Source of the DNA: an uncultured virus (IMG/VR IMGVR_UViG_3300025327_000001)
Taxonomy: Duplodnaviria; Heunggongvirae; Uroviricota; Caudoviricetes
Direction: 5' to 3' (one strand)
Virus record (IMG/VR): IMGVR_UViG_3300025327_000001
Length of the DNA: 64,000 nt
Shown here: positions 1-64,000 of the stretch, piece by piece
How the letters are laid out: the number at the start of each line of letters is the position of its first letter
Numbering within the stretch: the first letter of the stretch is position 1
Position numbers and translations under genes: made by a program
The notes under the pieces: model-generated
Told to the model about the DNA's origin: nothing
Databases searched by the model: none
The model's input: only the letters and a program-made list of their open reading frames with translations

Positions 1-554
1 TGGCAGAAAATCTCCCCGTGTCCCTTGGAATAAATCTCGCCTTCGATATTGTCAACGACAGAAGATTTCACGGGTTTTCTTCCTTGCATGAACAGGAAAA
101 TACTCTTGATTTCGTCCATTTCCTGTTGTGTTACGGGTGAAACGCAAACTTCCGTGCCTTCTTGATGATTCGTGTGTTGAATCTGAATATTCAGAATCTC
201 AGATTCCCACTTTTCGGAATACCGCATGAAAAACTCGAATGTGAAATCCCCCGTCCGCCCGGAAACTTTCCTCCCATTGCGGCAAAGGACCATAGCCCCG
301 ACTTTCAAGCCTTCCCCGAATTGGCCGATTGTGTCCTTTCCCTCTTTCTCGGTCCCACCCATCACAAAATTCTTTCGTGTCAGGGAACCGATGGAATTTC
401 TGACCTTTAACGTGTTATCACGCAGATTAACGGAAATCTCCGAGTGTGTGTCCAAGGCGTTAGCGACGATTTCCCGAATCCCATCTTTTACGCTCCAATG
501 CCGGGCGTAAGTGGGTGAAATGGGCAATTCGAGAATTTCAATCGTTGTGTTCAT
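1..554 (-). CDS. GHKL (HATPase_c) ATPase, runs off the left edge; absent from the supplied ORF track
   Basis: Manual translation from ATG at 554: MNTTIEILELPISPTYARHWSVKDGIREIVANALD...IGQFGEGLKVGAMVL. It has the ExxxNAxD and GxFGxG Bergerat motifs and no stop before position 1. Confidence 0.85.
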   Translation of the reverse strand, partial: MNTTIEILELPISPTYARHWSVKDGIREIVANALDTHSEISVNLRDNTLKVRNSIGSLTRKNFVMGGTEKEGKDTIGQFGEGLKVGAMVLCRNGRKVSGRTGDFTFEFFMRYSEKWESEILNIQIQHTNHQEGTEVCVSPVTQQEMDEIKSIFLFMQGRKPVKSSVVDNIEGEIYSKGHGEIFC

Positions 555-729
555 CAAAATCCCCAACTATTCCGTGTCCAACGAGACAATCGGAAATTGT
601 GTCGGTTCCCACACGTTTTTGTGTTAGACACTTCGGGCAAAAGAATTTCTCACGCGGATATTCTGTGTCCATACACGATCCGCAGGAAATACAATGCCAA
701 TGATAGATTTCTGGAAGTGTTGTGTTCAT
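538..729 (-). CDS. Small zinc-ribbon protein (63 aa)
   Basis: CISC...CPKC; GGAGG before ATG at 729; ATGA overlap with the upstream gene. Confidence 0.7.
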   Translation of the reverse strand: MNTTLPEIYHWHCISCGSCMDTEYPREKFFCPKCLTQKRVGTDTISDCLVGHGIVGDFDEHND

Positions 730-887
730 TCGAAATCCTCCAAAAAGGGAGCACCGCAAAACGGGCATTGTGTTATTTCAGGTGGAAACGGGAAATTGGA
801 GATTGTTTCGTCCGCGTCAATGCAGGAATCGCAGAAATCACATTCTGGATAACCTGTTTCGGAATCGTGTGTTGGATTGCAATCCAT
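726..887 (-). CDS. Small Cys-rich acidic zinc-finger protein (53 aa)
   Basis: CDFCDSC...CPFC; GAGG RBS; TGATG overlap with the upstream stop. Confidence 0.7.
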   Translation of the reverse strand: MDCNPTHDSETGYPECDFCDSCIDADETISNFPFPPEITQCPFCGAPFLEDFE

Positions 888-1069
888 CAAACAACCTCTC
901 TGAATTGAAATGTGGGAGATATGCGTGTTTGGGCCTTTGCAACGTGTCCGATATTCATCAAAACGTGCCCTTCCGCGTGTAATTGCGCGGATCGCTCGTT
1001 TGTGAATCGGCGGAATGTTTCGCAGGTCCAGCAAACGGAAAGAATCTTGGGAACGTGTGTTTTTATCAT
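887..1069 (-). CDS. Small C2H2-like protein (60 aa)
   Basis: CWTC...HAEGH; purine-rich RBS; stop coupled to the next start. Confidence 0.6.
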   Translation of the reverse strand: MIKTHVPKILSVCWTCETFRRFTNERSAQLHAEGHVLMNIGHVAKAQTRISPTFQFREVV

Positions 1070-1216
1070 GAGAAACCCCTTCCCTTTGGTGTGCAATCCT
1101 GGCATGATAGGATTAGACCCCAATTTCTAATTGTGTTCATTAGAAATCGAAGTGTCCAATCTTCGGGAAGCGGGATTGTGAATCCATATCCACAATCTAC
1201 ACACTTTACAGGGAAA

Positions 1217-1342
1217 TCAAGCATACCGAGAAACCTCTGGCATCTTGAAAATCTGTAATCCGCCGGAAAAGACCACTTTTTCGTATTTGTGGTCCCATTC
1301 CCGCTTTAGGGATTTGCAGATTTCTAAGATTTGTTCGTCCAT
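1217..1342 (-). CDS. Hypothetical 41-aa protein (MDEQILEICK...)
   Basis: AGGAG RBS upstream of ATG at 1342. Confidence 0.5.
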   Translation of the reverse strand: MDEQILEICKSLKREWDHKYEKVVFSGGLQIFKMPEVSRYA

Positions 1343-1577
1343 GTACCTTTCTCCTTGAAATTGTTGTTGTGGAATTGTAAAGAATCCCGGTTTTGTGTTG
1401 TTTTCGACATGGCCGGGCGAAGTCCAAACCGGGAAATTCCTTCGCTCGTCTTTGCGGGGGAGGGTTTGTTTGTTTATTTGCAATAACAGGCAGGGAGTTT
1501 AGGCTCCTCCCTGCCCGGATGGATATTTTACGAAGTGTGTTACTCATCCATCATTTTCGCACACTAAGCCCACGGTG

Positions 1578-1585
1578 TATAAATA
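1578..1585 (-). promoter_or_regulatory. Archaeal-type TATA box (TATTTATA) for leftward transcription
   Basis: AT-only box in GC-rich context upstream of the minus-strand operon, flanked by a 9-bp inverted repeat. Confidence 0.55.
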
Positions 1586-2010
1586 TAACGGGAATCTACT
1601 AATCCGGCCCACCGTGGGTGTATGAAACCGGATTTTCGATTTGCCGCCCGTCTCCATTGTACGGATGGAGTAGTGAACGGTAACGGATTTTGTTTAAAAT
1701 CCGCAAAGGGTTTGTGTCCCTTTGTGAGAATGCCCGTTCCATTGGCCAATAAATACCTATACCGGATTTCGGATAGGTGCTGGCGAACCACTTTTTGAAT
1801 ACCGATTTGTGGGATTGCACCACAAACCCCGCGTGTGTTTTTACGGGAATCGGTGTGTGTGTGTGTTGTTTTTTTCACACGCCAAGAAGTTTTCCCCGGT
1901 GTATTGTCCTTGAAAGGACTAATTCGGATGCTATCGTGGCGTGTGTGTTTACCAGCGAAAATTGCTGGAAAATGGAAAAAGGTGTGAGTTTCCGATCCTC
2001 GGTTTCCCGA

Positions 2011-2298
2011 TTACTCGGAAACTTCGGTGTATTCCCCGCCCATCGGTGCGTATCCGATGATTTTGCCGTTTTCGAGCCGGAGGAGTCCCTTTTCCCCAAC
2101 CTCGTTGTCGGCGGCGAAGGATAGCAATTCCTGAACGTGGGAATCGCCCGTTTCCATCGTGGCCCGTTCCTCGCGTGCCTCCTTGAGCCGTGCCTCCAAC
2201 TTTAGCACTTTGGCGTCGATTTCTGCCAATCGTGCCGTTGTTGGCTTCAAGTCGCAAACGAGGAACCAGCCATCCTTATATGCTGGCTTTCGTCCCAT
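2011..2298 (-). CDS. Hypothetical coiled-coil protein (95 aa, MGRKPAYK...)
   Basis: AGGAGG RBS before ATG at 2298; heptad-like LAEIDAKVLKLEARLKEA. Confidence 0.65.
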   Translation of the reverse strand: MGRKPAYKDGWFLVCDLKPTTARLAEIDAKVLKLEARLKEAREERATMETGDSHVQELLSFAADNEVGEKGLLRLENGKIIGYAPMGGEYTEVSE

Positions 2299-2312
2299 TG
2301 TGTCATTTCCTC

Positions 2313-2537
2313 CTAATTCTGTTGTTTCTCCCGGAAAGGCACCGTGAATCCGTGCCCTTCCACCCTTACTTGCGACCATTCGAAAGTATAAATAGATGAA
2401 CAAAAGTGTACATTGTGTGTGTGTGGGGGACCATTCGATGCCTTCGACACGCTTCGACCCCATCTAACCGCTTCAACGGTATCGAATAGGTCATATGTCG
2501 CTCGCATCGCTACAAACCCCTGAGCCATAAGGTACAC
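2313..2537 (-). CDS. Hypothetical protein
   Basis: GGGAGG before GTG, downstream of a TATA box; overlaps the next promoter. Confidence 0.35.
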   Translation of the reverse strand: MYLMAQGFVAMRATYDLFDTVEAVRWGRSVSKASNGPPHTHNVHFCSSIYTFEWSQVRVEGHGFTVPFREKQQN

Positions 2538-2575
2538 TTCTGTTCCTCCCTGCGACCATTCGAAACCTTATATAG
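2371..2575 (-). promoter_or_regulatory. Two TATA promoters each followed by the identical 15-mer TTTCGAATGGTCGCA
   Basis: Plus-strand tgcgaccattcgaaa at 2371-2385 and 2551-2565, next to tataaata (2387-2394) and ttatatag (2568-2575); partial copy at 2429-2438. Confidence 0.65.
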
Positions 2576-2851
2576 TCGTTCCCGAATATTATAACGCTGT
2601 TATAATTCCTATCGGAATAGAAAAATCAATCCTGAGAATTTTAAAGGTCGTATAGATAGCACCTATACTACCTTGAATTTTCGCACGAGCTCGGATCGCC
2701 GCCAATAGGAATATCTGACCAGGGATAATATTCTTGGAATATAATTCCCGAATTATTATTATCGGACGATAAAAACGATCCTTGCAGTTATTATACAGCC
2801 ATGATAGATAATAGCATGGGCACTCTCTAAAAAAATAAGGGGAAGGAGATA

Positions 2852-3712
2852 TTAATACTCACCCTCCTCGTCGGGAAGATCCGCCGGAACGGTTCCACGT
2901 ACATGATACGCGCGGCACGGGGCGCACCAAAATCGGTTCCACGGCATCAAGTTTCTAAACTCCGTTCGGGCCTTCCCACCCCCCAACGTAAAGGGTCGGA
3001 AGATGGGGGAAGCCTTCCCATCAGGGCACCGATGGGGGACGTATTCCACGCGGAATACCGATATTCCCGCATGGCACCCAACGTACCGCATGGGCCGAGA
3101 TACACGTTCCCATCCGACGGTTCGGTTCACGGCTTTCTTGGGTTTCCCCATTGCGTCCCATTCGGTTACTACCGACTTTACAATCCCGGTAGTCAGTCCC
3201 CAATAGGCCAAGAAGGAAAGTCCCTCTTGGTCCATCTTGGGAATTTCGGCTATCCAAAATTCCCGTCGGAAGGGCCTTCCCTGAATCTCCCGGCTTTCGG
3301 CCCGCCTAACGTCGCCTTCCCCATCGGCGCGAGAATGGCTTATCTCCCGGCACCGAAGGCATATCCAAACTGCCGCGCCCGATGCCTTGGACTTCCGAAG
3401 CGAAGCCTCCCGCATCCGGTCCCGCTGACCCATTGAAAGGCGCGCCCATGCGGGAAGGTTATCCCCTTCCCCCGGAAGAATCCATCCGTCCGATGCTTCG
3501 GATTCATGGCTATAAAATAGCCCCACGGATGGGGTCCATTCGCCTTTCAATTCTCGGGGATTCGTATCGGGAACGATAAGGGTCCCATTCACGAATCGCC
3601 CGCGTCCGAGAACCGTTACGATTCGGTCCTTTGGGGGGCGCGCCTTTGCCTTTCGGATGGGTTTGCAGATAGGGCACCCATCCGCCGGAATTGGGCACTT
3701 GCACGTAGTCAT
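2852..3712 (-). CDS. Hypothetical basic Cys-rich protein (286 aa)
   Basis: Long ORF with CxC/CxxC pairs; GGGGGT RBS; ATGA overlap with the upstream gene. Confidence 0.65.
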   Translation of the reverse strand: MTTCKCPIPADGCPICKPIRKAKARPPKDRIVTVLGRGRFVNGTLIVPDTNPRELKGEWTPSVGLFYSHESEASDGWILPGEGDNLPAWARLSMGQRDRMREASLRKSKASGAAVWICLRCREISHSRADGEGDVRRAESREIQGRPFRREFWIAEIPKMDQEGLSFLAYWGLTTGIVKSVVTEWDAMGKPKKAVNRTVGWERVSRPMRYVGCHAGISVFRVEYVPHRCPDGKASPIFRPFTLGGGKARTEFRNLMPWNRFWCAPCRAYHVRGTVPADLPDEEGEY

Positions 3713-3873
3713 TTTATAACTACCCCCTTAAGGGCAAAACCGATTTCCCCGAACGTTTCTAATTCACGGTCTAGTCTTTCTTGAGCCTCCATTGCGACCC
3801 TTACGATAGCCGCCGCGACCCATGCATCTAGCACACTAGCGCCATGCTTTCCATGCCTTCGCCTTCTTGCCAT
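3709..3873 (-). CDS. Small basic protein (MARRRRHGKH..., 54 aa), first gene of the leftward unit
   Basis: AAGGAG RBS; TATA box TTTATAT at 3936-3942. Confidence 0.6.
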   Translation of the reverse strand: MARRRRHGKHGASVLDAWVAAAIVRVAMEAQERLDRELETFGEIGFALKGVVIK

Positions 3874-4629
3874 GTCTCTCGGTTCTCCTTGCGGATGCGT
3901 CCCACGCACCCGACGTACCGTAATCGAACGGGGGGATATAAAGGGGGGGCCGCTTCCTCAAGTCAACGAATCGCTAAGGATGAAATAAGGTACAAAATAG
4001 CGCATCTCTCCATAGGATCGCGCCTATTTCGCATTGCTATTGAATGACACGGCCCCACGCCTCCAATGCACAAAAAGGGGCACTGATTATAGGTCGGACC
4101 TTACTAAAGTCTAGCCTCTCTCGATTCAATCTATACTGCCCCTCCATGAAGGCACCCCTGGCGCAATGACAAAACGCCCATGCGCCGCCTGATCCTACAT
4201 GGACTCGATACCACCATGAAAAAAGATAGCTCCCACCTATACATTTCCCACCTTGGACCTAATTTAATCACGCATTGATACTTTTTGGACATCGGGCCGG
4301 GGGTCATCAAACGGACATATATACCGTATCTTTTTTGGCACCCTGCTATATATACCCAAGACAATGGGACAGGCCATTCATGTAATAATATGCGCTAAGT
4401 GGGGGGGCGTTTCTGTTAGTTAGCGCGTAATTTAGAAAAAGTGGGATAAAGGGATATTCGGTGCAGGTATCTTTTTCTGTTTATTTATATACTGCACGCT
4501 CAAAAATGACTACAGGAACATATAGTAGGAATACTTCCACAACTGATGCAAAACATCTCTTTTGTACTTACATCCAGCGTTATATAGGAGTAACAATTAG
4601 GACAATCTACAAAAATCTCACTGAGATAT

Positions 4630-5208
4630 TTACTTCTCTTTTTGGTGAATAAGTTCTTCAATACTGCCAGATGACCACAACCCAAATAATGCTAATGGAG
4701 ATAATATAAGGACAAGGACAATATACATTAAATCATTAGCAGTAAATAAGAAATAATTCCAAGAGAAGTGGAAGGCCACTGATAACACATATCCTAATAT
4801 ATTGATATTCTTTCCAGTATATTGGAGTATCTTAAATTTGTTAGTTATTTGTGATACGGCCTTCGATGAAATATAGAACATCAAATGACCATTATATATC
4901 AAGCGAGTTAAAAATACATACCAAAACATGATTCCTATAATTAAGGATGTATAATAAGATTCTATGATTATTGAATAAATAATACTCTCTATACCAGAGA
5001 TTAATAAAATATAATAAAGTCCAAATTTAAAATGGAAATTCCTAGTTATAATCCATTTAGTTGTCTCTTCATTTAAGGCTATAAATAATAGGAACATGGC
5101 AAGAGTGGGAGTGAATAAAGAAAGAAACAACTCATTGAACATAGCCATAGACGCATAGGATAGAGTGGCTAAACACAATAACATAATGAATTTATCTAAT
5201 CTATTCAT
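4630..5208 (-). CDS. Multi-pass membrane protein
   Basis: About six hydrophobic segments; GGAGGGTGA RBS. Confidence 0.75.
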   Translation of the reverse strand: MNRLDKFIMLLCLATLSYASMAMFNELFLSLFTPTLAMFLLFIALNEETTKWIITRNFHFKFGLYYILLISGIESIIYSIIIESYYTSLIIGIMFWYVFLTRLIYNGHLMFYISSKAVSQITNKFKILQYTGKNINILGYVLSVAFHFSWNYFLFTANDLMYIVLVLILSPLALFGLWSSGSIEELIHQKEK

Positions 5209-5528
5209 TTACTATTCACCCTCCTTGATATTTGTTTATAGAATGGAAGTGAATTTGTTTTGATGATACTGACTGAGAATGGTATAGGATGTCCCTTTTC
5301 ATCCCGTCTAAAGTAATCTACTATATTATTTATTTTATACTTTCCTTCTATCTTAATCAATACAGCATTCCTGACTCTAGCGATGGATTCAGCAACTTCT
5401 CTATCGTCATAAATAGCATAGAATGGTGTAGATATCTGTCTATTGTTATCATCATAACCTTCGGGGGACCAGAATAAAACAATATAAGTAATTACATGAC
5501 CTTTATTATCTGTATTGTCTATCTTCAC
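5205..5528 (-). CDS. Hypothetical protein (probable GTG start at 5528)
   Basis: AGGTG RBS before GTG; the longer TTG start would overlap the divergent promoter. Confidence 0.6.
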   Translation of the reverse strand: MKIDNTDNKGHVITYIVLFWSPEGYDDNNRQISTPFYAIYDDREVAESIARVRNAVLIKIEGKYKINNIVDYFRRDEKGHPIPFSVSIIKTNSLPFYKQISRRVNSK

Positions 5529-5583
5529 TGAAACACCTATATTTCTATGAGGCTGTTTGAGTAAAAACAATATATGCGAATGG

Positions 5584-5594
5584 TTATATATAAA
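5584..5594. promoter_or_regulatory. Probable bidirectional TATA box (TTATATATAAA)
   Basis: Lies between divergent genes at 5528(-) and 5630(+). Confidence 0.5.
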
Positions 5595-5629
5595 CTCTGT
5601 ATAACTATTCAAGAAACATGGGGTAGAAG

Positions 5630-6199
5630 ATGTCGAGAGTGTCTAAGATACGTCAACTAGACCTAGAGAAAGAAGTCATGGAACTTAGACAGAAAGGTTT
5701 GGGTCCTGTCACAATAGCCAACACATTGAATGAACGACATAAATTAGATGGTCCTAATAGAATAATATTCAGCAACGTGACAAACTATCTAAAGAGTATA
5801 CCTGCAGCAGAAATGAATGTTCTGAAGGAACAACATCTGAAAGAAGTTATATTGGAACCCGCAATGATGTTGAAGACTGATTTGGAAGAATTCAGGGAGC
5901 CCATTGTAAATAAAATTAAGAATATATTGAGCAGCAATAGTAATGTATTATCTAAGACAGAGATTATGTCACTTACAGCATTCGTTGATTTCTATAAGAA
6001 TATCTTTGACCGTATTGCCAAATTAGAGAATATATTAAGTCCGGGCGAACATATAAAGGCAGAGAAGGTAATGATTATAAAACAATACAACGATATCAAA
6101 CAAGTGGTTATGGATACTGTGATGCAATGCCCCAATTGCAGTAAGATATTACAAGACAAACTATCTACGGTTGTTGATGTCGATGAGAATATGCAATAA
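5630..6199 (+). CDS. Putative terminase small subunit
   Basis: N-terminal HTH-like segment, C-terminal CPNC, position upstream of TerL. Confidence 0.6.
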   Translation: MSRVSKIRQLDLEKEVMELRQKGLGPVTIANTLNERHKLDGPNRIIFSNVTNYLKSIPAAEMNVLKEQHLKEVILEPAMMLKTDLEEFREPIVNKIKNILSSNSNVLSKTEIMSLTAFVDFYKNIFDRIAKLENILSPGEHIKAEKVMIIKQYNDIKQVVMDTVMQCPNCSKILQDKLSTVVDVDENMQ

Positions 6200-6344
6200 G
6201 GATTGTTATTTTTTCAAGTTGATTAGGAATAATGTAGGTAATTGTGAGTGTTTTCATAGACTCATCCTATATAATAATGAATGTATAGATGAAACACAGG
6301 CAGATGAATTAGAAGAATTATATAAGAATGATGGAGAAGAATAG
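6183..6344 (+). CDS. Small Cys-containing protein (53 aa, MRICNKDCYFF...)
   Basis: Manual translation; fills the TerS-TerL gap. Confidence 0.45.
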   Translation: MRICNKDCYFFKLIRNNVGNCECFHRLILYNNECIDETQADELEELYKNDGEE

Positions 6345-6345
6345 G

Positions 6346-7878
6346 ATGAATGATCTTTTAATGGATTTAAAAAAGTCCGTTGAATTAAAAAGTAAGATAG
6401 CAGACCCAAGGAATGTGGCTACATACTATCTAGGACATACAATGTGGACATTACATAATGAATTATATAAAACAGTACAGAATACAGATTTACGGCGTGT
6501 CGTTGTTATAGCTCCAAGAGACCATGGAAAGTCGGAAGTATTCACACACACACTACCATTATGGTCTTATTTGAACAACAGGGATATACGCATATTAATT
6601 TCTGCCAAATCTAAAGACCAAGCGACTAAATTCCTCTCAGTCATCAAACAAGACTTCGAAAAAAATGAAAAAATTAAGAAGGACTTCGGGGACCTCAAGG
6701 ACAATCCATGGCAGGATTCTAAGATATATCTGAAACGCAATCCTACTGTATCATTGAAGGACCCATCTGTAGAGGCTGTGGGAGTATTAGGTGGAATTAC
6801 AGGAGCACACTTTGACCTTATTGTATGTGATGACCTTCTGGATGATGAAAATACAAGAACAGAAAGAAAGAGACAAAGTGTTATGACATGGTTCAAAGGA
6901 ACATTAGAACCTTTATTGGAACCTAATGGTCGTCTATTCGTTGTAGGCACACGGAAACATTATAAGGATATGTATCAATATCTCCTGAACAATGATGTAT
7001 GGAAACATCTAGAGTGTCAATATAACATAGCAGGCGATCATAGACGCTGTGGTTATAAATCTATTATACAGGAACCAAGACATGAGATAATATATAATGA
7101 TGAAGGTAAACTAAAAGATATTAAAATCATAGGAGATTGTAAGATATTATTACCAGAGAAATTTACTATACAAGAACTTCTGACTCGTAAAATATCCATG
7201 GGTTCACAGTTATTCAACTCAGAGTATCAGAACGACCCTACGGGATTAGAAGGGTTATTACTGGATGATGAATGGCTTCAGTATTATGAACATATATCAG
7301 ACTTAGATAAATTGATATTCAAATTAAAGGTGATGGCCTTTGACCTTGCTATCAGTGAAAAAGATATCGAGGGAGGAGATTATTTCGCTGGTGTCTTTCT
7401 TGGTTTGACTGATGATAATAAGTTTTATGTATTAGATTATATTAGAGAACATCTTGACTTTCCATCACAGGTAAGGAAGGTCCAATCATGGTTTGACCTA
7501 CAATCTTCTTTCGGTTGGAGACCGGATGTAGTAGTTATAGAGACTAATGCATATCAAAAGGCCCTGTCACAACATCTCAAGGCTGTCAGTACATTGCCAA
7601 TCATAGAAAAGAAGCAGGATAAGGATAAATACACACGTTTATTAGAAGTGAGTCCATACTTTGAGTCTAAGAGAGTATATTTAAGGGATGATATGACTGA
7701 TATAATTGATGAATACAAGATGTTTCCCCGTGGCGACCATGAAGACTTGTTAGATGCTATTCAAATGGCCATGTCTGAGATTATAAAACGTTCTACAGAT
7801 TATGAGTTCTTTGGTTGGCGTCCCGGATGGTTACGTAAGAAAGACGAGAGTGAATATATATCAAGTAGACATATATAG
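6346..7878 (+). CDS. terL: Terminase large subunit
   Basis: Walker A APRDHGKS, Walker B LIVCDD, VGT motif, nuclease AFDLA and HEDLLDA. Confidence 0.95.
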   Translation: MNDLLMDLKKSVELKSKIADPRNVATYYLGHTMWTLHNELYKTVQNTDLRRVVVIAPRDHGKSEVFTHTLPLWSYLNNRDIRILISAKSKDQATKFLSVIKQDFEKNEKIKKDFGDLKDNPWQDSKIYLKRNPTVSLKDPSVEAVGVLGGITGAHFDLIVCDDLLDDENTRTERKRQSVMTWFKGTLEPLLEPNGRLFVVGTRKHYKDMYQYLLNNDVWKHLECQYNIAGDHRRCGYKSIIQEPRHEIIYNDEGKLKDIKIIGDCKILLPEKFTIQELLTRKISMGSQLFNSEYQNDPTGLEGLLLDDEWLQYYEHISDLDKLIFKLKVMAFDLAISEKDIEGGDYFAGVFLGLTDDNKFYVLDYIREHLDFPSQVRKVQSWFDLQSSFGWRPDVVVIETNAYQKALSQHLKAVSTLPIIEKKQDKDKYTRLLEVSPYFESKRVYLRDDMTDIIDEYKMFPRGDHEDLLDAIQMAMSEIIKRSTDYEFFGWRPGWLRKKDESEYISSRHI

Positions 7879-7906
7879 GTATAAAAACATATAAAGGTGA
7901 CTTAAA

Positions 7907-9403
7907 ATGCCTAAAAAGAGAAAGAAAAACACTAAAAAACAAATAAAAACAGATGCACACTTTTACTATCGTTCTCCTGTAGATACGATAGAAACTGGTG
8001 TCAAGTCCCTGTTTGCGAAGGAAGTCAATCTAACCACATTATTGAAAGAGATACGGAGAGATGAATTAGCATATCGTGCCTTGAAGAGATTGAGTGGGGA
8101 TATATTCGATAAGTGGTGTAATATCAAGGCTTCATTTACATCAAGTGGTCAACCAAATCTATCGTTACAACAAGAAGTAGATAAACTAAATAGTAGATTA
8201 TTTGTCAAGGAAACATTCAAACAGGCATGGGAATTAAAAGCAACATCTGGATTTTCTTTGATAGGACTTGGTTGGAAGGATAGTGGTAAGTCAATAGAAA
8301 GTGACCCTGATAATATTACAGATATAGAATATATATATCCATTATCTAGATTCAATATAACGGAGAATAATGGATTAGTCATTGATTATAGACGCTCATC
8401 GCAGACCAAGCAGACTAGTGTAACATATGGAAAGGTGGTTGGAGCTAAAATAAAATTCCAGTATAATGTCGGTGATGTCACATTAGGAACGACTACAGTG
8501 GAAGAAAGGCTGATACCAGCTACAAGATTCTTATTATGGACCAACTTCGCTCCCGGAAGCCAAGACCCATATGGGATGTCTATATTCGAACCTGTATTCG
8601 ATATGTTGACTGCCAAGAAGAATCTAGATTGGGCTTTCGCTGAAGCAGCTTTCCAGTTCGCAGCTAGAAAGTATGTTATCGTCGTTCCATCCAATGCCAC
8701 ACCAGAATATTGGAAATACATTCAGGATAATTGGAAGGACTTTGATTCTCTTACAACTTTCGCAGTTAAGGGTGAAGGACATTCATTTGAAACGTTCGGA
8801 GGAGAAGGACAACTAAATCCAGAACCATATTTTGGATACTATATTACAATGATGGCTTCTGGTCTAGGAGTTCCTAAACCTATTCTATTCCATGAATTGG
8901 AATCTGGTGCTGAATGGGCTTTGAAAGATTATTATGCCAGTATATCAGCAATCCAACGGAATGATGTAGAACCCATGTTATTGGATTTGTATCATCGATT
9001 GCAGGAAGCAGGCATTCTATCTCGTGGCACTATAAATATCGAATGGAATGAATTGATGGAACTGGATGAAAGAGAATCATCATTCGTTACATCTCGACTT
9101 GCATTAGGGCATCGTATGCAAGCAGAAGCAATCAATCAGTATCTGATGGCTGGTCTTGCTGTTGAATTGACTGATGATGGATGGATTAAACGTATATTTG
9201 TCCCTGATGATAGTGAAGAAAACGGGGGGCCATTTATAATATTACCATCAAATAAAGAAGAAAAGGAAGAGACACAAATACCTAAATTACCAGAAGCAGA
9301 AGAAGAACCAGAAGAAAATATACAGAAGGAAATCATAAAGGAAATGACACAGGAGTTATTATATGGCGAAAAAGAAAAAGAAAAGTCCAAAGAAAAAAAG
9401 TAA
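7907..9403 (+). CDS. Portal protein (DUF1073-like)
   Basis: Follows TerL; GFSLIGLG, YGMSIFEPVFD, GVPKPILF, IEWNEL motifs; acidic tail. Confidence 0.85.
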   Translation: MPKKRKKNTKKQIKTDAHFYYRSPVDTIETGVKSLFAKEVNLTTLLKEIRRDELAYRALKRLSGDIFDKWCNIKASFTSSGQPNLSLQQEVDKLNSRLFVKETFKQAWELKATSGFSLIGLGWKDSGKSIESDPDNITDIEYIYPLSRFNITENNGLVIDYRRSSQTKQTSVTYGKVVGAKIKFQYNVGDVTLGTTTVEERLIPATRFLLWTNFAPGSQDPYGMSIFEPVFDMLTAKKNLDWAFAEAAFQFAARKYVIVVPSNATPEYWKYIQDNWKDFDSLTTFAVKGEGHSFETFGGEGQLNPEPYFGYYITMMASGLGVPKPILFHELESGAEWALKDYYASISAIQRNDVEPMLLDLYHRLQEAGILSRGTINIEWNELMELDERESSFVTSRLALGHRMQAEAINQYLMAGLAVELTDDGWIKRIFVPDDSEENGGPFIILPSNKEEKEETQIPKLPEAEEEPEENIQKEIIKEMTQELLYGEKEKEKSKEKK

Positions 9404-9442
9404 AGGAAAAACATGGGGATATTAGAATACCCCAAAGTCTAA

Positions 9443-9450
9443 TTTATATA
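9443..9450 (+). promoter_or_regulatory. TATA box (TTTATATA), probably giving a leaderless capsid-operon transcript
   Basis: About 25 nt upstream of ATG 9475, no RBS. Confidence 0.6.
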
Positions 9451-9474
9451 TCTATATATATTTAATTGAATATC

Positions 9475-11427
9475 ATGCCGTATTCATCGCCAGACGATGT
9501 TCCTGCCAGAGTCAAGGCATTTTGGCGTAATGTAGGAGCTTCTGAAAAAGATAAGCGTCAATGGATTCATGTTTTTAATAGCTGTATGGAACGTTTTGAT
9601 GACGACTCAAGATGTTTTAGGATGGCCAATGGTGTCCTATCCAAGAAATCTCGTGACGAATATATTGAAAATTCAATACAAAGACTAGATACAGGAATGA
9701 CAAAACTGGATACACAGTGGGGTCCGGTATTCCAAGTTCCTGCCATCCTTACACGCGAAGGAGTACAAAATGGCTTCCTTAAAGATGCAGAGGAATTAAA
9801 GGCCACCGTCTGGACAGCGAATATGATTCCTGTCACAGATGGACATCCAAAGGGACAATTTGATAATTTTGTCTCTGCACGTTCCAATATAGAATTCATA
9901 CGGGGATTTATCTCTGACGCACGTTTCGATGAATCTGATAAAACTGTCAAAGGACTTGTAAATATATTTGATACTCCACGTAACAAATTTCTTGTTGAAG
10001 ATATTCAGAGTGAAAGAAAGATAGATGGCTCAGTTGGATTTTTTACAGATGAATTTCAAGCTAATGGTTCTTTCAATGGAATAGAATATGAGGGTGTAGA
10101 ATTAAACATTATATATGATCACTATGCAGTTCTCCCTAAAGGTCATGGAGCATGTAGTCAGAAGGATGGATGTGGATTGGGTCTGAATATGCAAGAAGAA
10201 GAAACAAACGCAGGACATGGAAAAGAAGAGATGCCAGCACCCGGTTTCTCGTCTGTAATGGAATGTATGCAAAAACATATGTGGGAAGCCCGTGATGCTC
10301 AATCACCAGAGGAAATGGCTAGACATATGCAACTTGCAATAGAATGTATGCATAAGAAAGAAGAAGATATACCACCAATAGATGAAAATAAAGGTAATTC
10401 TATTTCAATTTCATTAACAGAAAAGAAAGACCTAGTATTAAAAGAATTGAAAGAAATGGGATTTGAAGATACGGATATACAGGAAATAGACCTTGATTAT
10501 GATGCCTTATATTATATGCTAGGATGTAATACATGTACCGGGGCATTACCAGATATTGATTATATTGTCTATAATGATATACAGTATACATTCAGTCCCC
10601 CTTGGTCTCAAGTGAATAAAACAGATTTACCATCTTCGGCATATATGTATATAGGTGATTCTGAGAAGAAATCCACATGGAAACTACCATATAAAACAAA
10701 CGATGGTAAGATACACTGTGGCGCTATAAGAGCGATTCGACAGATATTAGCAGGTGCTAGAGAGGATGTAAATCTACCATCCGAGGTACGGTCTAATGCA
10801 AAATCATTATCTGATAAACATTGGGCAGTATGTCAGAAAATCAAAGAAAAGGGGGATATAATAATTAATGAAAAATATCAATACAATGACAAAACTGGTG
10901 ACGATTGGAAGGTAGAAACGATTACAACACAAATAAGGGATAATGAGAATCTTATCCAGAAGGTTTTAAATATAAAACAATATATTAATACTACGATAAA
11001 TATGCCGGAAGACAATAAAGAAACACCTGCTCCTGAACCTCAGAAAGAGGATGCAATGAAGATTCTTAGTGATGCGGTTGATTCACTTAAATCAGAAAGA
11101 GACGCACTAAGAGTCCAAGTTGCAGACCTTACAAAAGTAGTTGAGGAATCCCGAAAGAAAGAGACTGATTCTAAGAATAAGGAAATCCGGGACCTTAGAA
11201 ATAAAGTTGTTAATTTGAACATTGCTTACAAAGTCTGGGATGTCGAACATATCATGAAAATGGATGAAGATGGACTGAAGATGGCGGAAAGACTCCTGAC
11301 ACACTTTACAAGCAAGAAAGATTTCAGGGGTGGACAATACTCACAGCACAATGTATCTCTACCATCTGATTTTGCACCGTTAACTGTCGGAGATTTAAGC
11401 AGAAAGCAAACAAAGAAAGGTGAGTAA
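9475..11427 (+). CDS. Prohead protease/scaffold fusion: ChaB-like N-terminus, DUF2213-like protease, coiled-coil scaffold, C-terminal LTVGDL peptide
   Basis: MPYSS..WIHVFNS (ChaB-like); TREGV, PVTDGHP, GSVGF, DHYAVL..GAC (DUF2213-like); located between portal and capsid genes. Confidence 0.85.
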   Translation: MPYSSPDDVPARVKAFWRNVGASEKDKRQWIHVFNSCMERFDDDSRCFRMANGVLSKKSRDEYIENSIQRLDTGMTKLDTQWGPVFQVPAILTREGVQNGFLKDAEELKATVWTANMIPVTDGHPKGQFDNFVSARSNIEFIRGFISDARFDESDKTVKGLVNIFDTPRNKFLVEDIQSERKIDGSVGFFTDEFQANGSFNGIEYEGVELNIIYDHYAVLPKGHGACSQKDGCGLGLNMQEEETNAGHGKEEMPAPGFSSVMECMQKHMWEARDAQSPEEMARHMQLAIECMHKKEEDIPPIDENKGNSISISLTEKKDLVLKELKEMGFEDTDIQEIDLDYDALYYMLGCNTCTGALPDIDYIVYNDIQYTFSPPWSQVNKTDLPSSAYMYIGDSEKKSTWKLPYKTNDGKIHCGAIRAIRQILAGAREDVNLPSEVRSNAKSLSDKHWAVCQKIKEKGDIIINEKYQYNDKTGDDWKVETITTQIRDNENLIQKVLNIKQYINTTINMPEDNKETPAPEPQKEDAMKILSDAVDSLKSERDALRVQVADLTKVVEESRKKETDSKNKEIRDLRNKVVNLNIAYKVWDVEHIMKMDEDGLKMAERLLTHFTSKKDFRGGQYSQHNVSLPSDFAPLTVGDLSRKQTKKGE

Positions 11428-11429
11428 AC

Positions 11430-11852
11430 ATGGAATTAAAGGTTCCTACGAATGAAGTCGCACCATGGCCAGCATATGTTGTAACAGGGAAAGCAGGTGG
11501 AGCACTAACACCGGGTCAGGTTGCAGTGTCGTCTGATTCCATTAGTTTTGCAGCGGCTGGAACAGCATCTGAGGTCTTGAAGGGTGTTGTCTTGTGGGAT
11601 GGTCGTAAGGATTCCTATGCCACGAATGATGTCGTACCTATCTTAGTCTTTGGTGTCGGTGTCGTTAAGACCGATGCGGCTGTCGCTGTCGGAGCATTAT
11701 TGGAGACATCTACCGTTGCTGCGGCTGGACAGGTTCGTACATATGTTATTGGAACAGACTCAAATGAGGTATCAATGCGTAAGGTTTTCGCACGAGCATT
11801 GACTGTCGGAGGAACGAACGCAAAGGCGCTTGTATTACTCAATCAGGCTTAG
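11430..11852 (+). CDS. Capsid decoration/cement protein (DUF2190-like)
   Basis: 140 aa, Ala/Gly/Val-rich, directly before the MCP. Confidence 0.75.
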   Translation: MELKVPTNEVAPWPAYVVTGKAGGALTPGQVAVSSDSISFAAAGTASEVLKGVVLWDGRKDSYATNDVVPILVFGVGVVKTDAAVAVGALLETSTVAAAGQVRTYVIGTDSNEVSMRKVFARALTVGGTNAKALVLLNQA

Positions 11853-11863
11853 GGTGATGAAAA

Positions 11864-12772
11864 ATGTTTAAACTTGAGGAATTAAGAAATGATGCGACTC
11901 TGACAGAAGAGGAATTCCAGTTAATCCGAGAGAGAATTCTGACAGCAGTTCGTGACAGACTTGTAGCACGCCAGTTTATGAGTCTTCGACAGGTTCCTGC
12001 ATCAACACAGGAATATGGTTACGACCGGGTTAAATCTGAATTCCAAGATGCGGTTGTCGTTGGAAAGGGAGCAGACTTCCCACGCGATGTATACGATACT
12101 GAGCGTCTTAAACTAGCCATATTAAAGATTGGAGATGGATTCACGATTCCTCGTGAAGATTATCTCTCAGGACAATATAGAACACAATCTCTTGAGCAGA
12201 TGACACGAAGAATTGCAGAGAAAGAGGATAAACTAATATTCGATGGAGATGCGAATTATCTGCCGAATGGTGGAGCATTGGACTTCGCTGGTAATACACT
12301 GGACGCAGGAACCTCACCAGCTTGGGACACGGCAACAGCAGCAGTAATCTATAGTGACATTATAGGGGCTGCATCGTTACTGGAAGCGGATAAGTTCTCT
12401 GGACCATTTACGCTTGTCGTCCATGCGAATGAACTGAAGAATCTGCGGAAATTCACTTCAGCCGAACAGACAACTGCTCTATCGTTATTGTTCGGTGATG
12501 GAGAGGATATGGCTGGTTCAGCACAATCTGGTATCATAAGTCGAATGCTTGTATCTTATGGTATCACAGATGGTACGGCACTTTTAATTGCAGAAGGAGC
12601 AGATATTGCGGAACTTGTCGTTGCAGAAGACTTAACAGTAGAGGAACCTGCATATGTTGCTCGCCAACAGCGTTTCGAAGGAAATGTCTATGAGCGACTT
12701 GTGCCTGTGTTCTATCAGTACGGTGCAGTGGCTGGAAAGTCAGACGCAATCTGTAAGATAACAGACCTGTAG
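11864..12772 (+). CDS. Major capsid protein, HK97 fold, encapsulin (Linocin_M18)-like
   Basis: ATLTEEEFQLI..RLVARQF, IAEKEDKLIFDG, GPFTLVV, ELVVAEDLTV; canonical MCP position. Confidence 0.9.
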   Translation: MFKLEELRNDATLTEEEFQLIRERILTAVRDRLVARQFMSLRQVPASTQEYGYDRVKSEFQDAVVVGKGADFPRDVYDTERLKLAILKIGDGFTIPREDYLSGQYRTQSLEQMTRRIAEKEDKLIFDGDANYLPNGGALDFAGNTLDAGTSPAWDTATAAVIYSDIIGAASLLEADKFSGPFTLVVHANELKNLRKFTSAEQTTALSLLFGDGEDMAGSAQSGIISRMLVSYGITDGTALLIAEGADIAELVVAEDLTVEEPAYVARQQRFEGNVYERLVPVFYQYGAVAGKSDAICKITDL

Positions 12773-12783
12773 AAACAACTAAT

Positions 12784-12820
12784 GGGTAGTCTGCAACAAA
12801 GACTGCCCCTTTTTATATTT
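12784..12820 (+). terminator. Hairpin plus T-tract terminator after the MCP
   Basis: gggtagtct-gcaacaa-agactgccc stem-loop (one G-U pair) followed by ctttttatattttt. Confidence 0.7.
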
Positions 12821-12879
12821 TTCTTGAATCTAATCAATAATGTTTTTATACTACGTTTTGTTATATATGTAAGGATAAT

Positions 12880-13092
12880 ATGCCGTTAATATTAAAGGAT
12901 GAGAAAGTCGTAGTGCACCTAGAGCCCGGACAACAATTTCCTAATGCTCATACTCATTTTTGCCCAGATAATAATAATTGTATATTTATAGTAAGATATA
13001 AGATATTAAGGAAATATTTTATTTATGGCGCATTAATAGGAATGACCTTAGCAATATCTTTTATCTTATTACTCTATAATCTTCTGTTGTGA
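12880..13092 (+). CDS. Small protein with a C-terminal TM helix
   Basis: Hydrophobic C-terminus; TTTTTATA box upstream. Confidence 0.6.
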   Translation: MPLILKDEKVVVHLEPGQQFPNAHTHFCPDNNNCIFIVRYKILRKYFIYGALIGMTLAISFILLLYNLLL

Positions 13093-13463
13093 ATAAATAT
13101 AGGATATTTCTTTCTAGTATCATTGTAGCTATAGCACTGGGCTTATTAGAGGCCGCTTGGACCCGAAAAGAAATAGGTGGGCCTCAGAATACATGGCTAG
13201 GAATATTTGCCATTCTAATAGCATTTTTGTGCATCTCTTGGCCCTATATATGGCGTATTCCTGTCCTAGCCATACTTGAGGAGACTGTACATATTTATAC
13301 AATAGGTATTGGAATTACCGAGAAAACGTTATTCCAACACTGGTCTATCAATTATCTAGGGGGCGTGAATGTCTATCCATATATTTTATTTCCTATGATA
13401 ACCATTATATCTGAACTATGTTATCACGTACTAAAAAGGAGGAAGAAACAACAAGGGAAATAA
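13089..13463 (+). CDS. Multi-pass membrane protein
   Basis: Three to four hydrophobic segments; GTGA overlap. Confidence 0.7.
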   Translation: MNKYRIFLSSIIVAIALGLLEAAWTRKEIGGPQNTWLGIFAILIAFLCISWPYIWRIPVLAILEETVHIYTIGIGITEKTLFQHWSINYLGGVNVYPYILFPMITIISELCYHVLKRRKKQQGK

Positions 13464-13624
13464 CGGAAGAAGATAAGTTAGATTGGCGTGCCCTACACCC
13501 AAGACATAATCCATTTAAGGTAATTGAATGGCATTATTTGTCATTGGGTTACATGATAGCCTGTATACAATGGTTAATAATCATAATCTGGTTATTATTA
13601 ACTGGACATTTAATCGTAAAATAA
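13418..13624 (+). CDS. Small membrane protein
   Basis: C-terminal hydrophobic helix. Confidence 0.55.
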   Translation: MLSRTKKEEETTREITEEDKLDWRALHPRHNPFKVIEWHYLSLGYMIACIQWLIIIIWLLLTGHLIVK

Positions 13625-13680
13625 GAATAATATAGGTGAACATATTTATATTTACTAATATATTTTATACATGATATACT

Positions 13681-13878
13681 ATGACAGGAGAAGCGGAAGC
13701 AGTATCTGAAGCAGACAAGCCATTCATTCTGGCTGTTATGCTAGTGACTAGCTGGTTAGCAGGAATATTAGTATCGTTGTTTTATTTCAAGAGCACGGAA
13801 ATGGCTGAAATGGTCGCTCAATTCCTCGGTCCTGCTGCTGGTATGGGTTACATGTTCTATCTAAAATCCAAAGAGTGA
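13681..13878 (+). CDS. Small two-TM protein (holin-like)
   Basis: Two hydrophobic helices; own TATA box upstream. Confidence 0.6.
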   Translation: MTGEAEAVSEADKPFILAVMLVTSWLAGILVSLFYFKSTEMAEMVAQFLGPAAGMGYMFYLKSKE

Positions 13879-13891
13879 AATGGTGGGTTGA

Positions 13892-14182
13892 ATGGTAGAA
13901 CTAAGTCTGGACCTTACATTAGCCTTGGTTGGATTGATAGGAACTAGTATAGCGGCATTGGTTTGGACCTTGAAACGTTCTATGAAATTCGCAGATGATA
14001 TGAGATTGACATTAGATAATCACTTTACTACACATAATATAATATTAAATAATATAAATCAGAGTTTAATATCAATGATAAAAGGTCAAGAAGATTTTAA
14101 GGAAATATGGGAAAGTCGATGGGACGAAGTATTAAGACCGGGTTTCAAGATAGTAGAAAACTTGGAACGTTCGAAGAATTAA
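13892..14182 (+). CDS. N-terminal TM plus helical tail protein (holin-like)
   Basis: One TM helix followed by an amphipathic helix. Confidence 0.6.
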   Translation: MVELSLDLTLALVGLIGTSIAALVWTLKRSMKFADDMRLTLDNHFTTHNIILNNINQSLISMIKGQEDFKEIWESRWDEVLRPGFKIVENLERSKN

Positions 14183-14232
14183 AACACATAGGACTTATAT
14201 ATGGAAAGTCATAATATAAAAGAGGAATTTAT

Positions 14233-14832
14233 ATGGTCGCTACAGTTAATGTAGAAATTTGGAAAGGTGGAGCAGATACCGCACCCGGTACAGAAACAAA
14301 TGTAGACTCTCTTGGGCCTCCGAATATTCGATTTCATACTGCTGATACGCCCGATGCAATAGACACTACAAATCCGGTTCCAATACCATCTTCAAGTTTT
14401 AATTATTCCTATTGGGTCCATGTCGCACTGCAATTCGGTGGTACATTCACACAATTGTCTAATTTCAGACATTATTCTGATGGTACGATTGGATGGACAT
14501 TAGGAACTAATGGTGAATTACGTCGTGGAAATCGGGATTCTGGGGATGATGGGTGTCCGAAGGCTAGTTATAATCTTGCCACAGGTACAATAGGAACAAC
14601 TGGCGATTCTATTGAAGATGTAACAAACGGTCATGCGTATTTCAATGCTCAGACGACAAAGACTACTAATATCCAGAATGACACATCTGGTTCACCAGCG
14701 ACGATTGATTCATCTGTATATTCATCTGCAGGGGATACGAAGGCCATTGTCTTACAAGTCAAAGTTGCTACAGATGCGACTCAGGGCGACCAAGCTAATG
14801 AGACATTAACTTGGTTGTATGACGAAATATGA
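14233..14832 (+). CDS. Putative virion structural protein (beta-rich, ends LTWLYDEI)
   Basis: Thr/Gly/Ser-rich; strong RBS; own TATA box. Confidence 0.7.
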   Translation: MVATVNVEIWKGGADTAPGTETNVDSLGPPNIRFHTADTPDAIDTTNPVPIPSSSFNYSYWVHVALQFGGTFTQLSNFRHYSDGTIGWTLGTNGELRRGNRDSGDDGCPKASYNLATGTIGTTGDSIEDVTNGHAYFNAQTTKTTNIQNDTSGSPATIDSSVYSSAGDTKAIVLQVKVATDATQGDQANETLTWLYDEI

Positions 14833-14865
14833 TGCAATTTAAATAAGAGAATAGTATAATATGCG

Positions 14866-15354
14866 ATGGTGATAATTATTATGAACACCATCGAAAAGAG
14901 TATTTCTCTGATTAATAAGGGTTTCCCAATCTTAACACATTATTGGGCCATAGAACGTGATAATGCTGAAATTATATTACAATTTGATACTAAAACAGGC
15001 ATGGAAACATTGTATAAAGATGCTGTAATGATAGGCGATAAATATAGAAATGATTTACGTTGTCTTGCTTGGCTTCCCTTTAACGAAACATATGCCAATA
15101 TTGTAATGGATGCAACAAATATACCAATTTTTTATGGTATTTCAGAGCAGTCTAAAATGATTTGTTTAGAATATGGAGACACACCATTTATGAACAGAGA
15201 AACTGCTGTCATAACTAACTTTCAAACGAAAATGGGTTCTATTATACCTCGCCTCCATATAGCATCGAAATACCATATAGGCCGTAATAAGAATACTCCC
15301 AAAGAACAATTATATATATTAGATATTATAAATGAGATAGAAGGATTACTATGA
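14866..15354 (+). CDS. Hypothetical protein
   Basis: ORF coupled to the next gene by ATGA. Confidence 0.6.
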   Translation: MVIIIMNTIEKSISLINKGFPILTHYWAIERDNAEIILQFDTKTGMETLYKDAVMIGDKYRNDLRCLAWLPFNETYANIVMDATNIPIFYGISEQSKMICLEYGDTPFMNRETAVITNFQTKMGSIIPRLHIASKYHIGRNKNTPKEQLYILDIINEIEGLL

Positions 15355-16304
15355 CATCAGATTATGGAGACCTATATGGTATATTCCCTGTAGATTTTGA
15401 CGCTATAACGGAGTATCTAAAAAATACTGCTGCTAATGGTGTTTTATCAGGGTTAGGTGCATCTGTCACTGGAACTGATTTAACAGTAACAATTGCTTCT
15501 GGAAAAGCTCGTGTCGGTGGTGTTTATCGTTCATTCGCTTCGACAACAAATATTGATTATACTGGCGACCCTCAATCGAATCCAAGAAAATCGCTAATTG
15601 TCATTAATTCTGCTGGTACTATTACAAAAAGATTAGGCGCTGCTGCCGCTCCTGAACCATCTGATTCGTCAAGACGACAAACGGTTACACCAGACCCACC
15701 TGAATTATCATCTGGCGATTTGGTTCTTTGGGAAGTTTGGATTGGCGCTAATGCAACTACAATAACTGGCACAGATTTAAGTGACAGACGACAGGACGTA
15801 TTTTTCAATGAACCAAAAACTACTGTTCTTACAGCAGATTCGGCAAAATTACCTTCTGTTTCTGCTCCAACATTAGCAACAGTAAATGGAACTAATGTTT
15901 CTTATGGTGTATTAGATTATGCAGATGCATCGACAACATCTTGTTTCTGGTCTTTTGTAATGCCTCATAATTGGTTTTTGAACGACCTTGTATTCAAAAT
16001 ACGTTGGAAAGCAACTACAGCTACGACTGGTTCAGTTGTCTGGGATGTAGGTTTAGTCGGTGTTGCAGAAGGTAATGCCGTTGATGCTTCTCCAACTGCT
16101 GCTGGTAATACTACAGGCGATTCTACAGCAGGAAGTGCTGCAAACCTCAACGAATTCAGTCTAACTATCGGTTCAGCGTCAATACCTGCGTCTGTTACGG
16201 CTGGTAATCTTCTTCATGTTCGTTTACAACGATTAGGTGGCCATGCAAATGATACAATGACAGATACAGCAAGATTTCTTCATATGACAATTGAAGTGAG
16301 ATAG
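15351..16304 (+). CDS. Fibre/appendage protein A (short paralogue of 21307-23295)
   Basis: Shares N- and C-terminal domains with 21307-23295. Confidence 0.75.
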   Translation: MTSDYGDLYGIFPVDFDAITEYLKNTAANGVLSGLGASVTGTDLTVTIASGKARVGGVYRSFASTTNIDYTGDPQSNPRKSLIVINSAGTITKRLGAAAAPEPSDSSRRQTVTPDPPELSSGDLVLWEVWIGANATTITGTDLSDRRQDVFFNEPKTTVLTADSAKLPSVSAPTLATVNGTNVSYGVLDYADASTTSCFWSFVMPHNWFLNDLVFKIRWKATTATTGSVVWDVGLVGVAEGNAVDASPTAAGNTTGDSTAGSAANLNEFSLTIGSASIPASVTAGNLLHVRLQRLGGHANDTMTDTARFLHMTIEVR

Positions 16305-16311
16305 TGGTTCT

Positions 16312-17499
16312 ATGGTTTCCGCTATTATAAAGGCAACAACAGGATTAAACAACTCCAGTGGAACTACTCAAGGGAGAGAACGTGTTTTCAAAAATACTCG
16401 TGGCCTTGGTAATATCTATGTTTTTTATAGAACATTAGTAACGGGTACATATGGTATTTTCTATGCCTATAGTTCTGATGGAGGGTCAAATTGGACTATA
16501 GACCAGACGGTGGATTCAGGAACAGAGATAAGAGAACCATCCTTTTCAGTAACCTATTTTGAAGATGGTGCGAACAGTCAATTAGTTGTTTATATTTGCT
16601 GGATTGCACGGACTGGTGGTGCTTCTGAAGAACAATTAAAAGTAAGACGCGGGACAATTGCTGATGCGAGTCAGACCATATCATGGGGGACAACTCAGAA
16701 TCTCGCTGACAGATGTAAATATGTATCTATGGTTATAGATAATAATGGTTATTTACACATTGGATACCAGAAGTTCGATGGGACAAATTATCAAACGGCG
16801 ATACGTTCTTCTTCCAATGCATTTCCAACAGAAGGACAAATAGGTGCTTGGGGTGCAGAAACGACATTAGATACCGCTAATACAAACAGTCAAGGACATG
16901 TACCTACTTTATGCCCATCTGGAACTACTAGAGCTTTTACAGCCTTCTTTTATAATCAGAGTGCTGTTAATGTGGGTAATTATAGAGACTGGAATGGAAC
17001 TGTATATTCGAATACTGGTAGTTTTGATGATTCAAGTAATCGTATGGATGGTTCATTGGGGGCCGCTGCCATAAAAAATGGTGGTGATAATGCAATGTGG
17101 CTCCTATTTATTGATGTTATTAATTCACGTATAGAAACATCCAAATTTACTATTGGCACTGGATGGACATCTGCTGGAACATTGGTAAGAAATAATTATA
17201 GTGCTTGTACAATAGCACGAATATCTACAAATAAATTCTATAATCTATATACTGTAAGTTCTAATGGTGTTATCTATCTTCCTTCTGCAAATGCTGATGA
17301 CAATACAACCTTTGGTTCCGAAACAACAATTGATTCTGGTACTACACATAATCATCCTGCGGTGTCATTAAGGGATTATAGTGGAGATTTGTATATCGTT
17401 ACAACAAAAACCAATGGAGGAAACTGGGATTTAAGTTTCAATAGTATCAACGTAGGAACTACAGTATCGGCAAACCCATTCTTTTGGCAGTGGTGGTAA
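16312..17499 (+). CDS. BNR/Asp-box beta-propeller-like adhesin
   Basis: YSSDGGSNW Asp-box; ends NPFFWQWW. Confidence 0.7.
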   Translation: MVSAIIKATTGLNNSSGTTQGRERVFKNTRGLGNIYVFYRTLVTGTYGIFYAYSSDGGSNWTIDQTVDSGTEIREPSFSVTYFEDGANSQLVVYICWIARTGGASEEQLKVRRGTIADASQTISWGTTQNLADRCKYVSMVIDNNGYLHIGYQKFDGTNYQTAIRSSSNAFPTEGQIGAWGAETTLDTANTNSQGHVPTLCPSGTTRAFTAFFYNQSAVNVGNYRDWNGTVYSNTGSFDDSSNRMDGSLGAAAIKNGGDNAMWLLFIDVINSRIETSKFTIGTGWTSAGTLVRNNYSACTIARISTNKFYNLYTVSSNGVIYLPSANADDNTTFGSETTIDSGTTHNHPAVSLRDYSGDLYIVTTKTNGGNWDLSFNSINVGTTVSANPFFWQWW

Positions 17500-17503
17500 A
17501 TAA

Positions 17504-18802
17504 ATGACTGACTCTTATGTTCAAGTACCTACGGATTCCACTGGTAAGAAATTAGATACTGAACAATTAGCAGTTGGGGCTAATACAGTAGAACGCGAAC
17601 GGATGCAAATTGCTGGTGCATCTGCTCTTGAAATTGCCCGCGTTCTTAATTCTGCTCCTGCTGGAACTGAGTATGCTTTAATTGTACGAAATATACCATC
17701 AGGAACACAAACAGTATCAGGAACGGTAACGGCTAATGCTGGAACTGGTCCATTTGCAGTATCAGACAATTCTGGTTCTTTGACTGTAGATGCTCCTGTA
17801 GGGACTCCAGTTGCTGTTAGAATATCTGATGGTACTTCGTTCTTAACTACGACATCAGGAAGATTATCCGTTGATGGTAGTGGCGTTACACAACCTATAT
17901 CTGGTACAGTTACGGCGAATGCTGGAACGGGAACATTCACTGTAGATTTAACAGACGAGGTAGCGAGAGAAGTTGGGTTAGTTAGAGGGAAAACAGGTGC
18001 TATAACATTAGGCGATGGAGAATCAAATAATATTGGTTCTTGGATTAATGATACTGGTGGAAGAGTAGTACAAGAAGTATTCCCAATGGTTTATAATGGT
18101 ACTACATGGGATAGAATACGGGGGGATATTACCAATGGTCTTGATGTCGATGTCACGAGAGTATCAGGTGTAGTCGATGTCACGCCCACTTCTCCTGTGG
18201 CTACAGATTATCTCCCTGTCCGCGTAAGCGATGGTACTAGTTTCATATCTTCGCCAACATTCTCTCAGAATTTAGCCGATGATGTATCCAACACAATGGA
18301 TGCTTATCGACATTATTCTTTTCCCTTTATATTTGATGGTTCTACTTGGGATCGCACTCGTGGTGATTCTGCCAATGGAATGGATGTTGATGTAACACGG
18401 TTGAACGACGGTGGAAACAGCATTACCGTTGACCAAGCAACCCCTGCGAATTTACAAGTACAGGCAAGATTGGCAGACCAGACAAAAACAATATTACGAG
18501 CGATAATAGATTTTACAGGTACTGGTGATAATACAATCGTTGCAGCCGATGTATCCAATAAAATAAAAGTCCTTGGATTTTCATTGGTTGCAGGTACGGC
18601 TACAAACTTACGATGGAAATCTGGAGCAGCAACAAGTCTTTCAGGATTGATGAATTTTGGTGCAAATATGGGATGGGTTCAACCCCCTCCTGCTACACCA
18701 GATTTACATTGGATTGAAACGGCAGTAAACCAAGCATTGATATTAAATCAATCTGGGACCGCACAAGTTGGTGGTTTTATTACGTATTATAAGGAGGCGT
18801 GA
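17504..18802 (+). CDS. Repeat-containing fibre protein (paralogue of 18971-21295)
   Basis: SGTVTANAGTG and (Y/F)xGxTWDRxRGD..NG(L/M)DVDVTR repeats. Confidence 0.75.
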   Translation: MTDSYVQVPTDSTGKKLDTEQLAVGANTVERERMQIAGASALEIARVLNSAPAGTEYALIVRNIPSGTQTVSGTVTANAGTGPFAVSDNSGSLTVDAPVGTPVAVRISDGTSFLTTTSGRLSVDGSGVTQPISGTVTANAGTGTFTVDLTDEVAREVGLVRGKTGAITLGDGESNNIGSWINDTGGRVVQEVFPMVYNGTTWDRIRGDITNGLDVDVTRVSGVVDVTPTSPVATDYLPVRVSDGTSFISSPTFSQNLADDVSNTMDAYRHYSFPFIFDGSTWDRTRGDSANGMDVDVTRLNDGGNSITVDQATPANLQVQARLADQTKTILRAIIDFTGTGDNTIVAADVSNKIKVLGFSLVAGTATNLRWKSGAATSLSGLMNFGANMGWVQPPPATPDLHWIETAVNQALILNQSGTAQVGGFITYYKEA

Positions 18803-18969
18803 TAAATATTCCTCTGGCATGGGCGCATTCATTATATTGGATGGACCAAGGGGAAGCACCACCAGAAGTTCCACAGCAATGGGGAATGGGATTCTTTAAA
18901 GGCCCTGCATCATTGATGATGATAACAGTATATTTATCTATGATATTAACTCTATTAAAGGTGTTCTAA
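18799..18969 (+). CDS. 56-aa aromatic/hydrophobic micro-protein (MINIPLAWAHSLYW...)
   Basis: GGAGG RBS, GTGA overlap; fills the gap exactly. Confidence 0.6.
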   Translation: MINIPLAWAHSLYWMDQGEAPPEVPQQWGMGFFKGPASLMMITVYLSMILTLLKVF

Positions 18970-18970
18970 T

Positions 18971-21295
18971 ATGGCGAATAACAGTATTGGACTCGATGAA
19001 CCAGCCACAATCGACAAGCGGCTTCAGACATATGATGGCACAGTTTCTGCTGTAACTGTACATCGTGAAGTTGTTGTATTAGGAGATTATACTACATTTG
19101 GTGATACAGGCGAAGGAACAGCACGGATTATGACATCCGCACCTGCTGGTACAGAAGGTGCTATCGTTGTCAGAAATATCCCAAGTGGCACACAGACTGT
19201 CAGCGGTACTATCACGGCAAACGCAGGAACTGGTGTATTTGACGTTACTCCTGCATCACCACTAGCAAATGATTATTTGCCAGTTCGGGTTACAGACGGT
19301 ACTAATTTTCTGGGAACCACGGCAAATCCTGTAATAACAAGGATTAGTGATGGAACAGATTCTGTTTTAGTAACAGCCGCTGGCGCATTAGTAGTCGATG
19401 GTACTGGTGTTACGCAGCCAGTATCTGGCACAGTTACTGCCAATGCCGGGACAGGAGTATTTGATGTAACACCAGTATCTCCCGTTGCAACAGACTATTT
19501 ACCAGCACGAATAACAGACGGTTCTGCATTTTTAGACCCAAGAGAAGGGGCTAGAGATACAATTGTAACGGGAAATATTACGGCTCTTAATGGAACTGTA
19601 GTCGCTACAACGGAAGGAAAGTTAGGAGCGTCTGTACTTTTAAGTGGTACTTGGTCAGCCACGGCAGTTTTTGAAGTTTCTAATGACAATTCAACGTGGA
19701 AGTCTGTTTATGTACAAGATGTTTCCATACCATTGCCAGTTTTAAATACCACATTTAATAATTTATATACATTTTATGATTTAAATGGAATATCTCATAT
19801 TCGAGTTAGAGCAAGTATATTTACTAGTGGTCAAATTGATGTCAGATTTTTATTAAATAGCAATAAATCCACTATTCAACCATACGTATATTCAGAAAGT
19901 GCATCTGCAACTTCTGTGTCTCCAATTGCAGTTGTAGGAGGAAAAACCGCTGCATTTTCTACAGAAGCAGTTGAAATTGCTACATCTGCGCCGGGCGGGG
20001 CTGCTCCGGGGTTTGTTGTTCGTAACATTCCTTCTGGTACTCAAACAGTCTCGGTGTCCAACGCCTTGACAATTACTACTTTTCCTGATAATGAACCATT
20101 TAATTTAAATCAATATGGTGGAACGGCAACAACATTAGGTCAAAAGACAATGACAGCATCGATGCCTGTTGTTATTGCATCTGACCAATCTGCCGTTTCT
20201 GTATCTGGTACGGGTGTTTTCGATGTAACACCAGCAAGCCCAGTAGCGACTGATTATCTACCTGCCAGAATCACCGATGGTTCAGTGTTCTTAGACCCAA
20301 GAGAGGGAGTACGGGATTCAGTCACTACAGGAACAATGGCGGCGTTAGATGCTGCTGTTTCTGCTGTAGTCGAAGGGAAAAGAGGAGTATCAATATTATT
20401 AACGGGAACATGGAGTGCCACTGTAAATTTCGAAGTAAGTAATGATGGCACAAACTGGTTTGTCTTCCCGATATATGGTTCTGATTTTTATAATCCATAT
20501 CTTACAACAACAGGGAATGGATTATTCTTTTTAATGGCTTCGGCAGGGGTTTCTCATGTCAGAGTCCGGTCAAATCCATATACTTCGGGAACTGTTAATG
20601 TCAGAATAGTGTTGACAGAAGATAGAACAACTATTCCCCTTGTCCGTGATGTAACATCAACATTCTTCGGACTTCCTATAGCTGGTTATGATACTACTTC
20701 CCAACCAAGGACTTTGACACTCGCCAGTGGTGCACCCGGAGCCGGAGATTATGGTGTTGTAGTTCGTCAGGTTGGTTCTCTTGTTGTAACACAAGCAACA
20801 GCTTCAAGCTTAAATGCAGAAGTGCAAGGAAATGCTGCACACGATGTAGCAGTATCAGGCAACCCATTATTCATGGGAGCGAGAGCAAATGCAAACGAAC
20901 CAACAGCCGTACAAGATGGAGATAATACACATCTATGGGCTGATTTGTTAGGCCGTCTGGTTGTCGTTGATGGCCATCCAACAACGGAAGCTCCAGTTAC
21001 AGCTAATGGAAGTGCATCAGGGACATCTGTTATTGCTGCCCCCGGCGCAGGCGTCAGTCTATATATCAAAAAAGGTTCCATGCATAACAGAGCAGCGACC
21101 GAAACGGTGGTAAGTCTAAGAGAAGGAGCAGCAGGGACGATACGATTTACTGCCAATTTAGCAGCAGATGGAGGAGGTACAATATTTGACTTTGGTTCTG
21201 CTGGATGGAAATTACCAGCAAATACTGCTTTAATTGCAGATATAGGACAAGCAAGCGTAGATGTGAATATTACAGATTATTACATAGCAGCATAA
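18971..21295 (+). CDS. Long repeat-containing fibre protein
   Basis: Three GTGVFDVTPxSPxAxDYLPxRxTDG units and two duplicated ~110-aa beta domains. Confidence 0.8.
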   Translation: MANNSIGLDEPATIDKRLQTYDGTVSAVTVHREVVVLGDYTTFGDTGEGTARIMTSAPAGTEGAIVVRNIPSGTQTVSGTITANAGTGVFDVTPASPLANDYLPVRVTDGTNFLGTTANPVITRISDGTDSVLVTAAGALVVDGTGVTQPVSGTVTANAGTGVFDVTPVSPVATDYLPARITDGSAFLDPREGARDTIVTGNITALNGTVVATTEGKLGASVLLSGTWSATAVFEVSNDNSTWKSVYVQDVSIPLPVLNTTFNNLYTFYDLNGISHIRVRASIFTSGQIDVRFLLNSNKSTIQPYVYSESASATSVSPIAVVGGKTAAFSTEAVEIATSAPGGAAPGFVVRNIPSGTQTVSVSNALTITTFPDNEPFNLNQYGGTATTLGQKTMTASMPVVIASDQSAVSVSGTGVFDVTPASPVATDYLPARITDGSVFLDPREGVRDSVTTGTMAALDAAVSAVVEGKRGVSILLTGTWSATVNFEVSNDGTNWFVFPIYGSDFYNPYLTTTGNGLFFLMASAGVSHVRVRSNPYTSGTVNVRIVLTEDRTTIPLVRDVTSTFFGLPIAGYDTTSQPRTLTLASGAPGAGDYGVVVRQVGSLVVTQATASSLNAEVQGNAAHDVAVSGNPLFMGARANANEPTAVQDGDNTHLWADLLGRLVVVDGHPTTEAPVTANGSASGTSVIAAPGAGVSLYIKKGSMHNRAATETVVSLREGAAGTIRFTANLAADGGGTIFDFGSAGWKLPANTALIADIGQASVDVNITDYYIAA

Positions 21296-21306
21296 GGTGA
21301 AAAAGA

Positions 21307-23295
21307 ATGGTAAGTGACTATCTGGCCGGATATGGTATACATTCTGTTGACTTCGACCAGTTTGTAGAAGCCATCAAAGCAAACGGCACAAATGGCGTAA
21401 TTTCTGGTTTAGCAGTTGCACAACGTGGGGCCGGAGCAAACATGAGCGTGGATGTTGCTTCGGGAAAAGCACGAGTAAATGGGACTATACGTACATTTTC
21501 TTCTACTACCAATGTTGTAATATCTGCATCAGACCCAACAAACCCACGTAAAGATTTGATTGTAATCAATTCTGCTGGGACGCTTATTGCAAGAACTGGA
21601 ACCGCAGCCGCAGCCGACCCAGTTGCGAATACAAAGAGAGAGACATTCTCACCAGACCCGCCAGAAATGACTGCTGGAGATATTGTATTGGCTGAGGTAT
21701 GGGTGGGTGCAGGTGTTACTTCTATTCTTACAGCGGATATATCAGATCGTTCTCTGACAGCTATATTCCCTAACAATATAAGAGTGGCAAATGAATTTCC
21801 CGGAGCAGATATTGGAGCACAAGTTGGTGCTGCTAATACCGATATTGGTGGTGCTACACCGGGAGTAATCATTGTTCAACCGGGAACATATACATGGTCA
21901 ACAGCAGCATCGTTGAGTGATGATAGAGTTGTAATATTATATGGAACGTTCATAACTAATGGTTCTAGTGCAGGAACAACATTATTGACAATGGGAAATC
22001 GTAGTCTTGTTTTAGGTGGTGAATTTACAGGGGGTCCAACTGGTAATGGAACTCATATAATCATTACAAAATCTGCAAGAATTATTGGTACTACTTTCTC
22101 TGGGACTGCAACAACTGGCGAAGCGGTATTATCGAATCCTGCCTCTACCGTAGATGGAGCACCGGGCGTGATAGGATGTTACTTCATAAGCTGCAATAGG
22201 GGGATTACAACAACTGGTAGTACTGGACTCGTGACTTTTATAGCAAACAATAGTTTTCGTGCATGTACTACAGGAATCTCTGTTACACAGAGTTTCCGAA
22301 TAGGACCAGACAATGATTTTGCAATAACGAATGCGGCTCATGTTGGCATTTCGATTGGCTCTACAACACAGGGTTCTGTTTTCGATAATCACTTCATTTC
22401 GTCAACGACAGCTACTGCCATTGCTTATTCTAATTCTGTAGCCAATATAGATTTTCTATGTATTGAGGGAAATAACTTCACCGGCTCGAATAATATGGTT
22501 GGAATATCTCTAACTGGTTCTTCAAATGCTGATATTGTCAGGATATGTGAAAATACTTTTTATGGATGTGCTAAGGGTATAACATCAGGAGTCTCTGGTA
22601 GCGGGAATTTTGCTATTAATAGTAATGTTTTCAATGCATGTCAAACTGCAGATGTAGAATTTACTACTACAGTACCTTCATATATGTTATACAATAACAA
22701 AACTATAGCATCTGCAAATGGTATCGTTTATACAGCAACTCCTACAACTGTTAATATAGCCTCAAACGAATCAAATCATGCGTCTTGGTTGAATAATGTT
22801 GCTGTAATACCTAAATTCGCTGCATTAGTACCATCAGCAGCAATATTACCAGCATCGGGAGCACCTACACTAGCTCAAATTGATGGTACCAATGTATCTT
22901 ACAAAGTACTAGATTTCGCTGATGCTGCAACTTCATCCTGTTATTGGGTTTTTGCATTACCTGTGGGATGGAAAGAACGAAATATCGTATTCAAGGTTCG
23001 ATGGAGGGCCACGGCAGCAACAACAGGAAACGTAGTATGGGATATCGCTGTCGCCGGAGTCATAGAAACTGAATCGTTAGACCCTGCATTAACTGCTTTT
23101 GGGAATACCACTGGCGATGCAGCGGCTGGAACATTAGGGCAGATGAGCGAATTCACTATAACATTTGCATCTACTTCTTTTGCATTAGACGGTGGGGATT
23201 TATTATATGTCAGATTGCAACGTCTTGGAGCCCATGCAAACGATACCATGACAGAAAATGCAAGACTAGTACAAATAACTGTTGATTTGCAGTAG
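21307..23295 (+). CDS. Fibre/appendage protein B with a central parallel beta-helix
   Basis: Paralogue of 15351-16304 plus ~340 aa of IxxNxF repeats. Confidence 0.8.
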   Translation: MVSDYLAGYGIHSVDFDQFVEAIKANGTNGVISGLAVAQRGAGANMSVDVASGKARVNGTIRTFSSTTNVVISASDPTNPRKDLIVINSAGTLIARTGTAAAADPVANTKRETFSPDPPEMTAGDIVLAEVWVGAGVTSILTADISDRSLTAIFPNNIRVANEFPGADIGAQVGAANTDIGGATPGVIIVQPGTYTWSTAASLSDDRVVILYGTFITNGSSAGTTLLTMGNRSLVLGGEFTGGPTGNGTHIIITKSARIIGTTFSGTATTGEAVLSNPASTVDGAPGVIGCYFISCNRGITTTGSTGLVTFIANNSFRACTTGISVTQSFRIGPDNDFAITNAAHVGISIGSTTQGSVFDNHFISSTTATAIAYSNSVANIDFLCIEGNNFTGSNNMVGISLTGSSNADIVRICENTFYGCAKGITSGVSGSGNFAINSNVFNACQTADVEFTTTVPSYMLYNNKTIASANGIVYTATPTTVNIASNESNHASWLNNVAVIPKFAALVPSAAILPASGAPTLAQIDGTNVSYKVLDFADAATSSCYWVFALPVGWKERNIVFKVRWRATAATTGNVVWDIAVAGVIETESLDPALTAFGNTTGDAAAGTLGQMSEFTITFASTSFALDGGDLLYVRLQRLGAHANDTMTENARLVQITVDLQ

Positions 23296-23309
23296 TGATA
23301 GTGATCATC

Positions 23310-23606
23310 ATGAAGGTTATTGGGTGGAGGATTTATTATACAGATGGAACTACATACGATTCAAATATGGGAGTATGGTCAGAGGCCCCATGCGATGGAG
23401 TCCAATTTGTGATAGAATATATGGAGGATGGAACTAAAAACATACATAGAGGAGAAGATTATTATATATATAGAGATGGGACATTGATGACACCTAACAA
23501 TCTCAGGCCGTTCCTAATAGCTATAGGATTCAAGTTTGGGGAATGGACCAATCATGACAATTTTGCCAAAATACAAGAAATGGCGAACAATGATGGTGGA
23601 TTGTAA
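23310..23606 (+). CDS. Small virion-module protein (MKVIGWRIYYTDG...)
   Basis: ORF within the fibre operon; TAATG coupling to the next gene. Confidence 0.6.
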   Translation: MKVIGWRIYYTDGTTYDSNMGVWSEAPCDGVQFVIEYMEDGTKNIHRGEDYYIYRDGTLMTPNNLRPFLIAIGFKFGEWTNHDNFAKIQEMANNDGGL

Positions 23607-24259
23607 TGGCTACAAGATTGTATTTACGTAATACAACACCGACGAATGACCCCGGAGAAACAGAACGTTCTACTGCATTGCCAGTACATGCAGATAATAG
23701 TGATTTTGGTATTGCTGTTAAATCTCTCAGTGTTGTCAAAGGGGCATCACAGACATCGGTAGGAGGGAATTCTCTTGCAACTACAAACGCCCAAGATAAT
23801 TTCTTCACATCCTTTTCGTCTGCCGCTTTAGGTGCCCAGACGATTAATGCGAATACATGGACTTTAGCCGTGGCCACATCAGAAGCGAATGGTCAGGCTA
23901 ATTCATTTACAATTTGTTCTGTATATGTATTCAGAGAACCATCGACCGTAGTGGGATTTATTTATGATTCGGATACTGCGTTAGGGGCAGAATGGGGGGC
24001 ATCGGAAGACGGTCAAGTATTGACATTTTCTGGTGCTTCAGTAACGGCACAGGAGGGCGATTATCTGGTGTTGGAATTCTGGCGTCATGCTATACAAGGA
24101 ATGACAACGGCGTATACACAGACATTGTATTATGATGGGACTACGGATGTTACTGATACCACATCGGCAGATGCAGCCAGTTATATAGAAACACCACAGA
24201 ATCTTACCTTTTTCTCAGCAAATATACAAGTCAATACGCCACATGGCTTCTGGATGTGA
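23606..24259 (+). CDS. Beta-rich putative adhesin domain protein
   Basis: Thr/Ser/Ala-rich; ends TPHGFWM. Confidence 0.65.
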   Translation: MATRLYLRNTTPTNDPGETERSTALPVHADNSDFGIAVKSLSVVKGASQTSVGGNSLATTNAQDNFFTSFSSAALGAQTINANTWTLAVATSEANGQANSFTICSVYVFREPSTVVGFIYDSDTALGAEWGASEDGQVLTFSGASVTAQEGDYLVLEFWRHAIQGMTTAYTQTLYYDGTTDVTDTTSADAASYIETPQNLTFFSANIQVNTPHGFWM

Positions 24260-24264
24260 TATAA

Positions 24265-24393
24265 ATGGCACAAGACGATGCTACGATAGGGAAATCCGTT
24301 ATAGGTAATGTATTGATAAGTATGCCCGGTGCAGGGGCTCCCCCCGTAACATCCTCATTATACACAATGACTACCACAGGAGTTGGTAAGTAG
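24265..24393 (+). CDS. 42-aa micro-protein (MAQDDATIGKSVIGNVLI...TTGVGK)
   Basis: Manual translation; tight packing with neighbours. Confidence 0.55.
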   Translation: MAQDDATIGKSVIGNVLISMPGAGAPPVTSSLYTMTTTGVGK

Positions 24394-24396
24394 TAA

Positions 24397-24579
24397 ATGC
24401 CAGCAGTAATCCTGAAATATTTCCATTTACAACCAACATGGGTTCCGGGTGAAGAAGGACCCGCAGCAGATATCTTAGAAACAAGGGGTGAAGCGAATTA
24501 TCTATCATTTGATGGTAAGATTATATTAGGTATTGTAGATATGGGTAGTGGAGATATAGTTATCACGCGGAGCACCTAG
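24397..24579 (+). CDS. 60-aa micro-protein
   Basis: ORF 3 nt after the previous stop. Confidence 0.5.
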   Translation: MPAVILKYFHLQPTWVPGEEGPAADILETRGEANYLSFDGKIILGIVDMGSGDIVITRST

Positions 24580-24643
24580 AATTGCTTAGAATTAAATAGC
24601 GGTTATTTAATAATAACTGGCGTGCTCTTATTAGTCTGATTTA

Positions 24644-25456
24644 ATGCCCGGTTTATCAATTAAACGGTTTTTCTATGATTGGGCCGCTGCTGCTCAATCC
24701 AAGTCATATCTAATCGATATTTTTGTTAAGAAACTGGGAGTTATAAAAGCATATATAATCGATGTTAATGTAGGCGAAGCAATTATTATTGAAAAGACAG
24801 AATCTCGTCTGGGCAGGGCTCGTCTTGGCACATTTAGGTTTGGGGAATTCGTTGTTTCTGGTGTATCTAGAACGATAGCGCGTCTTGGTGAGGCTCGCTT
24901 TGGTACATTCCGATTAGGCGAATTTATATCTGATATTATAAACCCGATAACATCGCCAAGATTTGGTATTGCACGATTAGGGACCTTCAGAATAGGTGTT
25001 CTTGGCCAAGGTCTGATGAATAAAATATATAATATAGATGTATTCACAAGGAAATACGATATAACAAAAACATACTTAACTAATGCTATTTTATTTAAGA
25101 GATTCACTAAGACGTATATTAATGATGTTATGATTAAGAGAATAGGTACTATTAAATTATATACGAACGATGTTATATTGAAAGCCACTGGTACGAATCC
25201 TAAAACGTATCTATCAGACCTGTTATTAAGAGGAATGAGAAGCAAGGTATATCTAATTAATTTGATATTACAACAAAGTAATGCATCTAAAAATTATATA
25301 TCCGGAATAATCATAAATAAGAGGATTGATAAAGCATATACACTTGATATCTTAATATTAAAGAAGTCAGAAGGTAGAGTAATCGAAATATTTGAAAAGG
25401 ATAAGGCAATAAAAATAAAGGAACATGATAGAATCATAGAAATTGGTGCTGAATGA
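24644..25456 (+). CDS. Repeat scaffold protein (KxYxxD repeats, RLG triplets)
   Basis: About ten ~15-aa KxYxx(D/N) repeats; three R(L/F)GxAR(L/F)GTFRxG blocks. Confidence 0.75.
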   Translation: MPGLSIKRFFYDWAAAAQSKSYLIDIFVKKLGVIKAYIIDVNVGEAIIIEKTESRLGRARLGTFRFGEFVVSGVSRTIARLGEARFGTFRLGEFISDIINPITSPRFGIARLGTFRIGVLGQGLMNKIYNIDVFTRKYDITKTYLTNAILFKRFTKTYINDVMIKRIGTIKLYTNDVILKATGTNPKTYLSDLLLRGMRSKVYLINLILQQSNASKNYISGIIINKRIDKAYTLDILILKKSEGRVIEIFEKDKAIKIKEHDRIIEIGAE

Positions 25457-27921
25457 CAATAGAAGGAGTACCCCCAAATCCATCTGGCGATACTATCATT
25501 AATCAGACTACACGATGGATTGATGAACCTAATTTGAATCCGGGAGGAAACATTCTTCTTGGTTCAGCATCAAATAGAATTACCTTTGAAATTAAAAATT
25601 CTACGGTTAATTTGAATGCTGGGGGAGGATATATACGACTTGGTAATACTGCGTCTAATTATAAACAAGTGACATTTAAAATATGGGATGATTCTGATAT
25701 TAATTTTGGAGTATCTAATTCAAATGGAATTATAATGGAGAGAATTACAACAGGGGCAGATAGTGCTGGTCATATTTTCATCATAGAACATTCGACCGTG
25801 GAGGGCACTGTCTTATCATTGACAGACTATCCACTTGGAATAAAACTAGATAGTGGTGGCAGTGGGTACAGAAATTCTACGGTACAGTTTTATTATTCAA
25901 TATTCCGAAATATGGGTGATTATTGGAATTCACAGAGATTCATGATTGATACTTTGATAACAAGTGGAGCTTATAGTGTTTATACAACAGATTCTTATGT
26001 TAAACAATGTCAATTTTATGCTCCTGCTGCGCAAGGCAGCCCACCAGCAAGTACACATGGTCCGATGTTTCGTGGTGGCCCAGATTTATTATGTGAAAGA
26101 AATTTATTTTCTGGCGGATTCATGAACATTGGTTTCACTCGAAAAGCAAGATATAATTACATAGCTGGTGGTTGCAGAAAGAATTATGACCCATATTCAA
26201 CTCTTAGTCAGCCAGCCTTACATGAATATAACGTTATTAAATTTACATCGAGTCTAGAACTTGGTGGTTGTAAGGATATTGATTTCTTCAGTTCTTACAC
26301 TGAATTTGCCAATAATATTTGTCTTACAACAGGTATAAATGCTCAGGAAGGCAATGCTATTAATACATATGTTCATCATAATTCATTCGTTGGTCAAGCG
26401 CCGGGTATAACTAACAGTACAGGTTCTAGAATAGTAGACAATATATCGTGGAATTATACTGAATTGACTGGCGCTTTTAATGATAGAGGACAAGGTAGCA
26501 ATACAGTATCAAGGAATATTGTAAGGGGATGTGGTGCAAATGCTTTCAGACTTGAGCGACTCATAACAGATACGACTACTTATAACACTAATTCTGTTTA
26601 TGAAGATAATATTGTTTATTCTTTCAATCAAAGTGCATATCAATCTGTTTACAATATGGCTATGAGATTAAGACGTTTAAATACTGCTAATATAAATAGG
26701 AATGTATTAAGTCATGGTGGTGCTTCTTCATCTGGTAATGAATATGGTATTTATGGTTATGATATAAGAAACACTTTATTTAAACAGAATAAAATATACG
26801 ACACTGGTGTTGGAATACATCTAACATCCGAAATAAATGTAAGTTCGAATAATACTCTTGAAGATAATATATTCAGAAATATAAAAGGTACAACACATAT
26901 CAGTTTGACAAATTCGACTGGTACAATAATCAAGAATCAAGAATTGGTAAATGGTTTGAAAGTCAATGCAACGGCCTCTAATGCTCTTACGTTTTCTTGG
27001 ACCAATTTAAAGCCATCTTCATCTTATACATTTTATCAGGATACAGTATCATCTATTGTTAACACAGATGTAACTGGTGCAGCAACAAAAATTATAACAC
27101 AACCAGCAACAATTGTAACATATAGATTAATGGGTCCTGATACACGTTATTTATATCTCATTGGTACTATACTAAGAAAAAGCAATGCTGTCAAAACATA
27201 TACTATCAATACCCAAATACAAAATGCAGTAAACATACAAAAATTATACACGATTAATGTCATTTTACAAATACCTCCTGCTTTATCAAAAGCATATTTT
27301 GTTGACTCTTTACTCAAAAAACATAATTTTACCAAATCATATATTCTTGATATTTTTACTGGTGTCTTCGAACAAACTCGTAGAAGTTCTCGTATAGGAG
27401 AATTTAGATTAAATGTTACTCGTCTTGGTGAGTATGTTCCATCTGGAAGTCTCATATCCAAAATCAAAACATATTTATCTGATGTATGGGTTCTAAAAAC
27501 ATTAATAGAAACATATATTCTGGATTCATTTATTAAAAAATTGAATACTCAGAAAACATATGTCATAAATATGCGCTTATTAAAAATACAACTTAAAACA
27601 TATATTACTGATATCATAATACGCAATAGAAATACAGTTAAAACATATAATCTAAGCGTGCGATTATTGAATCCCGGACAGGTACTAAAGAGTTATCAAG
27701 TTAATACTCATATTGGGCGAATACCATTTACAAAAGCATATACTATAGATACCATGTTATTATGCAGGTCTTTACCGAGTGCTACATTCGATAACCCCCC
27801 CGGTTTTGATGTTTCTTCTTTCGATAATTCTTTAATTAAATGCTTTAAATCTTATACAATAGATTTATTTTTAATTAAAAAACATTTGAGAGGTAAAAGA
27901 ACAAAAATAATAAGACCGTAG
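25453..27921 (+). CDS. Beta-helix protein fused to a KxYxxD-repeat scaffold
   Basis: N-terminal xxNI/V beta-helix repeats; about 13 C-terminal KxY repeats. Confidence 0.8.
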   Translation: MTIEGVPPNPSGDTIINQTTRWIDEPNLNPGGNILLGSASNRITFEIKNSTVNLNAGGGYIRLGNTASNYKQVTFKIWDDSDINFGVSNSNGIIMERITTGADSAGHIFIIEHSTVEGTVLSLTDYPLGIKLDSGGSGYRNSTVQFYYSIFRNMGDYWNSQRFMIDTLITSGAYSVYTTDSYVKQCQFYAPAAQGSPPASTHGPMFRGGPDLLCERNLFSGGFMNIGFTRKARYNYIAGGCRKNYDPYSTLSQPALHEYNVIKFTSSLELGGCKDIDFFSSYTEFANNICLTTGINAQEGNAINTYVHHNSFVGQAPGITNSTGSRIVDNISWNYTELTGAFNDRGQGSNTVSRNIVRGCGANAFRLERLITDTTTYNTNSVYEDNIVYSFNQSAYQSVYNMAMRLRRLNTANINRNVLSHGGASSSGNEYGIYGYDIRNTLFKQNKIYDTGVGIHLTSEINVSSNNTLEDNIFRNIKGTTHISLTNSTGTIIKNQELVNGLKVNATASNALTFSWTNLKPSSSYTFYQDTVSSIVNTDVTGAATKIITQPATIVTYRLMGPDTRYLYLIGTILRKSNAVKTYTINTQIQNAVNIQKLYTINVILQIPPALSKAYFVDSLLKKHNFTKSYILDIFTGVFEQTRRSSRIGEFRLNVTRLGEYVPSGSLISKIKTYLSDVWVLKTLIETYILDSFIKKLNTQKTYVINMRLLKIQLKTYITDIIIRNRNTVKTYNLSVRLLNPGQVLKSYQVNTHIGRIPFTKAYTIDTMLLCRSLPSATFDNPPGFDVSSFDNSLIKCFKSYTIDLFLIKKHLRGKRTKIIRP

Positions 27922-27999
27922 AATAAAAAGACCAAATAGTTATATGTATAGTTATATGTATTATCGTATATAATCATATATGTGTCATGTGGTATATAA

Positions 28000-29883
28000 A
28001 TGACAATTTTAAATAACCAAACTAGAGATGCTCCTGTTCCATCGACTGACTGGAATCAGATATTAAAAAATATTCAAGGTGCTATTAGTGGAACTAACTC
28101 GAATATAAATGGAGCTTTGCTGGATGATGGTAAAAAAATAGTTGGTATCCGCATTGCTACGGAATTCGACACGACGAAACATGCGGGGACAGATGCTGAT
28201 CCATGGAGCCGGAACGCCATTACCAATTCTATTATGGATTTGGGCGGCGCGGAGGGAACGATTCTTATCTCCGGTGGAGTTCATAGTATTGATTTGAGTT
28301 TGGTTGTGCCATCGAATGTCCAACTTATCATTTCTAAAGATTCGAGACTACGAATCGCCACTGGTGTTACTTTTACAATCAACGGTACTTTGGATGCTTC
28401 ATTAAACAAGATATTCGATTTGGTGGGGACAGGGGTAGTAACGTTCGGGACAGTCATCAAGGAATTCTATCCAGAGTGGTGGGGTGCGAAGGGCGATGAC
28501 GTAACTGATGATGCTTCTGCAATTAACCAAATGGCATTGGCCGCTGCCGGAAAAGTATGGCATTTCACATGGGTCTATAGGATTGGTTCGACTATCGTGA
28601 TATCGGGAACCAATACAAGGCTTGTTGGTTCCTCATGGGCAAGTGAGATTAAAGCCATGGATAGTTGGACAACACCAAACCAACCTATGTTTTCTGTCAC
28701 TGCCACAGGGGTATCTTTCTTTAATCTAAAGCTGAACGGAAATCGTACTGGGCGCGGACCTGTAACATCGGCCCATATAGTAAGATGCAACACTGATAAT
28801 CTTTCAATTACCAGTTGTTGGATAACGAATGATGCATGGGAAGCCATTCGGTCCATAACAGGAGGAACGCACAACCATTGGCTAATTGCTGATAACTTCA
28901 TGGATCAAGGATATGGAGGTTATGTAATCATTGCTGGTGGAACTAGATGTATTGTCTCACGTAATATCATGCTAACGAGTACATCAGACCCTCAAATCAA
29001 CTTTGGTAAGCTAAATGCCCCAGTGGAGAATATCGTTGAAGGCAATGTTGTAGTAGGATCGCAGGACGTTGGAATTTCCTTCAACGTGGCGGGTTCAGCT
29101 AGGAATCTCATTCGAGGGAATGTTATCATAGATTGTGTCAACGGACCCATTAATGCTTCCTCTAGCACCAATGATATCATCGAAGGAAACCTAACCAAAG
29201 GCGCGAACGCATCCATAGTTTCAGGAACAAAAACAATTGTGCGGGGCAATAAAATTATTTTCATAAATCCAACTGGAACCGGGGATGGTATCTATACATC
29301 GACAGATAATCTTATCGAAGGAAATACCATAGAGAATTCTCCGGGGAATGGTATTTCAGCCAATGCTGTACAGAGAGTTTCTATCCTTAACAACCATGTT
29401 CGTGGATCGGGGCAAAATGCCATCCGTAGAGAGATAAACATAAGAAATGGCTCTACTGATATCCTAGTTTTAGGGAATGTCTTGGGTGGCGGTGGGCCAA
29501 GTCTCGATTGGGGTATTCTTATTGAACATACTGGAACAGATAGAATTCGTGTTATCGGAAATGTCGTACAGGGGTACACCAATGCCATTCTCAAGACCTC
29601 AGCAACTGGGAATGATATACTTATCGCAGATAATCCGGGTTATAATCCAATTGGTGTCACATCTATAACAGTCACTGCTTCTCCATTCACCTATATAAAT
29701 ACTGATGGTCTTAGGGAACTTGTAAGTATTGATGGGGGTACAGTCACTACAGTTACAAAGAATGGAATAACGCTCTACAATTTTGGAGCCACTGCTGCCC
29801 GATGTGCTGTGTGGCTAGAACCGGGAGAAGCATTGATAGTGACTTACACGGTCGCACCGACGATGAACAAAGATAAGAAATGA
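28000..29883 (+). CDS. Tailspike-like pectate-lyase-fold beta-helix protein
   Basis: PEWWGAKGDDVTDDASAIN motif, many IxGN repeats, C-terminal VTASPFTYxN domain. Confidence 0.85.
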   Translation: MTILNNQTRDAPVPSTDWNQILKNIQGAISGTNSNINGALLDDGKKIVGIRIATEFDTTKHAGTDADPWSRNAITNSIMDLGGAEGTILISGGVHSIDLSLVVPSNVQLIISKDSRLRIATGVTFTINGTLDASLNKIFDLVGTGVVTFGTVIKEFYPEWWGAKGDDVTDDASAINQMALAAAGKVWHFTWVYRIGSTIVISGTNTRLVGSSWASEIKAMDSWTTPNQPMFSVTATGVSFFNLKLNGNRTGRGPVTSAHIVRCNTDNLSITSCWITNDAWEAIRSITGGTHNHWLIADNFMDQGYGGYVIIAGGTRCIVSRNIMLTSTSDPQINFGKLNAPVENIVEGNVVVGSQDVGISFNVAGSARNLIRGNVIIDCVNGPINASSSTNDIIEGNLTKGANASIVSGTKTIVRGNKIIFINPTGTGDGIYTSTDNLIEGNTIENSPGNGISANAVQRVSILNNHVRGSGQNAIRREINIRNGSTDILVLGNVLGGGGPSLDWGILIEHTGTDRIRVIGNVVQGYTNAILKTSATGNDILIADNPGYNPIGVTSITVTASPFTYINTDGLRELVSIDGGTVTTVTKNGITLYNFGATAARCAVWLEPGEALIVTYTVAPTMNKDKK

Positions 29884-29985
29884 TGATTAAAATTAGAATT
29901 ATTTTATAAAAATATTGTTTAAGAAGAGAATACGTGGGAAAAGAATTAAAATAACAAGGTTTTAATATATATAAGGATTGATAGT

Positions 29986-30309
29986 ATGGGAGATTTAATA
30001 GTCATTTATAAAGGCGATGAGGAATTCGAGCGTGAGTTTGAATTGAAAAACGCAGATGGCAGTCCCTATGACCTTACTTCTCATATTGCTAGATTTAAGA
30101 TGGTTTCAGATTATGGTTCTACATCAACTATCGACCAACCTGCAGAAATTGTAACGCCAGAAACAGATGGAAAAGTAAGATATAAATTTTCATCGACTGA
30201 TACTAGTACCGTAGGACGTTATTATGCTGAAGTTGAAACAGAAGAAATTACAACTGGAAAAATATTAACATGGAAAATCGCAGCAGTAGAAATCAGACCA
30301 ACTGTGTGA
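29986..30309 (+). CDS. BppU-N-like Ig-fold adaptor
   Basis: IYKGD..DGSPYDLT..GKVRYKF..DT..GRYYAEVE pattern. Confidence 0.7.
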   Translation: MGDLIVIYKGDEEFEREFELKNADGSPYDLTSHIARFKMVSDYGSTSTIDQPAEIVTPETDGKVRYKFSSTDTSTVGRYYAEVETEEITTGKILTWKIAAVEIRPTV

Positions 30310-30318
30310 GGTATATAA

Positions 30319-30735
30319 ATGACAGTATTCTATGGAAATTTATCTGGTATAAAAGACCGATTGGGAACGATGGCAATAAATACTGATACATTAGATATAG
30401 ACCTTAACAAGAAATTAGAAGATGCTTCTGACCTTGTTGTATTAAAATTAGAAGAATATCCAACTGTATTTCCTTCACCCACTACATTAACAGGTGGTGA
30501 TAAAGTACGTTTAGATCGTATTACCGCAGATTTGTCATGTGCCCTTTATATTGAAGACCGTTCCCAGAGAGTAAGACAGAATGTATCACCAGATATGGAA
30601 CGTTGGTCCACCGTATTCAGGCGCAGGGCAACGATGGAATTAGAACAATTCATAAGAGTCAAAATAAAAGCTGCCGATTTAGGAGATTTTCCAGATATAG
30701 TAAGGATGCAGGGCCTGAAGTTGGGAGAAAGATAG
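30319..30735 (+). CDS. Head-tail adaptor
   Basis: Helical 138-aa protein (LEDASDLV..L) at the start of the neck genes. Confidence 0.65.
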   Translation: MTVFYGNLSGIKDRLGTMAINTDTLDIDLNKKLEDASDLVVLKLEEYPTVFPSPTTLTGGDKVRLDRITADLSCALYIEDRSQRVRQNVSPDMERWSTVFRRRATMELEQFIRVKIKAADLGDFPDIVRMQGLKLGER

Positions 30736-31371
30736 ATGGTCATTGTTATAGAGATGCATATACAGGATGAAATAACTCCAAAATTACAGCGTATTATTCG
30801 TAGGCTTCCTATGCATGTGATGGTCATCAAACAACACGCTACCAACATCATCACAGACGAATTGAAGAATACATTGAATCAAATGAGGGGAAAAAAGGGG
30901 TCTCAGGGGTTTAAATCAGTGAATCGTCTATTACGTGGAATAACTGTAGAATCTAAATCTGCAAATGAGAGTAATATCTATATCCAAGCCTCTGGTGCGA
31001 TTGGCACAATAGGGTCAGAGAAAGTAGTCGGTGTCCTGAATCGTGGTACAATACGACCTCATCCTATATTCCCAAGACGAGTTTCAGGATATAAAACAAC
31101 CACTGCGTTCATGCCAAGGGGTGCAAGAGCAGGCCCTAAAGGTAGACCACCTTATGTTTTGACATTAAAAAAGGATCGTTCAGAATCCGGTGCTGTGCCC
31201 AATATTGACCCGAGAGATTCAGCAGGTTGGCCTTATGTCGTCTTTGCTCGTTTCGTATTACGACATAAAGTTGCTGGACGATTTTTCTTCCAAAAGGCAA
31301 TCAAAAAAGCTTCACCGAAAGTAAAAAGACAAACTGGTCATTTATTAAGAACCTTAATTAAACTAACTTAG
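30736..31371 (+). CDS. Tail-completion/neck protein (HK97 gp10-like)
   Basis: Basic; LNRGTIRPHPI and GRFFFQKA motifs. Confidence 0.65.
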   Translation: MVIVIEMHIQDEITPKLQRIIRRLPMHVMVIKQHATNIITDELKNTLNQMRGKKGSQGFKSVNRLLRGITVESKSANESNIYIQASGAIGTIGSEKVVGVLNRGTIRPHPIFPRRVSGYKTTTAFMPRGARAGPKGRPPYVLTLKKDRSESGAVPNIDPRDSAGWPYVVFARFVLRHKVAGRFFFQKAIKKASPKVKRQTGHLLRTLIKLT

Positions 31372-31381
31372 GAGAAATAAA

Positions 31382-31885
31382 ATGCCAATACCAACACTAC
31401 CATTACGAGAACATTATGGTGAATGGTGGAATTATATTGGTTATGTATTGGTAGAACGTTTAAGGGATTCCAAATTAAAATATTTAAATTCTGTTCAAGA
31501 TTCCCAAATAATATATGGTTTTACCGAAGAACCATTGAATTATCCAAATATCTATGTAATACCTATAAGTGAAGGTGGTTCTACACCAACAACTTCCGGC
31601 GATACAATAATGGCTTCTTTTGTATATTGGGTGTTAATTGAGGATCGTTCAGAGAACTTAATAAAAACAGATGATAATATTAGATTGATAGTAGGAGATA
31701 TATTAGCGGAAATATTACAAGACAGGAATTTAATGTATAATGACATAAGAACAGCATTGGATACATTTATAACTACTATAGACGCTGATTATTTACCCTC
31801 CGAGGAGGATGTTAGTATTATGCGTTATCATCGAATTATATTAACAGTTACAAGGAAATTGGACTTATCTACTGTGACGGAGTAA
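31382..31885 (+). CDS. Tail terminator protein
   Basis: YPNIYVIP motif; position before the tail tube gene. Confidence 0.65.
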   Translation: MPIPTLPLREHYGEWWNYIGYVLVERLRDSKLKYLNSVQDSQIIYGFTEEPLNYPNIYVIPISEGGSTPTTSGDTIMASFVYWVLIEDRSENLIKTDDNIRLIVGDILAEILQDRNLMYNDIRTALDTFITTIDADYLPSEEDVSIMRYHRIILTVTRKLDLSTVTE

Positions 31886-31945
31886 ATATAGAGAATAGAA
31901 ACACATAATATATAAATAAGAATAGACATATTTAAAGGAGATAGC

Positions 31946-32122
31946 ATGAAAGTACGATATCTAGGTACTAGCCAAGGATATAATGAAATTCTTGGACTAG
32001 TAGAACCGGGTCAGATATACGAAGTCCCAAAGGATAGTGAAGCAAGATTTAGATATTTGGGTGATTATGATGTTATTAGTGATAAAAAGGAGAAGAAATT
32101 AAAGATTGATGAAGGTGAATAA
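31946..32122 (+). CDS. Small protein (58 aa, MKVRYLG...)
   Basis: AAGGAG RBS; manual translation. Confidence 0.65.
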   Translation: MKVRYLGTSQGYNEILGLVEPGQIYEVPKDSEARFRYLGDYDVISDKKEKKLKIDEGE

Positions 32123-32124
32123 AA

Positions 32125-33150
32125 ATGAGTAATGATTATGTCTCCTATGTAAAAGAAGCAACATTCGGTCTGAAGCCAACACTGTCTAATGTGGAATCTG
32201 CTAGTGTATTATCAGAAGCTCTTAGACCTAGCCGTGCATTCGAAACGGATATGGGTACGTTCTATCCAAATGTTCGTGACCCTGTTTCCGGTCGTTTTAG
32301 CACAAGTGGGTCTATTCGATGGCAATTAGGTCCTGAAAATGGTATTGGGAAAGCCCTACAATCTATGTTAGGCCCAGATGTTTCTGTTGATGTAGGAGCC
32401 GGAGGGGGTGGAATAAGTCATACATGGTCAGATAATCCTACTGGTGGAATCCCTTCCTCTCTTTCTACCATGTCAATACTCACAACACGAGCTTATCAGT
32501 TAGCACAGTGGGATTATCTTGGACAAGCTTGTTCACGTATAAGATTGGAAGCAGTGCCAAATCAAACGGTACGCGCAGAAGCTGAATGGATGGGAGATTT
32601 TGAGACTATCAATGCTTCGCCAGATGCTCCTACAATTCCCACACAGCAACCATTCGCAGCACATGAAACAGATTGGAAGATTGGTGCATCTCCGACATCT
32701 GAGCCGCGCGTGGAAGGATGGTCAGTAGAAGTTTCTAGAGAAGTAGAAATTCCTCCATCTATCAGTGCAATTCGTAGTGGTGGGACTGGTTCTGTTCGAC
32801 GGGTCTATGGTGGGGGGGTCACAGTCACGGGTCGTGCTGATATTGATTTCGATACCCTATTATATTATAAGAGATTTTATGGTGGGGACTCGGATGTAAC
32901 ACCCGCAGACCGAGTAACAGCAAGAAATGTGCAGATTGATATTGTTTCACCAGACCTTACAGAAGCTGGCCAAAACTATCAATTGCTTGTGAAACTCCCC
33001 AAGATTGTGTTCGAAAATGTAGAAGCGAATCAGTCTGGACGAGATAGAATTGTTGGTGGTTTCCCATTCAAGGCATATTTCGATACAACGGCAGGATATA
33101 GTGTTCAATTCGTGTTGATAAATACTCGTTCACTGACATTCTATCAATAG
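32125..33150 (+). CDS. Tail tube (major tail) protein
   Basis: KEATFG N-terminus, 341 aa, before the chaperones and tape measure; no sheath gene. Confidence 0.8.
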   Translation: MSNDYVSYVKEATFGLKPTLSNVESASVLSEALRPSRAFETDMGTFYPNVRDPVSGRFSTSGSIRWQLGPENGIGKALQSMLGPDVSVDVGAGGGGISHTWSDNPTGGIPSSLSTMSILTTRAYQLAQWDYLGQACSRIRLEAVPNQTVRAEAEWMGDFETINASPDAPTIPTQQPFAAHETDWKIGASPTSEPRVEGWSVEVSREVEIPPSISAIRSGGTGSVRRVYGGGVTVTGRADIDFDTLLYYKRFYGGDSDVTPADRVTARNVQIDIVSPDLTEAGQNYQLLVKLPKIVFENVEANQSGRDRIVGGFPFKAYFDTTAGYSVQFVLINTRSLTFYQ

Positions 33151-33227
33151 ATTATATATTTGAAACAAAGACAAAACTTCTTATATTTTATTTAATATAA
33201 TCAATGTAATCTATAGAGGTATTTTGT

Positions 33228-33623
33228 ATGACAGAGACACAGATAACAACCGTGCAAAAATATAAGGAAAACTTGTATGAGACAGTGGAACTACCATCCG
33301 GCGCAGTTTTCAAGATGAAACGGAGACTAGGTTATGGAGATTATCTGGAACTTTTGAATGTATTAGGTGCTGTCTTGAATAAAGAACCATCAACTGAATT
33401 ATTTGAAGAAGCATCAAAGAATTCCAAAGCGTTGGCAGAAATGATAGCATATATCGTTCCCAAGGTATGCATAGAACCCAAGATATCCTTGATGGAACAA
33501 AAGGATACAATATTGTTATCTGATTTATCCTTGGATGATATGTTATTCATACAGAACAGAGCCCTACGCTTAGATGAGAGGGGGGAGGTAAACAAAGTGA
33601 TGGAATCCTTTCGAAAAGAATAA
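33228..33623 (+). CDS. Tail assembly chaperone (G-like)
   Basis: Between tube and tape measure; ends TCC TTT CGA AAA GAA TAA. Confidence 0.8.
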   Translation: MTETQITTVQKYKENLYETVELPSGAVFKMKRRLGYGDYLELLNVLGAVLNKEPSTELFEEASKNSKALAEMIAYIVPKVCIEPKISLMEQKDTILLSDLSLDDMLFIQNRALRLDERGEVNKVMESFRKE

Positions 33624-33915
33624 TCAGTTGATACGTGGTGTAGTATATGTCGCTCATGTCTATGGTGAGCGACCTTCTAAGATATTGGGTGAATTAATGG
33701 AAACAGAATTTACTCCCGAAGAATCTATATTAATAGACTATGAATCACTTAAATATATAAGTGAATTGAATTCTGGTTCTTCTTTGGATGAAGATAGCAT
33801 GGGGCAGAGACAGTATCTGGAACAAAAATGGAAATATGAGGATATGAAAACAAAGAGAGAAATGGAACGACGTAAGAAAGAATATGAAAATATATTGAAT
33901 AAGAGAGGAAAATAG
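33610..33915 (+). CDS. Tail assembly chaperone extension (T-like), reached by +1 frameshift
   Basis: +1 frame open from 33601; no good independent start or RBS. Confidence 0.7.
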   Translation, partial: FEKNNQLIRGVVYVAHVYGERPSKILGELMETEFTPEESILIDYESLKYISELNSGSSLDEDSMGQRQYLEQKWKYEDMKTKREMERRKKEYENILNKRGK

Positions 33916-33916
33916 A

Positions 33917-35923
33917 ATGGCAACATCTGGTCCTCTTGGCGACCAAATTCAAATGATATTGAATTTGTGGGTCAAAACTACGGATGAACACAAACTCAAG
34001 GAACTATCACGTAGTTTAAATCAACTATCAAAAGCAGAGGACAATATAACTAAAACAACTTCCAGAATGTCCATTGCGACAAACATTGCACGTATCAATC
34101 AGCGTGACTTTGGTTCTACACTGTTGATTCAGGGTATTCAAGCCCGGAGAGCAAGGGAAGAATTGGAACAGGGGTTCTTTACTTTTGAAAAGTTGACACA
34201 GCAAGTTACCGTTTTAGACGAAGAAATGAGAGGTTTGAGAGGTACAGTTGCAAGGACGGCCAACCAGATAGCACAGGATTTTGGTCTAGTACGTGAAGAA
34301 GCTGCCCAAGCACTCGTTAATGTCACAGCCTTGGGTATTGAATTTGAGGATGCCACGAGGATTGTCCGTATTGCAGCCCAAGGTGCCGCTGCGGGTATGG
34401 GTTCGATAGACAATGCAGCTACATTATTGATTACCACGAATAGACAATTCGGGCTATCTATAGAGGATTCCGCCTCCACGATGGCCAAATTAGTTGCCGT
34501 ATCCAACGAAACATCATTCAATATTGACGACATGAAACAAGCTCTATCCACGGCTGGACCCGCTGCGGCGACATTAGGATTTAGTCTGGAAGAAACAGCT
34601 TCCGCCATGGCTATCATGCGAGATGCTGGTCTAGATGCATCAGAAGCAGGTACGGCAATGCGTAATTTCCTTATTCGTATCCAAGACCCGACATCTGAAG
34701 CAGGGAAATTGTTAGAAGAATTAGGAATAGAGACAACGGATTCAGGAGGCAATTTCCTAGATTTGCTTACAATATTGGATAATGTTGGAAAGGGGATGGA
34801 AGATTTAACAGAGGCAGAACGATTACAAACCCAAGCAACCATCTTTGAAATCCGTGGCCAGCAATTATTGAACATTGAGCGTATGCGTGGGCGTGGTCAA
34901 TTAACTGATTTGATTAATGAAGTACAAAAATATAATGATGAACAAGTGGCCGAACATTTCCTATCTGATAAATCGTCTCAAATGACATCGACATTGGGCG
35001 CTCAATTTAATAGGATGAAAGCGAGATTGGCAGAAGTCAATGATGCATATGCCCAAGCATTAATTCCTACAGAAATCTTTTTTATTGATGTACAAGCCAG
35101 ACTAAAAAATACATTCGTTGCATTGCCGGGGCCGATGAGGGATATTGTCGGTGGGTTGATTGTATTAGGTAGTGAATTTGGTGTTGCAGCAGGACAGACA
35201 GCATTGTTATTGGTTAACTTATCTGTATTATGGGAGAAAATGGGTCCAAGGATAATCAAGACATTATCATCGTTGGGAATAAATGTAACTGGTTTAGGAG
35301 CTAAAATTGATGCATTAAAACTCAAATGGAATACAGCGATGTCTGGTATGGAATTCAATACCCAGAAATTCAGACGTTCATTGGCTGCTGTGGGATTGGC
35401 AGCAGCCGCCGCAGTAACAGGAATGCTAGCAATGCAAGAACAAGAACCGGGAATGCGGGCCTTTTTATCAGCATTGACTGGTTTGGAAGCTGCGTTGGCC
35501 GTAACGATGATGATAAGTGCAGTTGCTAAATCTATTTCTGCCCATGCGTTGATTCCTATTGTTGGAGTTGGTATTGGTGTAGCATTGGGGACTTATGCAT
35601 TAGCGCAATTTGCTGCTGCCAAGAGAACAGCAGAAGGAGTAGTAAATTCACAATATGGTGGTCTTTTCCCTGCAAGGCCAGGGAGTGGTACATTAGCCCG
35701 TGTTGGTGAAGGTGCAGGACCTGAGATTGTATCTCCTATACCAACCATGCGAGAGACTTTCAGAGAGGTAATAAGAGAAACAGGTGGTTCTGTGACCATA
35801 AATCCAACTATCCATGTGGCCCCATTCACATCAATAAACAGAAATGCTTTGGATGTTCTGATAAAATCTATGACAAAGGAAACAATAAATGAATTACGAC
35901 GAAGGGGAGTGACCATGAGATGA
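33917..35923 (+). CDS. Tape measure protein (TP901-like core)
   Basis: AGPAAATLGFSLEET..GLDASEAGTAMRN; Ala/Leu-rich helices. Confidence 0.9.
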   Translation: MATSGPLGDQIQMILNLWVKTTDEHKLKELSRSLNQLSKAEDNITKTTSRMSIATNIARINQRDFGSTLLIQGIQARRAREELEQGFFTFEKLTQQVTVLDEEMRGLRGTVARTANQIAQDFGLVREEAAQALVNVTALGIEFEDATRIVRIAAQGAAAGMGSIDNAATLLITTNRQFGLSIEDSASTMAKLVAVSNETSFNIDDMKQALSTAGPAAATLGFSLEETASAMAIMRDAGLDASEAGTAMRNFLIRIQDPTSEAGKLLEELGIETTDSGGNFLDLLTILDNVGKGMEDLTEAERLQTQATIFEIRGQQLLNIERMRGRGQLTDLINEVQKYNDEQVAEHFLSDKSSQMTSTLGAQFNRMKARLAEVNDAYAQALIPTEIFFIDVQARLKNTFVALPGPMRDIVGGLIVLGSEFGVAAGQTALLLVNLSVLWEKMGPRIIKTLSSLGINVTGLGAKIDALKLKWNTAMSGMEFNTQKFRRSLAAVGLAAAAAVTGMLAMQEQEPGMRAFLSALTGLEAALAVTMMISAVAKSISAHALIPIVGVGIGVALGTYALAQFAAAKRTAEGVVNSQYGGLFPARPGSGTLARVGEGAGPEIVSPIPTMRETFREVIRETGGSVTINPTIHVAPFTSINRNALDVLIKSMTKETINELRRRGVTMR

Positions 35924-38091
35924 CGGATTATGATATCAAATTAAACTCAGGAACAGAATTGAGCGCACTTTTGTCTCTTGGCGAATTCTCTGAAATAACC
36001 AAAAATAAAACACTTTTTATCAGTGATTCTACAACATTGACATTGAATACTAACATACATGCAAATTCTATATTTGTTGGGACCGATGGCACTACACTAT
36101 CGAACGAAACAGGTACATTAAAATTACAATCACCATATCAGATTACATTTCCAGATGTACATCCTTTGACGGTTGACCCTCGTATCATATGGGCCACGGA
36201 TGGGAGCAGAGAAGTAGATAGAGGCTCTGGTGTAAAAATAGATGATTTATCTGGGAATGGAAATTATGGTACACGAGGTTCAGGAACATATCAAACAGGC
36301 CCATGGCATATTGCAGGTTTACAACTTTTATATGATATGCAGACTTTAGTAGAATCAGGCGCAAGTGTAGGTAAGATGAAAGATTTATCTGGTAATGCAA
36401 GACATGGAAGTTTCACTTCTGGTTGCATAACAGTAAAAGGTAAATTTGGGCAAGCGCAAGAATATAGAATAAATGATGATTATGGTGGACTTGTAAATGC
36501 ATTCATTGAGAGTACGGATTTAGACCTATCACTTCCATTTTCATTAAGTGCATGGGTATATCGAAAACCTCAGACTGACACAATAGGCAGGATAATTGAT
36601 AAGGGAACAAATTATATATTAGCAATAAAGAATGACGGTGCTCTACATTTCCAGTTTACAGATGCTGGTCCTACAACTAGGATAGCTACTACAGCAGCAT
36701 CTACAGTTCCTCTAAATACATGGACGCATGTTATCGTAAAAGTTGTAGCAAATACGACAAACACAGATGTAACTTTTTATGTCAATGGGGCACAAGTAGG
36801 ATCAACTCAAACATTGACGAATCAACCTACATTAAATAATACATTAGTACGTATAGGATCACATAATGGTGGTGAATTGTTTCAAGGAATTTTAGATGAT
36901 GTTTCTATTTTTAATACTGCATTAACAGCAAAGCAGATTAGAATATTATCTGAAACTGGTTATATTGACTATGGATGGTATTTTGACTTTGATGCAAATG
37001 GCAGAATAGATGTGACCAATACACAAATATTAAATCCTAAAAAGTTAACAATCTTATTTTGGTTAAAGAGATTTACTGATGGTTCAGGAGAATTTAGTAT
37101 TGTCAGAAAAACACCATCAGCCGCTCCTCCAATTAGTGGATTTGAATTATTACTGACAAACTCGAACAAAGTTAAATTTACTATAGCTAATGATGCAACA
37201 TCAAAAGATTTGCTTCGTTCTACTTCTTCTAGTGGGTCTGTTACATCTGGTTCATGGAAACATGTTGCTGTTACGTATAATGGAACTAGTTTAAGAATAT
37301 ATATCGATGGTGTGTTGGATGTAGAGAGGACATATGACACATTTTTAGGTATACAAGAAAATACATCTAATTTATTATTCGGCAATTCTGGAAATGATTA
37401 CATATTAGATGAGTTTTATATGTTTAATGAAGCCTTAACCCCATCAGAGATATGGGCCTATAAGACTCTTTCAGAGAGTTCCGTGGGTAAGATGATTGGT
37501 CTTACTGTCTCAGAATCTGGCAATGTCATAACGGATACGACAACGAATCCTATATCCTTTGGTGCAGAATCCAACTTATATCCTACATTTACCGCAGAGA
37601 ATGAAAATCCACGTTATCGATATGATATGTTTGTACAGGGGACAGGATGGACAGCATCACATTATCTATTACGTGGTCATTCAGTTGGATTCGTATTGCA
37701 ATCGACTACATCGGGACTCAACGAGGATTTTATGTTTAATTATATACCGGAAGATATCCTGTCTATCAATGACAGTGGTGTTGACCCGCCAATAACTAAT
37801 ATTATCAATAGATTGGGCAATGTTAGTAGAATCAAGAAGATAGGTTATTCACCCAGAGAAGTTTCATTTGCTCTACGTTTGAGTTTAGAGGATTCTAGTG
37901 GTCTTTCATTATATCGTAGATTCGAACAATTGGGTTCCACAACATATAAGGAATCTGATATATTCAATATTATCACAGACAAGAATGTGTTAATAGGATA
38001 TCAACTGACTAATATAGATATATCACCAATTCAAAGTTCCAGATATAAATTAGTAGATATCAGCATATCATTTACTAAAAGAGTATTATAA
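35920..38091 (+). CDS. Tail tip protein with LamG/ConA-like domains
   Basis: WTHV..FYVNG..LDDVSIFNTALT and WKHVAVTY..IYIDG..LDEFYMFNEALT. Confidence 0.8.
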   Translation: MTDYDIKLNSGTELSALLSLGEFSEITKNKTLFISDSTTLTLNTNIHANSIFVGTDGTTLSNETGTLKLQSPYQITFPDVHPLTVDPRIIWATDGSREVDRGSGVKIDDLSGNGNYGTRGSGTYQTGPWHIAGLQLLYDMQTLVESGASVGKMKDLSGNARHGSFTSGCITVKGKFGQAQEYRINDDYGGLVNAFIESTDLDLSLPFSLSAWVYRKPQTDTIGRIIDKGTNYILAIKNDGALHFQFTDAGPTTRIATTAASTVPLNTWTHVIVKVVANTTNTDVTFYVNGAQVGSTQTLTNQPTLNNTLVRIGSHNGGELFQGILDDVSIFNTALTAKQIRILSETGYIDYGWYFDFDANGRIDVTNTQILNPKKLTILFWLKRFTDGSGEFSIVRKTPSAAPPISGFELLLTNSNKVKFTIANDATSKDLLRSTSSSGSVTSGSWKHVAVTYNGTSLRIYIDGVLDVERTYDTFLGIQENTSNLLFGNSGNDYILDEFYMFNEALTPSEIWAYKTLSESSVGKMIGLTVSESGNVITDTTTNPISFGAESNLYPTFTAENENPRYRYDMFVQGTGWTASHYLLRGHSVGFVLQSTTSGLNEDFMFNYIPEDILSINDSGVDPPITNIINRLGNVSRIKKIGYSPREVSFALRLSLEDSSGLSLYRRFEQLGSTTYKESDIFNIITDKNVLIGYQLTNIDISPIQSSRYKLVDISISFTKRVL

Positions 38092-38103
38092 TGAGGAAAT
38101 AAG

Positions 38104-41100
38104 ATGCCGTACCCGCAAGCATGGAGATTTCTTATAAGGCCACAGGGATATAAGGAATTGTTTGGCCAGCCTGCACCAACAAGTTTGGAACACTCTAGTT
38201 GGACTGTAATTCATAAAAAGAAAAGCGGAGAGAATTATAATCCTGCATGGGTATTGATAGAAGATACAAAAATAACAGGTTCTGCTTCAAATGGTACGAT
38301 ATATGATGACCGTCTAGTATCCAGAGAATTCAAATTAGGTTCTAGGAATTTCACGTTTACTTTTGATTTGGCAATACCGCTAGTAACGAGTGGCAATTTG
38401 TCTGTTGGTCTTATTCATACGTCAGCACCGAGCACAGGTACAACAAATGAGTTTAAGAATTGCATATGGCTTAATTTCTCTAGTGATGTTAGTAATGGTT
38501 ATGTTACATTACGTGCAGCAGATACTACCACAACAGTATCATCCTCAGCAATCACTATTACATCCTTAGCCACAGAGAAATACTATACGCTTCAAAGAAA
38601 TGGCAATACAATCACATTGACGATATATACAGACAGTGGGCGAACTACGCAATTTGCCACACAATCAATCAACATATCATCGTTATCTATACATAATCTG
38701 AATTATATACAGTTTGCGAATTATCCAGATGATGCTTCCTTTCCTTATACTGGTTTCAATGGTGAATTTAAAAACATCAAACTTGTAATAGACAAGTATA
38801 TCGATATCAATGAAAATTCTATATCGGGCCTAATGGACTTTAATCTAAATATCAGTAAAGATAAAGTAAAGACATTAGACCTGCAATTTGATGATTCGAA
38901 TGATTTGTTAAGAGACATAGAATCCAGTGATGAAGTTCTTGCATGGCTCGATAATACATCTGATGGTCTTGTTCTTTCATATGATATGGAAAGCAAAGAT
39001 GTAGATGGAAAGATGATAGATTTTTCTGGTAATGATTTCAATGGGACCATTACTGGCACTTCGTTAGTTGTTGGCAAAGTAGAACAGGGAACAGATTTTA
39101 CTGTTAATACACATAATATATCCATATCTAATAATTCTACATTAAATTTGGGAACTAATTTTACATTAGCAACTTGGGTTAAAGTGGATACTCTAACGAA
39201 CAATGCTACAATCTTTAGGAAGATAATATCTACGCCTACTAGGGGATATCTATTACGTATACAGACAAATGGCTCTATCAATGCAGAGATATGGAATAAT
39301 GGAAATGAAACAGATTTTGTGACAGCAACGGGGGTTATAACAACAGGGATATTTTATCATATCATATTTACTCATGATAATGGTACTGGAAAAATATATG
39401 TAAATGGTAAGGAAATTGCTGTAACAAAGACTGGGACACAGACACAGCCAGAAGCGCATACAAATTCATTACTGATAGGGAAATCAGAAGGAGGGACTAC
39501 TGAAACAATAGATGGTATTATTGATGAAGCTGTCATATATAGTCGTACATTATCTTCGACTGAAATAAGGGATTATTATGACAGAGCAGGAAGATGCCCT
39601 AAATTATATTTTGATGGTATTGTAGAGAATCTAAACAGAAAGAATGAAAATGTTTCAATAGAAGCTTCAGATAATTTGAATGAATTGACTGGCACAGAAT
39701 TATATGATTTAATTGTCGAAGGACAGACATTAATTGCTACAAAGGGCGGTACATCTGACATCATAGCACATAGTTTTGGGACGTTTGAATCTCGAAGAAT
39801 AGATACGATACAAAATGGCGTATATAGAAAAGCCACAGTTACTCCTATTTTGGATTCTAATGGCGGATTATTATTAGATTCAACTTATAATGTAGAAAAT
39901 ATATATGTCGGTATCAATAAGGGATGTTCTAGTGTACCTGTGGGCAGTGAAATATTTGAATCGAATCTAAGTAATACGAATAGAGTGGATTTTGCTTTTA
40001 CGGCGCAAAGTACAAGGATAAATTCAATCACTATTTTTCTTAATGTAAATTTAACAAATCTATCAACACAACATCTTTTAGTCAAATTATATGGAAATAA
40101 AGAAAACACAAGTACAGATGCTAAAGACATACCCGATACAGCCCGTACTATTATTTCAAAGACACACACATTTACAACAAGTGATAATATTGGCGATTTC
40201 ATGCCAATAACCATAGATTTGACAGGTGCTACATGGAATGAGGAATTAACTAAAAATGCAAAATATTGGTTTTCATTCATGACAGATTTTGTTGCTGGAA
40301 CCCCTCCACTAATAAGAATCATGTTTTCTAACGCAGAATTTGAAATAAACACTGAGGTCCATGATAATCTTGGAGGGATAGATTCTTGGTATCGATATTT
40401 TTCTGCTCTTAAGAGTATTGTATATGACGATTTAGATGAAAGTTCTGAAGAACAATTGAATACTGAGTATACGATTAAATATTCAGATAATTATGTGGGT
40501 CTTCCAGTTAGTGATATATCAACGGGTACATGGACAACAACTCCCCTGTACCAAAAAATAGATGATGTGGTTATTAGTGATGCAGATTTTATAACTTGCA
40601 GTGGAATCAAAACAGCAGATACTGCCAACGTATTGTTATCTAATCTTGCGAATCCAAATACAAATATAAATCATACATTTACATTTAGGGCAAGAAAGAG
40701 CGCAATTGGAACAATAACACTCCTTGTTAGACTGGTTGAAGGGGCGTCTATTAGAGCCTCTTATACGCCCACATTGACAACATCCTTTGCTACTTATTCG
40801 TATACATTATCTACCGCCGAAGCAGATTCGATAGAAAACTATGGTGATTTAAAATTATTATTTTTATATACAGGTGATAATGCTTCCTCGTCTGTAGATG
40901 TATCATATGCTCAATTCTCACTCCCATTAGGTTGGCATTTAGAATGGAGATTAAGTCCAGATAAGTTTAATTGGTCTGAGATTTTACTTCCCGGCGGTAG
41001 TCAAAATGAGGTTATTTTCAACTTGCCGAATCATATTGTGATGGGTTATTATTATACAAAGAAATCAATGGTATTGAAAAATATCATAGAACGCATATTA

Positions 41101-42615
41101 CGGAAAACAAAAAGACTAAGAGGACAATATTCTGGGAGATCGACAACACAAAATATTGGTCTATATTACGCACAGGGTAATACATTGTTAGAGAATATAC
41201 GTAAACTATGTAATATAAGTAATTCACAGTATATCAATAAATATAGTAATATAATAACAATCGAGGATGCAAAGACCCGTTCTACATTATATAATGGTAC
41301 GATGGAACAAAATACGGGTTGGACATATAGACAATCCGTGGGCAGTAATGGCATCAATGATGGATATATTGGAATTGCAAGGACAGGCAGCAGAGCTTAT
41401 CGTTTACGCATTGGGACGATAGCAGCATCAGAAACGGTGGAAATATATCAGGACATAGATAATTGGAGTGGAGATGTTTCAGCATGGTGCAAGATAAATA
41501 CAGTCGATGTAAGTTGGACAGTAAAAATAGAAAAGGAAGATTATGGTGGTGGTGGAACGAGAAGCACAGTTGCCTCCATATCACCAACGACAACAGATTA
41601 TACTAAATTATCTGGTTCTGTTTCGAATATAAAATTCAGATTGATTCTGTCTTTAACGAAAGGGACAGACCCCTTGGAATTCCCAGAAACTAATTATGTG
41701 GATATCGATGATGTATATCAAGGCCCTGTTTATTATGGTTTCAAGGATGGTTTTGCCACTAATGTCGGTCAGGACCCATTACAAGAAATATTCATTGGGT
41801 ATGACAATCTATCTCGGGAGGGGGAATTGGATAAAATAGTGAATCTTGGTGTTGTAACTGAAGAAACACAAAAATCATCATCTTTTAATAATAAGATTCC
41901 TATTTCTGCGTCTAAGAATATTAAATTATATGATAAATTTGGTCCTCGTGTTTCATTCAGAAAAGTAGGAAATATGAAACAAAGCGAAGATAGATATCTT
42001 GCAGCGAAGGCATTATTAAATACAGAATTCGAGGAAACCATATCTTTCCAAGTTTCAAATCAAATGGCGTTCTTGCTTGGTCAATCTATTTACGTTCTAG
42101 ACCCTAATACAAACATCAATGAATGGTCTTATTATAATATAGATAATGTTGTAATCGGGCCACATACAACAAAAATCAATAGTATTGAAATTAAGGCATT
42201 AGATATAAATTATATACAGGCAATCAAAGAAAAAACAGAAGACGATACAACGATGGATGAAACGGAAACATTGTCCAAAACACTGAAATATATGGTTATA
42301 ATGGACACACAATTAGGAACAGGTAGTTCTATTGGTACTATATCATATGCAAAAATCTATTATGGTGCAACTGAATTCAAATCAAGATTGTATAATGTCC
42401 CAGATATTGGCGTCCATGTGTTTGAGTTCAAAAAGAAGGATACTCCGACGACATTCACTACAAATACGTATATGACCAAAATAGACATATTCAATACATT
42501 AGACGAGAAAGTGGGTTCGGCCACATTCTCATTGGGGGATCGTTTCGTGAAAACCAAGAATATGAACCTGATTATCATTCTATTTGACCGTAGGGTGTTG
42601 TTAGGTCTGACGTAA
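38104..42615 (+). CDS. Large tail tip/hub protein with LamG and carbohydrate-binding-like domains
   Basis: 1503 aa; YHIIFTH..IYVNG..IDEAVIYSRTLS; last gene of the late operon. Confidence 0.75.
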   Translation: MPYPQAWRFLIRPQGYKELFGQPAPTSLEHSSWTVIHKKKSGENYNPAWVLIEDTKITGSASNGTIYDDRLVSREFKLGSRNFTFTFDLAIPLVTSGNLSVGLIHTSAPSTGTTNEFKNCIWLNFSSDVSNGYVTLRAADTTTTVSSSAITITSLATEKYYTLQRNGNTITLTIYTDSGRTTQFATQSINISSLSIHNLNYIQFANYPDDASFPYTGFNGEFKNIKLVIDKYIDINENSISGLMDFNLNISKDKVKTLDLQFDDSNDLLRDIESSDEVLAWLDNTSDGLVLSYDMESKDVDGKMIDFSGNDFNGTITGTSLVVGKVEQGTDFTVNTHNISISNNSTLNLGTNFTLATWVKVDTLTNNATIFRKIISTPTRGYLLRIQTNGSINAEIWNNGNETDFVTATGVITTGIFYHIIFTHDNGTGKIYVNGKEIAVTKTGTQTQPEAHTNSLLIGKSEGGTTETIDGIIDEAVIYSRTLSSTEIRDYYDRAGRCPKLYFDGIVENLNRKNENVSIEASDNLNELTGTELYDLIVEGQTLIATKGGTSDIIAHSFGTFESRRIDTIQNGVYRKATVTPILDSNGGLLLDSTYNVENIYVGINKGCSSVPVGSEIFESNLSNTNRVDFAFTAQSTRINSITIFLNVNLTNLSTQHLLVKLYGNKENTSTDAKDIPDTARTIISKTHTFTTSDNIGDFMPITIDLTGATWNEELTKNAKYWFSFMTDFVAGTPPLIRIMFSNAEFEINTEVHDNLGGIDSWYRYFSALKSIVYDDLDESSEEQLNTEYTIKYSDNYVGLPVSDISTGTWTTTPLYQKIDDVVISDADFITCSGIKTADTANVLLSNLANPNTNINHTFTFRARKSAIGTITLLVRLVEGASIRASYTPTLTTSFATYSYTLSTAEADSIENYGDLKLLFLYTGDNASSSVDVSYAQFSLPLGWHLEWRLSPDKFNWSEILLPGGSQNEVIFNLPNHIVMGYYYTKKSMVLKNIIERILRKTKRLRGQYSGRSTTQNIGLYYAQGNTLLENIRKLCNISNSQYINKYSNIITIEDAKTRSTLYNGTMEQNTGWTYRQSVGSNGINDGYIGIARTGSRAYRLRIGTIAASETVEIYQDIDNWSGDVSAWCKINTVDVSWTVKIEKEDYGGGGTRSTVASISPTTTDYTKLSGSVSNIKFRLILSLTKGTDPLEFPETNYVDIDDVYQGPVYYGFKDGFATNVGQDPLQEIFIGYDNLSREGELDKIVNLGVVTEETQKSSSFNNKIPISASKNIKLYDKFGPRVSFRKVGNMKQSEDRYLAAKALLNTEFEETISFQVSNQMAFLLGQSIYVLDPNTNINEWSYYNIDNVVIGPHTTKINSIEIKALDINYIQAIKEKTEDDTTMDETETLSKTLKYMVIMDTQLGTGSSIGTISYAKIYYGATEFKSRLYNVPDIGVHVFEFKKKDTPTTFTTNTYMTKIDIFNTLDEKVGSATFSLGDRFVKTKNMNLIIILFDRRVLLGLT

Positions 42616-42709
42616 TATATACTTCTATTCTAGACAACAATGTACATTTTAGTACACTGTAAGTATGTATAACAGGTCTATTTTAGGGCGTTTTAAGACC
42701 TCATTTAAT

Positions 42710-42919
42710 TCAGGCTGTATCTTTCATCATCTGATTAAATTTAGCCATGTATTCCTCACCTAATACGTTCTTAAGAGGGTATAGGCGATGACCACAGAAG
42801 GCACAGAACGTATAATTACCTGTCTGCCCCAAGACCCATACTCCATTGTGCTTATAACAGGATGGGCATATCTTCTTATTCTCCAATCCTCCACTTCCTT
42901 TGGGTCGCCCCCTTGTCAT
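42710..42919 (-). CDS. AT-hook plus zinc-ribbon protein
   Basis: MTRGRPKGS; CPSC...CAFC. Confidence 0.65.
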   Translation of the reverse strand: MTRGRPKGSGGLENKKICPSCYKHNGVWVLGQTGNYTFCAFCGHRLYPLKNVLGEEYMAKFNQMMKDTA

Positions 42920-42920
42920 A

Positions 42921-43166
42921 TCAAGTCCCCCCACATTCTCTGTTATCCCCACATTCTTCGCACCTATCATACTGACAATGCCATCCTTCCCCACGCTCAT
43001 ATTTCAAAAAATGTAAAAATGGTTTGAACCATCCCTTATTATCTTCGCCATCCTGTATATTATATTCCTCTTGGTCCAAATAATTCAATAGACCGTCTAT
43101 CTGCTCGTCCGTAAAATGATAATGGTCACTTGGGCCTCTACAACCACATGCTCTCGGTTTATTCAT
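42921..43166 (-). CDS. Small Cys-rich protein
   Basis: CGC...C..DRCEECG..C. Confidence 0.55.
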   Translation of the reverse strand: MNKPRACGCRGPSDHYHFTDEQIDGLLNYLDQEEYNIQDGEDNKGWFKPFLHFLKYERGEGWHCQYDRCEECGDNRECGGT

Positions 43167-43170
43167 ATTC

Positions 43171-45462
43171 TCACATCCACGTAGACAAATCCATCTGTTT
43201 CGTCTTCTCTTTTGGTTCATCACTCTTCTTCTCTATCAAAATTCCCAGTCTTTTGAACATTGGTACAAACTGACTGTTCCATATATATCTATATTGTTCC
43301 ACTGTTAATTGTATGATTGTATCATCTGCAATGGGTAATATATTCTCTGGTTTCTTCCCTGTCTTTATGAATCCTATCTTCTCTCCCCTATGCATTATCA
43401 ATTTACCCTGTTCTTCCAATATCCGTGCTGCTCTTAAATGTGCTGGTAATACCTCATAATCATCTGCATGTTTCCCCAATGCTTTATACATGACTAATTG
43501 TTGGTCTAACGCACCAGATGCTAATTTATTCCAGTATTCCTCTGTATATTGATATAACTGTTCTATAGTATATCCATCTAATATCTTCTCCAATACTTCT
43601 TGTTGTGCTTGTCTCTTCGCTTCACTTGTATCATGTCTGACTATTTCAAACCCCTTTATCAATAATTTGTTTGTAGGACCATCACGCCATGTCATTCTAG
43701 CCACATACTTCTTTTTTGTTCCCTTCCCCTGTATATTGGCTGGAACATACATAACAGAACATAGTTTATCGATATCCAATTTAAAATGAGATGGATATAT
43801 ATCAGAAATTGCATGTAGATAATTCTTAGTCTCTGCTGTTAATTTATTCGCTAAATCCTTGGCTTTGTCTATATCCAAGTCTGGTAATTGCAAGAATACA
43901 CTATCTGTATCACCGCCAATGACTCTTATATTCATAGATTGTAGTGTTTCATCTAGGAATTTAATCACCATCTGGCCAGTCAGCGTGATATTCTCGGCTA
44001 TGTCCTTATTGAAATATCTGCTATAGAACGACCCGATTACACCATAGATACTATTCGCTAGAACCTTATAGGCATTGTAGGTTGCATCGGCTACTATATA
44101 TTCATCAGATGTTGGCGATAATTCCATCTTTTTCTCCCGCCATTCATTCCGCGTTTTCAATACATAGGAAAGACCCTCAGAAAATACACTCTTTGGCGTG
44201 GATACGAAACTTCCCCTGCCTATGGGAGATTTGATATCACCGATATTATCATCTCTATATGTCTCTGGCCCTATGTTAAATGACATTACAATGGTCGGGT
44301 ACAGAGCATTGACATCAAGAACGGCTATGTTATTATGAACTCCGGGAATGGGATTTAAGACCATGGCCCCTTCATACTTTTCCTCACGTTCATCCTTATC
44401 ATCCTCATATTGTTGTTTAGTGGGCCATATGACTCTTTCCTTTCTATTTACAGACAGACGTAATATCAAGCCATCTACTGCCACAGAGTTATTGAATTCT
44501 TTCTTATTCTGTTTATGTACCTTCATTAAATCCCTGACATTGGTGTGGGTGATATTAGCAATATTGAATACGATATGGACCATATTCCATTTCTTGTCCA
44601 AGTCATATATGATTCTAACATCATCTAGGTTATATTCTTTTAATGTATTGATATCATGTTCGAAATAATACAATAAATCCTTGATATTTATTTTTCTCTT
44701 CCTAGTTGGTAATTCTTCTTTATCTGCTATATGCTCCAGTGAGAACATGTCCCTTTGTATCAATAATATAAATTTGTACACGGCCCTCAAATCGATATGA
44801 ATATGATTATACCACTCATATTCTATATCCAATATCCTACAACGATTAATCAAATATGGCCAATCGAAGTTATTACCATTGAATGTACATATGACTGGGT
44901 ATTTATCGATGAAAGCAAGACAGTCTCTAATTAATTGCGTCTCATTCCTATCGGAATAAAAGTATTCCTGCCCATCGTTTGTCTTGACAGCAATGGATAA
45001 TATACGTTTCAGGGCCTGTTGTTCGTCGGGTATCCCATCTGTAGGGTCTGTCTCGATATCTATGAACAGCCATTTCTTAGGCAATTGCACACGCCAATCA
45101 AGGTCAATCATCACCCTTCTATTATATGGGACATCCGCTTCAAAGGTATTTGTGATGCCTATCAATTGTCTTATCCTTGGAACTACACTAGGCGATGGCG
45201 TATTTATTTTAAGTAATTTCTTTCCTTGGTATGTAAATGGGACATCTTCGATTTCTATGATAGATGGAAGATTCATATTCTGGGCAATATCAGAATATGC
45301 TAAGAAATATGGTTTGACTGGTAATGGTATTTCCTGCACAGGTAATCTATAACCATCATCATCTGTCGTATATAATCTGACTACAGGGTCCTCATATTCA
45401 TTAAAATGCCAATCAATGTGGTAAAGATTGTTGGGTGGTTTCTGGTTTATCATAATATGCAT
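43171..45462 (-). CDS. polB: Family B DNA polymerase with 3'-5' exonuclease
   Basis: DIET, FNGNNFD, YNLDD; DVNALYPT, KVLANSIYG, GDTDS, KKKY. Confidence 0.95.
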   Translation of the reverse strand: MHIMINQKPPNNLYHIDWHFNEYEDPVVRLYTTDDDGYRLPVQEIPLPVKPYFLAYSDIAQNMNLPSIIEIEDVPFTYQGKKLLKINTPSPSVVPRIRQLIGITNTFEADVPYNRRVMIDLDWRVQLPKKWLFIDIETDPTDGIPDEQQALKRILSIAVKTNDGQEYFYSDRNETQLIRDCLAFIDKYPVICTFNGNNFDWPYLINRCRILDIEYEWYNHIHIDLRAVYKFILLIQRDMFSLEHIADKEELPTRKRKINIKDLLYYFEHDINTLKEYNLDDVRIIYDLDKKWNMVHIVFNIANITHTNVRDLMKVHKQNKKEFNNSVAVDGLILRLSVNRKERVIWPTKQQYEDDKDEREEKYEGAMVLNPIPGVHNNIAVLDVNALYPTIVMSFNIGPETYRDDNIGDIKSPIGRGSFVSTPKSVFSEGLSYVLKTRNEWREKKMELSPTSDEYIVADATYNAYKVLANSIYGVIGSFYSRYFNKDIAENITLTGQMVIKFLDETLQSMNIRVIGGDTDSVFLQLPDLDIDKAKDLANKLTAETKNYLHAISDIYPSHFKLDIDKLCSVMYVPANIQGKGTKKKYVARMTWRDGPTNKLLIKGFEIVRHDTSEAKRQAQQEVLEKILDGYTIEQLYQYTEEYWNKLASGALDQQLVMYKALGKHADDYEVLPAHLRAARILEEQGKLIMHRGEKIGFIKTGKKPENILPIADDTIIQLTVEQYRYIWNSQFVPMFKRLGILIEKKSDEPKEKTKQMDLSTWM

Positions 45463-45685
45463 CCTGTAATTCTTTGCTCAGAAAATCCAACTGTCTGGCC
45501 TTTTCATTTCGTTTCTGGTATGTGGTACATTGAAAACGCCCATCTGTGAACATCTTTAATTTTATGGAATCGGCTTCACAACGCATTGTCTTATTGAAAC
45601 GACAAGAGCGGGCAGGACACCATATGCGTCTCTTAAATTTGAATTTCTCTTTCTTTTGTTTTTTCTTCGTTTCCTTGCTGTCCAT
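45413..45685 (-). CDS. Small basic Cys-motif protein
   Basis: CPARSCRFN...CEADSI...CTTY. Confidence 0.6.
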   Translation of the reverse strand: MDSKETKKKQKKEKFKFKRRIWCPARSCRFNKTMRCEADSIKLKMFTDGRFQCTTYQKRNEKARQLDFLSKELQDAYYDKPETTQQSLPH

Positions 45686-45917
45686 CTTTAATACCATCCA
45701 TTTTCATAAGGCAGAATAATAGGATATTAATACCATCATATATATCATCATATTTCTTATCCAAGAAATCTATATCTATCCATCTGGCTCTCTTCACTTT
45801 GACCAAAGCATATGCCAACAATTCCTCTAATGTGAATTCTTGCCAGATATCACCATAAGGAGATTTCTTATGGATTTCCAAAGCCTTTTCAATATGTTTC
45901 AATATATTATCGTTCAT
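45633..45917 (-). CDS. Nucleotide-modification-associated (Nmad1/DUF1599-like) all-alpha protein
   Basis: K..YGDIW...KVKR...DDIYDGIN pattern. Confidence 0.55.
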   Translation of the reverse strand: MNDNILKHIEKALEIHKKSPYGDIWQEFTLEELLAYALVKVKRARWIDIDFLDKKYDDIYDGINILLFCLMKMDGIKDGQQGNEEKTKEREIQI

Positions 45918-45989
45918 GCGGCACCCCCGAGTCGAACAGGGACCTTCTCCTTGGAAGGGAGATATGCTGGCCATTGACACCAGTACCGC
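45917..45989 (-). tRNA. tRNA-Gly(TCC)
   Basis: Acceptor gcggtac/gtgccgc, anticodon arm tctcc-cttccaa-ggaga, TTCGA T-loop, no CCA. Confidence 0.9.
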
Positions 45990-45990
45990 A

Positions 45991-46062
45991 TGGACCTAGC
46001 CGGAGTTGAACCAGCATCTTCAGGTTGCAAACCTGATATGTTTCCATTGACACCATAGGCCC
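45991..46062 (-). tRNA. tRNA-Ala(TGC)
   Basis: Anticodon arm tcagg-tttgcaa-cctga; G3:U70 Ala identity pair. Confidence 0.9.
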
Positions 46063-46075
46063 GTATTATTTTTGA

Positions 46076-46146
46076 TGGAATCGTCCGGAATCGAACCGGG
46101 TTCATACGGTCTTCAGCCGTGCGCTTTCCCATTAAGCTACAATTCC
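46076..46146 (-). tRNA. tRNA-Phe(GAA)
   Basis: acgg-ctgaaga-ccgt anticodon arm; ccgg-ttcgatt-ccgg T arm. Confidence 0.85.
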
Positions 46147-46164
46147 TTATATTATCATCATTAG

Positions 46165-46236
46165 CGCAGGTGATTGGATTCGAACCAATACCCCCTTCGT
46201 TAACAGCGAAGTGCGCTACCATTGCGCCACACCTGC
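46165..46236 (-). tRNA. tRNA-Asn(GTT)
   Basis: gcaggtg/cacctgc acceptor, cttcg-ctgttaa-cgaag, G discriminator. Confidence 0.9.
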
Positions 46237-46247
46237 TTAATCTATAT

Positions 46248-46454
46248 TCAACGACAGTATAAATGACTTTCTAAAACTTCTCGGGCGTGCAGATTTTTAA
46301 CATGTTCCAATGCTTCAAAAATACCTTTCGGGCCTTCACAGGTTGGAGCAGGGGGATATGATGGGACCATAACCACAAAAAGAAAATATAGAGTATATAA
46401 TATCACACCAACAGTCGCCAAACTGATTAACAGTATTTTTAACCATAACTTCAT
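46248..46454 (-). CDS. Small membrane-anchored protein
   Basis: N-terminal TM helix; GGTGA RBS. Confidence 0.55.
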   Translation of the reverse strand: MKLWLKILLISLATVGVILYTLYFLFVVMVPSYPPAPTCEGPKGIFEALEHVKNLHAREVLESHLYCR

Positions 46455-46475
46455 CGGACTCACCTTATTTATTTA

Positions 46476-46778
46476 TTAGACCTGCTTATATGGCTTATAT
46501 ATTACATATATATTCCAGAGCGCTGGAACCCAAGAAATCAATACAGCACCAAGCCAAAACCATTCATTCTGATTGAAGAAACCACCAGCCGCCAAAAGAC
46601 CTGCCATACCAGATTTAAACATTTGCAGACCTTTGATTCCCACTTTACTCAATAGCCAAGCCATTAGGGGGTTTCCTTCAACGGCATCATAATCTTCCAA
46701 GGCTCGTCTTGTAGTATACATATCTGCCATTTGGCCCGAGAATAATAACACGGCCCATAATTCTGGAGGTACGAACAT
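46476..46778 (-). CDS. Membrane protein (DUF5658-like)
   Basis: ADMYTT...EGNPLM...K...N pattern. Confidence 0.65.
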   Translation of the reverse strand: MFVPPELWAVLLFSGQMADMYTTRRALEDYDAVEGNPLMAWLLSKVGIKGLQMFKSGMAGLLAAGGFFNQNEWFWLGAVLISWVPALWNIYVIYKPYKQV

Positions 46779-46955
46779 AAATCTAATCCATATATTTCAT
46801 GTTATTAATAATCTTCTTCCTCATACTCAAAAATATCATCATTATTTTGACATGGACGATATTTACAAACGGGACATATTGCATTACATTCTCCTAGTTC
46901 ACAAGTACATATATAATCCTCAATATCTTCATCATCTTTATCAATAGTAGTCATA

Positions 46956-47327
46956 TCAATTTCCCTTCTTCATAATGAAATTATAGTGTTTCGATACTTT
47001 ATCTTCTAGTTCTATTATCTTATCGAATGATACCTTTGGTGGCGATTCATCGGTATTATTCTCTTCAAAAACACCATGATTAGCCCAACTTCGTAATTCT
47101 GCGACAAATGACTGTAGATGATATGGGTCTATAGGTATTAATGTTTCTCTTGTATCATCTTCGAATGGTGATGGGCATGAACAACCAGAATCTGTTTTAT
47201 AATATAATGTATCAGTGTCATTATTCCTCCATATGACGAACATATCAAAAGAATATGATAAATCCTGCTCAACCATTCCAAATATGGTTAAACCAAAATC
47301 CTCTGGATTATAATAGATATTACTCAT
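46956..47327 (-). CDS. Viral hypothetical protein with a DSGCSCPSPFE motif
   Basis: Motif familiar from phage proteins; ATG-coupled. Confidence 0.65.
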   Translation of the reverse strand: MSNIYYNPEDFGLTIFGMVEQDLSYSFDMFVIWRNNDTDTLYYKTDSGCSCPSPFEDDTRETLIPIDPYHLQSFVAELRSWANHGVFEENNTDESPPKVSFDKIIELEDKVSKHYNFIMKKGN

Positions 47328-47706
47328 TCTCCACATCACCTGTTAATTCGCTTATGATTTCATTTATTCGTACATCCACATGATTGAGAAAATGTTTGGT
47401 CATTCCATATTCCTTATTATAATATCTACCTAATGCTTTTCCCAGATTGGAAAAAGCGGATTGAAATTCAGATAAGATTTTGCTATGTTCTTCGGTTAAC
47501 GTATATTCGGTAGTGGGTTTCATAGGGACATAAATATCTCGTTCTATCGAATCCAATAACAATCTGGCATTCTTTCCTTGTTGGGTGTCAGGATGTTCCT
47601 CCGCTTGATGTTCCAAAAGACCATTAGTATCTATTGTATCATATACTATTTCATTACATACTATACACTTGATATTTCCAACTTCGAGCATACAATCATA
47701 CTCCAT
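47320..47706 (-). CDS. C2H2 zinc-finger protein
   Basis: CIVC...HQAEEH. Confidence 0.6.
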   Translation of the reverse strand: MEYDCMLEVGNIKCIVCNEIVYDTIDTNGLLEHQAEEHPDTQQGKNARLLLDSIERDIYVPMKPTTEYTLTEEHSKILSEFQSAFSNLGKALGRYYNKEYGMTKHFLNHVDVRINEIISELTGDVENE

Positions 47707-48235
47707 TTCTGACTTTAATCACAACTGGGTCTAATTCCCATATCTTCTCTTTCATATTCCTTATGATTTTAAAGGAAGCGACTTTCTCTAACGTACCCCA
47801 TTTGATACTGTTCTTATTCTCCATCACTTCCATGGCTTGTGTCAGTTCCAACGGTGTCAGAGCATAAGCCGACATATGAAACGGCACACGCCTGCAAATA
47901 ATAAAATAATAATGACTCCCTGCATCCATTATCTCAAAGCCCTTCTCCAACTGATGGGGCTTGATATAAGTGATGTTGTAACTCGTTGTATTTCTCGATG
48001 ACTTTTCTTCAATGTAACAAGTCTTTCCTGCTACAATGAATATGTGGTCTGCTGGTACTTTGGGCATGATTACATTGGGGAATAGTGGAGAGAAACACTT
48101 CTGGCATTTCATGCCATAGGATTTGGTGTCACTGATTCTTTCCCAATACAACAACTTGCCATATTTAGTCTGTTTTAGATGTTCTAAGGAGTCCTGTATC
48201 TCCTTTTGGAATGCATAACCATGCTCATTACTCAT
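47696..48235 (-). CDS. Holliday junction resolvase (RecU-like PD-(D/E)xK nuclease)
   Basis: GYAFQKEI, PADH, IEEKS, IKPHQ. Confidence 0.75.
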   Translation of the reverse strand: MSNEHGYAFQKEIQDSLEHLKQTKYGKLLYWERISDTKSYGMKCQKCFSPLFPNVIMPKVPADHIFIVAGKTCYIEEKSSRNTTSYNITYIKPHQLEKGFEIMDAGSHYYFIICRRVPFHMSAYALTPLELTQAMEVMENKNSIKWGTLEKVASFKIIRNMKEKIWELDPVVIKVRNGV

Positions 48236-49487
48236 TATAAACACCCATATATTTAAATAATTTTTTTGGTCTCATACGCCATAATATTCTTCCGGCTGTT
48301 CTTTCATCTCCTAATATTTTATTTTTTATTTCTGTGTCAGATAGTCTTTTACCGCCGGGAGCAATTAAATAATGTGCCTCCTTTGTGAACTCAGATAATA
48401 TTTCTCTTGCTATATTATTCATACAAAATGATGTACAATAAGATTTTGAAAACCATTTGTGGGGTTCAAATCCTAATACTGTTAATTTATTCAAAAGAGA
48501 TTTATTGGCTTTTGTTTCTATCTCGCCATCAAATCTCATACCAGCACGTTCAAATATAGGATTATACTTTGCCATTGCAGCAACAACATCAGCATTTGGA
48601 TATTTCTTTAGATAATACTGAACGAGTAACTTACCAAAACCTATACCTCGATATGATGGATGTACGACAAGACGAGATATTCTTCTTCCACCGTCATGCA
48701 TTCTATATGTTCCAATAAGAAATCCCACTGTTTTATCTTTGAATTGTAATCTAATATAATCTTTAATACCTCCTGTGTATTTACCTTTATAATGTAAAAC
48801 ACCAATTGGTTCTTTTTTATACCAATCTTTTGTTTCTTCTATTATTTTTAAATCATTATTGTTAATAAATAAGTTCTTATTATGTTCTTTATATTGTGGA
48901 TATGCGACATCCCATCTAGACGGAAATGCTTTACCAGCAATAATCAAATCTGGTTGTAAATAAGGTATTATATCAACATGGGCGCTCGCAATAATAGCCG
49001 TTAAATTTAATTTTCTGACAATCTTTTGAAAGTTATAAGCAATGACAAAAGCTGTGTCTCTATCTAGAGAGGATAGAAATTCATCTATTATGATAGGACA
49101 ATCATTCTTTGATTCCAAAATCATTTTAGATAAACGTGCCCTCATTTTCTGACTATCACTTAAATATTTATAAGGTGTTAAAAACATTGTAGCATCGCCA
49201 AGACCTACAAGAGATAAGATTTGTAATGTTTTTTCTAAAGTATCACCATATGTATAAAGTGGCTTATTTTCATCTATAAAAATCTTGGTTTCGTTTCCTA
49301 ATGAGTTTAATAATGTTGTTTTCCCGCATCCAGATTCGCCAGTTATATATACTAAACGGGGAAGTATATCAGGCAATTCTATATCTATGACATTATTTAT
49401 AAATCCTTCATCTATACCAAAAGATTCGCCAATTTCTATAGCTTCATCTGAATCGATTTTATAATTAAAGGTCTTTTTTATTTTCAT
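48228..49487 (-). CDS. ABC-type ATPase fused to a GNAT acetyltransferase
   Basis: GESGCGKTT, LSDSQ, IIIDEF, H-loop; ISRLVVHPSYRGIGFG. Confidence 0.85.
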   Translation of the reverse strand: MKIKKTFNYKIDSDEAIEIGESFGIDEGFINNVIDIELPDILPRLVYITGESGCGKTTLLNSLGNETKIFIDENKPLYTYGDTLEKTLQILSLVGLGDATMFLTPYKYLSDSQKMRARLSKMILESKNDCPIIIDEFLSSLDRDTAFVIAYNFQKIVRKLNLTAIIASAHVDIIPYLQPDLIIAGKAFPSRWDVAYPQYKEHNKNLFINNNDLKIIEETKDWYKKEPIGVLHYKGKYTGGIKDYIRLQFKDKTVGFLIGTYRMHDGGRRISRLVVHPSYRGIGFGKLLVQYYLKKYPNADVVAAMAKYNPIFERAGMRFDGEIETKANKSLLNKLTVLGFEPHKWFSKSYCTSFCMNNIAREILSEFTKEAHYLIAPGGKRLSDTEIKNKILGDERTAGRILWRMRPKKLFKYMGVYNE

Positions 49488-49856
49488 GGTTGCACACACA
49501 TATCTTATTGGCGAACCATCCGTAACAATCCTTATGCATATTCACCTGACAACATACGCATTGTTTTTGTTCCTCATTGTCCCTTATGTACTCTTGTTTC
49601 ATGTATCTTCTTTCCCCTCTCGGTCGGCAATTCTTTCCTGCACACACTACATATCCATGGTAGATGACTACCATTTTCATTGTTGTTCTCATTCGTCTCT
49701 TTCATCTCTTCATTCATGTTAACACCTTTCCACTACCATTGCATTCATAACAGAAATTTAGATGCGTTATTTCCACAGGATTGTTTTTATTATGTACATA
49801 TCCCCTGCCATTACAATAAGGACATGGTTTTGCAGTCTTACCACGGAATGAATCTC

Positions 49857-50915
49857 TCATAATGTCGTCCACTTCTTCTTTTCTCTTAACTTTGAAATAT
49901 TCTCAGAACCCATATATGCTAGACCGTGCTTGATTCCACCCACAAGTCTATTGATAATTGTTTCTGTCGTTTCCCCGGTATCTGGAATGTATACCGTTCT
50001 GCCTTCCGGGGCTTCAATGTGAGCAATAGTGGATGCATCTTCTCCTGTTCGTTTGATTCGTTCTCTTTCTGCATGTTCGCTTGCCATCCCGCTATAAATT
50101 ACATATGTCTTAGTCCAAGGTAAATATGTATTATTAAATGTTACGCCGTCATCTGCCAATTGCCCTACGGTACGAGATGCGGGAGATTTATCTGTCGGAG
50201 CCAGTAATTTTCCTATGAATACCGTATCAGCACCAGCGGCCAGACATTTGACTATATCCCCACTATTTCGTATTCCGCCGTCTGATACTATCGGTGTTTC
50301 TGGATATCTTTCTCGTATCTTCTCAATAGCCACCAACTGGTTATAAGCAACACCAGTTGTAATCCTAGTAATACAAGACTGACCAGAACCAATTCCCACA
50401 CGGAATCCGTCAATACCTGCGTCATAGTATCTCTCTGCGGCCTCTGTAGTGACTATATTTGCAGATATAATATCAATGCTATATATCTTTTTTATGTATT
50501 TCACCAAGTCATAGCATTGTTTCATATCACCGTGGGCCACATCCATTGTCAATACATTACATCCAGCATTATACAACATATCAATGCGTTTCTCTTGGTT
50601 ATTGACACTGATAGATGCTCCGACATGTAATCCTGCGTCTCTGACTTTTTTGATTTGCTCTGCTTGTTCCCATTCAGGCATATAACGATGGATGATTCCT
50701 AGTCCACCAGAAGCTGCCATGAATGCGGCCATTTTGGTTTCTGTCACGCTATTCATTGGAGAGGAGATGATGGGATGTTTTAATTTAACATGACCGAACA
50801 CAGTATCTAATGATATCTGGTCCCTATTGGTCATTTCACTGTATTGAGGGACCAGCCAATATTTATCATAATCACTTTCTATTTCTGCGTTCAGTGATAT
50901 CCACCCCCATTGCAT
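49857..50915 (-). CDS. IMP dehydrogenase/GMP reductase family protein (no CBS domains)
   Basis: PIISSPM, GGLGIIHR, DVAHG, VGIGSGQSCITR, SDGGIRNSGDIVK, YSGMAS; start uncertain. Confidence 0.9.
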   Translation of the reverse strand: MQWGWISLNAEIESDYDKYWLVPQYSEMTNRDQISLDTVFGHVKLKHPIISSPMNSVTETKMAAFMAASGGLGIIHRYMPEWEQAEQIKKVRDAGLHVGASISVNNQEKRIDMLYNAGCNVLTMDVAHGDMKQCYDLVKYIKKIYSIDIISANIVTTEAAERYYDAGIDGFRVGIGSGQSCITRITTGVAYNQLVAIEKIRERYPETPIVSDGGIRNSGDIVKCLAAGADTVFIGKLLAPTDKSPASRTVGQLADDGVTFNNTYLPWTKTYVIYSGMASEHAERERIKRTGEDASTIAHIEAPEGRTVYIPDTGETTETIINRLVGGIKHGLAYMGSENISKLREKKKWTTL

Positions 50916-51219
50916 TGAAACATATGGTACACCCGCTCTTTGGCCAGTGATTAACCCTATGTTTATTTAATGGATGTCGGCATGTATAACATATTATAAT
51001 ATTATTTTCTGTTATGAATGTCTTACCACATTGAAATAATGGGGCATTTATTAAAGGAGAGGAAGGAACAGGCCATGGAAAAGTAATATAAATTGGTGGA
51101 TATGTTCCAGTTCCAGAACTATAGTCTGCGGTATTTGATGTTGGATAAATATAGGTATTATCACCGGACCCAGTGGCAGTAGTGGTACTCCAATATTTAT
51201 AAGATATATTTACATTCAT
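50872..51219 (-). CDS. Hypothetical Cys/His-rich protein
   Basis: ORF coupled to neighbours. Confidence 0.5.
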   Translation of the reverse strand: MNVNISYKYWSTTTATGSGDNTYIYPTSNTADYSSGTGTYPPIYITFPWPVPSSPLINAPLFQCGKTFITENNIIICYTCRHPLNKHRVNHWPKSGCTICFNAMGVDITERRNRK

Positions 51220-51488
51220 AGTTTAATCTCCCTCATATCTATCAATTTGTTCTTTTTGCTTACAACATTAATTTTATCCACATTGAAGAACATATGACTA
51301 TTTTTCTCATCATCATATTTTATTTCCAGACTCCTATTATCAAAATCTATGAGTATTCCAATGATTCGTTCCCCACTTCTACGGCTCTTTGTTGTCTTAT
51401 TTTTTGTTGTATCTCTTCCAGATATTTTATTAGTTCTTGGAACCCGTATTCGTTTAGTGTTGTCTGTCTTAGATTTCTTAACATTCAT
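51216..51488 (-). CDS. Hypothetical basic protein
   Basis: ORF coupled to neighbours; GGAG RBS. Confidence 0.55.
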   Translation of the reverse strand: MNVKKSKTDNTKRIRVPRTNKISGRDTTKNKTTKSRRSGERIIGILIDFDNRSLEIKYDDEKNSHMFFNVDKINVVSKKNKLIDMREIKL

Positions 51489-51726
51489 ATAGCCACTCCT
51501 GTATTATCATGGAGCATGGTAATTTCATGCCTGATGGTATTGTACATCTCTTATAATTACTATGTTGTATTATCCATCCTCTATGGGTCCTTTTTTCCGT
51601 TTGGATATTAATACGACATTTTTCATATATCCACCCTTCTAATTGACAAAGGGGACATATTACTTTTCCAGCCAATTGGAGGAATAGTACATTATCGCCC
51701 TTTCTCTTGATTTTCCACTCTTTCAT
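51478..51726 (-). CDS. Small zinc-binding protein
   Basis: CPLC...H...C. Confidence 0.55.
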   Translation of the reverse strand: MKEWKIKRKGDNVLFLQLAGKVICPLCQLEGWIYEKCRINIQTEKRTHRGWIIQHSNYKRCTIPSGMKLPCSMIIQEWLYEC

Positions 51727-51988
51727 ATCGACTCCTCACCCTGTAATATAACACTGTTATGAGCACTGCGAATATTGAAGTGACATTTAGGATACCGCCA
51801 ATGAACCATATCCATACATCTTCCTGCCATGCGTAGAGGAAGATGATAAAGACCCCTGTAAACAACATGACCTGCCATAACAGAGATACATCATTGGAAC
51901 TCTTATTCTTATACATTCTGTATATTGCAGGAATGCTAGACAGATTGAGCAATATGTATGCCAATATTGGGGTATACGAGGGAATCAT
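51692..51988 (-). CDS. PQ-loop/SemiSWEET-like three-TM protein
   Basis: IPAIYRMYKNKSSNDVS plus three TM helices and a TM3 Asn. Confidence 0.75.
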   Translation of the reverse strand: MIPSYTPILAYILLNLSSIPAIYRMYKNKSSNDVSLLWQVMLFTGVFIIFLYAWQEDVWIWFIGGILNVTSIFAVLITVLYYRVRSRYERVENQEKGR

Positions 51989-52127
51989 TCAGAAAACCCA
52001 TTTCAATACTAATAGACCAAGAAGAAGAACGGTAGTCCATATTGCATACACTAACAATCTGTCCGTATGAGCATTATACACTTTCACCGTGAAATCATTG
52101 ACATACTTCTTGGATTTTCTCATATAA

Positions 52128-52997
52128 TCACACACTTACATTGACATCTACACGCACACGCCCATCAAAGCGAAGGGCTGGACGCATCTGAATCAATGTT
52201 CCCCCTAATGAGACAGGGGTGAGCATCTTCTTTTCTATATATCCCCCTGCCGGATATCCTGCCTCATCAACACTACCCAAGTCATAGCCTTTGAGGAATC
52301 CACCAGTAAGTACAAGGTATCTGTTAATTGATTCATCAACAAAACTTCCGTTCTTAATGGAATATTCTACCCATGGAACGGCTGTTGCTGCTTTTCTATG
52401 AAAATGACCCATCAAATAAATATTAGAGAAAAACGTTTTTGATATATGACCAAGTTTAGTCAAGCCAGCACCTTCTGAGATACCAGAACCCTGTCCATGA
52501 TGCATAAATATTTGACCATATACCGTCTGTTTCGTCTTGGGCTCTTGCATCTCTACAGCGATGATACCATTATCACCAAGAAATTGACAATCCAATGCCT
52601 TCGCCAATCTCAGGTCTGAAGTAGTACCGTCTGCAAAAGGCCAGTAGTGATGTCCCCTGACCAACCCTAGCCATCGTCCCTTGGTCTTTTTGAATATTTC
52701 CTCCATATCTTCTCCCATTTTACCAAAAGCCTTGGATATCGTGACATTGGCACTATCATACAAATTCGACTTGACACTCAATAACAATGCTCTGTTAGAT
52801 GGTGATACGGTGTCGATATAATCTCCCATACCAACAAAATATGCATTTTGTTTCAGACCCCAATCCAGATAACGTTCTAGACGGTCTAAATCTGTTGCGC
52901 CACCGTATTGAATATCTCCTACTGGCAATATCCTAACTTCCTTCATTGGCAGGGTATCAGAATCCACTAACTTAGGTTTCACAACTGCTATTTCCAT
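52128..52997 (-). CDS. Calcineurin-like metallophosphoesterase
   Basis: GDIQ, GDYID, GHH, HHG, GHFH. Confidence 0.85.
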   Translation of the reverse strand: MEIAVVKPKLVDSDTLPMKEVRILPVGDIQYGGATDLDRLERYLDWGLKQNAYFVGMGDYIDTVSPSNRALLLSVKSNLYDSANVTISKAFGKMGEDMEEIFKKTKGRWLGLVRGHHYWPFADGTTSDLRLAKALDCQFLGDNGIIAVEMQEPKTKQTVYGQIFMHHGQGSGISEGAGLTKLGHISKTFFSNIYLMGHFHRKAATAVPWVEYSIKNGSFVDESINRYLVLTGGFLKGYDLGSVDEAGYPAGGYIEKKMLTPVSLGGTLIQMRPALRFDGRVRVDVNVSV

Positions 52998-53047
52998 GGC
53001 ACTCTAGAACTCCTGTTCTACGTTGGGTCTATATGTCATGGTCATTC

Positions 53048-53422
53048 TTATATCTTTGGTCTTTGTCTTACCCTTGGCGGACAGATGTTATGACTATAGA
53101 AACGTTTACAATCTATACAATGCACTGAACTTTTATATTCGTGAACATTGGAATATTTAACATAACCTGCATATCGTTTAAATCCTCCTCTCTTTCCAGT
53201 TTTTAGATATCTTCTTCTGGATTCTAAGTTACAATTTCGCTTATGTATAGAATAGTTAAATCCGATATGATTTGTTTTTGGGGTATATTTTATATTAATA
53301 TAATATGCAACTCCATTACTTAAATATATATTATTTAAATATTTTACATAACGAATAAAATTAGGATGATGTTTATCTTTAATGAGCCCTATTCGGACCA
53401 CCCCTTTTATATCTTGTCTCAT
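53048..53422 (-). CDS. Hypothetical basic protein
   Basis: AT-rich ORF; C-terminal CIDC..H..C. Confidence 0.5.
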   Translation of the reverse strand: MRQDIKGVVRIGLIKDKHHPNFIRYVKYLNNIYLSNGVAYYINIKYTPKTNHIGFNYSIHKRNCNLESRRRYLKTGKRGGFKRYAGYVKYSNVHEYKSSVHCIDCKRFYSHNICPPRVRQRPKI

Positions 53423-53660
53423 ATTTCCTCTTGCGTTTATCCATCTCCTTGTAATATTCCTCCTCCCATGCATCCAAGGAATCCTCTATATCATAATCGT
53501 CCATGTTATCAGTATCATTATCATTAGATTGTTTATCCTTATTGCTGTCCTTCATTTACAATCTTCGTCCATTTACGACAGAATGGGCATTTGTCACTAA
53601 GTCTGTAACGTTCTATATGTTTGTCTAGCATATGTTCCTGCTGTTCTCTGAGATTCATAA

Positions 53661-54206
53661 CTATCCCCATTGTTCTGCCATTGCTGATGCTATCCCGGTA
53701 TAAAATCTGCTTCTATTTTTCCATCTATCTGGTGCTGGTGATTCATACCAAACTCTTGGTGTTCTTCCATTTACAATATCCGTTGGTCTAAGTTTAGGAA
53801 GATTTTTCAACCATAGACATATAGACTTGGTTTCTCCATGTCCAAATTGCCATGGTTGTATGATTTGGTCAGGTTTTCGATATTTAGTTGACATGATACC
53901 TATGGGATTTTCAACGGCTATTTTGTCTATCGGTGCATTAATGAGGGACATAAAAAATAGGATTGCCTCTTTCTGTTCCTTTTCTTTATTCTTGAACCAA
54001 CGTGCTCCACTAGACGATAAATGCGTACATGGAGGAAATGCAATCATCATGTCCCATTTGTTATTTATTATATTTAATATATTATCTTGTATATGAGGAC
54101 CATTTCGTTCACTTTCTAACAAATCACAAGATATTGCATCATGTCCTTTCTGAATAAATATGTCACGGACTATACCACTAAATTCACAAGCTATTAGGAT
54201 TTTCAT
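53661..54206 (-). CDS. Short C5-cytosine DNA methyltransferase
   Basis: ACEFSG, FPPCT (catalytic PC), ENP, RSRFYTGIASAMAEQW. Confidence 0.85.
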   Translation of the reverse strand: MKILIACEFSGIVRDIFIQKGHDAISCDLLESERNGPHIQDNILNIINNKWDMMIAFPPCTHLSSSGARWFKNKEKEQKEAILFFMSLINAPIDKIAVENPIGIMSTKYRKPDQIIQPWQFGHGETKSICLWLKNLPKLRPTDIVNGRTPRVWYESPAPDRWKNRSRFYTGIASAMAEQWG

Positions 54207-54252
54207 CTCCTACACTCCCAAATCCATTAATATCTGTCATATAACCACTTAA

Positions 54253-55065
54253 TCACTTCTTCAAATCAGTATGGTCAGGATGACATTTTTCCGTAAAAGG
54301 ACAATAGATTGGCCTACATTTCCAACCTTCATCTTGGTCCTTCCAATCGATTTCTGGCTTTCCATTCGGCAAATAAATCTTTTTATCATTCACTGCTTCA
54401 TATAATCCAATCGCCCGTTCCTTCAATTTATTGATTATTTTGGTCTGGTCTATGATATTATCCTTGACATTGAATTCCTTGACTATTAAATCACCCAAAT
54501 CCAGATAATATATCCTGACTTTGGGGGCTCCGAAGATATATGCATACGTCATCAATTGAATGAAATGGTCCTTCTTGGCCCCCTGCTTCTTCACATACCA
54601 TAGATTTTTCACGGTCTTTAGGTCATTCACACAGGTTATTTTCCCATCTTCCACATCAAGCCAGTCTGCACGCCCGACGATGGAGATATTATACCCCCTG
54701 TCATTCTCTACTGGTATATTGAAATCGACCTGACTATGAGGCATTGCCATCGAAAAAATAAGGTCGAATATGTTACCACGGAAGAAATAATATTGAGTCT
54801 GTAATGAGGGTTCTAATTGCTCTACGGTGTATCCTTCGGGTGGGTTACGGAGATAGGATGCCTTGGTGCAACATCCAATGAGTTCCGTGACATGGAATAT
54901 ATCATTAGACCCCCATGTAGATTTAGATTCCTCAATGTTCTGTTTTATACGTTGTAGTTTAACATTGTCTGTTAATATACGAAAGAGAGCATCATCATCA
55001 TATAATAAATCCTTCATAGGGTCTGGTAAGTGTTCAATACCTTTTAATGTACGAGCTTCTTTCAT
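54253..55065 (-). CDS. Cas4-like PD-(D/E)xK exonuclease
   Basis: GRAD..DLKT..QLMTY; N-terminal Cys plus C-terminal C..C..C Fe-S ligands. Confidence 0.85.
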   Translation of the reverse strand: MKEARTLKGIEHLPDPMKDLLYDDDALFRILTDNVKLQRIKQNIEESKSTWGSNDIFHVTELIGCCTKASYLRNPPEGYTVEQLEPSLQTQYYFFRGNIFDLIFSMAMPHSQVDFNIPVENDRGYNISIVGRADWLDVEDGKITCVNDLKTVKNLWYVKKQGAKKDHFIQLMTYAYIFGAPKVRIYYLDLGDLIVKEFNVKDNIIDQTKIINKLKERAIGLYEAVNDKKIYLPNGKPEIDWKDQDEGWKCRPIYCPFTEKCHPDHTDLKK

Positions 55066-55091
55066 AAGAAAACAACAACCGTATTATGATA

Positions 55092-55352
55092 TTAACGATA
55101 TGCCTGTTGAGTGTTGGAATTGATATTATCAGCATCTGATTTATATATTGTATTTTGTTCATTAGTATCCTTTAAAATCGATTGATGGTCCTTTGCTATC
55201 TCTATCAGTGTTTGAACAAAACCTGACAATACCAATAATCTCTTTTCTAATACTTCTTTATCCTGTTCCAAAGTCTCTATACGTTTAGATAGTTCCTCAA
55301 GTTTGTTTCTTGCTTCTTCATCCTTAGCATTTAGGCTCCAAGGCATAACCAT
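55092..55352 (-). CDS. Coiled-coil protein
   Basis: Heptad repeats. Confidence 0.6.
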   Translation of the reverse strand: MVMPWSLNAKDEEARNKLEELSKRIETLEQDKEVLEKRLLVLSGFVQTLIEIAKDHQSILKDTNEQNTIYKSDADNINSNTQQAYR

Positions 55353-55365
55353 CTACATAATCCCC

Positions 55366-55707
55366 CTATTTCTTAATCTTTTTCTTTCTATGTTCTACCC
55401 AATAGAATTTAAGAGGATAGAAATCGTTGAAATGCCAATGATCTGCTTTATATTTATAGATACTATTGATTGGTTTGCGTAAAAACCTAGAACCCTTATA
55501 TATAATCTGTCCACATCCAGCACAATATTGCTCTATTTGCCCCTTTATCTCTTTATCCTCATATACAGGCGATAAGTTTCCTTTCTCATCTTTAGCATAG
55601 TTTGTGATTACCTTTAATTTTAATGGCCTTGTCAATATTTTCGGATGTTCCACGCCATCGCAAAATAGTTTCTGTTCTGTCTTATTTTCTTTATTTTCTA
55701 GGTTCAT
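55366..55707 (-). CDS. Hypothetical protein
   Basis: GGAG RBS; CAGC motif. Confidence 0.55.
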   Translation of the reverse strand: MNLENKENKTEQKLFCDGVEHPKILTRPLKLKVITNYAKDEKGNLSPVYEDKEIKGQIEQYCAGCGQIIYKGSRFLRKPINSIYKYKADHWHFNDFYPLKFYWVEHRKKKIKK

Positions 55708-55841
55708 CTTCCATCTCCCAAGGCAATACTAAACTTGATTTCTTGCATACTTTGCAATATTTCACCGTGTTTTGTTTTGTGATGTTATAAAACACGACAA
55801 CATAATTAGAACCACAACGAGAACATTTATACTGCATAATA

Positions 55842-57125
55842 TCATGTCTTACTCATATTGTTGTTATCCTTCTTATCCTCTAATTTGTTATCACTATCCT
55901 CTTTCATATATTTCCATATATCAAACCATTCACTGCCCTTGGTAATCCATGTGACAGGTCTGCCCGGATTTGTTTGTTCTTTATGATGTTTTCTAAGCAC
56001 TTGTCGAGCGATAAGACTATTTATCCTTTCCGAAGATTGTGCAAATGTTATACCTAATGACTGTAATCGACGTTTTAATTCTGATAATGGCCAATCCCTC
56101 TCTCGTATCAATTTTAATATCTGGACATTCATTGATTCGCCCATCATGATATTACGCCATGTCCATCCATATTCAAACATTTCCTTAAGTTGTTTATCTG
56201 CCTTTATAATCAAATCTGTATCGTCATACTTGTAATTGGTCATCACATTATATCCGATTGCAAGTTTCTCGAATAATATAATTTCCGTATGTGTCATTCT
56301 GAGACTATATGCAAGATTGTCATAAGAGGAATCAAATATCAACTGACCCGGTACGTTGAAATTATCGTATAAATATCCAAATTGGTCCCTTAAGGAACTG
56401 ATTTTATTGAAATCTGGAAATACTCCTCTGCTCTTTCTATAGGCTTCAACATATGCTTGTACATCTCTTTCATCAGGCGTAGCATCTATAACGAATAAAC
56501 GACGAGCCATACCTGATGCTAAGTCCAATCGTTCATTTTGCGTACCTGCGTGCATCGTCATATAAGATTGGAATTCTATCTTCCCATTCTTCAGGCGTTT
56601 CTCTACTTTACCATCATCCAGCAGTTTAAGGAAAGCGACATCCAGATTGGCAGAATGCTCTTGTTTCATCGTCTGTGTCTGCGCTGCAAATTCTTCCGAC
56701 CAGATGATAGCATTGTCATATTCTTCTGCCAAACCTAATATCTTTTTACCTTCCCCATCGAAAGAACCAACCAATCCTGCCTCTGTAATCATACCTACTT
56801 CTGTATTTGGATATGTTGTAGCCACGCCATTATAAGTATTGAACAATAGATTCTGATTAAAACTTTTACTGAAGCCAGGGGGGGCTATTGTGATTAAATG
56901 CAATCGAAGGTCAGGAGTTCCACCAGCGACACCATAGAACAAATTACCCTTGCCCTTGTATTTCTTGTTCCGCAGATTGGCAATATGTGACCCAATAGAG
57001 GACAAAATGAATGGGAAGTATCTTTCCACATAGAGCACGCCAACCTGTTTGAGATAGGATTGTGTCTCATCCCATAGTTGTTTAGGACTGGAATATGTTG
57101 GATTCTGTGTTATATCAATCTTCAT
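55842..57125 (-). CDS. MCM-like AAA+ ATPase with a probable C-terminal winged helix (putative replicative helicase)
   Basis: APPGFSKS, ITEAGLVGS, IIWSEEF, MARRL arginine finger. Confidence 0.75.
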   Translation of the reverse strand: MKIDITQNPTYSSPKQLWDETQSYLKQVGVLYVERYFPFILSSIGSHIANLRNKKYKGKGNLFYGVAGGTPDLRLHLITIAPPGFSKSFNQNLLFNTYNGVATTYPNTEVGMITEAGLVGSFDGEGKKILGLAEEYDNAIIWSEEFAAQTQTMKQEHSANLDVAFLKLLDDGKVEKRLKNGKIEFQSYMTMHAGTQNERLDLASGMARRLFVIDATPDERDVQAYVEAYRKSRGVFPDFNKISSLRDQFGYLYDNFNVPGQLIFDSSYDNLAYSLRMTHTEIILFEKLAIGYNVMTNYKYDDTDLIIKADKQLKEMFEYGWTWRNIMMGESMNVQILKLIRERDWPLSELKRRLQSLGITFAQSSERINSLIARQVLRKHHKEQTNPGRPVTWITKGSEWFDIWKYMKEDSDNKLEDKKDNNNMSKT

Positions 57126-57246
57126 TCCTTATCGACCGCCATACCATCATCTGTCATCAGATATAAGTTTGGTGGTATCGGCGTGTTATCAGCGTGTTAT
57201 CAGGAGGAAATAATATGTTAATATCATTATACCATACCCATTTCAT
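57122..57246 (-). pseudogene. Small ORF frameshifted by an 11-bp tandem duplication
   Basis: gcgtgttatca twice at 57181-57202; removing one copy gives a 37-aa ORF with ATGA overlap to the MCM-like gene. Confidence 0.5.
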
Positions 57247-57360
57247 CCTTTCCATTCTTTCTTCTTACAATGGGTCAGGCCCATCGCCCCATGCTAATAA
57301 ACCAAATATAATAATACCTATGAATAATAAGAATAATATAATAAATTCTATCTCAGACAT

Positions 57361-57609
57361 CTATCTCACCATTATCTCATATGCGAAGTGTTCCAATGCT
57401 GATGGTTTGATACTGTTCAATTCGTATGCAATGATAGCAAATATGGGCCATTCATGGTCTGTCTGCATTAAATGGATAGGTTTGCCCAACATCAAATCGT
57501 AGACATCATATATGGCATCCTTCGGAAAATCCAAATTGTTTGTCAGAGAGTCCCACAAATCTTCCAAGAATGTGTCTTTCTTTATGTGTGCGTTCATATC
57601 ATACACCAT
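57361..57609 (-). CDS. Hypothetical protein
   Basis: ORF with a TTTATA box upstream. Confidence 0.55.
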   Translation of the reverse strand: MVYDMNAHIKKDTFLEDLWDSLTNNLDFPKDAIYDVYDLMLGKPIHLMQTDHEWPIFAIIAYELNSIKPSALEHFAYEIMVR

Positions 57610-57721
57610 ATTATTATTTAATTCGCAATATAAATCTCTTAGCGAACCAACGACCTAGGAAAACACCAGCAACAAATCCAATCATTACTTGTATTAAGAA
57701 GATATAATCAGGTGTCATCTA

Positions 57722-58120
57722 TCATCTTATCTCCGGCCCTATGATATTATTCTCTGATTCTTCCATCGCCCGTCTGAAATCTTCCAATTGTTCTTTCCCA
57801 CTCTCTGCCGTCACGATGATTATCACTAGTTCTCCATAAAACGCTTCAAACTTATTTAACATTGCTATTACATCAGGGAAATTATCAGGATGTTGTATGG
57901 CCCAGTTGATTATATTATCCATCCTCTCCATCCAATTTTTACGCCATTGCTCCAGATATTCGGACTTCTTCTCTTGCTTGACACCCTTCAAAAACGAGTC
58001 TAATTTCGCATATACATTTCCATTGATAGTATGACCATGTTCCTCGTCTTGTTCATGCTCATGAGGGAAAATACTTCCCTTCAATGCCTTGCCTCCGAAT
58101 ATCATAGACAATTTACTCAT
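57722..58120 (-). CDS. Hypothetical helical protein with a His/Glu-rich loop
   Basis: ATGA-coupled ORF. Confidence 0.6.
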   Translation of the reverse strand: MSKLSMIFGGKALKGSIFPHEHEQDEEHGHTINGNVYAKLDSFLKGVKQEKKSEYLEQWRKNWMERMDNIINWAIQHPDNFPDVIAMLNKFEAFYGELVIIIVTAESGKEQLEDFRRAMEESENNIIGPEIR

Positions 58121-58356
58121 TTTGTATTCTTAATCTCCTGTAGTTCTTGTAGTTCTTTCTTCGGAGCGAAGAATAACTGTGCTTGACGCAACATCAATAA
58201 ACATCCACATTGTTTACATTCATATCCGTTATCGGCATTCAATAATAATAAGCGATGTGGCGGACATAGTTGCACTGGTTCTAGCGTAGGTGCTGGCTTT
58301 AAATTCACTAGTTCGGGAGGCGCTTGTCTGGATTTTACTGACTTTTTCTTTGACAT
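58117..58356 (-). CDS. Small zinc-finger protein
   Basis: CPPH...CKQCG; AGGAG RBS. Confidence 0.6.
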   Translation of the reverse strand: MSKKKSVKSRQAPPELVNLKPAPTLEPVQLCPPHRLLLLNADNGYECKQCGCLLMLRQAQLFFAPKKELQELQEIKNTK

Positions 58357-58497
58357 AATTAATTTCTCCTTTTCTTCTCTCCTTTACATATTTTTGAATG
58401 TTCTGTTATCAATATAGATAAGAGTCTTATCTTTTTATGTAATTGTTCATGTGGCCCAGTATAATATTCATTACAATCGTTACAGTATTCGCTCATA

Positions 58498-58761
58498 TCA
58501 AAACCAAATTCCTATTACAACTAACAACGTGCCAAATAATACCCCGCCAAAGAAATTAATATTCCACCAGAATGCCGCATCTACATAAATCATCTTATGG
58601 AAAGGCAATCCTACACCCGGTCTTGGTGGTACTGGACCATTAACACGCCCTGCCTCATAAACCTGTGGTATCCAATCCTCCCAAGCCCTGTGTGCAAAAT
58701 CTATACCCCAACCTCCGAAGGCAATGAGAAAACCTCCTATAACTAATAACAACGGTATCAT
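58498..58761 (-). CDS. Two-TM membrane protein
   Basis: Hydrophobic termini. Confidence 0.65.
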   Translation of the reverse strand: MIPLLLVIGGFLIAFGGWGIDFAHRAWEDWIPQVYEAGRVNGPVPPRPGVGLPFHKMIYVDAAFWWNINFFGGVLFGTLLVVIGIWF

Positions 58762-58770
58762 ATTTTAATC

Positions 58771-59154
58771 TTAATCTCCTTCTTCTATAATTTTATTCAG
58801 ATGTTTACGCATTCTCCGATATGCTTTCAAATGCCATAGTTTGTTTTCGTCTGTATCCCATATTGACCCTTGAGCATCTTCTATCTCCTTATCCAATTGA
58901 GTTATGGTATCCAAAACTAAATCATCTAATTCAGAATGTACTATCTCGGATTCAATAGGTAGGATATATTGCTCTAGAAACAATGCTACATTGATAGGAC
59001 CAGATGTATTAAAGTCATTGGCCTTGGTTTTTAAGTTCTTTCTTAAAATTTTTACCATTGCCTGAAAGGCATCATATGTCATATCTGAAGCATTGTCACT
59101 ATCGCCTGTTTTCGACAAACCCAAGTAGCCCATCGTATCACTTCCTGTCACCAA
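58771..59154 (-). CDS. Hypothetical protein
   Basis: ORF in the operon; start uncertain. Confidence 0.6.
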   Translation of the reverse strand: MVTGSDTMGYLGLSKTGDSDNASDMTYDAFQAMVKILRKNLKTKANDFNTSGPINVALFLEQYILPIESEIVHSELDDLVLDTITQLDKEIEDAQGSIWDTDENKLWHLKAYRRMRKHLNKIIEEGD

Positions 59155-59606
59155 GACCTATGTTTTTCCACTATTCTTTCGTTGCCATCATATTCATCTA
59201 TTTCCCATATTATCTCATCAGGAATTTCCACTACTTCCAATCGAGCATGAGAACCCCATGATTTTTCTTTAAGAGTCTCAACGGCCTCTACAAGCAGAGG
59301 GTCGTCTCTTTGATAACCATAATATCCTTCTTCATGACCATAACCATAGAATTTTGGAAATTCATCTTTTTCTTCTGGATATTCTAATTTTAATTCTACA
59401 TCTATTTCAAGCCATTTTGTTCTTTCTGGGTCACTATTGTCTGGCCATTTACTATTTTTTATTTTAAAGTCCACCAATCGTTTTCTTTCCATGTAGTCTG
59501 CTATCTCTCTTTTCGCTAATTCATGCCCACGTTCTGCCATGTATTTCGCGGCTTTTAGACTAATGGCGAAACCGCCGAAACATCTATTTACTACAATCTT
59601 GGTCAT
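59148..59606 (-). CDS. Conserved-type viral hypothetical protein
   Basis: KIVVNRCFGGF...RDDPLLVEAVE...VVEIPD...EYDG pattern familiar from phages. Confidence 0.7.
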   Translation of the reverse strand: MTKIVVNRCFGGFAISLKAAKYMAERGHELAKREIADYMERKRLVDFKIKNSKWPDNSDPERTKWLEIDVELKLEYPEEKDEFPKFYGYGHEEGYYGYQRDDPLLVEAVETLKEKSWGSHARLEVVEIPDEIIWEIDEYDGNERIVEKHRSW

Positions 59607-59965
59607 TTCTTTACCACCTGATAATGTTGTTCAGACCCATCCTCATAACATATCCAGCATTTATCGAAACCAAGTTCCCAGAATTGAGTTAACATATCCT
59701 CGGTAGGTTTCCAATCTAATTTAGTTTTTTTGAATTCAAAACTACAATCATAGTAATCAAAAGTTATATTCTCGCATGGTATGGATTCTAACATGATACC
59801 ATTTTCATCAAAATCCTTAACACCTGCTATATGTAATAAAGCATCTTCCAACTCTCCTTGGAGAGCCAGTGCTGTTGCTTCTGCATCAAAAAACTTTTCG
59901 GCCATTGATTTGCCAAGGATGAAAGGTGTATCAAGCCGTTCCATTGTTTTCCTAGTAACTCTCAT
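59603..59965 (-). CDS. Hypothetical protein
   Basis: ATGA-coupled ORF. Confidence 0.6.
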   Translation of the reverse strand: MRVTRKTMERLDTPFILGKSMAEKFFDAEATALALQGELEDALLHIAGVKDFDENGIMLESIPCENITFDYYDCSFEFKKTKLDWKPTEDMLTQFWELGFDKCWICYEDGSEQHYQVVKK

Positions 59966-60173
59966 CTATCCGACACTCCCAACATTGACCGTTTTCAAAC
60001 ACATCATCATATGGATTCACAAGACAGAATGGACATAATTTATTCTTTCTTTTTCTCTGCTCTAATTTATCTACAATATTATCCAAATCTACAATATGTT
60101 GATATAAGTGTAATACCAATGTTTCCTTCCTGTCATCATATCCAAGACAATTTTCAACAGGACAGATTTCCAT
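59952..60173 (-). CDS. Zinc-finger protein
   Basis: CPVENC..H..H; CPFC..CWEC. Confidence 0.6.
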   Translation of the reverse strand: MEICPVENCLGYDDRKETLVLHLYQHIVDLDNIVDKLEQRKRKNKLCPFCLVNPYDDVFENGQCWECRIDESY

Positions 60174-60182
60174 GTTATCACC

Positions 60183-60398
60183 CTATTCACATTTGTAGCA
60201 TTCATCCATTTTGGTCGGATGAATGTTAGAATGCCATACTTCCCATGATTCTATTGTCTTTTCTAAATCTTTTATCATATCTACTAAGTCATCATAATCT
60301 TTTGTGTTATTTGCATATTCTTCATATTCATTTATTTGCTCTTCTAATTCTTCTACATTCTTCAATATTTGTTTTATATTATAATCCATCTGGGGCAT
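60183..60398 (-). CDS. Small coiled-coil protein
   Basis: Heptads; H..H..CYKC. Confidence 0.55.
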   Translation of the reverse strand: MPQMDYNIKQILKNVEELEEQINEYEEYANNTKDYDDLVDMIKDLEKTIESWEVWHSNIHPTKMDECYKCE

Positions 60399-60713
60399 CT
60401 ATATCACCTTATTTTTCTTCTGTAGATTTTCCAGTGCCTCATTCGGTGTATTTCCTACAGCAATCCAAGGTACGAATTTTATCATATATCCAAACTCTCC
60501 GGCGGTAATATCATCAGAATGAGTACCCTCAAAGGCAAGTTCATAATGAGTCTTATGATAATGTTCTGTCTCAACTATTGTATTATCATACATATCACTA
60601 TTGGCCACGGCTATCCATTTACCACCAGAGTATACACCAGTATATCTATCTTCGAATATAGATATGGGATACAATGTAGTATCTATATAATAATCATGTG
60701 GGACTGGTGGCAT
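60399..60713 (-). CDS. Hypothetical protein
   Basis: DRYTGVYSGGKW...GNTPNEA; GGAG RBS. Confidence 0.65.
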   Translation of the reverse strand: MPPVPHDYYIDTTLYPISIFEDRYTGVYSGGKWIAVANSDMYDNTIVETEHYHKTHYELAFEGTHSDDITAGEFGYMIKFVPWIAVGNTPNEALENLQKKNKVI

Positions 60714-60724
60714 TAGAAATCTCC

Positions 60725-61093
60725 TTACTTCAATTTCCCATGTTTATATGGACGAGTCTCATTATAACGATGTTTCACTTCTAACACTTCTTCCAAATCC
60801 CATTCCATCTGCCCAAAATAATCAAATATTCTGATTAATGTATCCACCAATTCAACAGACGGGCCTTCTGGTTTGTCTTCCTTTAAATATAGATTACCAC
60901 TATATATTCCATTCTCATTTAAATTAGACATCATATCGGCGTCTCTGAAACATTCAACTGCTTCGCTCACTTCAGAATGTAACAAAGCCATAATATGCAA
61001 GTCATCCCTCGGGTCATCCCACCATCCCTTAGATTTGGCCAAATTGTGAATATTCTCAACCCATTCATTCAGGGTCTTTCTCTTCTTACCCAT
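60725..61093 (-). CDS. MazG-like NTP pyrophosphohydrolase
   Basis: LLHSEVSEAVE...ELVDTLIRIFD...K..YN..RPYKHG. Confidence 0.85.
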   Translation of the reverse strand: MGKKRKTLNEWVENIHNLAKSKGWWDDPRDDLHIMALLHSEVSEAVECFRDADMMSNLNENGIYSGNLYLKEDKPEGPSVELVDTLIRIFDYFGQMEWDLEEVLEVKHRYNETRPYKHGKLK

Positions 61094-61146
61094 TCTATAC
61101 TACACCACCAATAAGACTAGGAATATTAGTATTATAATTATAATTT

Positions 61147-61452
61147 TCAACGACCAGAAATCTTCTTCTGTTCGATTATCCATTGTTCATACTCCCTTTC
61201 TGCTTGTTCATGTGCCATATCCCATTTTTTCTGAGCCCAATGCCCTTGTTTGTATCTACGACTTCCACTGCCACGACCGCGCACAGATTGACCACATCCA
61301 CACAAACATATATTCGGGGTGTCTAGTTTCTTGAGAATCTGTAACTCTGGTTTAGGGGGATATAACGCAGTGCCCTTTAAAGACCCAAAGGACATGAATA
61401 TTTCATTGGCTCTAGAACGAACCCAAGAAGGATATTTAGATTTACTACTCAT
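61147..61452 (-). CDS. CxCGCG-motif protein
   Basis: CLCGCG...YKQGH. Confidence 0.6.
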   Translation of the reverse strand: MSSKSKYPSWVRSRANEIFMSFGSLKGTALYPPKPELQILKKLDTPNICLCGCGQSVRGRGSGSRRYKQGHWAQKKWDMAHEQAEREYEQWIIEQKKISGR

Positions 61453-61481
61453 AATATCATCACCAAATTATCTTCTACTAT

Positions 61482-61664
61482 TTACAAATCCTTGACCCAT
61501 TGGCCATCGAATGTATCTAAAAACATATGACAATCATCGCATTGTGCCATAAATGCCACATCATTCAACCATGTTATATTCTTATGGACGCATCGGGAAG
61601 AATATAATAGACCATTTGACTTCCTTATATCTGTTGTTGGTATTGCCATCATATCGTACTCCAA
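61482..61664 (-). CDS. Small zinc-finger protein
   Basis: CVH...CDDC. Confidence 0.5.
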   Translation of the reverse strand: MEYDMMAIPTTDIRKSNGLLYSSRCVHKNITWLNDVAFMAQCDDCHMFLDTFDGQWVKDL

Positions 61665-61740
61665 TCATAGGGGACATCACCATATCCTGTAGCGTATTAA
61701 GTCTTTGTGCCATTGTTATTATTCGTACATTGTTATAATA

Positions 61741-62142
61741 TTATGACCAGTACCCATTGGTATTCAAAAGCAACGAAGAACCCCAAAATGAATCCTTTAT
61801 CCACCATTTTCCATCCTCTGCGAAACATGACAACCTGAAAATATTCTTATGTAGGGTGTCTATATTCACATTTCCCTGTCTAAGCAAGCAATGGTCATGC
61901 CATCCCATATCATATATTATTTTTTGATTATCATCCACGCCCAAGGCACAAATAAAAGGATATCCAGAATCATGTCTATATCTTGGATTATGGACAATCA
62001 ATAGTACATAATCTATATGTATTATCATGGAAGTAAAATGCTTCTTAAATCCAGAAGGAATATGTTTTTTAGGATGGACAATATTATAAATGATATTCCA
62101 TTCTTTCTTTGTTATTCCGCGTGGTTTTTGAAGTCTGCTCAT
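61741..62142 (-). CDS. Hypothetical protein
   Basis: GGGGG RBS. Confidence 0.6.
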   Translation of the reverse strand: MSRLQKPRGITKKEWNIIYNIVHPKKHIPSGFKKHFTSMIIHIDYVLLIVHNPRYRHDSGYPFICALGVDDNQKIIYDMGWHDHCLLRQGNVNIDTLHKNIFRLSCFAEDGKWWIKDSFWGSSLLLNTNGYWS

Positions 62143-62299
62143 TCACTTCCCCCCTCAGTATGGTAATCTCATTCCTCAATTGTGCTATCTCATCACAACG
62201 CCAATCGTGACTAATTGTAATTTTGGCGTGCTTACATATTGGACAAGTATCCCATACAGGGTCTTCAAATATATCATATATATCATTACTCATCTTCAT
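62084..62299 (-). CDS. Small zinc-binding protein
   Basis: CPIC..H..C. Confidence 0.5.
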   Translation of the reverse strand: MKMSNDIYDIFEDPVWDTCPICKHAKITISHDWRCDEIAQLRNEITILRGEVNEQTSKTTRNNKERMEYHL

Positions 62300-62471
62300 C
62301 CTCCAACGTTTCTAAGAAAAGTTCATAATCGTTGGTATAGACAATAGGTTCTTTGTTAATGATGGCTATTGTCTGTCCCACCATGAATTTATTGAATTTC
62401 TTCTTGTTCGCTGGCGTCAACCCTTTCTCTATATCTGTCCACCGATATCCAATATCATTTACCTTTTCCAT
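62286..62471 (-). CDS. Small hypothetical protein
   Basis: FNKFMVGQT...VYTNDYE. Confidence 0.55.
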   Translation of the reverse strand: MEKVNDIGYRWTDIEKGLTPANKKKFNKFMVGQTIAIINKEPIVYTNDYELFLETLEDEDE

Positions 62472-62685
62472 CTTCTTTCAACCTCCTTGCTATTTCACTA
62501 ATCTCTTCTAAAAGTTCCAATATCCTCTTATCCTTCTCATCGATAAGTTTGCGAAGATTTTCCAATTTCTGTTCTTGGTTTTGTTTTGATTTCATTGGAA
62601 TATATTGTAGTTCTGGTTCCTGTGAAACTAATGTCTTTGATGACTTTCCTGTTCTTCGATGTTTAAACCATTTCATATTAACCAT
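62455..62685 (-). CDS. Small coiled-coil protein
   Basis: Heptads; overlaps the upstream stop. Confidence 0.55.
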   Translation of the reverse strand: MVNMKWFKHRRTGKSSKTLVSQEPELQYIPMKSKQNQEQKLENLRKLIDEKDKRILELLEEISEIARRLKEDGKGK

Positions 62686-64000
62686 CCTTTATATTCATAT
62701 CCTTCGTTCTTTGCAATAACTCAGACAATGGTTCACCTATGACCAAATCCAATCTCTTCTTTTCTTCATCCCATTCTCTGATAAAGATATGCTCCCTAGT
62801 ATCTGCATTAGCCAATCTGATATCTTCGACACGAAATACACGCATCTTAGAACCTAGTTCAAGTCCAAGATCGTTAGCGGCCCATTTATTAAGTGTCTCT
62901 GTGCGGATAACGAAAGAACCATCCATATCATGGACAATCCCAAGACCACCTAATACGGATTCATCGTCCCTTTTGTCATAAGTTGAGGCTTTCTGGTTGA
63001 CACACAAGACGACAGGATACTTCTCCGTATTGTAGAATATCTCCTTAATCCCGAACATCATACGTTGGGCAAACACGAATGCCTGTGCTGGATAGGCTCT
63101 GATGAATTTGGTCAAAGAATCAATGACAATCAATTTGGGTTTGTCATGTTTATCGAGCCATGCTTGTATCGGATTTAATATACTCCTATCTACAAAACTC
63201 TCAATGACATTATATCCTGCTGACCCCGGTTGCAATCTATGACGGTCTATGAATGTCAAATGTGGGGTGTGCAACATCTTCCTATCCACGTTTAAATCCT
63301 GTCTGTGTTTATCGACAATTCTCATGAATTCTTTCTGTATAGATTCGTTGTACATATAAAGTACGTCGTCTTCACGAAGGGCCATGTTAATTGCTTCATA
63401 GATGGCCATTGTGGTATTATGCGTGGCAATCATATCATCAGTCAAATATAATCCATCAGGAGAATCGATAGCAATACATTGTGATTGTTCCCTTCCATCT
63501 TCAATTATAGATGAAATAAATCTCTTGGGTTGTTTTTTGAAACCATTTCCAAATATTTTACTTCTTTTTCCTCTAAAGATTTGAAGTCCTTTTGGCATTT
63601 TAATAGATAAAACATAACATGGTCTACCATATTTCATTTTTCCTTTATATATGAATTTAGGTATTTTTTTAATATTAACCCGGACTATTCCTCCAAAAGA
63701 ATGAACTAAAAACATAACATCATCTTTCAATTTGGGTGATGTCGTATAAAATACTAATCCTTTTTTAGATACATAACCATCAGTATCCATTAAACCTTGG
63801 AATAACTGTAATCTCTCTTGTGGTGATGCAAGCAAATACTTATCTGGAATATATTTTTCATGTGACTTTAGACCAAATAATCTTAAATTAGATAATTGTT
63901 CTTTTAATTCATTTTTCAATCTACCGCCATTCATTGGTCCAGAAATTCGCCAATCATAACGACTAACTTGTTTAAGTTTCAAATTATCATAATCTTTAAT
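62678..64000 (-). CDS. KaiC/RAD55-like RecA-superfamily ATPase containing an intein; 5' end beyond the window
   Basis: Frame open to 64000; extein LIVIDSLT, VNQ, GGLGIVHDMDG. Confidence 0.85.
   Translation of the reverse strand: MKDYDNLKLKQVSRYDWRISGPMNGGRLKNELKEQLSNLRLFGLKSHEKYIPDKYLLASPQERLQLFQGLMDTDGYVSKKGLVFYTTSPKLKDDVMFLVHSFGGIVRVNIKKIPKFIYKGKMKYGRPCYVLSIKMPKGLQIFRGKRSKIFGNGFKKQPKRFISSIIEDGREQSQCIAIDSPDGLYLTDDMIATHNTTMAIYEAINMALREDDVLYMYNESIQKEFMRIVDKHRQDLNVDRKMLHTPHLTFIDRHRLQPGSAGYNVIESFVDRSILNPIQAWLDKHDKPKLIVIDSLTKFIRAYPAQAFVFAQRMMFGIKEIFYNTEKYPVVLCVNQKASTYDKRDDESVLGGLGIVHDMDGSFVIRTETLNKWAANDLGLELGSKMRVFRVEDIRLANADTREHIFIREWDEEKKRLDLVIGEPLSELLQRTKDMNIKDG
63416..64000 (-). mobile_element. 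Intein with LAGLIDADG homing endonuclease (C-terminal part)
   Basis: LFQGLMDTDG; QCIAID..LYLTDDMIATHN followed by Thr(+1). Confidence 0.9.

Follow-up and report, generated by a model that had tools for sequence, protein, structure and literature searches.

The first 4 kb of the window, the whole 64,000-nucleotide stretch of uncultured virus DNA that was analyzed, form a GC-rich island saturated with hairpins in an otherwise AT-rich phage genome, and the excess of stems survives shuffles that preserve 5-mers or, within genes, the encoded protein and its codons. With a probability of about 0.42, we read the island as the "hyperplastic" head of an early gene arm with structured transcripts, its role being most likely post-transcriptional. 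We infer its early expression, the RNA level of its structure, and each of its functional roles.

Hairpin excess and integrity of the island

Perfect hairpins (stem of at least 7 bp, loop of 3–30 nt) numbered 22 in positions 1–4000 against 6.5 ± 2.8 in dinucleotide shuffles, none of 100 of which reached 22, and stems of at least 8 bp numbered 9 against 1.6 (0/100). Shuffles preserving 2-, 3-, 4-, or 5-letter words yielded 7.1–7.7 hairpins (0/100 each). In a scan of nineteen 4-kb tiles (16 from the window and three from the left flank, the final one of 1.9 kb), the island was the sole outlier at z 8.6, with the remainder between −1.3 and +2.2. RNAfold applied to 120-nt windows gave a mean z of −1.03 on the plus strand and −1.43 on the minus strand across 1–4100 (67 windows per strand), compared with −0.22 and −0.21 outside the island, sampled up to 42.8 kb (81 windows per strand). 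The first-pass annotation had described stem-loops following one another through this region and had predicted folding z-scores below those of the remaining genome, as found here; all nine of the stem pairs that it listed, and the two 14-bp palindromes, are perfect at the coordinates given, and its 7-bp stems at 1174, 1806, 3041, 3168, and 3452 are present. The base pair just outside each stem was unbiased (4 versus 4), and the next inner pair was biased (8 versus 0) in a comparison picked post hoc.

Thirteen of the 22 hairpins lie within coding sequence. The nine island coding sequences contain 13 stems, whereas synonymous-codon shuffles gave 5.25 ± 2.24 (1/200), and the 286-aa ORF g8 has 8 against 2.1 (2/200), confirming the earlier claim that stems occur inside protein-coding genes. 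In g8, stems of at least 6 bp numbered 18 against 7.3 (0/200 synonymous shuffles), with a minimum free energy (MFE) z of −3.5; in 120-nt windows compared with synonymous shuffles, the MFE z averaged −3.2 for g5 and −3.4 for g6, and the portion of the GHKL gene P0008 in the window has three perfect hairpins. The codon-shuffle controls were flat (TerL, 2 versus 2.65; portal, 4 versus 2.9). These shuffles, together with those preserving 5-mers, support the proposal that the segment is selected to fold.

The segment genuinely belongs to a phage genome of ~95.5 kb and ~36% GC from soil metagenomes. Metagenome contig L004 (95,501 bp) is 100% identical to window positions 1–10139, continues leftward of position 1, and places AT-rich phage DNA on both sides of the island, and L003 (8,166 bp), from a second metagenome, spans the left junction with 99.85% identity to L004. 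Position 1 was considered as a genome end and rejected, since it falls in the middle of the GHKL gene and L004 extends further left. An assembly chimera, in which a GC-rich fragment was joined to an AT-rich phage, would fit the start of the nearest IMG/VR record, G001, at window position 4114, without the island, an island depth of about 0.6–0.7 of that of the right flank in four of four runs, and the tendency of independent assemblies to break within the spacer NC3, at 3881–4116: L003 ends at 3976, run X1 has pieces ending at 3913 and starting at 3983, and run X3 has pieces ending at 3881 and starting at 4116. However, in two further independent assemblies, AT-rich phage DNA continues from the left side of the island, the island is embedded within L004, and the GC transition at 4200–4500 is bridged by G001, an X1 piece (3983–5748), and an X3 piece (4116–4998). 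Island and flank also occur together in the Logan contigs of all four runs at roughly proportional depth, the ACACA word is common to island part A and the flank, and third-position GC (GC3) changes gradually. A chimera is therefore very improbable and close to refuted.

Genes, spacers, and composition

The island contains a MORC-like GHKL gene, four zinc-ribbon mini-genes, a 286-aa Cys-rich orphan, and three long ORF-free spacers (Table 1). The N terminus of P0008 is MORC-like GHKL and its C terminus carries an HExxH (WLM-like) motif. The protein matches phrog_6077 (E 2e-46), its E value of 0.002–0.012 with Pfam HATPase_c_3 lies under the curated cut-off, and the family profile matches MORC2/4 (E about 0.004) and WLM protease (E 0.0018). 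Its invariant residues are E28, N32, D35, G77, G80, G82, and H416-E417-H420. The "recognisable" GHKL ATPase of the first-pass annotation thus has a GHKL-like N terminus, but it is only weakly recognizable as such. The mini-genes g2–g6 are tightly coupled, with overlapping stop and start codons, and had no Pfam or PHROG match at threshold; no anti-defense gene was recognizable by Pfam and PHROG searches.

Table 1. Features at the left end of the window
Feature	Coordinates	Strand	Description
Whole region	1..4629	−	GHKL 5′ part, g2–g6, NC1, g7, NC2, g8–g9, NC3
GHKL gene P0008, 5′ 552 nt	1..554	−	Full gene L004:9121-10455, 444 aa, 780 nt left of window
g2 (mini-gene)	538-729	−	63 aa, paired CxxC motifs, zinc-ribbon-like
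g3 (mini-gene)	726-887	−	53 aa, paired CxxC motifs, zinc-ribbon-like
g4 (mini-gene)	887-1069	−	60 aa, C/H pattern
g5 (mini-gene)	1066-1224	−	52 aa, paired CxxC motifs, zinc-ribbon-like
g6 (mini-gene)	1217-1342	−	41 aa
NC1	1343..2010	−	668-nt ORF-free spacer, about ten consecutive hairpins
g7	2011..2298	−	95-aa orphan, AGGAGG ribosome-binding site (RBS), GC3 0.65
NC2	2299..2851	−	553-nt ORF-free spacer
g8	2852-3712	−	286-aa Cys/Arg/Trp-rich orphan, conserved CxxC pairs
g9	3709-3873	−	54 aa
NC3	3874..4629	−	756-nt ORF-free spacer, GC ~0.53 to 0.33

The exact g7 protein is found on three contigs of a public collection, and a 9-bp hairpin (1987–2023) spans its stop codon. Only two distant relatives of g8 were detected among 1.84 billion representatives (E 7e-11 and 2e-6), and its cysteines are conserved in the alignment with them. 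Strain SNPs fall on the third codon position in five of six cases in g8 and four of five in P0008, which shows that these genes are real and coding. The population varies by whole genes: a variant in run X1 lacks exactly g2, with a joint from 563 to 740 between 18–19-nt direct repeats that are repeated RBS/start modules. A diverged allele of g8 has 88% amino-acid identity. All island copies obtained were 100% identical, and no relatives of the island DNA were found in viral and genome collections.

NC1 gives the strongest structure signal of the window. Its minus strand folds by RNAfold at −210.9 kcal/mol against −164.8 ± 5.7 (z −8.1; 20 shuffles) and its plus strand at z −3.1; local 100-nt folding gave z −5.9 (minus) and −4.8 (plus) with RNA parameters and −4.4 and −5.0 with DNA parameters (40 shuffles each). 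No paralogous copy of NC1 was found across the 73.9 kb examined. NC2 (fold z −4.4) contains GACCATTCGA in three exact copies, at 2374, 2429, and 2554, and these are the only occurrences of this 10-mer in the window and in L004. It also has a 44-nt direct repeat (2352–2395 and 2532–2575), an AT-rich tract at 2570–2850, and minus-strand sigma-70-like sites at 2412–2385 and 2829–2801; it is a candidate promoter/operator for g7. NC3 contains the region's best sigma-70-like site (4113–4086; 10/12 match), which points into the island. The structure of NC3 was not unusual (fold z +0.36), and terminator-like hairpins, with a T-run after the stem, were not enriched in the island (6 versus 6.6); both observations speak against the reading that we prefer.

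GC per 1-kb window is 0.462, 0.453, 0.487, and 0.563 over 1–4000 and 0.28–0.44 beyond, so that the island stands at 45–56% and the remaining window at ~33–42%; in 200-nt windows GC is 0.41–0.58 until 4200 and 0.27–0.37 beyond 4400. The 50–60% previously ascribed to the whole region holds for about 2000–2200 and 2850–4200 but not for the first 2.8 kb, which is mostly 41–51%. Part B of the island (g8 and g9, 2852..3873) has a GC of 0.53–0.58, lacks the ACACA motif, uses ACA for none of 14 Thr codons compared with 66% in part A, and encodes Arg by CGG/CGA in place of AGA. Such contrasts, with the near-orphan status of g8 and the gene-sized insertions and deletions in the population, would suit a foreign mosaic, in which the island, or at least part B, came from a GC-richer phage or host and the hairpins came along or mark recombination joints. 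We consider this rather unlikely: viral and genome collections yielded no donor, composition at the left boundary shifts gradually within one gene (GC3 along P0008 drops from 0.56–0.62 to about 0.40) with no breakpoint, and the ACACA word on the coding strand is common to part A (12.2 per kb) and the native AT-rich left flank, to −6234. Acquisition alone also leaves the excess over synonymous and 5-mer-preserving shuffles unexplained. A mosaic origin is compatible with the reading that we prefer and does not exclude it.

Position of the island in the genome

Gene arms diverge at 5612/5630 (~5.6 kb), where cumulative GC skew has its minimum, into a leftward arm of small orphans and a terminase/structural arm. 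The 9.9-kb left flank contains only small, minus-strand ORFs; of the 17 scanned there, 16 had no family. Judged by this layout, the island is the promoter-proximal part of the leftward arm, a position that fits early expression, itself putative.

The first-pass annotation had proposed that first-entering or first-expressed DNA folds against RNA-guided or ssRNA-cutting defense, or resembles a plasmid leading region. The structure excess is real and the position promoter-proximal, and the ends of two JGI contigs and of several Logan pieces fall within 3881–4116. By analogy with lambda, the end cluster could fit a physical end next to the island if packaging starts there and proceeds toward the terminase genes. 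However, the cluster rests mainly on the two JGI contigs, given that Logan contigs have breaks in many places; the genome does not end at window position 1; and no anti-defense gene is recognizable. The terminase and portal genes identify a double-stranded DNA packaging phage, so that single-stranded entry as in conjugation is not expected. LbuCas13a is reported to act whatever the timing of expression or the position of the target (PMC9712115), which also counts against the proposal. Conjugative plasmid leading regions (Samuel et al. 2024, PMC11541004; NAR 2026, PMC13478746) are alike in concept, being, as far as these accounts describe them, first-acting segments with a composition of their own and folded single-strand elements, but they enter single-stranded and carry recognizable anti-defense genes. 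We regard this reading as improbable, and both shielding from RNA-guided defense and a role like that of a plasmid leading region as pure conjecture.

Strand signal, distant phages, and known systems

Four complete or near-complete phages (G002, G003, G004, and G006) encode the same GHKL family at 26–34% identity, and each has one localized hairpin hot zone. By tblastn, they share no further protein with the phage except TerL in G006, and they are therefore too distant for the hot zones to count as homologous. The zones of G002 and G003 adjoin the GHKL gene and the arm divergence point; that of G004 lies 7–11 kb from its GHKL gene and divergence point and is weak (z 3.3) and without strand bias, and that of G006 is 55 kb from its GHKL gene. 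The zones are not GC-rich, that of G002 being mildly so. Fourteen of the 22 G002 ORFs of at least 400 aa were tested, and only two exceeded synonymous shuffles, the GHKL homolog (9 versus 2.1, z 5.0) and the adjoining UvrD-like helicase (17 versus 4.1, z 6.5), with the others between −0.6 and +2.2.

Helices of at least 9 bp with G·U pairs were in excess on the sense strand only in G002 (14 versus 4.6 and 12 versus 4.3), G003 (17 versus 7.7), and G006 (6 versus 3.2), and the two G002 genes named above had 20 G·U helices against 10.2 under codon shuffles (0/100). This sense-only excess in three of the four relatives favors RNA-level structure and lends indirect support to an RNA-level reading of the island. 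The corresponding signal in the island is weak: the dinucleotide test gave 7 versus 2.8 on the sense strand (0/40) and 3 versus 2.9 on the antisense strand, and codon shuffles of the nine coding sequences gave 4 versus 2.4 on the sense strand for helices of at least 9 bp and no sense excess for those of at least 8 bp (sense, 8 versus 8.6; antisense, 13 versus 7.9). NC1 folds about equally on both strands and with DNA parameters, which also counts against an RNA level for the island, itself putative.

The most probable of the alternatives, although an unlikely one, is a DNA-level or mutational origin beside a replication origin. The stems would be signals in single-stranded DNA, of primosome or single-strand-initiation type, or unselected by-products of template switching, in which one stem arm is copied onto its partner during replication. 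The former variant is nearest to the "leading region" idea of the first-pass annotation. In line with such an origin, the excess is made up of perfect Watson–Crick stems, NC1 scores similarly on either strand and when DNA parameters are used, the island adjoins the strand switch and the minimum of cumulative GC skew, and the hairpin-rich genes of G002 adjoin an AT-rich tract of iteron-like repeats that resembles a replication origin and forms part of its hottest tile. Template switching is reported to create hairpins and to maintain them (PMC8794818). However, a sense-only G·U excess, in three of four relatives and in the dinucleotide test here, is unexpected from DNA pairing or template switching, and the origin beside the island is putative. 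Stems of 7–9 bp with loops of up to 29 nt are also poor cruciform formers.

In the reading of the island as a structured early-arm head, this segment would form the head of the leftward small-orphan arm, close to the promoter and fast-changing ("hyperplastic"), and its minus-strand (sense) transcripts are predicted to be unusually structured. The untranslated spacers NC1 and NC2 are hairpin arrays, and g8, g5, g6, and the GHKL 5′ part carry more hairpins than protein and codon usage demand. The arrays may stabilize or process early transcripts and shield long untranslated stretches from Rho and RNases, and the higher G+C would give stable stems within an otherwise AT-rich genome.

T7-type early operons have a few defined intergenic RNase III processing hairpins. 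As a promoter-proximal early polycistron whose message is stabilized or processed by hairpins, which we deem the likeliest mechanism, such an operon resembles the island, but NC1 alone has about ten hairpins in 668 untranslated nucleotides, others lie within genes, and the processing known in T7 is putative here. T4-type phages have hyperplastic regions with promoter-early stem-loop (PeSL) cassettes (Arbiol et al. 2010, PMC2839356; Comeau et al. 2014, PMC4122927). As far as these accounts describe them, the cassettes share with the island small, nonconserved early genes rich in stem-loops and gene-sized gain and loss between short repeated modules, as with g2 here. They differ in that the island has no repeated promoter-plus-stem-loop unit, all 22 hairpins being distinct in sequence, no enrichment of hairpins with T-runs, 13 of 22 hairpins in coding sequence, and a GC 10–20 points above its own genome. 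GOLLD and ROOL, large ornate phage-associated RNAs, are like NC1 ORF-free and phage-borne, with 600–700 nt and extreme predicted structure, but no Rfam 15 family matched positions 1–4600 at E ≤ 1, and NC1, instead of being an RNA gene in its own right, may serve as an intra-operon leader or spacer.

GC content, hairpin excess, and continuity of the island

The first-pass annotation had described positions 1..3900 as a GC-rich early region saturated with stem-loops. The compositional claim was borne out, GC in successive 1-kb steps being 0.46, 0.45, 0.49, and 0.56 over 1-4000 compared with 0.28-0.44 beyond, and in 200-nt steps 0.41-0.58 as far as 4200 and 0.27-0.37 past 4400. The individual stems and palindromes that it had placed in this region, which we refer to as the island, are all perfect and correctly positioned. 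Saturation was likewise confirmed: counting perfect stems of at least 7 bp with a loop of 3-30 nt, we found 22 hairpins in 1-4000 against 6.5 ± 2.8 in dinucleotide shuffles (0/100), and nine stems of at least 8 bp against 1.6 expected (0/100 shuffles), while control stretches of the genome gave 9 versus 9.5, 5 versus 6.3, and 15 versus 8.0. Word composition was ruled out as the cause, the 22 hairpins comparing with 7.2-7.7 in shuffles preserving 3-, 4-, or 5-letter words (0/100 each). Among 19 tiles made from the window plus 9.9 kb to its left, only the island tile was outlying (z 8.6; others -1.3 to +2.2), and of the 95-kb genome only some 4 kb carries the excess. The sliding-window folding check proposed with the annotation, run with RNAfold, pointed the same way, with mean z-scores of -1.0 (plus strand) and -1.4 (minus strand) in the island versus -0.2 elsewhere, sampled to 42.8 kb. 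The high GC and scarcity of ORFs are not attributable to a ribosomal or other known RNA, since 1-4600 contains no tRNA and no Rfam 15 match at E≤1; the only Rfam matches in the whole window were four tRNAs.

The nearest IMG/VR record, G001 (59,308 bp), corresponds to window 4114-63421 and lacks the island, which raised the possibility of a chimeric join. An exact island 40-mer used as query recovered two metagenome contigs. The first, L004 (Ga0209341_10000060; 95,501 bp), is 100% identical to window 1-10139 and places window position 1 at its base 84,977, so that 9.9 kb of AT-rich phage DNA can be read to the left of it; the genome does not end at window position 1. The second, L003 (8,166 bp, from another metagenome), runs from window 3976 leftwards across the island and 4,190 bases further, and is 99.85% identical to L004. 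Island and flank are present together in Logan contigs of 4/4 soil or sediment sequencing runs, the uncovered portions of runs X5 and X7 being excluded from the evidence. The sequencing runs listed include no RNA data set. The GC drop at 4200-4500 is spanned by G001 and by contig pieces from runs X1 (3983-5748) and X3 (4116-4998), and at its left edge the island grades into the flank within one gene, where GC3 goes from 0.56-0.62 to about 0.40. Together, the two contigs, the four runs, the bridged GC drop, and the gradual GC3 change show that the island is not a chimeric join. Its depth is about 0.6-0.7 of that of the right flank in 4/4 runs (a rightward step up of about 1.5-fold), and contig ends are clustered at 3881-4116 (L003 at 3976, G001 at 4114, X1 at 3913 and 3983, X3 at 3881 and 4116). 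Additional diverged island alleles missed at 95% likeness could explain both observations, as could a physical genome end or packaging site, and 3881-4116 may be either such an end or a hypervariable spot.

Layout and gene content of the leftward arm

The window represents most of the genome of a tailed double-stranded DNA phage. Its genes point rightwards between 5630 and about 42.6 kb, and lie on the minus strand between 42.7 kb and 64000 as well as leftwards of 5612; cumulative GC skew is lowest near 5 kb and highest near 42 kb. L004 ends at the base matching window 10,525 while the window continues past it, so the source of the window is circularly permuted relative to L004, suggesting a genome of about 95.5 kb that is circular or terminally redundant. 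The CheckV completeness of 63% for the 59.3-kb G001 agrees with this size. The left flank is a series of small minus-strand ORFs, and a PHROGs scan of 17 of them gave no family for 16. As a pointer to the host, the GMP-reductase-like gene was uninformative, its sole match (32%) being in a Bulleidia MAG. An ORF of 434 aa at 62678-63982 (minus strand) contains a LAGLIDADG_3 domain (E 7e-6) and adjoins a KaiC/RecA-like ATPase signal together with a weak PHROG match to DNA primase; it may be an intein or homing endonuclease within a replication ATPase.

Features of the island and the wider phage genome, and hairpin hot zones in four distant phages encoding the same GHKL family
Feature	Position	Strand	Remarks
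GHKL (MORC-like) gene, 444 aa, 5' 552 nt	1-554 (full gene L004:9121-10455 = window -780 to 554)	minus	phrog_6077, E 2e-46
Mini-genes g2-g6, five, translationally coupled	538-1342	minus	paired CxxC motifs in 3/5
NC1, ORF-free	1343-2010 (668 nt)	minus	
g7	2011-2298	minus	
NC2	2299-2851	minus	44-nt repeat (2 copies); 10-mer GACCATTCGA (3 copies)
g8, 286 aa	2852-3712	minus	
g9	3709-3873	minus	
NC3	3874-4629	minus	
AT-rich genes between NC3 and divergence point	4630-5208 and 5205-5612	minus	
Large terminase (TerL)	6328-7878		
Portal	7907-9403		
Tape-measure protein	33917-35923		
Family-B DNA polymerase	43171-45462	minus	
Four tRNAs	45916-46236		
G002 hot zone	128-132.8 kb and 1-4 kb, adjacent across terminal repeat		z 8.8 and 13.0; abuts GHKL gene, at arm divergence point
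G003 hot zone	104-116 kb		z 3.4-4.6; abuts GHKL gene, at arm divergence point
G004 hot zone	40-44 kb		z 3.3; 7-11 kb from GHKL gene
G006 hot zone	16-20 kb		z 4.6; 55 kb from GHKL gene

Summed over gene models, only about 57% of 1-4629 is coding. The gene at the left edge belongs to a family, phrog_6077, in which a MORC-like GHKL N-terminus is fused to a C-terminal HExxH (WLM-like) motif. Similarity to characterized GHKL proteins is slight: Pfam HATPase_c_3 matches the gene at E 0.002-0.012, under the 25-bit cut-off, 2/9 family members match at E≤1e-3, and the family profile matches MORC2/MORC4 at E about 0.004. The family alignment has invariant E28, N32, and D35 and invariant G77, G80, and G82, which we take to be the N and G boxes, respectively.

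The coding status of g8 was examined together with that of the GHKL gene. Strain single-nucleotide polymorphisms in runs X1 and X7 fall at third codon positions in 5/6 cases in g8 and 4/5 in the GHKL gene, identifying both as coding genes under purifying selection. Just two relatives of g8, both distant and both keeping its cysteine pairs, were found among 1.84 billion representatives. A spurious ORF in GC-rich DNA is ruled out for g8 by the third-position polymorphisms, a diverged allele (P0002, 88%) that keeps the frame, and the cysteines conserved in the distant relatives. An AlphaFold2 model of g8 was unusable (mean pLDDT 30.8), and the ESM Atlas gave no usable match to it (best 0.75).

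In run X1, one contig (depth 6.7) passes directly from 563 to 740, and the 176 nt missing amount to the exact loss of g2, a 63-aa zinc-ribbon gene. The deletion is flanked by two direct repeats of 18-19 nt, one the RBS/start module of g2 and the other that of the GHKL gene. Exact copies of GACCATTCGA lie upstream of g7 at 2374-2383, 2429-2438, and 2554-2563 (spacings of 55 and 125 nt), with no further exact copy in the 73.9 kb of window and L004 sequence examined. On the minus strand, two copies come directly after TATA boxes of the -10 type, and the 10-mer could serve as an operator or as the core of a phage-specific promoter.

The pentamer ACACA shows strong strand specificity across window 100-2430 (minus strand) and, in L004, further left as far as about -6234. 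On the plus strand of 1-2450, TGTGT occurs 30 times and ACACA once; the coding-strand density of ACACA is 12.2 per kb in 1-2450, compared with 1.5 in the late block and 0.6 across 42.7-64 kb, and 2451-4100 has none. It is often found as RACACA(A/C), in several cases coinciding with or directly following a start codon (ATGAACACAA, three occurrences), and also in four hairpin loops. A role as start-codon signal was not established, since an ATG lies no more than 10 nt away at about 15 of 36 sites compared with about 12 by chance on a rough estimate; we would guess at a CA-rich translation enhancer or an RNA-binding protein site.

Structure in genes and spacers at the RNA or DNA level

The usual view of hairpin-rich early regions in phages is one of promoters and terminators strung between genes. 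In the island the excess also lies inside coding sequence, above what protein and codon usage allow. Nine of the 22 island hairpins are in NC1 and NC2 and 13 in genes, and the first-pass statement that stem-loops run through genes, including the 286-aa ORF, stood up to synonymous-codon shuffles: the nine island coding sequences hold 13 versus 5.25 expected (1/200) and g8 holds 8 versus 2.1 (2/200), or 18 versus 7.3 for stems of at least 6 bp (0/200). Mean local minimum free energy (MFE) z relative to synonymous shuffles was -3.5 for g8, -3.2 for g5, -3.4 for g6, and -2.2 for the GHKL 5' part, and was flat in TerL (+0.2), portal (-0.3), and 5205-5612 (0.0). An AT-rich 192-aa orphan gene outside the island (4630-5208) has an MFE z of -3.2, yet its perfect stems are ordinary (1 versus 2.5). 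Among the spacers, NC1 folds at -210.9 kcal/mol versus -164.8 ± 5.7 (z -8.1; 20 shuffles) and NC2 has z -4.4; NC3 shows no excess of structure (z +0.4).

The island signal is mostly Watson-Crick and near-symmetric between strands; local z in NC1 is -5.9 for minus-strand RNA and -4.8 for plus-strand RNA, and -4.4 and -5.0 with DNA parameters. Because of this symmetry, an origin at the DNA level or by template switching near a replication origin is still a serious rival to selection on RNA. Replication-linked template switching, if it is the cause, would make the island a clear natural example of this mutation process shaping genes. Helices of at least 9 bp requiring G·U pairs provide a test independent of perfect stems. 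In the island they number 7 versus 2.8 in the sense direction (0/40) and 3 versus 2.9 in antisense, and no sense effect was detected in control stretches of the window. Helices of at least 8 bp are mildly raised on both strands, and no G·U sense excess was detected within island coding sequences under codon shuffles. We accordingly treat the RNA level as no more than favoured for this island. A foreign origin of g8-g9 is plausible, their codon usage being unlike even that of the left part of the island, but it would leave the excess over codon and 5-mer shuffles unexplained.

The best-supported reading is that the island is the head of a leftward arm of small orphan genes, early by layout, that it is a fast-changing region, as judged by the exact g2 deletion in a variant and the diverged g8 allele, and that its sense transcripts have been selected to fold. 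The role we favour for the hairpins is that they would stabilise and process the message and would shield long untranslated stretches from Rho and RNases. If selection does act on RNA, these would constitute a class of phage messages in which folding is as important as coding, and the per-tile hairpin z-score would be a sequence-only signature for early control regions in uncultured phages.

Known systems and distant phages with the same GHKL family

The closest described system is the PeSL cassettes of T4-type hyperplastic regions, defined by a conserved, repeated unit of a strong sigma-70-like promoter and a stem-loop (PMC2839356). A repeat search of 1-4500 found no multi-copy family of this kind, the only repeats being local to NC2 (the 44-nt repeat and the 10-mer), and the arms of 22/22 hairpins differ, in contrast to the repeated stem-loops of PeSL. 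PeSL stem-loops are terminators, whereas terminator-like sites in 1-6400 number 6 versus 6.6 ± 2.4 in shuffles. The PeSL setting is a hyperplastic region of non-essential orphan genes shuffled between repeated units; small orphan genes are present here, but the one exact gene deletion, a single event, occurred between RBS/start-codon repeats and not promoter-stem-loops. The island thus lies outside the PeSL class, both for want of a repeated promoter-stem-loop unit and in terminator character. Plasmid leading regions, with which the first-pass annotation had drawn a parallel that, like its idea of shielding from defence, is conjectural, enter as single-stranded DNA and carry single-strand promoters or initiation signals and anti-defence genes. 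Here TerL and portal indicate double-stranded DNA packaging, and general family searches recognised no anti-defence family. Keyword-level literature searches on an excess of hairpins in the early genes or coding sequence of phages, and on RNA structure as a means of escaping RNA-guided defence, brought up no account of the pattern seen here, which does not prove that none exists.

DNA relatives of the island that would permit covariation analysis were not detected in phage records (BLASTN), IMG/VR, or genome contigs; L006, a TerL relative with 89% DNA identity, begins at window 5022 and misses the island. Relatives of the GHKL protein include P0009-P0011 (38-53%). Searching IMG/VR with the GHKL family alignment gave 243 confirmed stretches, from which 80 loci were taken, and nine of these encode full-length GHKL relatives (25-28% identity). 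None of the nine has a GC-rich island upstream of the GHKL gene; hairpin-rich tiles were found at several of them. Four complete or near-complete records (G002, G003, G004, and G006) were compared with this phage by TBLASTN, and no further common protein was detected except TerL in one record, indicating that the four phages are very distant. Each of the four has one localised hairpin hot zone.

In G002, codon shuffles identified just two genes with an excess of stems among the 14 long ORFs tested (of 22 with at least 400 aa): the GHKL homologue (9 versus 2.1, z 5.0) and the gene that comes after it, whose product is a UvrD-like helicase by Pfam match and has a Top1-type zinc ribbon (17 versus 4.1, z 6.5). 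On the coding strand alone, G·U-dependent helices exceed expectation in G002 (14 versus 4.6 and 12 versus 4.3), G003 (17 versus 7.7), and G006 (6 versus 3.2); the G004 hot zone has no such excess. Under codon shuffles, the two G002 genes have 20 G·U helices versus 10.2 in sense (0/100) and 6 versus 8.2 in antisense.

We put at roughly one in four the probability that an early gene arm in some large double-stranded DNA phages opens with a short segment, maintained under selection for hyper-structured sense transcripts, with hairpin-saturated messages that include coding sequence and with long hairpin-array leaders such as the 668-nt NC1. Because the trait is met repeatedly near a MORC-like GHKL gene among phages with almost nothing else in common, it would then be a convergent or very old RNA-level strategy, whose targets might include Rho, host RNases, or RNA-guided immunity, and NC1 would be a new large structured phage RNA.

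G002 also contains about 300 nt of AT-only imperfect repeats (L088:3230-3520), with units like AGTATATATATAC and TATTAAGTAT. The tract is inside the hottest G002 tile, so not all of the G002 signal is of one kind. It lies within a 2.2-kb ORF-free stretch between both arms of the 132.8-kb phage and, judged by sequence, looks like a replication origin.

Follow-up and report, generated by a model that had tools for sequence, protein, structure and literature searches.

Does a tailed virus draw its scaffold and maturation protease into its capsid with the peptide that encapsulins use to load their cargo? The question bears on a wider one, namely the direction of descent between encapsulins and viruses. 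It is raised by a 64,000-nucleotide stretch of DNA from an uncultured tailed virus (hereafter the window), for which an encapsulin-like capsid and a cargo-loading peptide on the protease-scaffold had been proposed from the sequence alone (hereafter the original prediction).

An encapsulin-like capsid protein in a viral head module

The features of the head module are collected in Table 1; the reading frames, and the peptide core discussed below, lie where the original prediction had placed them. The neighbours of the major capsid protein (MCP) gene code for TerL, portal, protease-scaffold, cement, tail tube and tape measure proteins, assigned by Pfam and PHROG matches (Phage_portal_3 and DUF2213 among them). 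This setting bears out the viral context claimed for the locus and identifies the MCP as a viral capsid protein rather than an encapsulin; encapsulin genes stand in cellular operons together with a cargo enzyme gene, away from virion genes, and the shell packages no genome, a context that this locus does not have. The cement label derives from 35% identity to a protein of the neighbour locus L002 that matches Pfam Phage_cement, and the position of the cement-like gene is constant across all related head modules. The TerL of the window shares only 28% identity with Bacillus phage terminases, a tblastn search of 50,697 GenBank phage records with the MCP gave zero matches, and no relatives were found in a search of one genome per species.

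Table 1. Positions of head-module features in the window
Feature	Position	Strand	Evidence
TerL (terminase large subunit)	6328..7878	+	Pfam Terminase_6C 1.5e-10; phrog_38 2.5e-97
Portal protein	7907..9403	+	Pfam Phage_portal_3 4.3e-13; phrog_146 1.2e-20
Protease-scaffold fusion, 650 aa	9475..11427	+	DUF2213; PHROG head maturation protease 2229 + 12864; 10 homologues aligned
Protease core (DUF2213), roughly aa 101-223 in the 650-aa form	9775..10143	+	Best Pfam match at 104-226 in the 653-aa version
Scaffold segment, charged and probably helical, roughly aa 521-610	11035..11304	+	Composition, alignment
G/P/S/Q-rich linker, about aa 611-632	11305..11370	+	Composition
Candidate capsid-docking tail F-A-P-L-T-V-G-D-L-S-R-K	11371..11406	+	Conservation, tag match
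Cement/decoration-like protein, 140 aa	11430..11852	+	phrog_673 1.6e-7; BLASTP 1e-7 to L002 protein
MCP, 302 aa, HK97 fold, Linocin_M18 type	11864..12772	+	Pfam, PDB profile search, AF2, Foldseek
MCP N-terminal helices, aa 4-10 and 15-32, with R30 inside	11873..11959	+	DSSP on AF2 model
R36 codon, just past the MCP N-terminal helices	11969-11971	+	Maps to EncA R34
D256-L257, invariant A-E-D-L-T strand	12629..12634	+	Maps to EncA D243, KpEnc D229/I230 (peptide contacts)

The best Pfam match of the MCP is Linocin_M18 (PF04454; E = 5.2e-11, 42.7 bits, cut-off 24.3), with weaker matches to Major_capside (5.5e-4) and Phage_capsid (2.7e-3). When the PDB was searched with phmmer, 18 of the 19 matches at E ≤ 1 were shells of Family 1 encapsulins or cages engineered from such shells; the weakest was an unrelated acyl-CoA dehydrogenase, and viral capsids were absent. 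A profile built from the MCP clade only (A1) matched 23 PDB entries at E ≤ 0.01, all of them Family 1 encapsulins and none a viral capsid; the EncA/IMEF type scored best (1.4e-11 to 1.4e-10), with T. maritima at 2e-7. With a wider profile (A3), 9fy6, 6nj8 and EncA were matched over their full length at 1e-36 to 1e-38 and the best viral capsid at 2.9e-11. The correspondences to the T. maritima shell given in the original prediction recur, as correspondences, in the HMMER alignment. The MCP lacks an N-terminal scaffold (delta) domain, and its alignment to encapsulins begins at about residue 6-9.

The AF2 model of the MCP (pLDDT 89.2), possibly biased toward encapsulin structures seen in training, gave encapsulins at ranks 1-46 in Foldseek, and its best fit in VIA-align was to M. 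xanthus EncA (Z 24.7, rmsd 2.7 over 264 residues). The top 36 structural fits were all encapsulins, N-terminal helix included, whereas the best viral fit (Z 18.0) was aligned from residue 27. In this model N-terminal helices replace the extended N-arm; the region is aligned in encapsulins from residue ~8 and in viral capsids only from residue 24-34. Sequence, profile and predicted fold all mark the MCP as encapsulin-like, and to that extent the original prediction stands. Such likeness is no peculiarity of this virus: of the 142 nearest relatives scanned, almost all pass the Linocin_M18 cut-off and, as most viral relatives do so, this feature cannot separate encapsulins from this viral lineage. 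Encapsulin-like viral MCPs are, moreover, already published; Aguilar et al. report encapsulin Pfam domains in 131 of 2321 viral MCPs (Nat Commun 2026; PMC13669383).

The C-terminal tail of the protease-scaffold protein

By its sequence, the 650-aa protein is a DUF2213 head maturation protease fused to a scaffolding protein. It matches Pfam DUF2213 with 41.1 bits (cut-off 22), its gene lies between the portal and capsid genes, and the same family is present in every related head module. The ATG at 9475 yields the 650-aa form, matching the database protein P0010; a start at the TTG further upstream, at 9466, would lengthen it by 3 aa. In the homologue alignment many columns of the protease core are invariant, and the alignment has invariant His, Asp and Ser columns. 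A ChaB domain was not found at the N-terminus of the window scaffold at E ≤ 0.05; the L033 scaffold has one. The charged segment has 7-11 charged residues per 20-aa block, is kept in all homologues and is probably helical. The linker that follows is weakly conserved, varies in length between homologues and, judging by its composition, is likely to be flexible.

The L-T-V-G-D-L core of the tail is encoded at 11380-11397 (tta act gtc gga gat tta). The original prediction had the scaffold end in PLTVGDLSRK after a flexible linker; the peptide is there, behind a G/P/S/Q-rich linker, but it is not terminal, QTKKGE lying beyond it, so that nine residues (S-R-K-Q-T-K-K-G-E) separate the core from the stop. 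The survey of related scaffolds that had been called for revealed the pattern [TS][VI]G[DN][LM] in all 10 distinct homologues, 9-12 residues before the end, in proteins of 404 to 650 aa that are otherwise only 30-74% identical. G639 is invariant and L641 is conserved in at least 90% of the alignment rows. A looser pattern, [LMIV][TS][VIL]G[SDN][LMI], has a single match in the six frames of the window (about 128,000 codon positions), the scaffold tail itself; no second tail-carrying protein was found by this search, and there is thus no sign of extra tagged cargo in the window.

The published targeting peptides of M. xanthus are SHPLTVGSLRR and PEKRLTVGSLRR, which confirms the LTVGSLRR tags cited in the original prediction, and that of Q. 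thermotolerans (IMEF) is TVGSLIQ; pockets P1-P3 of EncA take up the Leu, Val and Leu of LTVGSL. The scaffold tail has the same three residues at the same spacing, likewise keeps the Gly, and continues with basic residues. The Ser of G-S-L, however, is replaced by Asp or Asn throughout the window's clade and, since the K. pneumoniae tag was found poorly tolerant of change in alanine scans, this counts against docking. Encapsulin papers describe a peptide site made up of the N-terminal helix together with the P-domain, and a flexible linker preceding the tag. The scaffold peptide has the corresponding features, being near the C-terminus, behind a linker, with spaced hydrophobic residues around a Gly and then basic residues, and conserved in its carriers.

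On the side of the shell, three of five EncA peptide-contact side chains are identical in the MCP (R28->R30, R34->R36, D243->D256), all invariant in the nine-member MCP family, and two are altered (D38->S40, D213->S226). R36 and D256 are kept superfamily-wide, including in clades without the scaffold motif (PF09950: R 18/18, D 12/18), so they say little about peptide docking, and their conservation was rejected as specific evidence. The only clade-restricted contact residue is R30, present in 9/10 members of its own clade and in 0/18 PF09950 proteins. Complex prediction with the MCP and scaffold residues 606-650, run without controls, gave scores of 0.00 and 0.20, the mark being 0.32, and weighs on neither side of the binding question.

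We consider it probable, if by no means certain, that the tail docks the protease-scaffold in the N-helix/P-domain groove and that encapsulin tags are homologous to such tails. The scaffold would then present, in order, its charged segment, a flexible linker and the docking peptide P-L-T-V-G-D-L-S-R-K, whose Leu, Val and Leu would enter hydrophobic pockets, with the following basic residues near acidic patches. Docking would tether scaffold and protease within the shell; the protease would then digest the scaffold, the fragments would exit and DNA would be packaged. Such a mechanism would be the one by which EncA/IMEF-type Family 1 shells load cargo, the shell-peptide pair probably being inherited in common.

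Distribution of the tail and the phylogeny of the capsid protein

Scaffold genes of related head modules were chosen by position, as the second ORF upstream of the MCP gene. In the P0045 clade, T[VIL]G[SDN] is present in 17 of 21 distinct scaffold tails, as compared to 0 of 228 other ORF ends; here the module consists of portal, a separate DUF2213 protease, a scaffold of 126-164 aa, decoration protein and a Linocin_M18 MCP. One scaffold of this clade (L152) has the tail ...PRLTVGSLF..., with RLTVGSL as in EncC, and the L152 MCP matches EncA at 5.7e-31. In the P0061 clade, whose survey contains a few visible mis-picks, T[VA]G occurs in 13/30 distinct tails and 9/382 other ORF ends, with an aromatic residue at the Leu position. 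The motif was found in none of 52 scaffold tails of the DUF6260 clade, which end in ...P-P-x-V-L-L-A-K-K..., and in none of four of the P0022 clade; it is absent from L002, and Hardycor1 has only A-V-G-A-L. The tail core thus occurs in three MCP clades, all of which have the shared head module.

The peptide is short, and its resemblance to encapsulin tags might be an accident without function; we find this scarcely credible in the face of the single match in the window, the conservation in every homologue and the contrast between scaffold tails and other ORF ends in the P0045 clade. A different role for the tail, as a protease cleavage site, a portal or cement contact or an oligomerisation element, is a stronger alternative to docking on the MCP, since the tail is fused to the protease or encoded beside it in every module and the scaffold has to be released during maturation. 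We nevertheless regard this as quite unlikely: the motif is also found on small scaffolds encoded apart from the protease, and it tracks the type of MCP and not the portal, the DUF6260 clade being without it (the portal family of that clade lies outside this comparison). In P22 and 80alpha, coat binding is usually by the scaffold C-terminus. Cleavage and docking are, in any case, mutually compatible functions.

To place these MCPs, a tree of 66 rows was used, in which encapsulin rows were called cellular from sequence alone and stand as proxies for the solved encapsulins (for example P0131, EncA-like, 1.2e-90). The encapsulins make up a single small clade (99/96), nested among clades with viral contigs as members, and join the tail-bearing P0045 viral clade at only 90/77. 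The window's MCP clade does not belong to the 38-row group (99/97) in which both of these lie; it adjoins the MCP-like P0016, P0017 and P0018 (97/94), with PF09950 MCPs as the outgroup clade (100/100).

These positions bear on the second suggestion of the original prediction, a virus that re-captured an encapsulin. An ancestral virus would have swapped its capsid gene and scaffold tail for a cellular shell and its targeting peptide, a scenario for which it can be said that the best Pfam family and all solved relatives of the MCP are encapsulins and that the 2026 paper argues for transitions in both directions (PMC13669383). With the window's MCP outside the encapsulin-holding group, among viral MCPs with the same module, and the encapsulins themselves a small clade among others with viral contigs, re-capture is very improbable; the scaffold-cement-MCP order is, in addition, common to ordinary PF09950 phages.

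The tail trait requires at least three changes on the tree, so that shared ancestry needs losses and convergence is possible: the tail would dock on the MCP, and its likeness to the tags would come from similar grooves selecting similar peptides, without common descent. The shortness of the motif, the different tails of intervening clades such as DUF6260 and the aromatic residue in place of Leu in the P0061 clade all fit such an origin. Set against it are the seven consecutive residues that the L152 scaffold has in common with the tag of EncC, L152 being a member of the viral clade that joins the EncA-type encapsulins, and the same core in three MCP clades with a common head module; we therefore hold convergence to be unlikely, while giving it real weight. 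Docking together with common descent is thus the reading that we retain. The link between scaffolding and cargo loading emerges stronger and more general than first proposed, because scaffolds of two more viral clades bear the tail, and one of these clades is grouped with encapsulins of the EncA type.

Relation to known systems and to the origin of encapsulins

The window's module resembles M. xanthus EncA/EncB/C/D and Q. thermotolerans IMEF in the HK97 fold with an N-terminal helix (predicted for the MCP) and in an L-T-V-G-x-L core that has a linker before it and basic residues after it. It differs in its tailed-virus setting, with terminase, portal and tail; in the carrier of the peptide, a protease-scaffold here and a ferritin-like enzyme there; in the nine residues after the motif and the Asp/Asn in place of Ser; and in a shell that comes with a cement protein and has DNA to package.

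Among viruses, a C-terminal element of the scaffold, the helix-turn-helix of gp8 in P22, binds the inner face of the coat and brings the scaffold into the procapsid, as in 80alpha, and Duda and co-workers are said to have described in 2013 the tail of the HK97 gp4 protease as a C-terminal capsid-binding element. The proposed C-terminal docking to the coat would be of the same kind. Those elements are helices or helix-turn-helices, and we know of no sequence likeness between them and encapsulin tags; their coat proteins carry an N-arm or a delta domain. The window, in contrast, has a short, extended, encapsulin-tag-like peptide and a coat with a predicted encapsulin-type N-helix. Head modules of the PF09950 (DUF2184) type, to which, by Pfam naming, those of E217 and Pam3 presumably belong, are represented here by L002. 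They share the gene order and the DUF2213 protease family, and their MCPs likewise cross-match Linocin_M18 (1.3e-12 for L002). The L002 scaffold, however, has a motif-free end (...EKLRIERHNLKK), and PF09950 MCPs lack the equivalent of R30.

In the latest model, the internal protein, scaffold or cargo, decides the fate of an HK97 shell, on the basis of only a vague structural parallel: a helical hairpin shared by cargo and scaffold, together with 4-18% identity (PMC13669383). The terms 'targeting peptide', 'protease' and 'DUF2213' have no occurrence in the text of that paper. No description of a scaffold tail akin to a targeting peptide came up in the main texts searched; the supplementary material of PMC13669383 and of PMC8346489 may be relevant.

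The distribution of the motif points to an origin of the encapsulin loading tag in a tail by which a viral scaffold would dock on its capsid. A tailed-virus lineage with portal, DUF2213 protease, scaffold, cement and Linocin_M18-type MCP bears L-T-V-G-(S/D/N)-L-like scaffold tails, and encapsulin targeting peptides are most simply read as such a tail transferred to enzymes. We give an even chance to the full form of this proposal, in which the entire lineage uses L-T-V-G-(S/D/N)-L to tether scaffold and protease, the cargo peptide is the viral docking tail by descent and Family 1 encapsulins arose by its move to enzymes. If so, encapsulin shells should still load proteins with viral tails, and the viral shells proteins with encapsulin tags; such cross-loading makes the question of encapsulin and virus origins testable at the bench. 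The scaffold tail would then be the missing molecular link, carried by viruses whose MCPs are nearest to EncA-type shells; it would also provide a rule for locating scaffold-capsid contacts in many uncultured viruses, and new natural tag/shell pairs for protein-cage engineering.

Genome setting of the head genes

The virion module occupies the plus strand between 5.6 and 42.6 kb of the window, whereas the replication and metabolic genes, including those for a family B DNA polymerase and four tRNAs, are on the minus strand from 42.9 kb.

Features of the window, with strand where assigned
Feature	Position	Strand	Remarks
G+C-richer start	1-4000		G+C 46-52%, versus about 35-40% elsewhere in the window
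TerL	6328-7878	+	
Portal	7907-9403	+	Phage_portal_3 type
Protease-scaffold	9475-11427	+	650 aa; DUF2213 domain; weak PHROG matches to head maturation proteases
Insert in protease-scaffold	10190-10890	+	about aa 240-470
LTVGDL motif	11380-11397	+	in tail of protease-scaffold
140-aa protein	11430-11852	+	
Major capsid protein (MCP)	11864-12772	+	302 aa
Tail tube, tape measure, large fibre-like proteins	downstream of MCP within virion module	+	
Fibre-like protein with repeats	17504-18802		
Fibre-like protein with repeats	18971-21295		
tRNA cluster	45916-46236	-	Gly, Ala, Phe, Asn
IMP dehydrogenase/GMP reductase family gene	49857-50915		266 bits; metabolic gene unusual in a virus
LAGLIDADG-domain protein	62678-63982		at end of window

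The first 4000 nucleotides, whose ORFs gave no matches in a Pfam scan, may represent a separate module or a mobile insertion. Two fibre-like proteins, for which no Pfam family was found, share repeats of the forms ...NIPSGTQTVSGT[VI]TANAGTG... and ...ATDYLP[VA]R[VI][ST]DG[ST]...; judged from these repeats, they look like modular, duplicated receptor-binding parts. A near-identical MCP is present on a 95.5-kb metagenome contig (L005) and on IMG/VR records. L005 starts within the head module, with only 2 kb ahead of the MCP gene, whereas 11.8 kb precede it in the window; the start points of the two assemblies therefore differ, as they would for a genome that is circular or circularly permuted. 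A search of one genome per species turned up no relative of the window virus, and its TerL shares only 28% identity with Bacillus phage terminases.

A targeting-peptide-like tail on viral scaffolds

The original prediction had likened the C-terminus of the protease-scaffold to an encapsulin targeting peptide, and the LTVGDL motif is indeed encoded there, with nine residues between it and the end of the protein. The motif is preceded by a charged, scaffold-like segment and then by a G/P/S/Q-rich stretch, and a six-frame search of the window gave a single match to a loose version of it. A survey of related scaffolds bore out its conservation: in each of ten distinct protease-scaffold homologues (30-74% identity, 404-650 aa), the C-terminal end carries [TS][VI]G[DN][LM] and, after it, basic residues (for example PLTVGDLSRK, PMTIGDLSKK, PLSVGNLKKN, DPTVGDLFRK and ETVGNLYTN), with an invariant Gly and a Phe/Pro-rich lead-in ahead of the motif. 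The tail is kept in long and short homologues alike, despite inserts in the long forms that are missing from the short ones.

The insert of the window protein is found in the forms of 583-650 aa and is absent from those of 404-430 aa; Cys, His and Met are abundant in it, the residues around T-W-K-L-P-Y-K...H-C-G-A-I-R-A-I are invariant, and no Pfam family was found for it. Homologues of 516-518 aa carry a different insert, with a faint match to DUF6582. In a viral scaffold with an LTVG tail on another locus (L033:3014-4453), a ChaB domain (42 bits) is present at the N-terminus; for the conserved N-terminus of the window scaffold (M-P-Y-S-S-P-D-D-V-P...), no ChaB match was obtained at E<=0.05.

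The survey was extended to viral contigs of four other MCP clades, by inspecting, at each locus, how the ORF two places upstream of the MCP gene ends; this is the scaffold position, and its product is either fused to the DUF2213 protease or adjoins one. In the clade of the database protein P0045, T[VIL]G[SDN] was found within the last 30 residues of 17 of 21 distinct scaffold tails, as compared with 0 of 228 other ORF ends at the same loci (examples are ...PRLTVGSLF..., ...NLTVGSLYG..., ...GLTVGDLS... and ...FWTVGDLRS...). In the P0061 clade (loci L012-L054), T[VA]G within the last 25 residues was seen in 13 of 30 distinct scaffold tails, a count that includes a few mis-picked scaffolds, and in 9 of 382 other ends; the tail is mostly L-T-V-G-x-W/Y/F-D..KK.W, with an aromatic residue at the position held by Leu in encapsulin tags and in the window. 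The P0045-type pattern was absent from the distinct scaffold tails of the DUF6260 clade (0/52, versus 3/605 other ORF ends) and of the P0022 clade (0/4, versus 0/41), and the motif was also absent from the scaffold of a PF09950 locus (L002). Scaffolds of the DUF6260 clade (loci L070-L148) often have instead a different conserved end, ...P-P-x-V-L-L-A-K-K, in which V/I-L-L-A-K-K comes after a lead-in rich in proline; 10 of the 52 match a loose form of it. This tail may dock in place of the motif, in a groove that has changed. Halorubrum phage Hardycor1 and a Brevundimonas phage have the tails ...YTDAVGALS... and ...FGTRVGVHK..., respectively.

Published encapsulin tags include SHPLTVGSLRR and PEKRLTVGSLRR from Myxococcus xanthus, TVGSLIQ from Q. 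thermotolerans, and GSLGIGSLR, GGDLGIRK and SGSLNIGSLK. The 135-aa scaffold of one P0045-clade locus (L152:3608-4015) ends in ...PRLTVGSLFAQPLRSK..., seven consecutive residues of which are identical to the tag of the M. xanthus cargo protein EncC, and the MCP of this locus (4480-5379) matches the M. xanthus shell protein EncA over its full length (5.7e-31). L152 pairs virus and encapsulin more closely than the window does. The likeness between scaffold tail and targeting peptide is real, conserved and more general than was proposed; scaffold docking tails and encapsulin tags, each of a known kind, are apparently one and the same here. In the literature searched on encapsulins in combination with scaffolds, targeting peptides, prohead proteases, DUF2213 or Linocin_M18, no report of viral scaffolds with a tail of this kind was found. 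The main text of PMC13669383 uses none of the terms 'targeting peptide', 'protease' and 'DUF2213', and the parallel it draws between cargo and scaffold is a helical hairpin of 4-18% identity; in the main texts of PMC10402063 and PMC7925596, 'scaffold' is confined to the reference lists.

Kinship of the capsid protein to Family 1 encapsulins

Linocin_M18 is the top Pfam family of the MCP (42.7 bits; cut-off 24.3); two viral capsid families rank behind it, both under their cut-offs. With phmmer against the PDB, 18 of the 19 matches at E<=1 were shells of encapsulins or cages engineered from such shells, and none was a viral capsid. The immediate family is small, with nine proteins of 46-100% identity to the window MCP. 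Searched against 1.84 billion representatives, a profile of this clade (A1) gave 449 proteins at E<=0.001. Among the best 150 of these, 142 were scanned against Pfam, eight short fragments being omitted; nearly all of the 142 pass Linocin_M18, while 18 score highest on PF09950 and 26 on DUF6260. All 23 PDB matches of A1 at E<=0.01 were Family 1 encapsulins, with no viral capsid; those of D. quercicolus, M. xanthus (EncA), B. methanolicus and Q. thermotolerans came first (1.4e-11 to 1.4e-10), and that of Thermotoga maritima scored 2e-7. A wider profile of 38 sequences (A3) matched the same T3/T4-type shells over their full length at 1e-36 to 1e-38, as against 2.9e-11 for the best viral capsid.

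The AF2 model of the MCP (pLDDT 89.2, pTM 0.84) is predicted to have N-terminal helices without an extended N-arm. Foldseek placed encapsulins at ranks 1-46, and all 36 top entries of VIA-align were encapsulins, aligned from about residue 8 (EncA, Z 24.7, rmsd 2.7 over 264 residues), whereas the best viral capsids (Z 16-18) aligned only from residue 24-34. One predicted viral structure in BFVD was nearly as close to the model (E 4.3e-20). Encapsulin-like viral MCPs have already been described: the main text of Aguilar and co-authors reports encapsulin Pfam domains in 131 of 2321 viral MCPs, and a structural group uniting Family I encapsulins with phage and archaeal-virus MCPs (Aguilar et al., 2026; PMC13669383).

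The two Leu and the Val of LTVGSL occupy three hydrophobic pockets in EncA, whose R28, R34, D38, D213 and D243 make polar contacts to the peptide. Mapped by HMMER alignment and hmmalign, R28, R34 and D243 are identical in the window MCP (R30, R36 and D256, all invariant in the nine-member family), while D38 and D213 are replaced by S40 and S226. These shared residues are weak evidence, because conservation of R36 and D256 extends across the superfamily, PF09950 phage MCPs included; only R30 is restricted (9/10 in its own clade, 0/18 in PF09950).

Probable descent of the tail and a proposed model for its docking

A quick tree of 151 rows and a careful one of 66 (LG+G4, PF09950 outgroup; support as ultrafast bootstrap/SH-aLRT) agree in their placement of the groups. 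The window MCP belongs to a well-supported viral clade (100/90) that sits with the database proteins P0016, P0017 and P0018 (97/94). A separate group of 38 rows (99/97) contains the encapsulins together with three other clades: the P0061-type, the P0045-type and the DUF6260 clade, the last with Hardycor1. The encapsulins form one clade (99/96), a member of which, P0131, matches EncA at 1.2e-90, and they group with the tail-bearing P0045 viral clade, at only 90/77 support. In these trees, the clades around the encapsulins include viral contigs. The original prediction, that the scaffold is recruited by encapsulin targeting or that the virus re-captured an encapsulin, is supported in part: the likeness to targeting peptides stands, but re-capture is unlikely, since the window MCP is not nested among encapsulins in either tree.

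Phage scaffolds, in general terms, enter proheads by their C-termini, and the HK97 protease reportedly does likewise. In a similar manner, the tail would anchor the protease-scaffold to each MCP subunit, in the groove between N-helix and P-domain, while the procapsid assembles, as Family 1 tags tether cargo, and the protease would then remove the scaffold. What the comparisons show is the anatomy of the tail, its conservation and distribution, and the kinship of the proteins; that the tail binds the MCP, where it would do so and which way descent ran are inferred.

Convergence, with the three changes that the tail trait requires on the 66-row tree in its favour, is a less likely source of the likeness between tail and tag. 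The pattern fits descent, which would have run from viral tail to encapsulin tag: encapsulins would have inherited an old viral scaffold tail, which was replaced in some viral clades.
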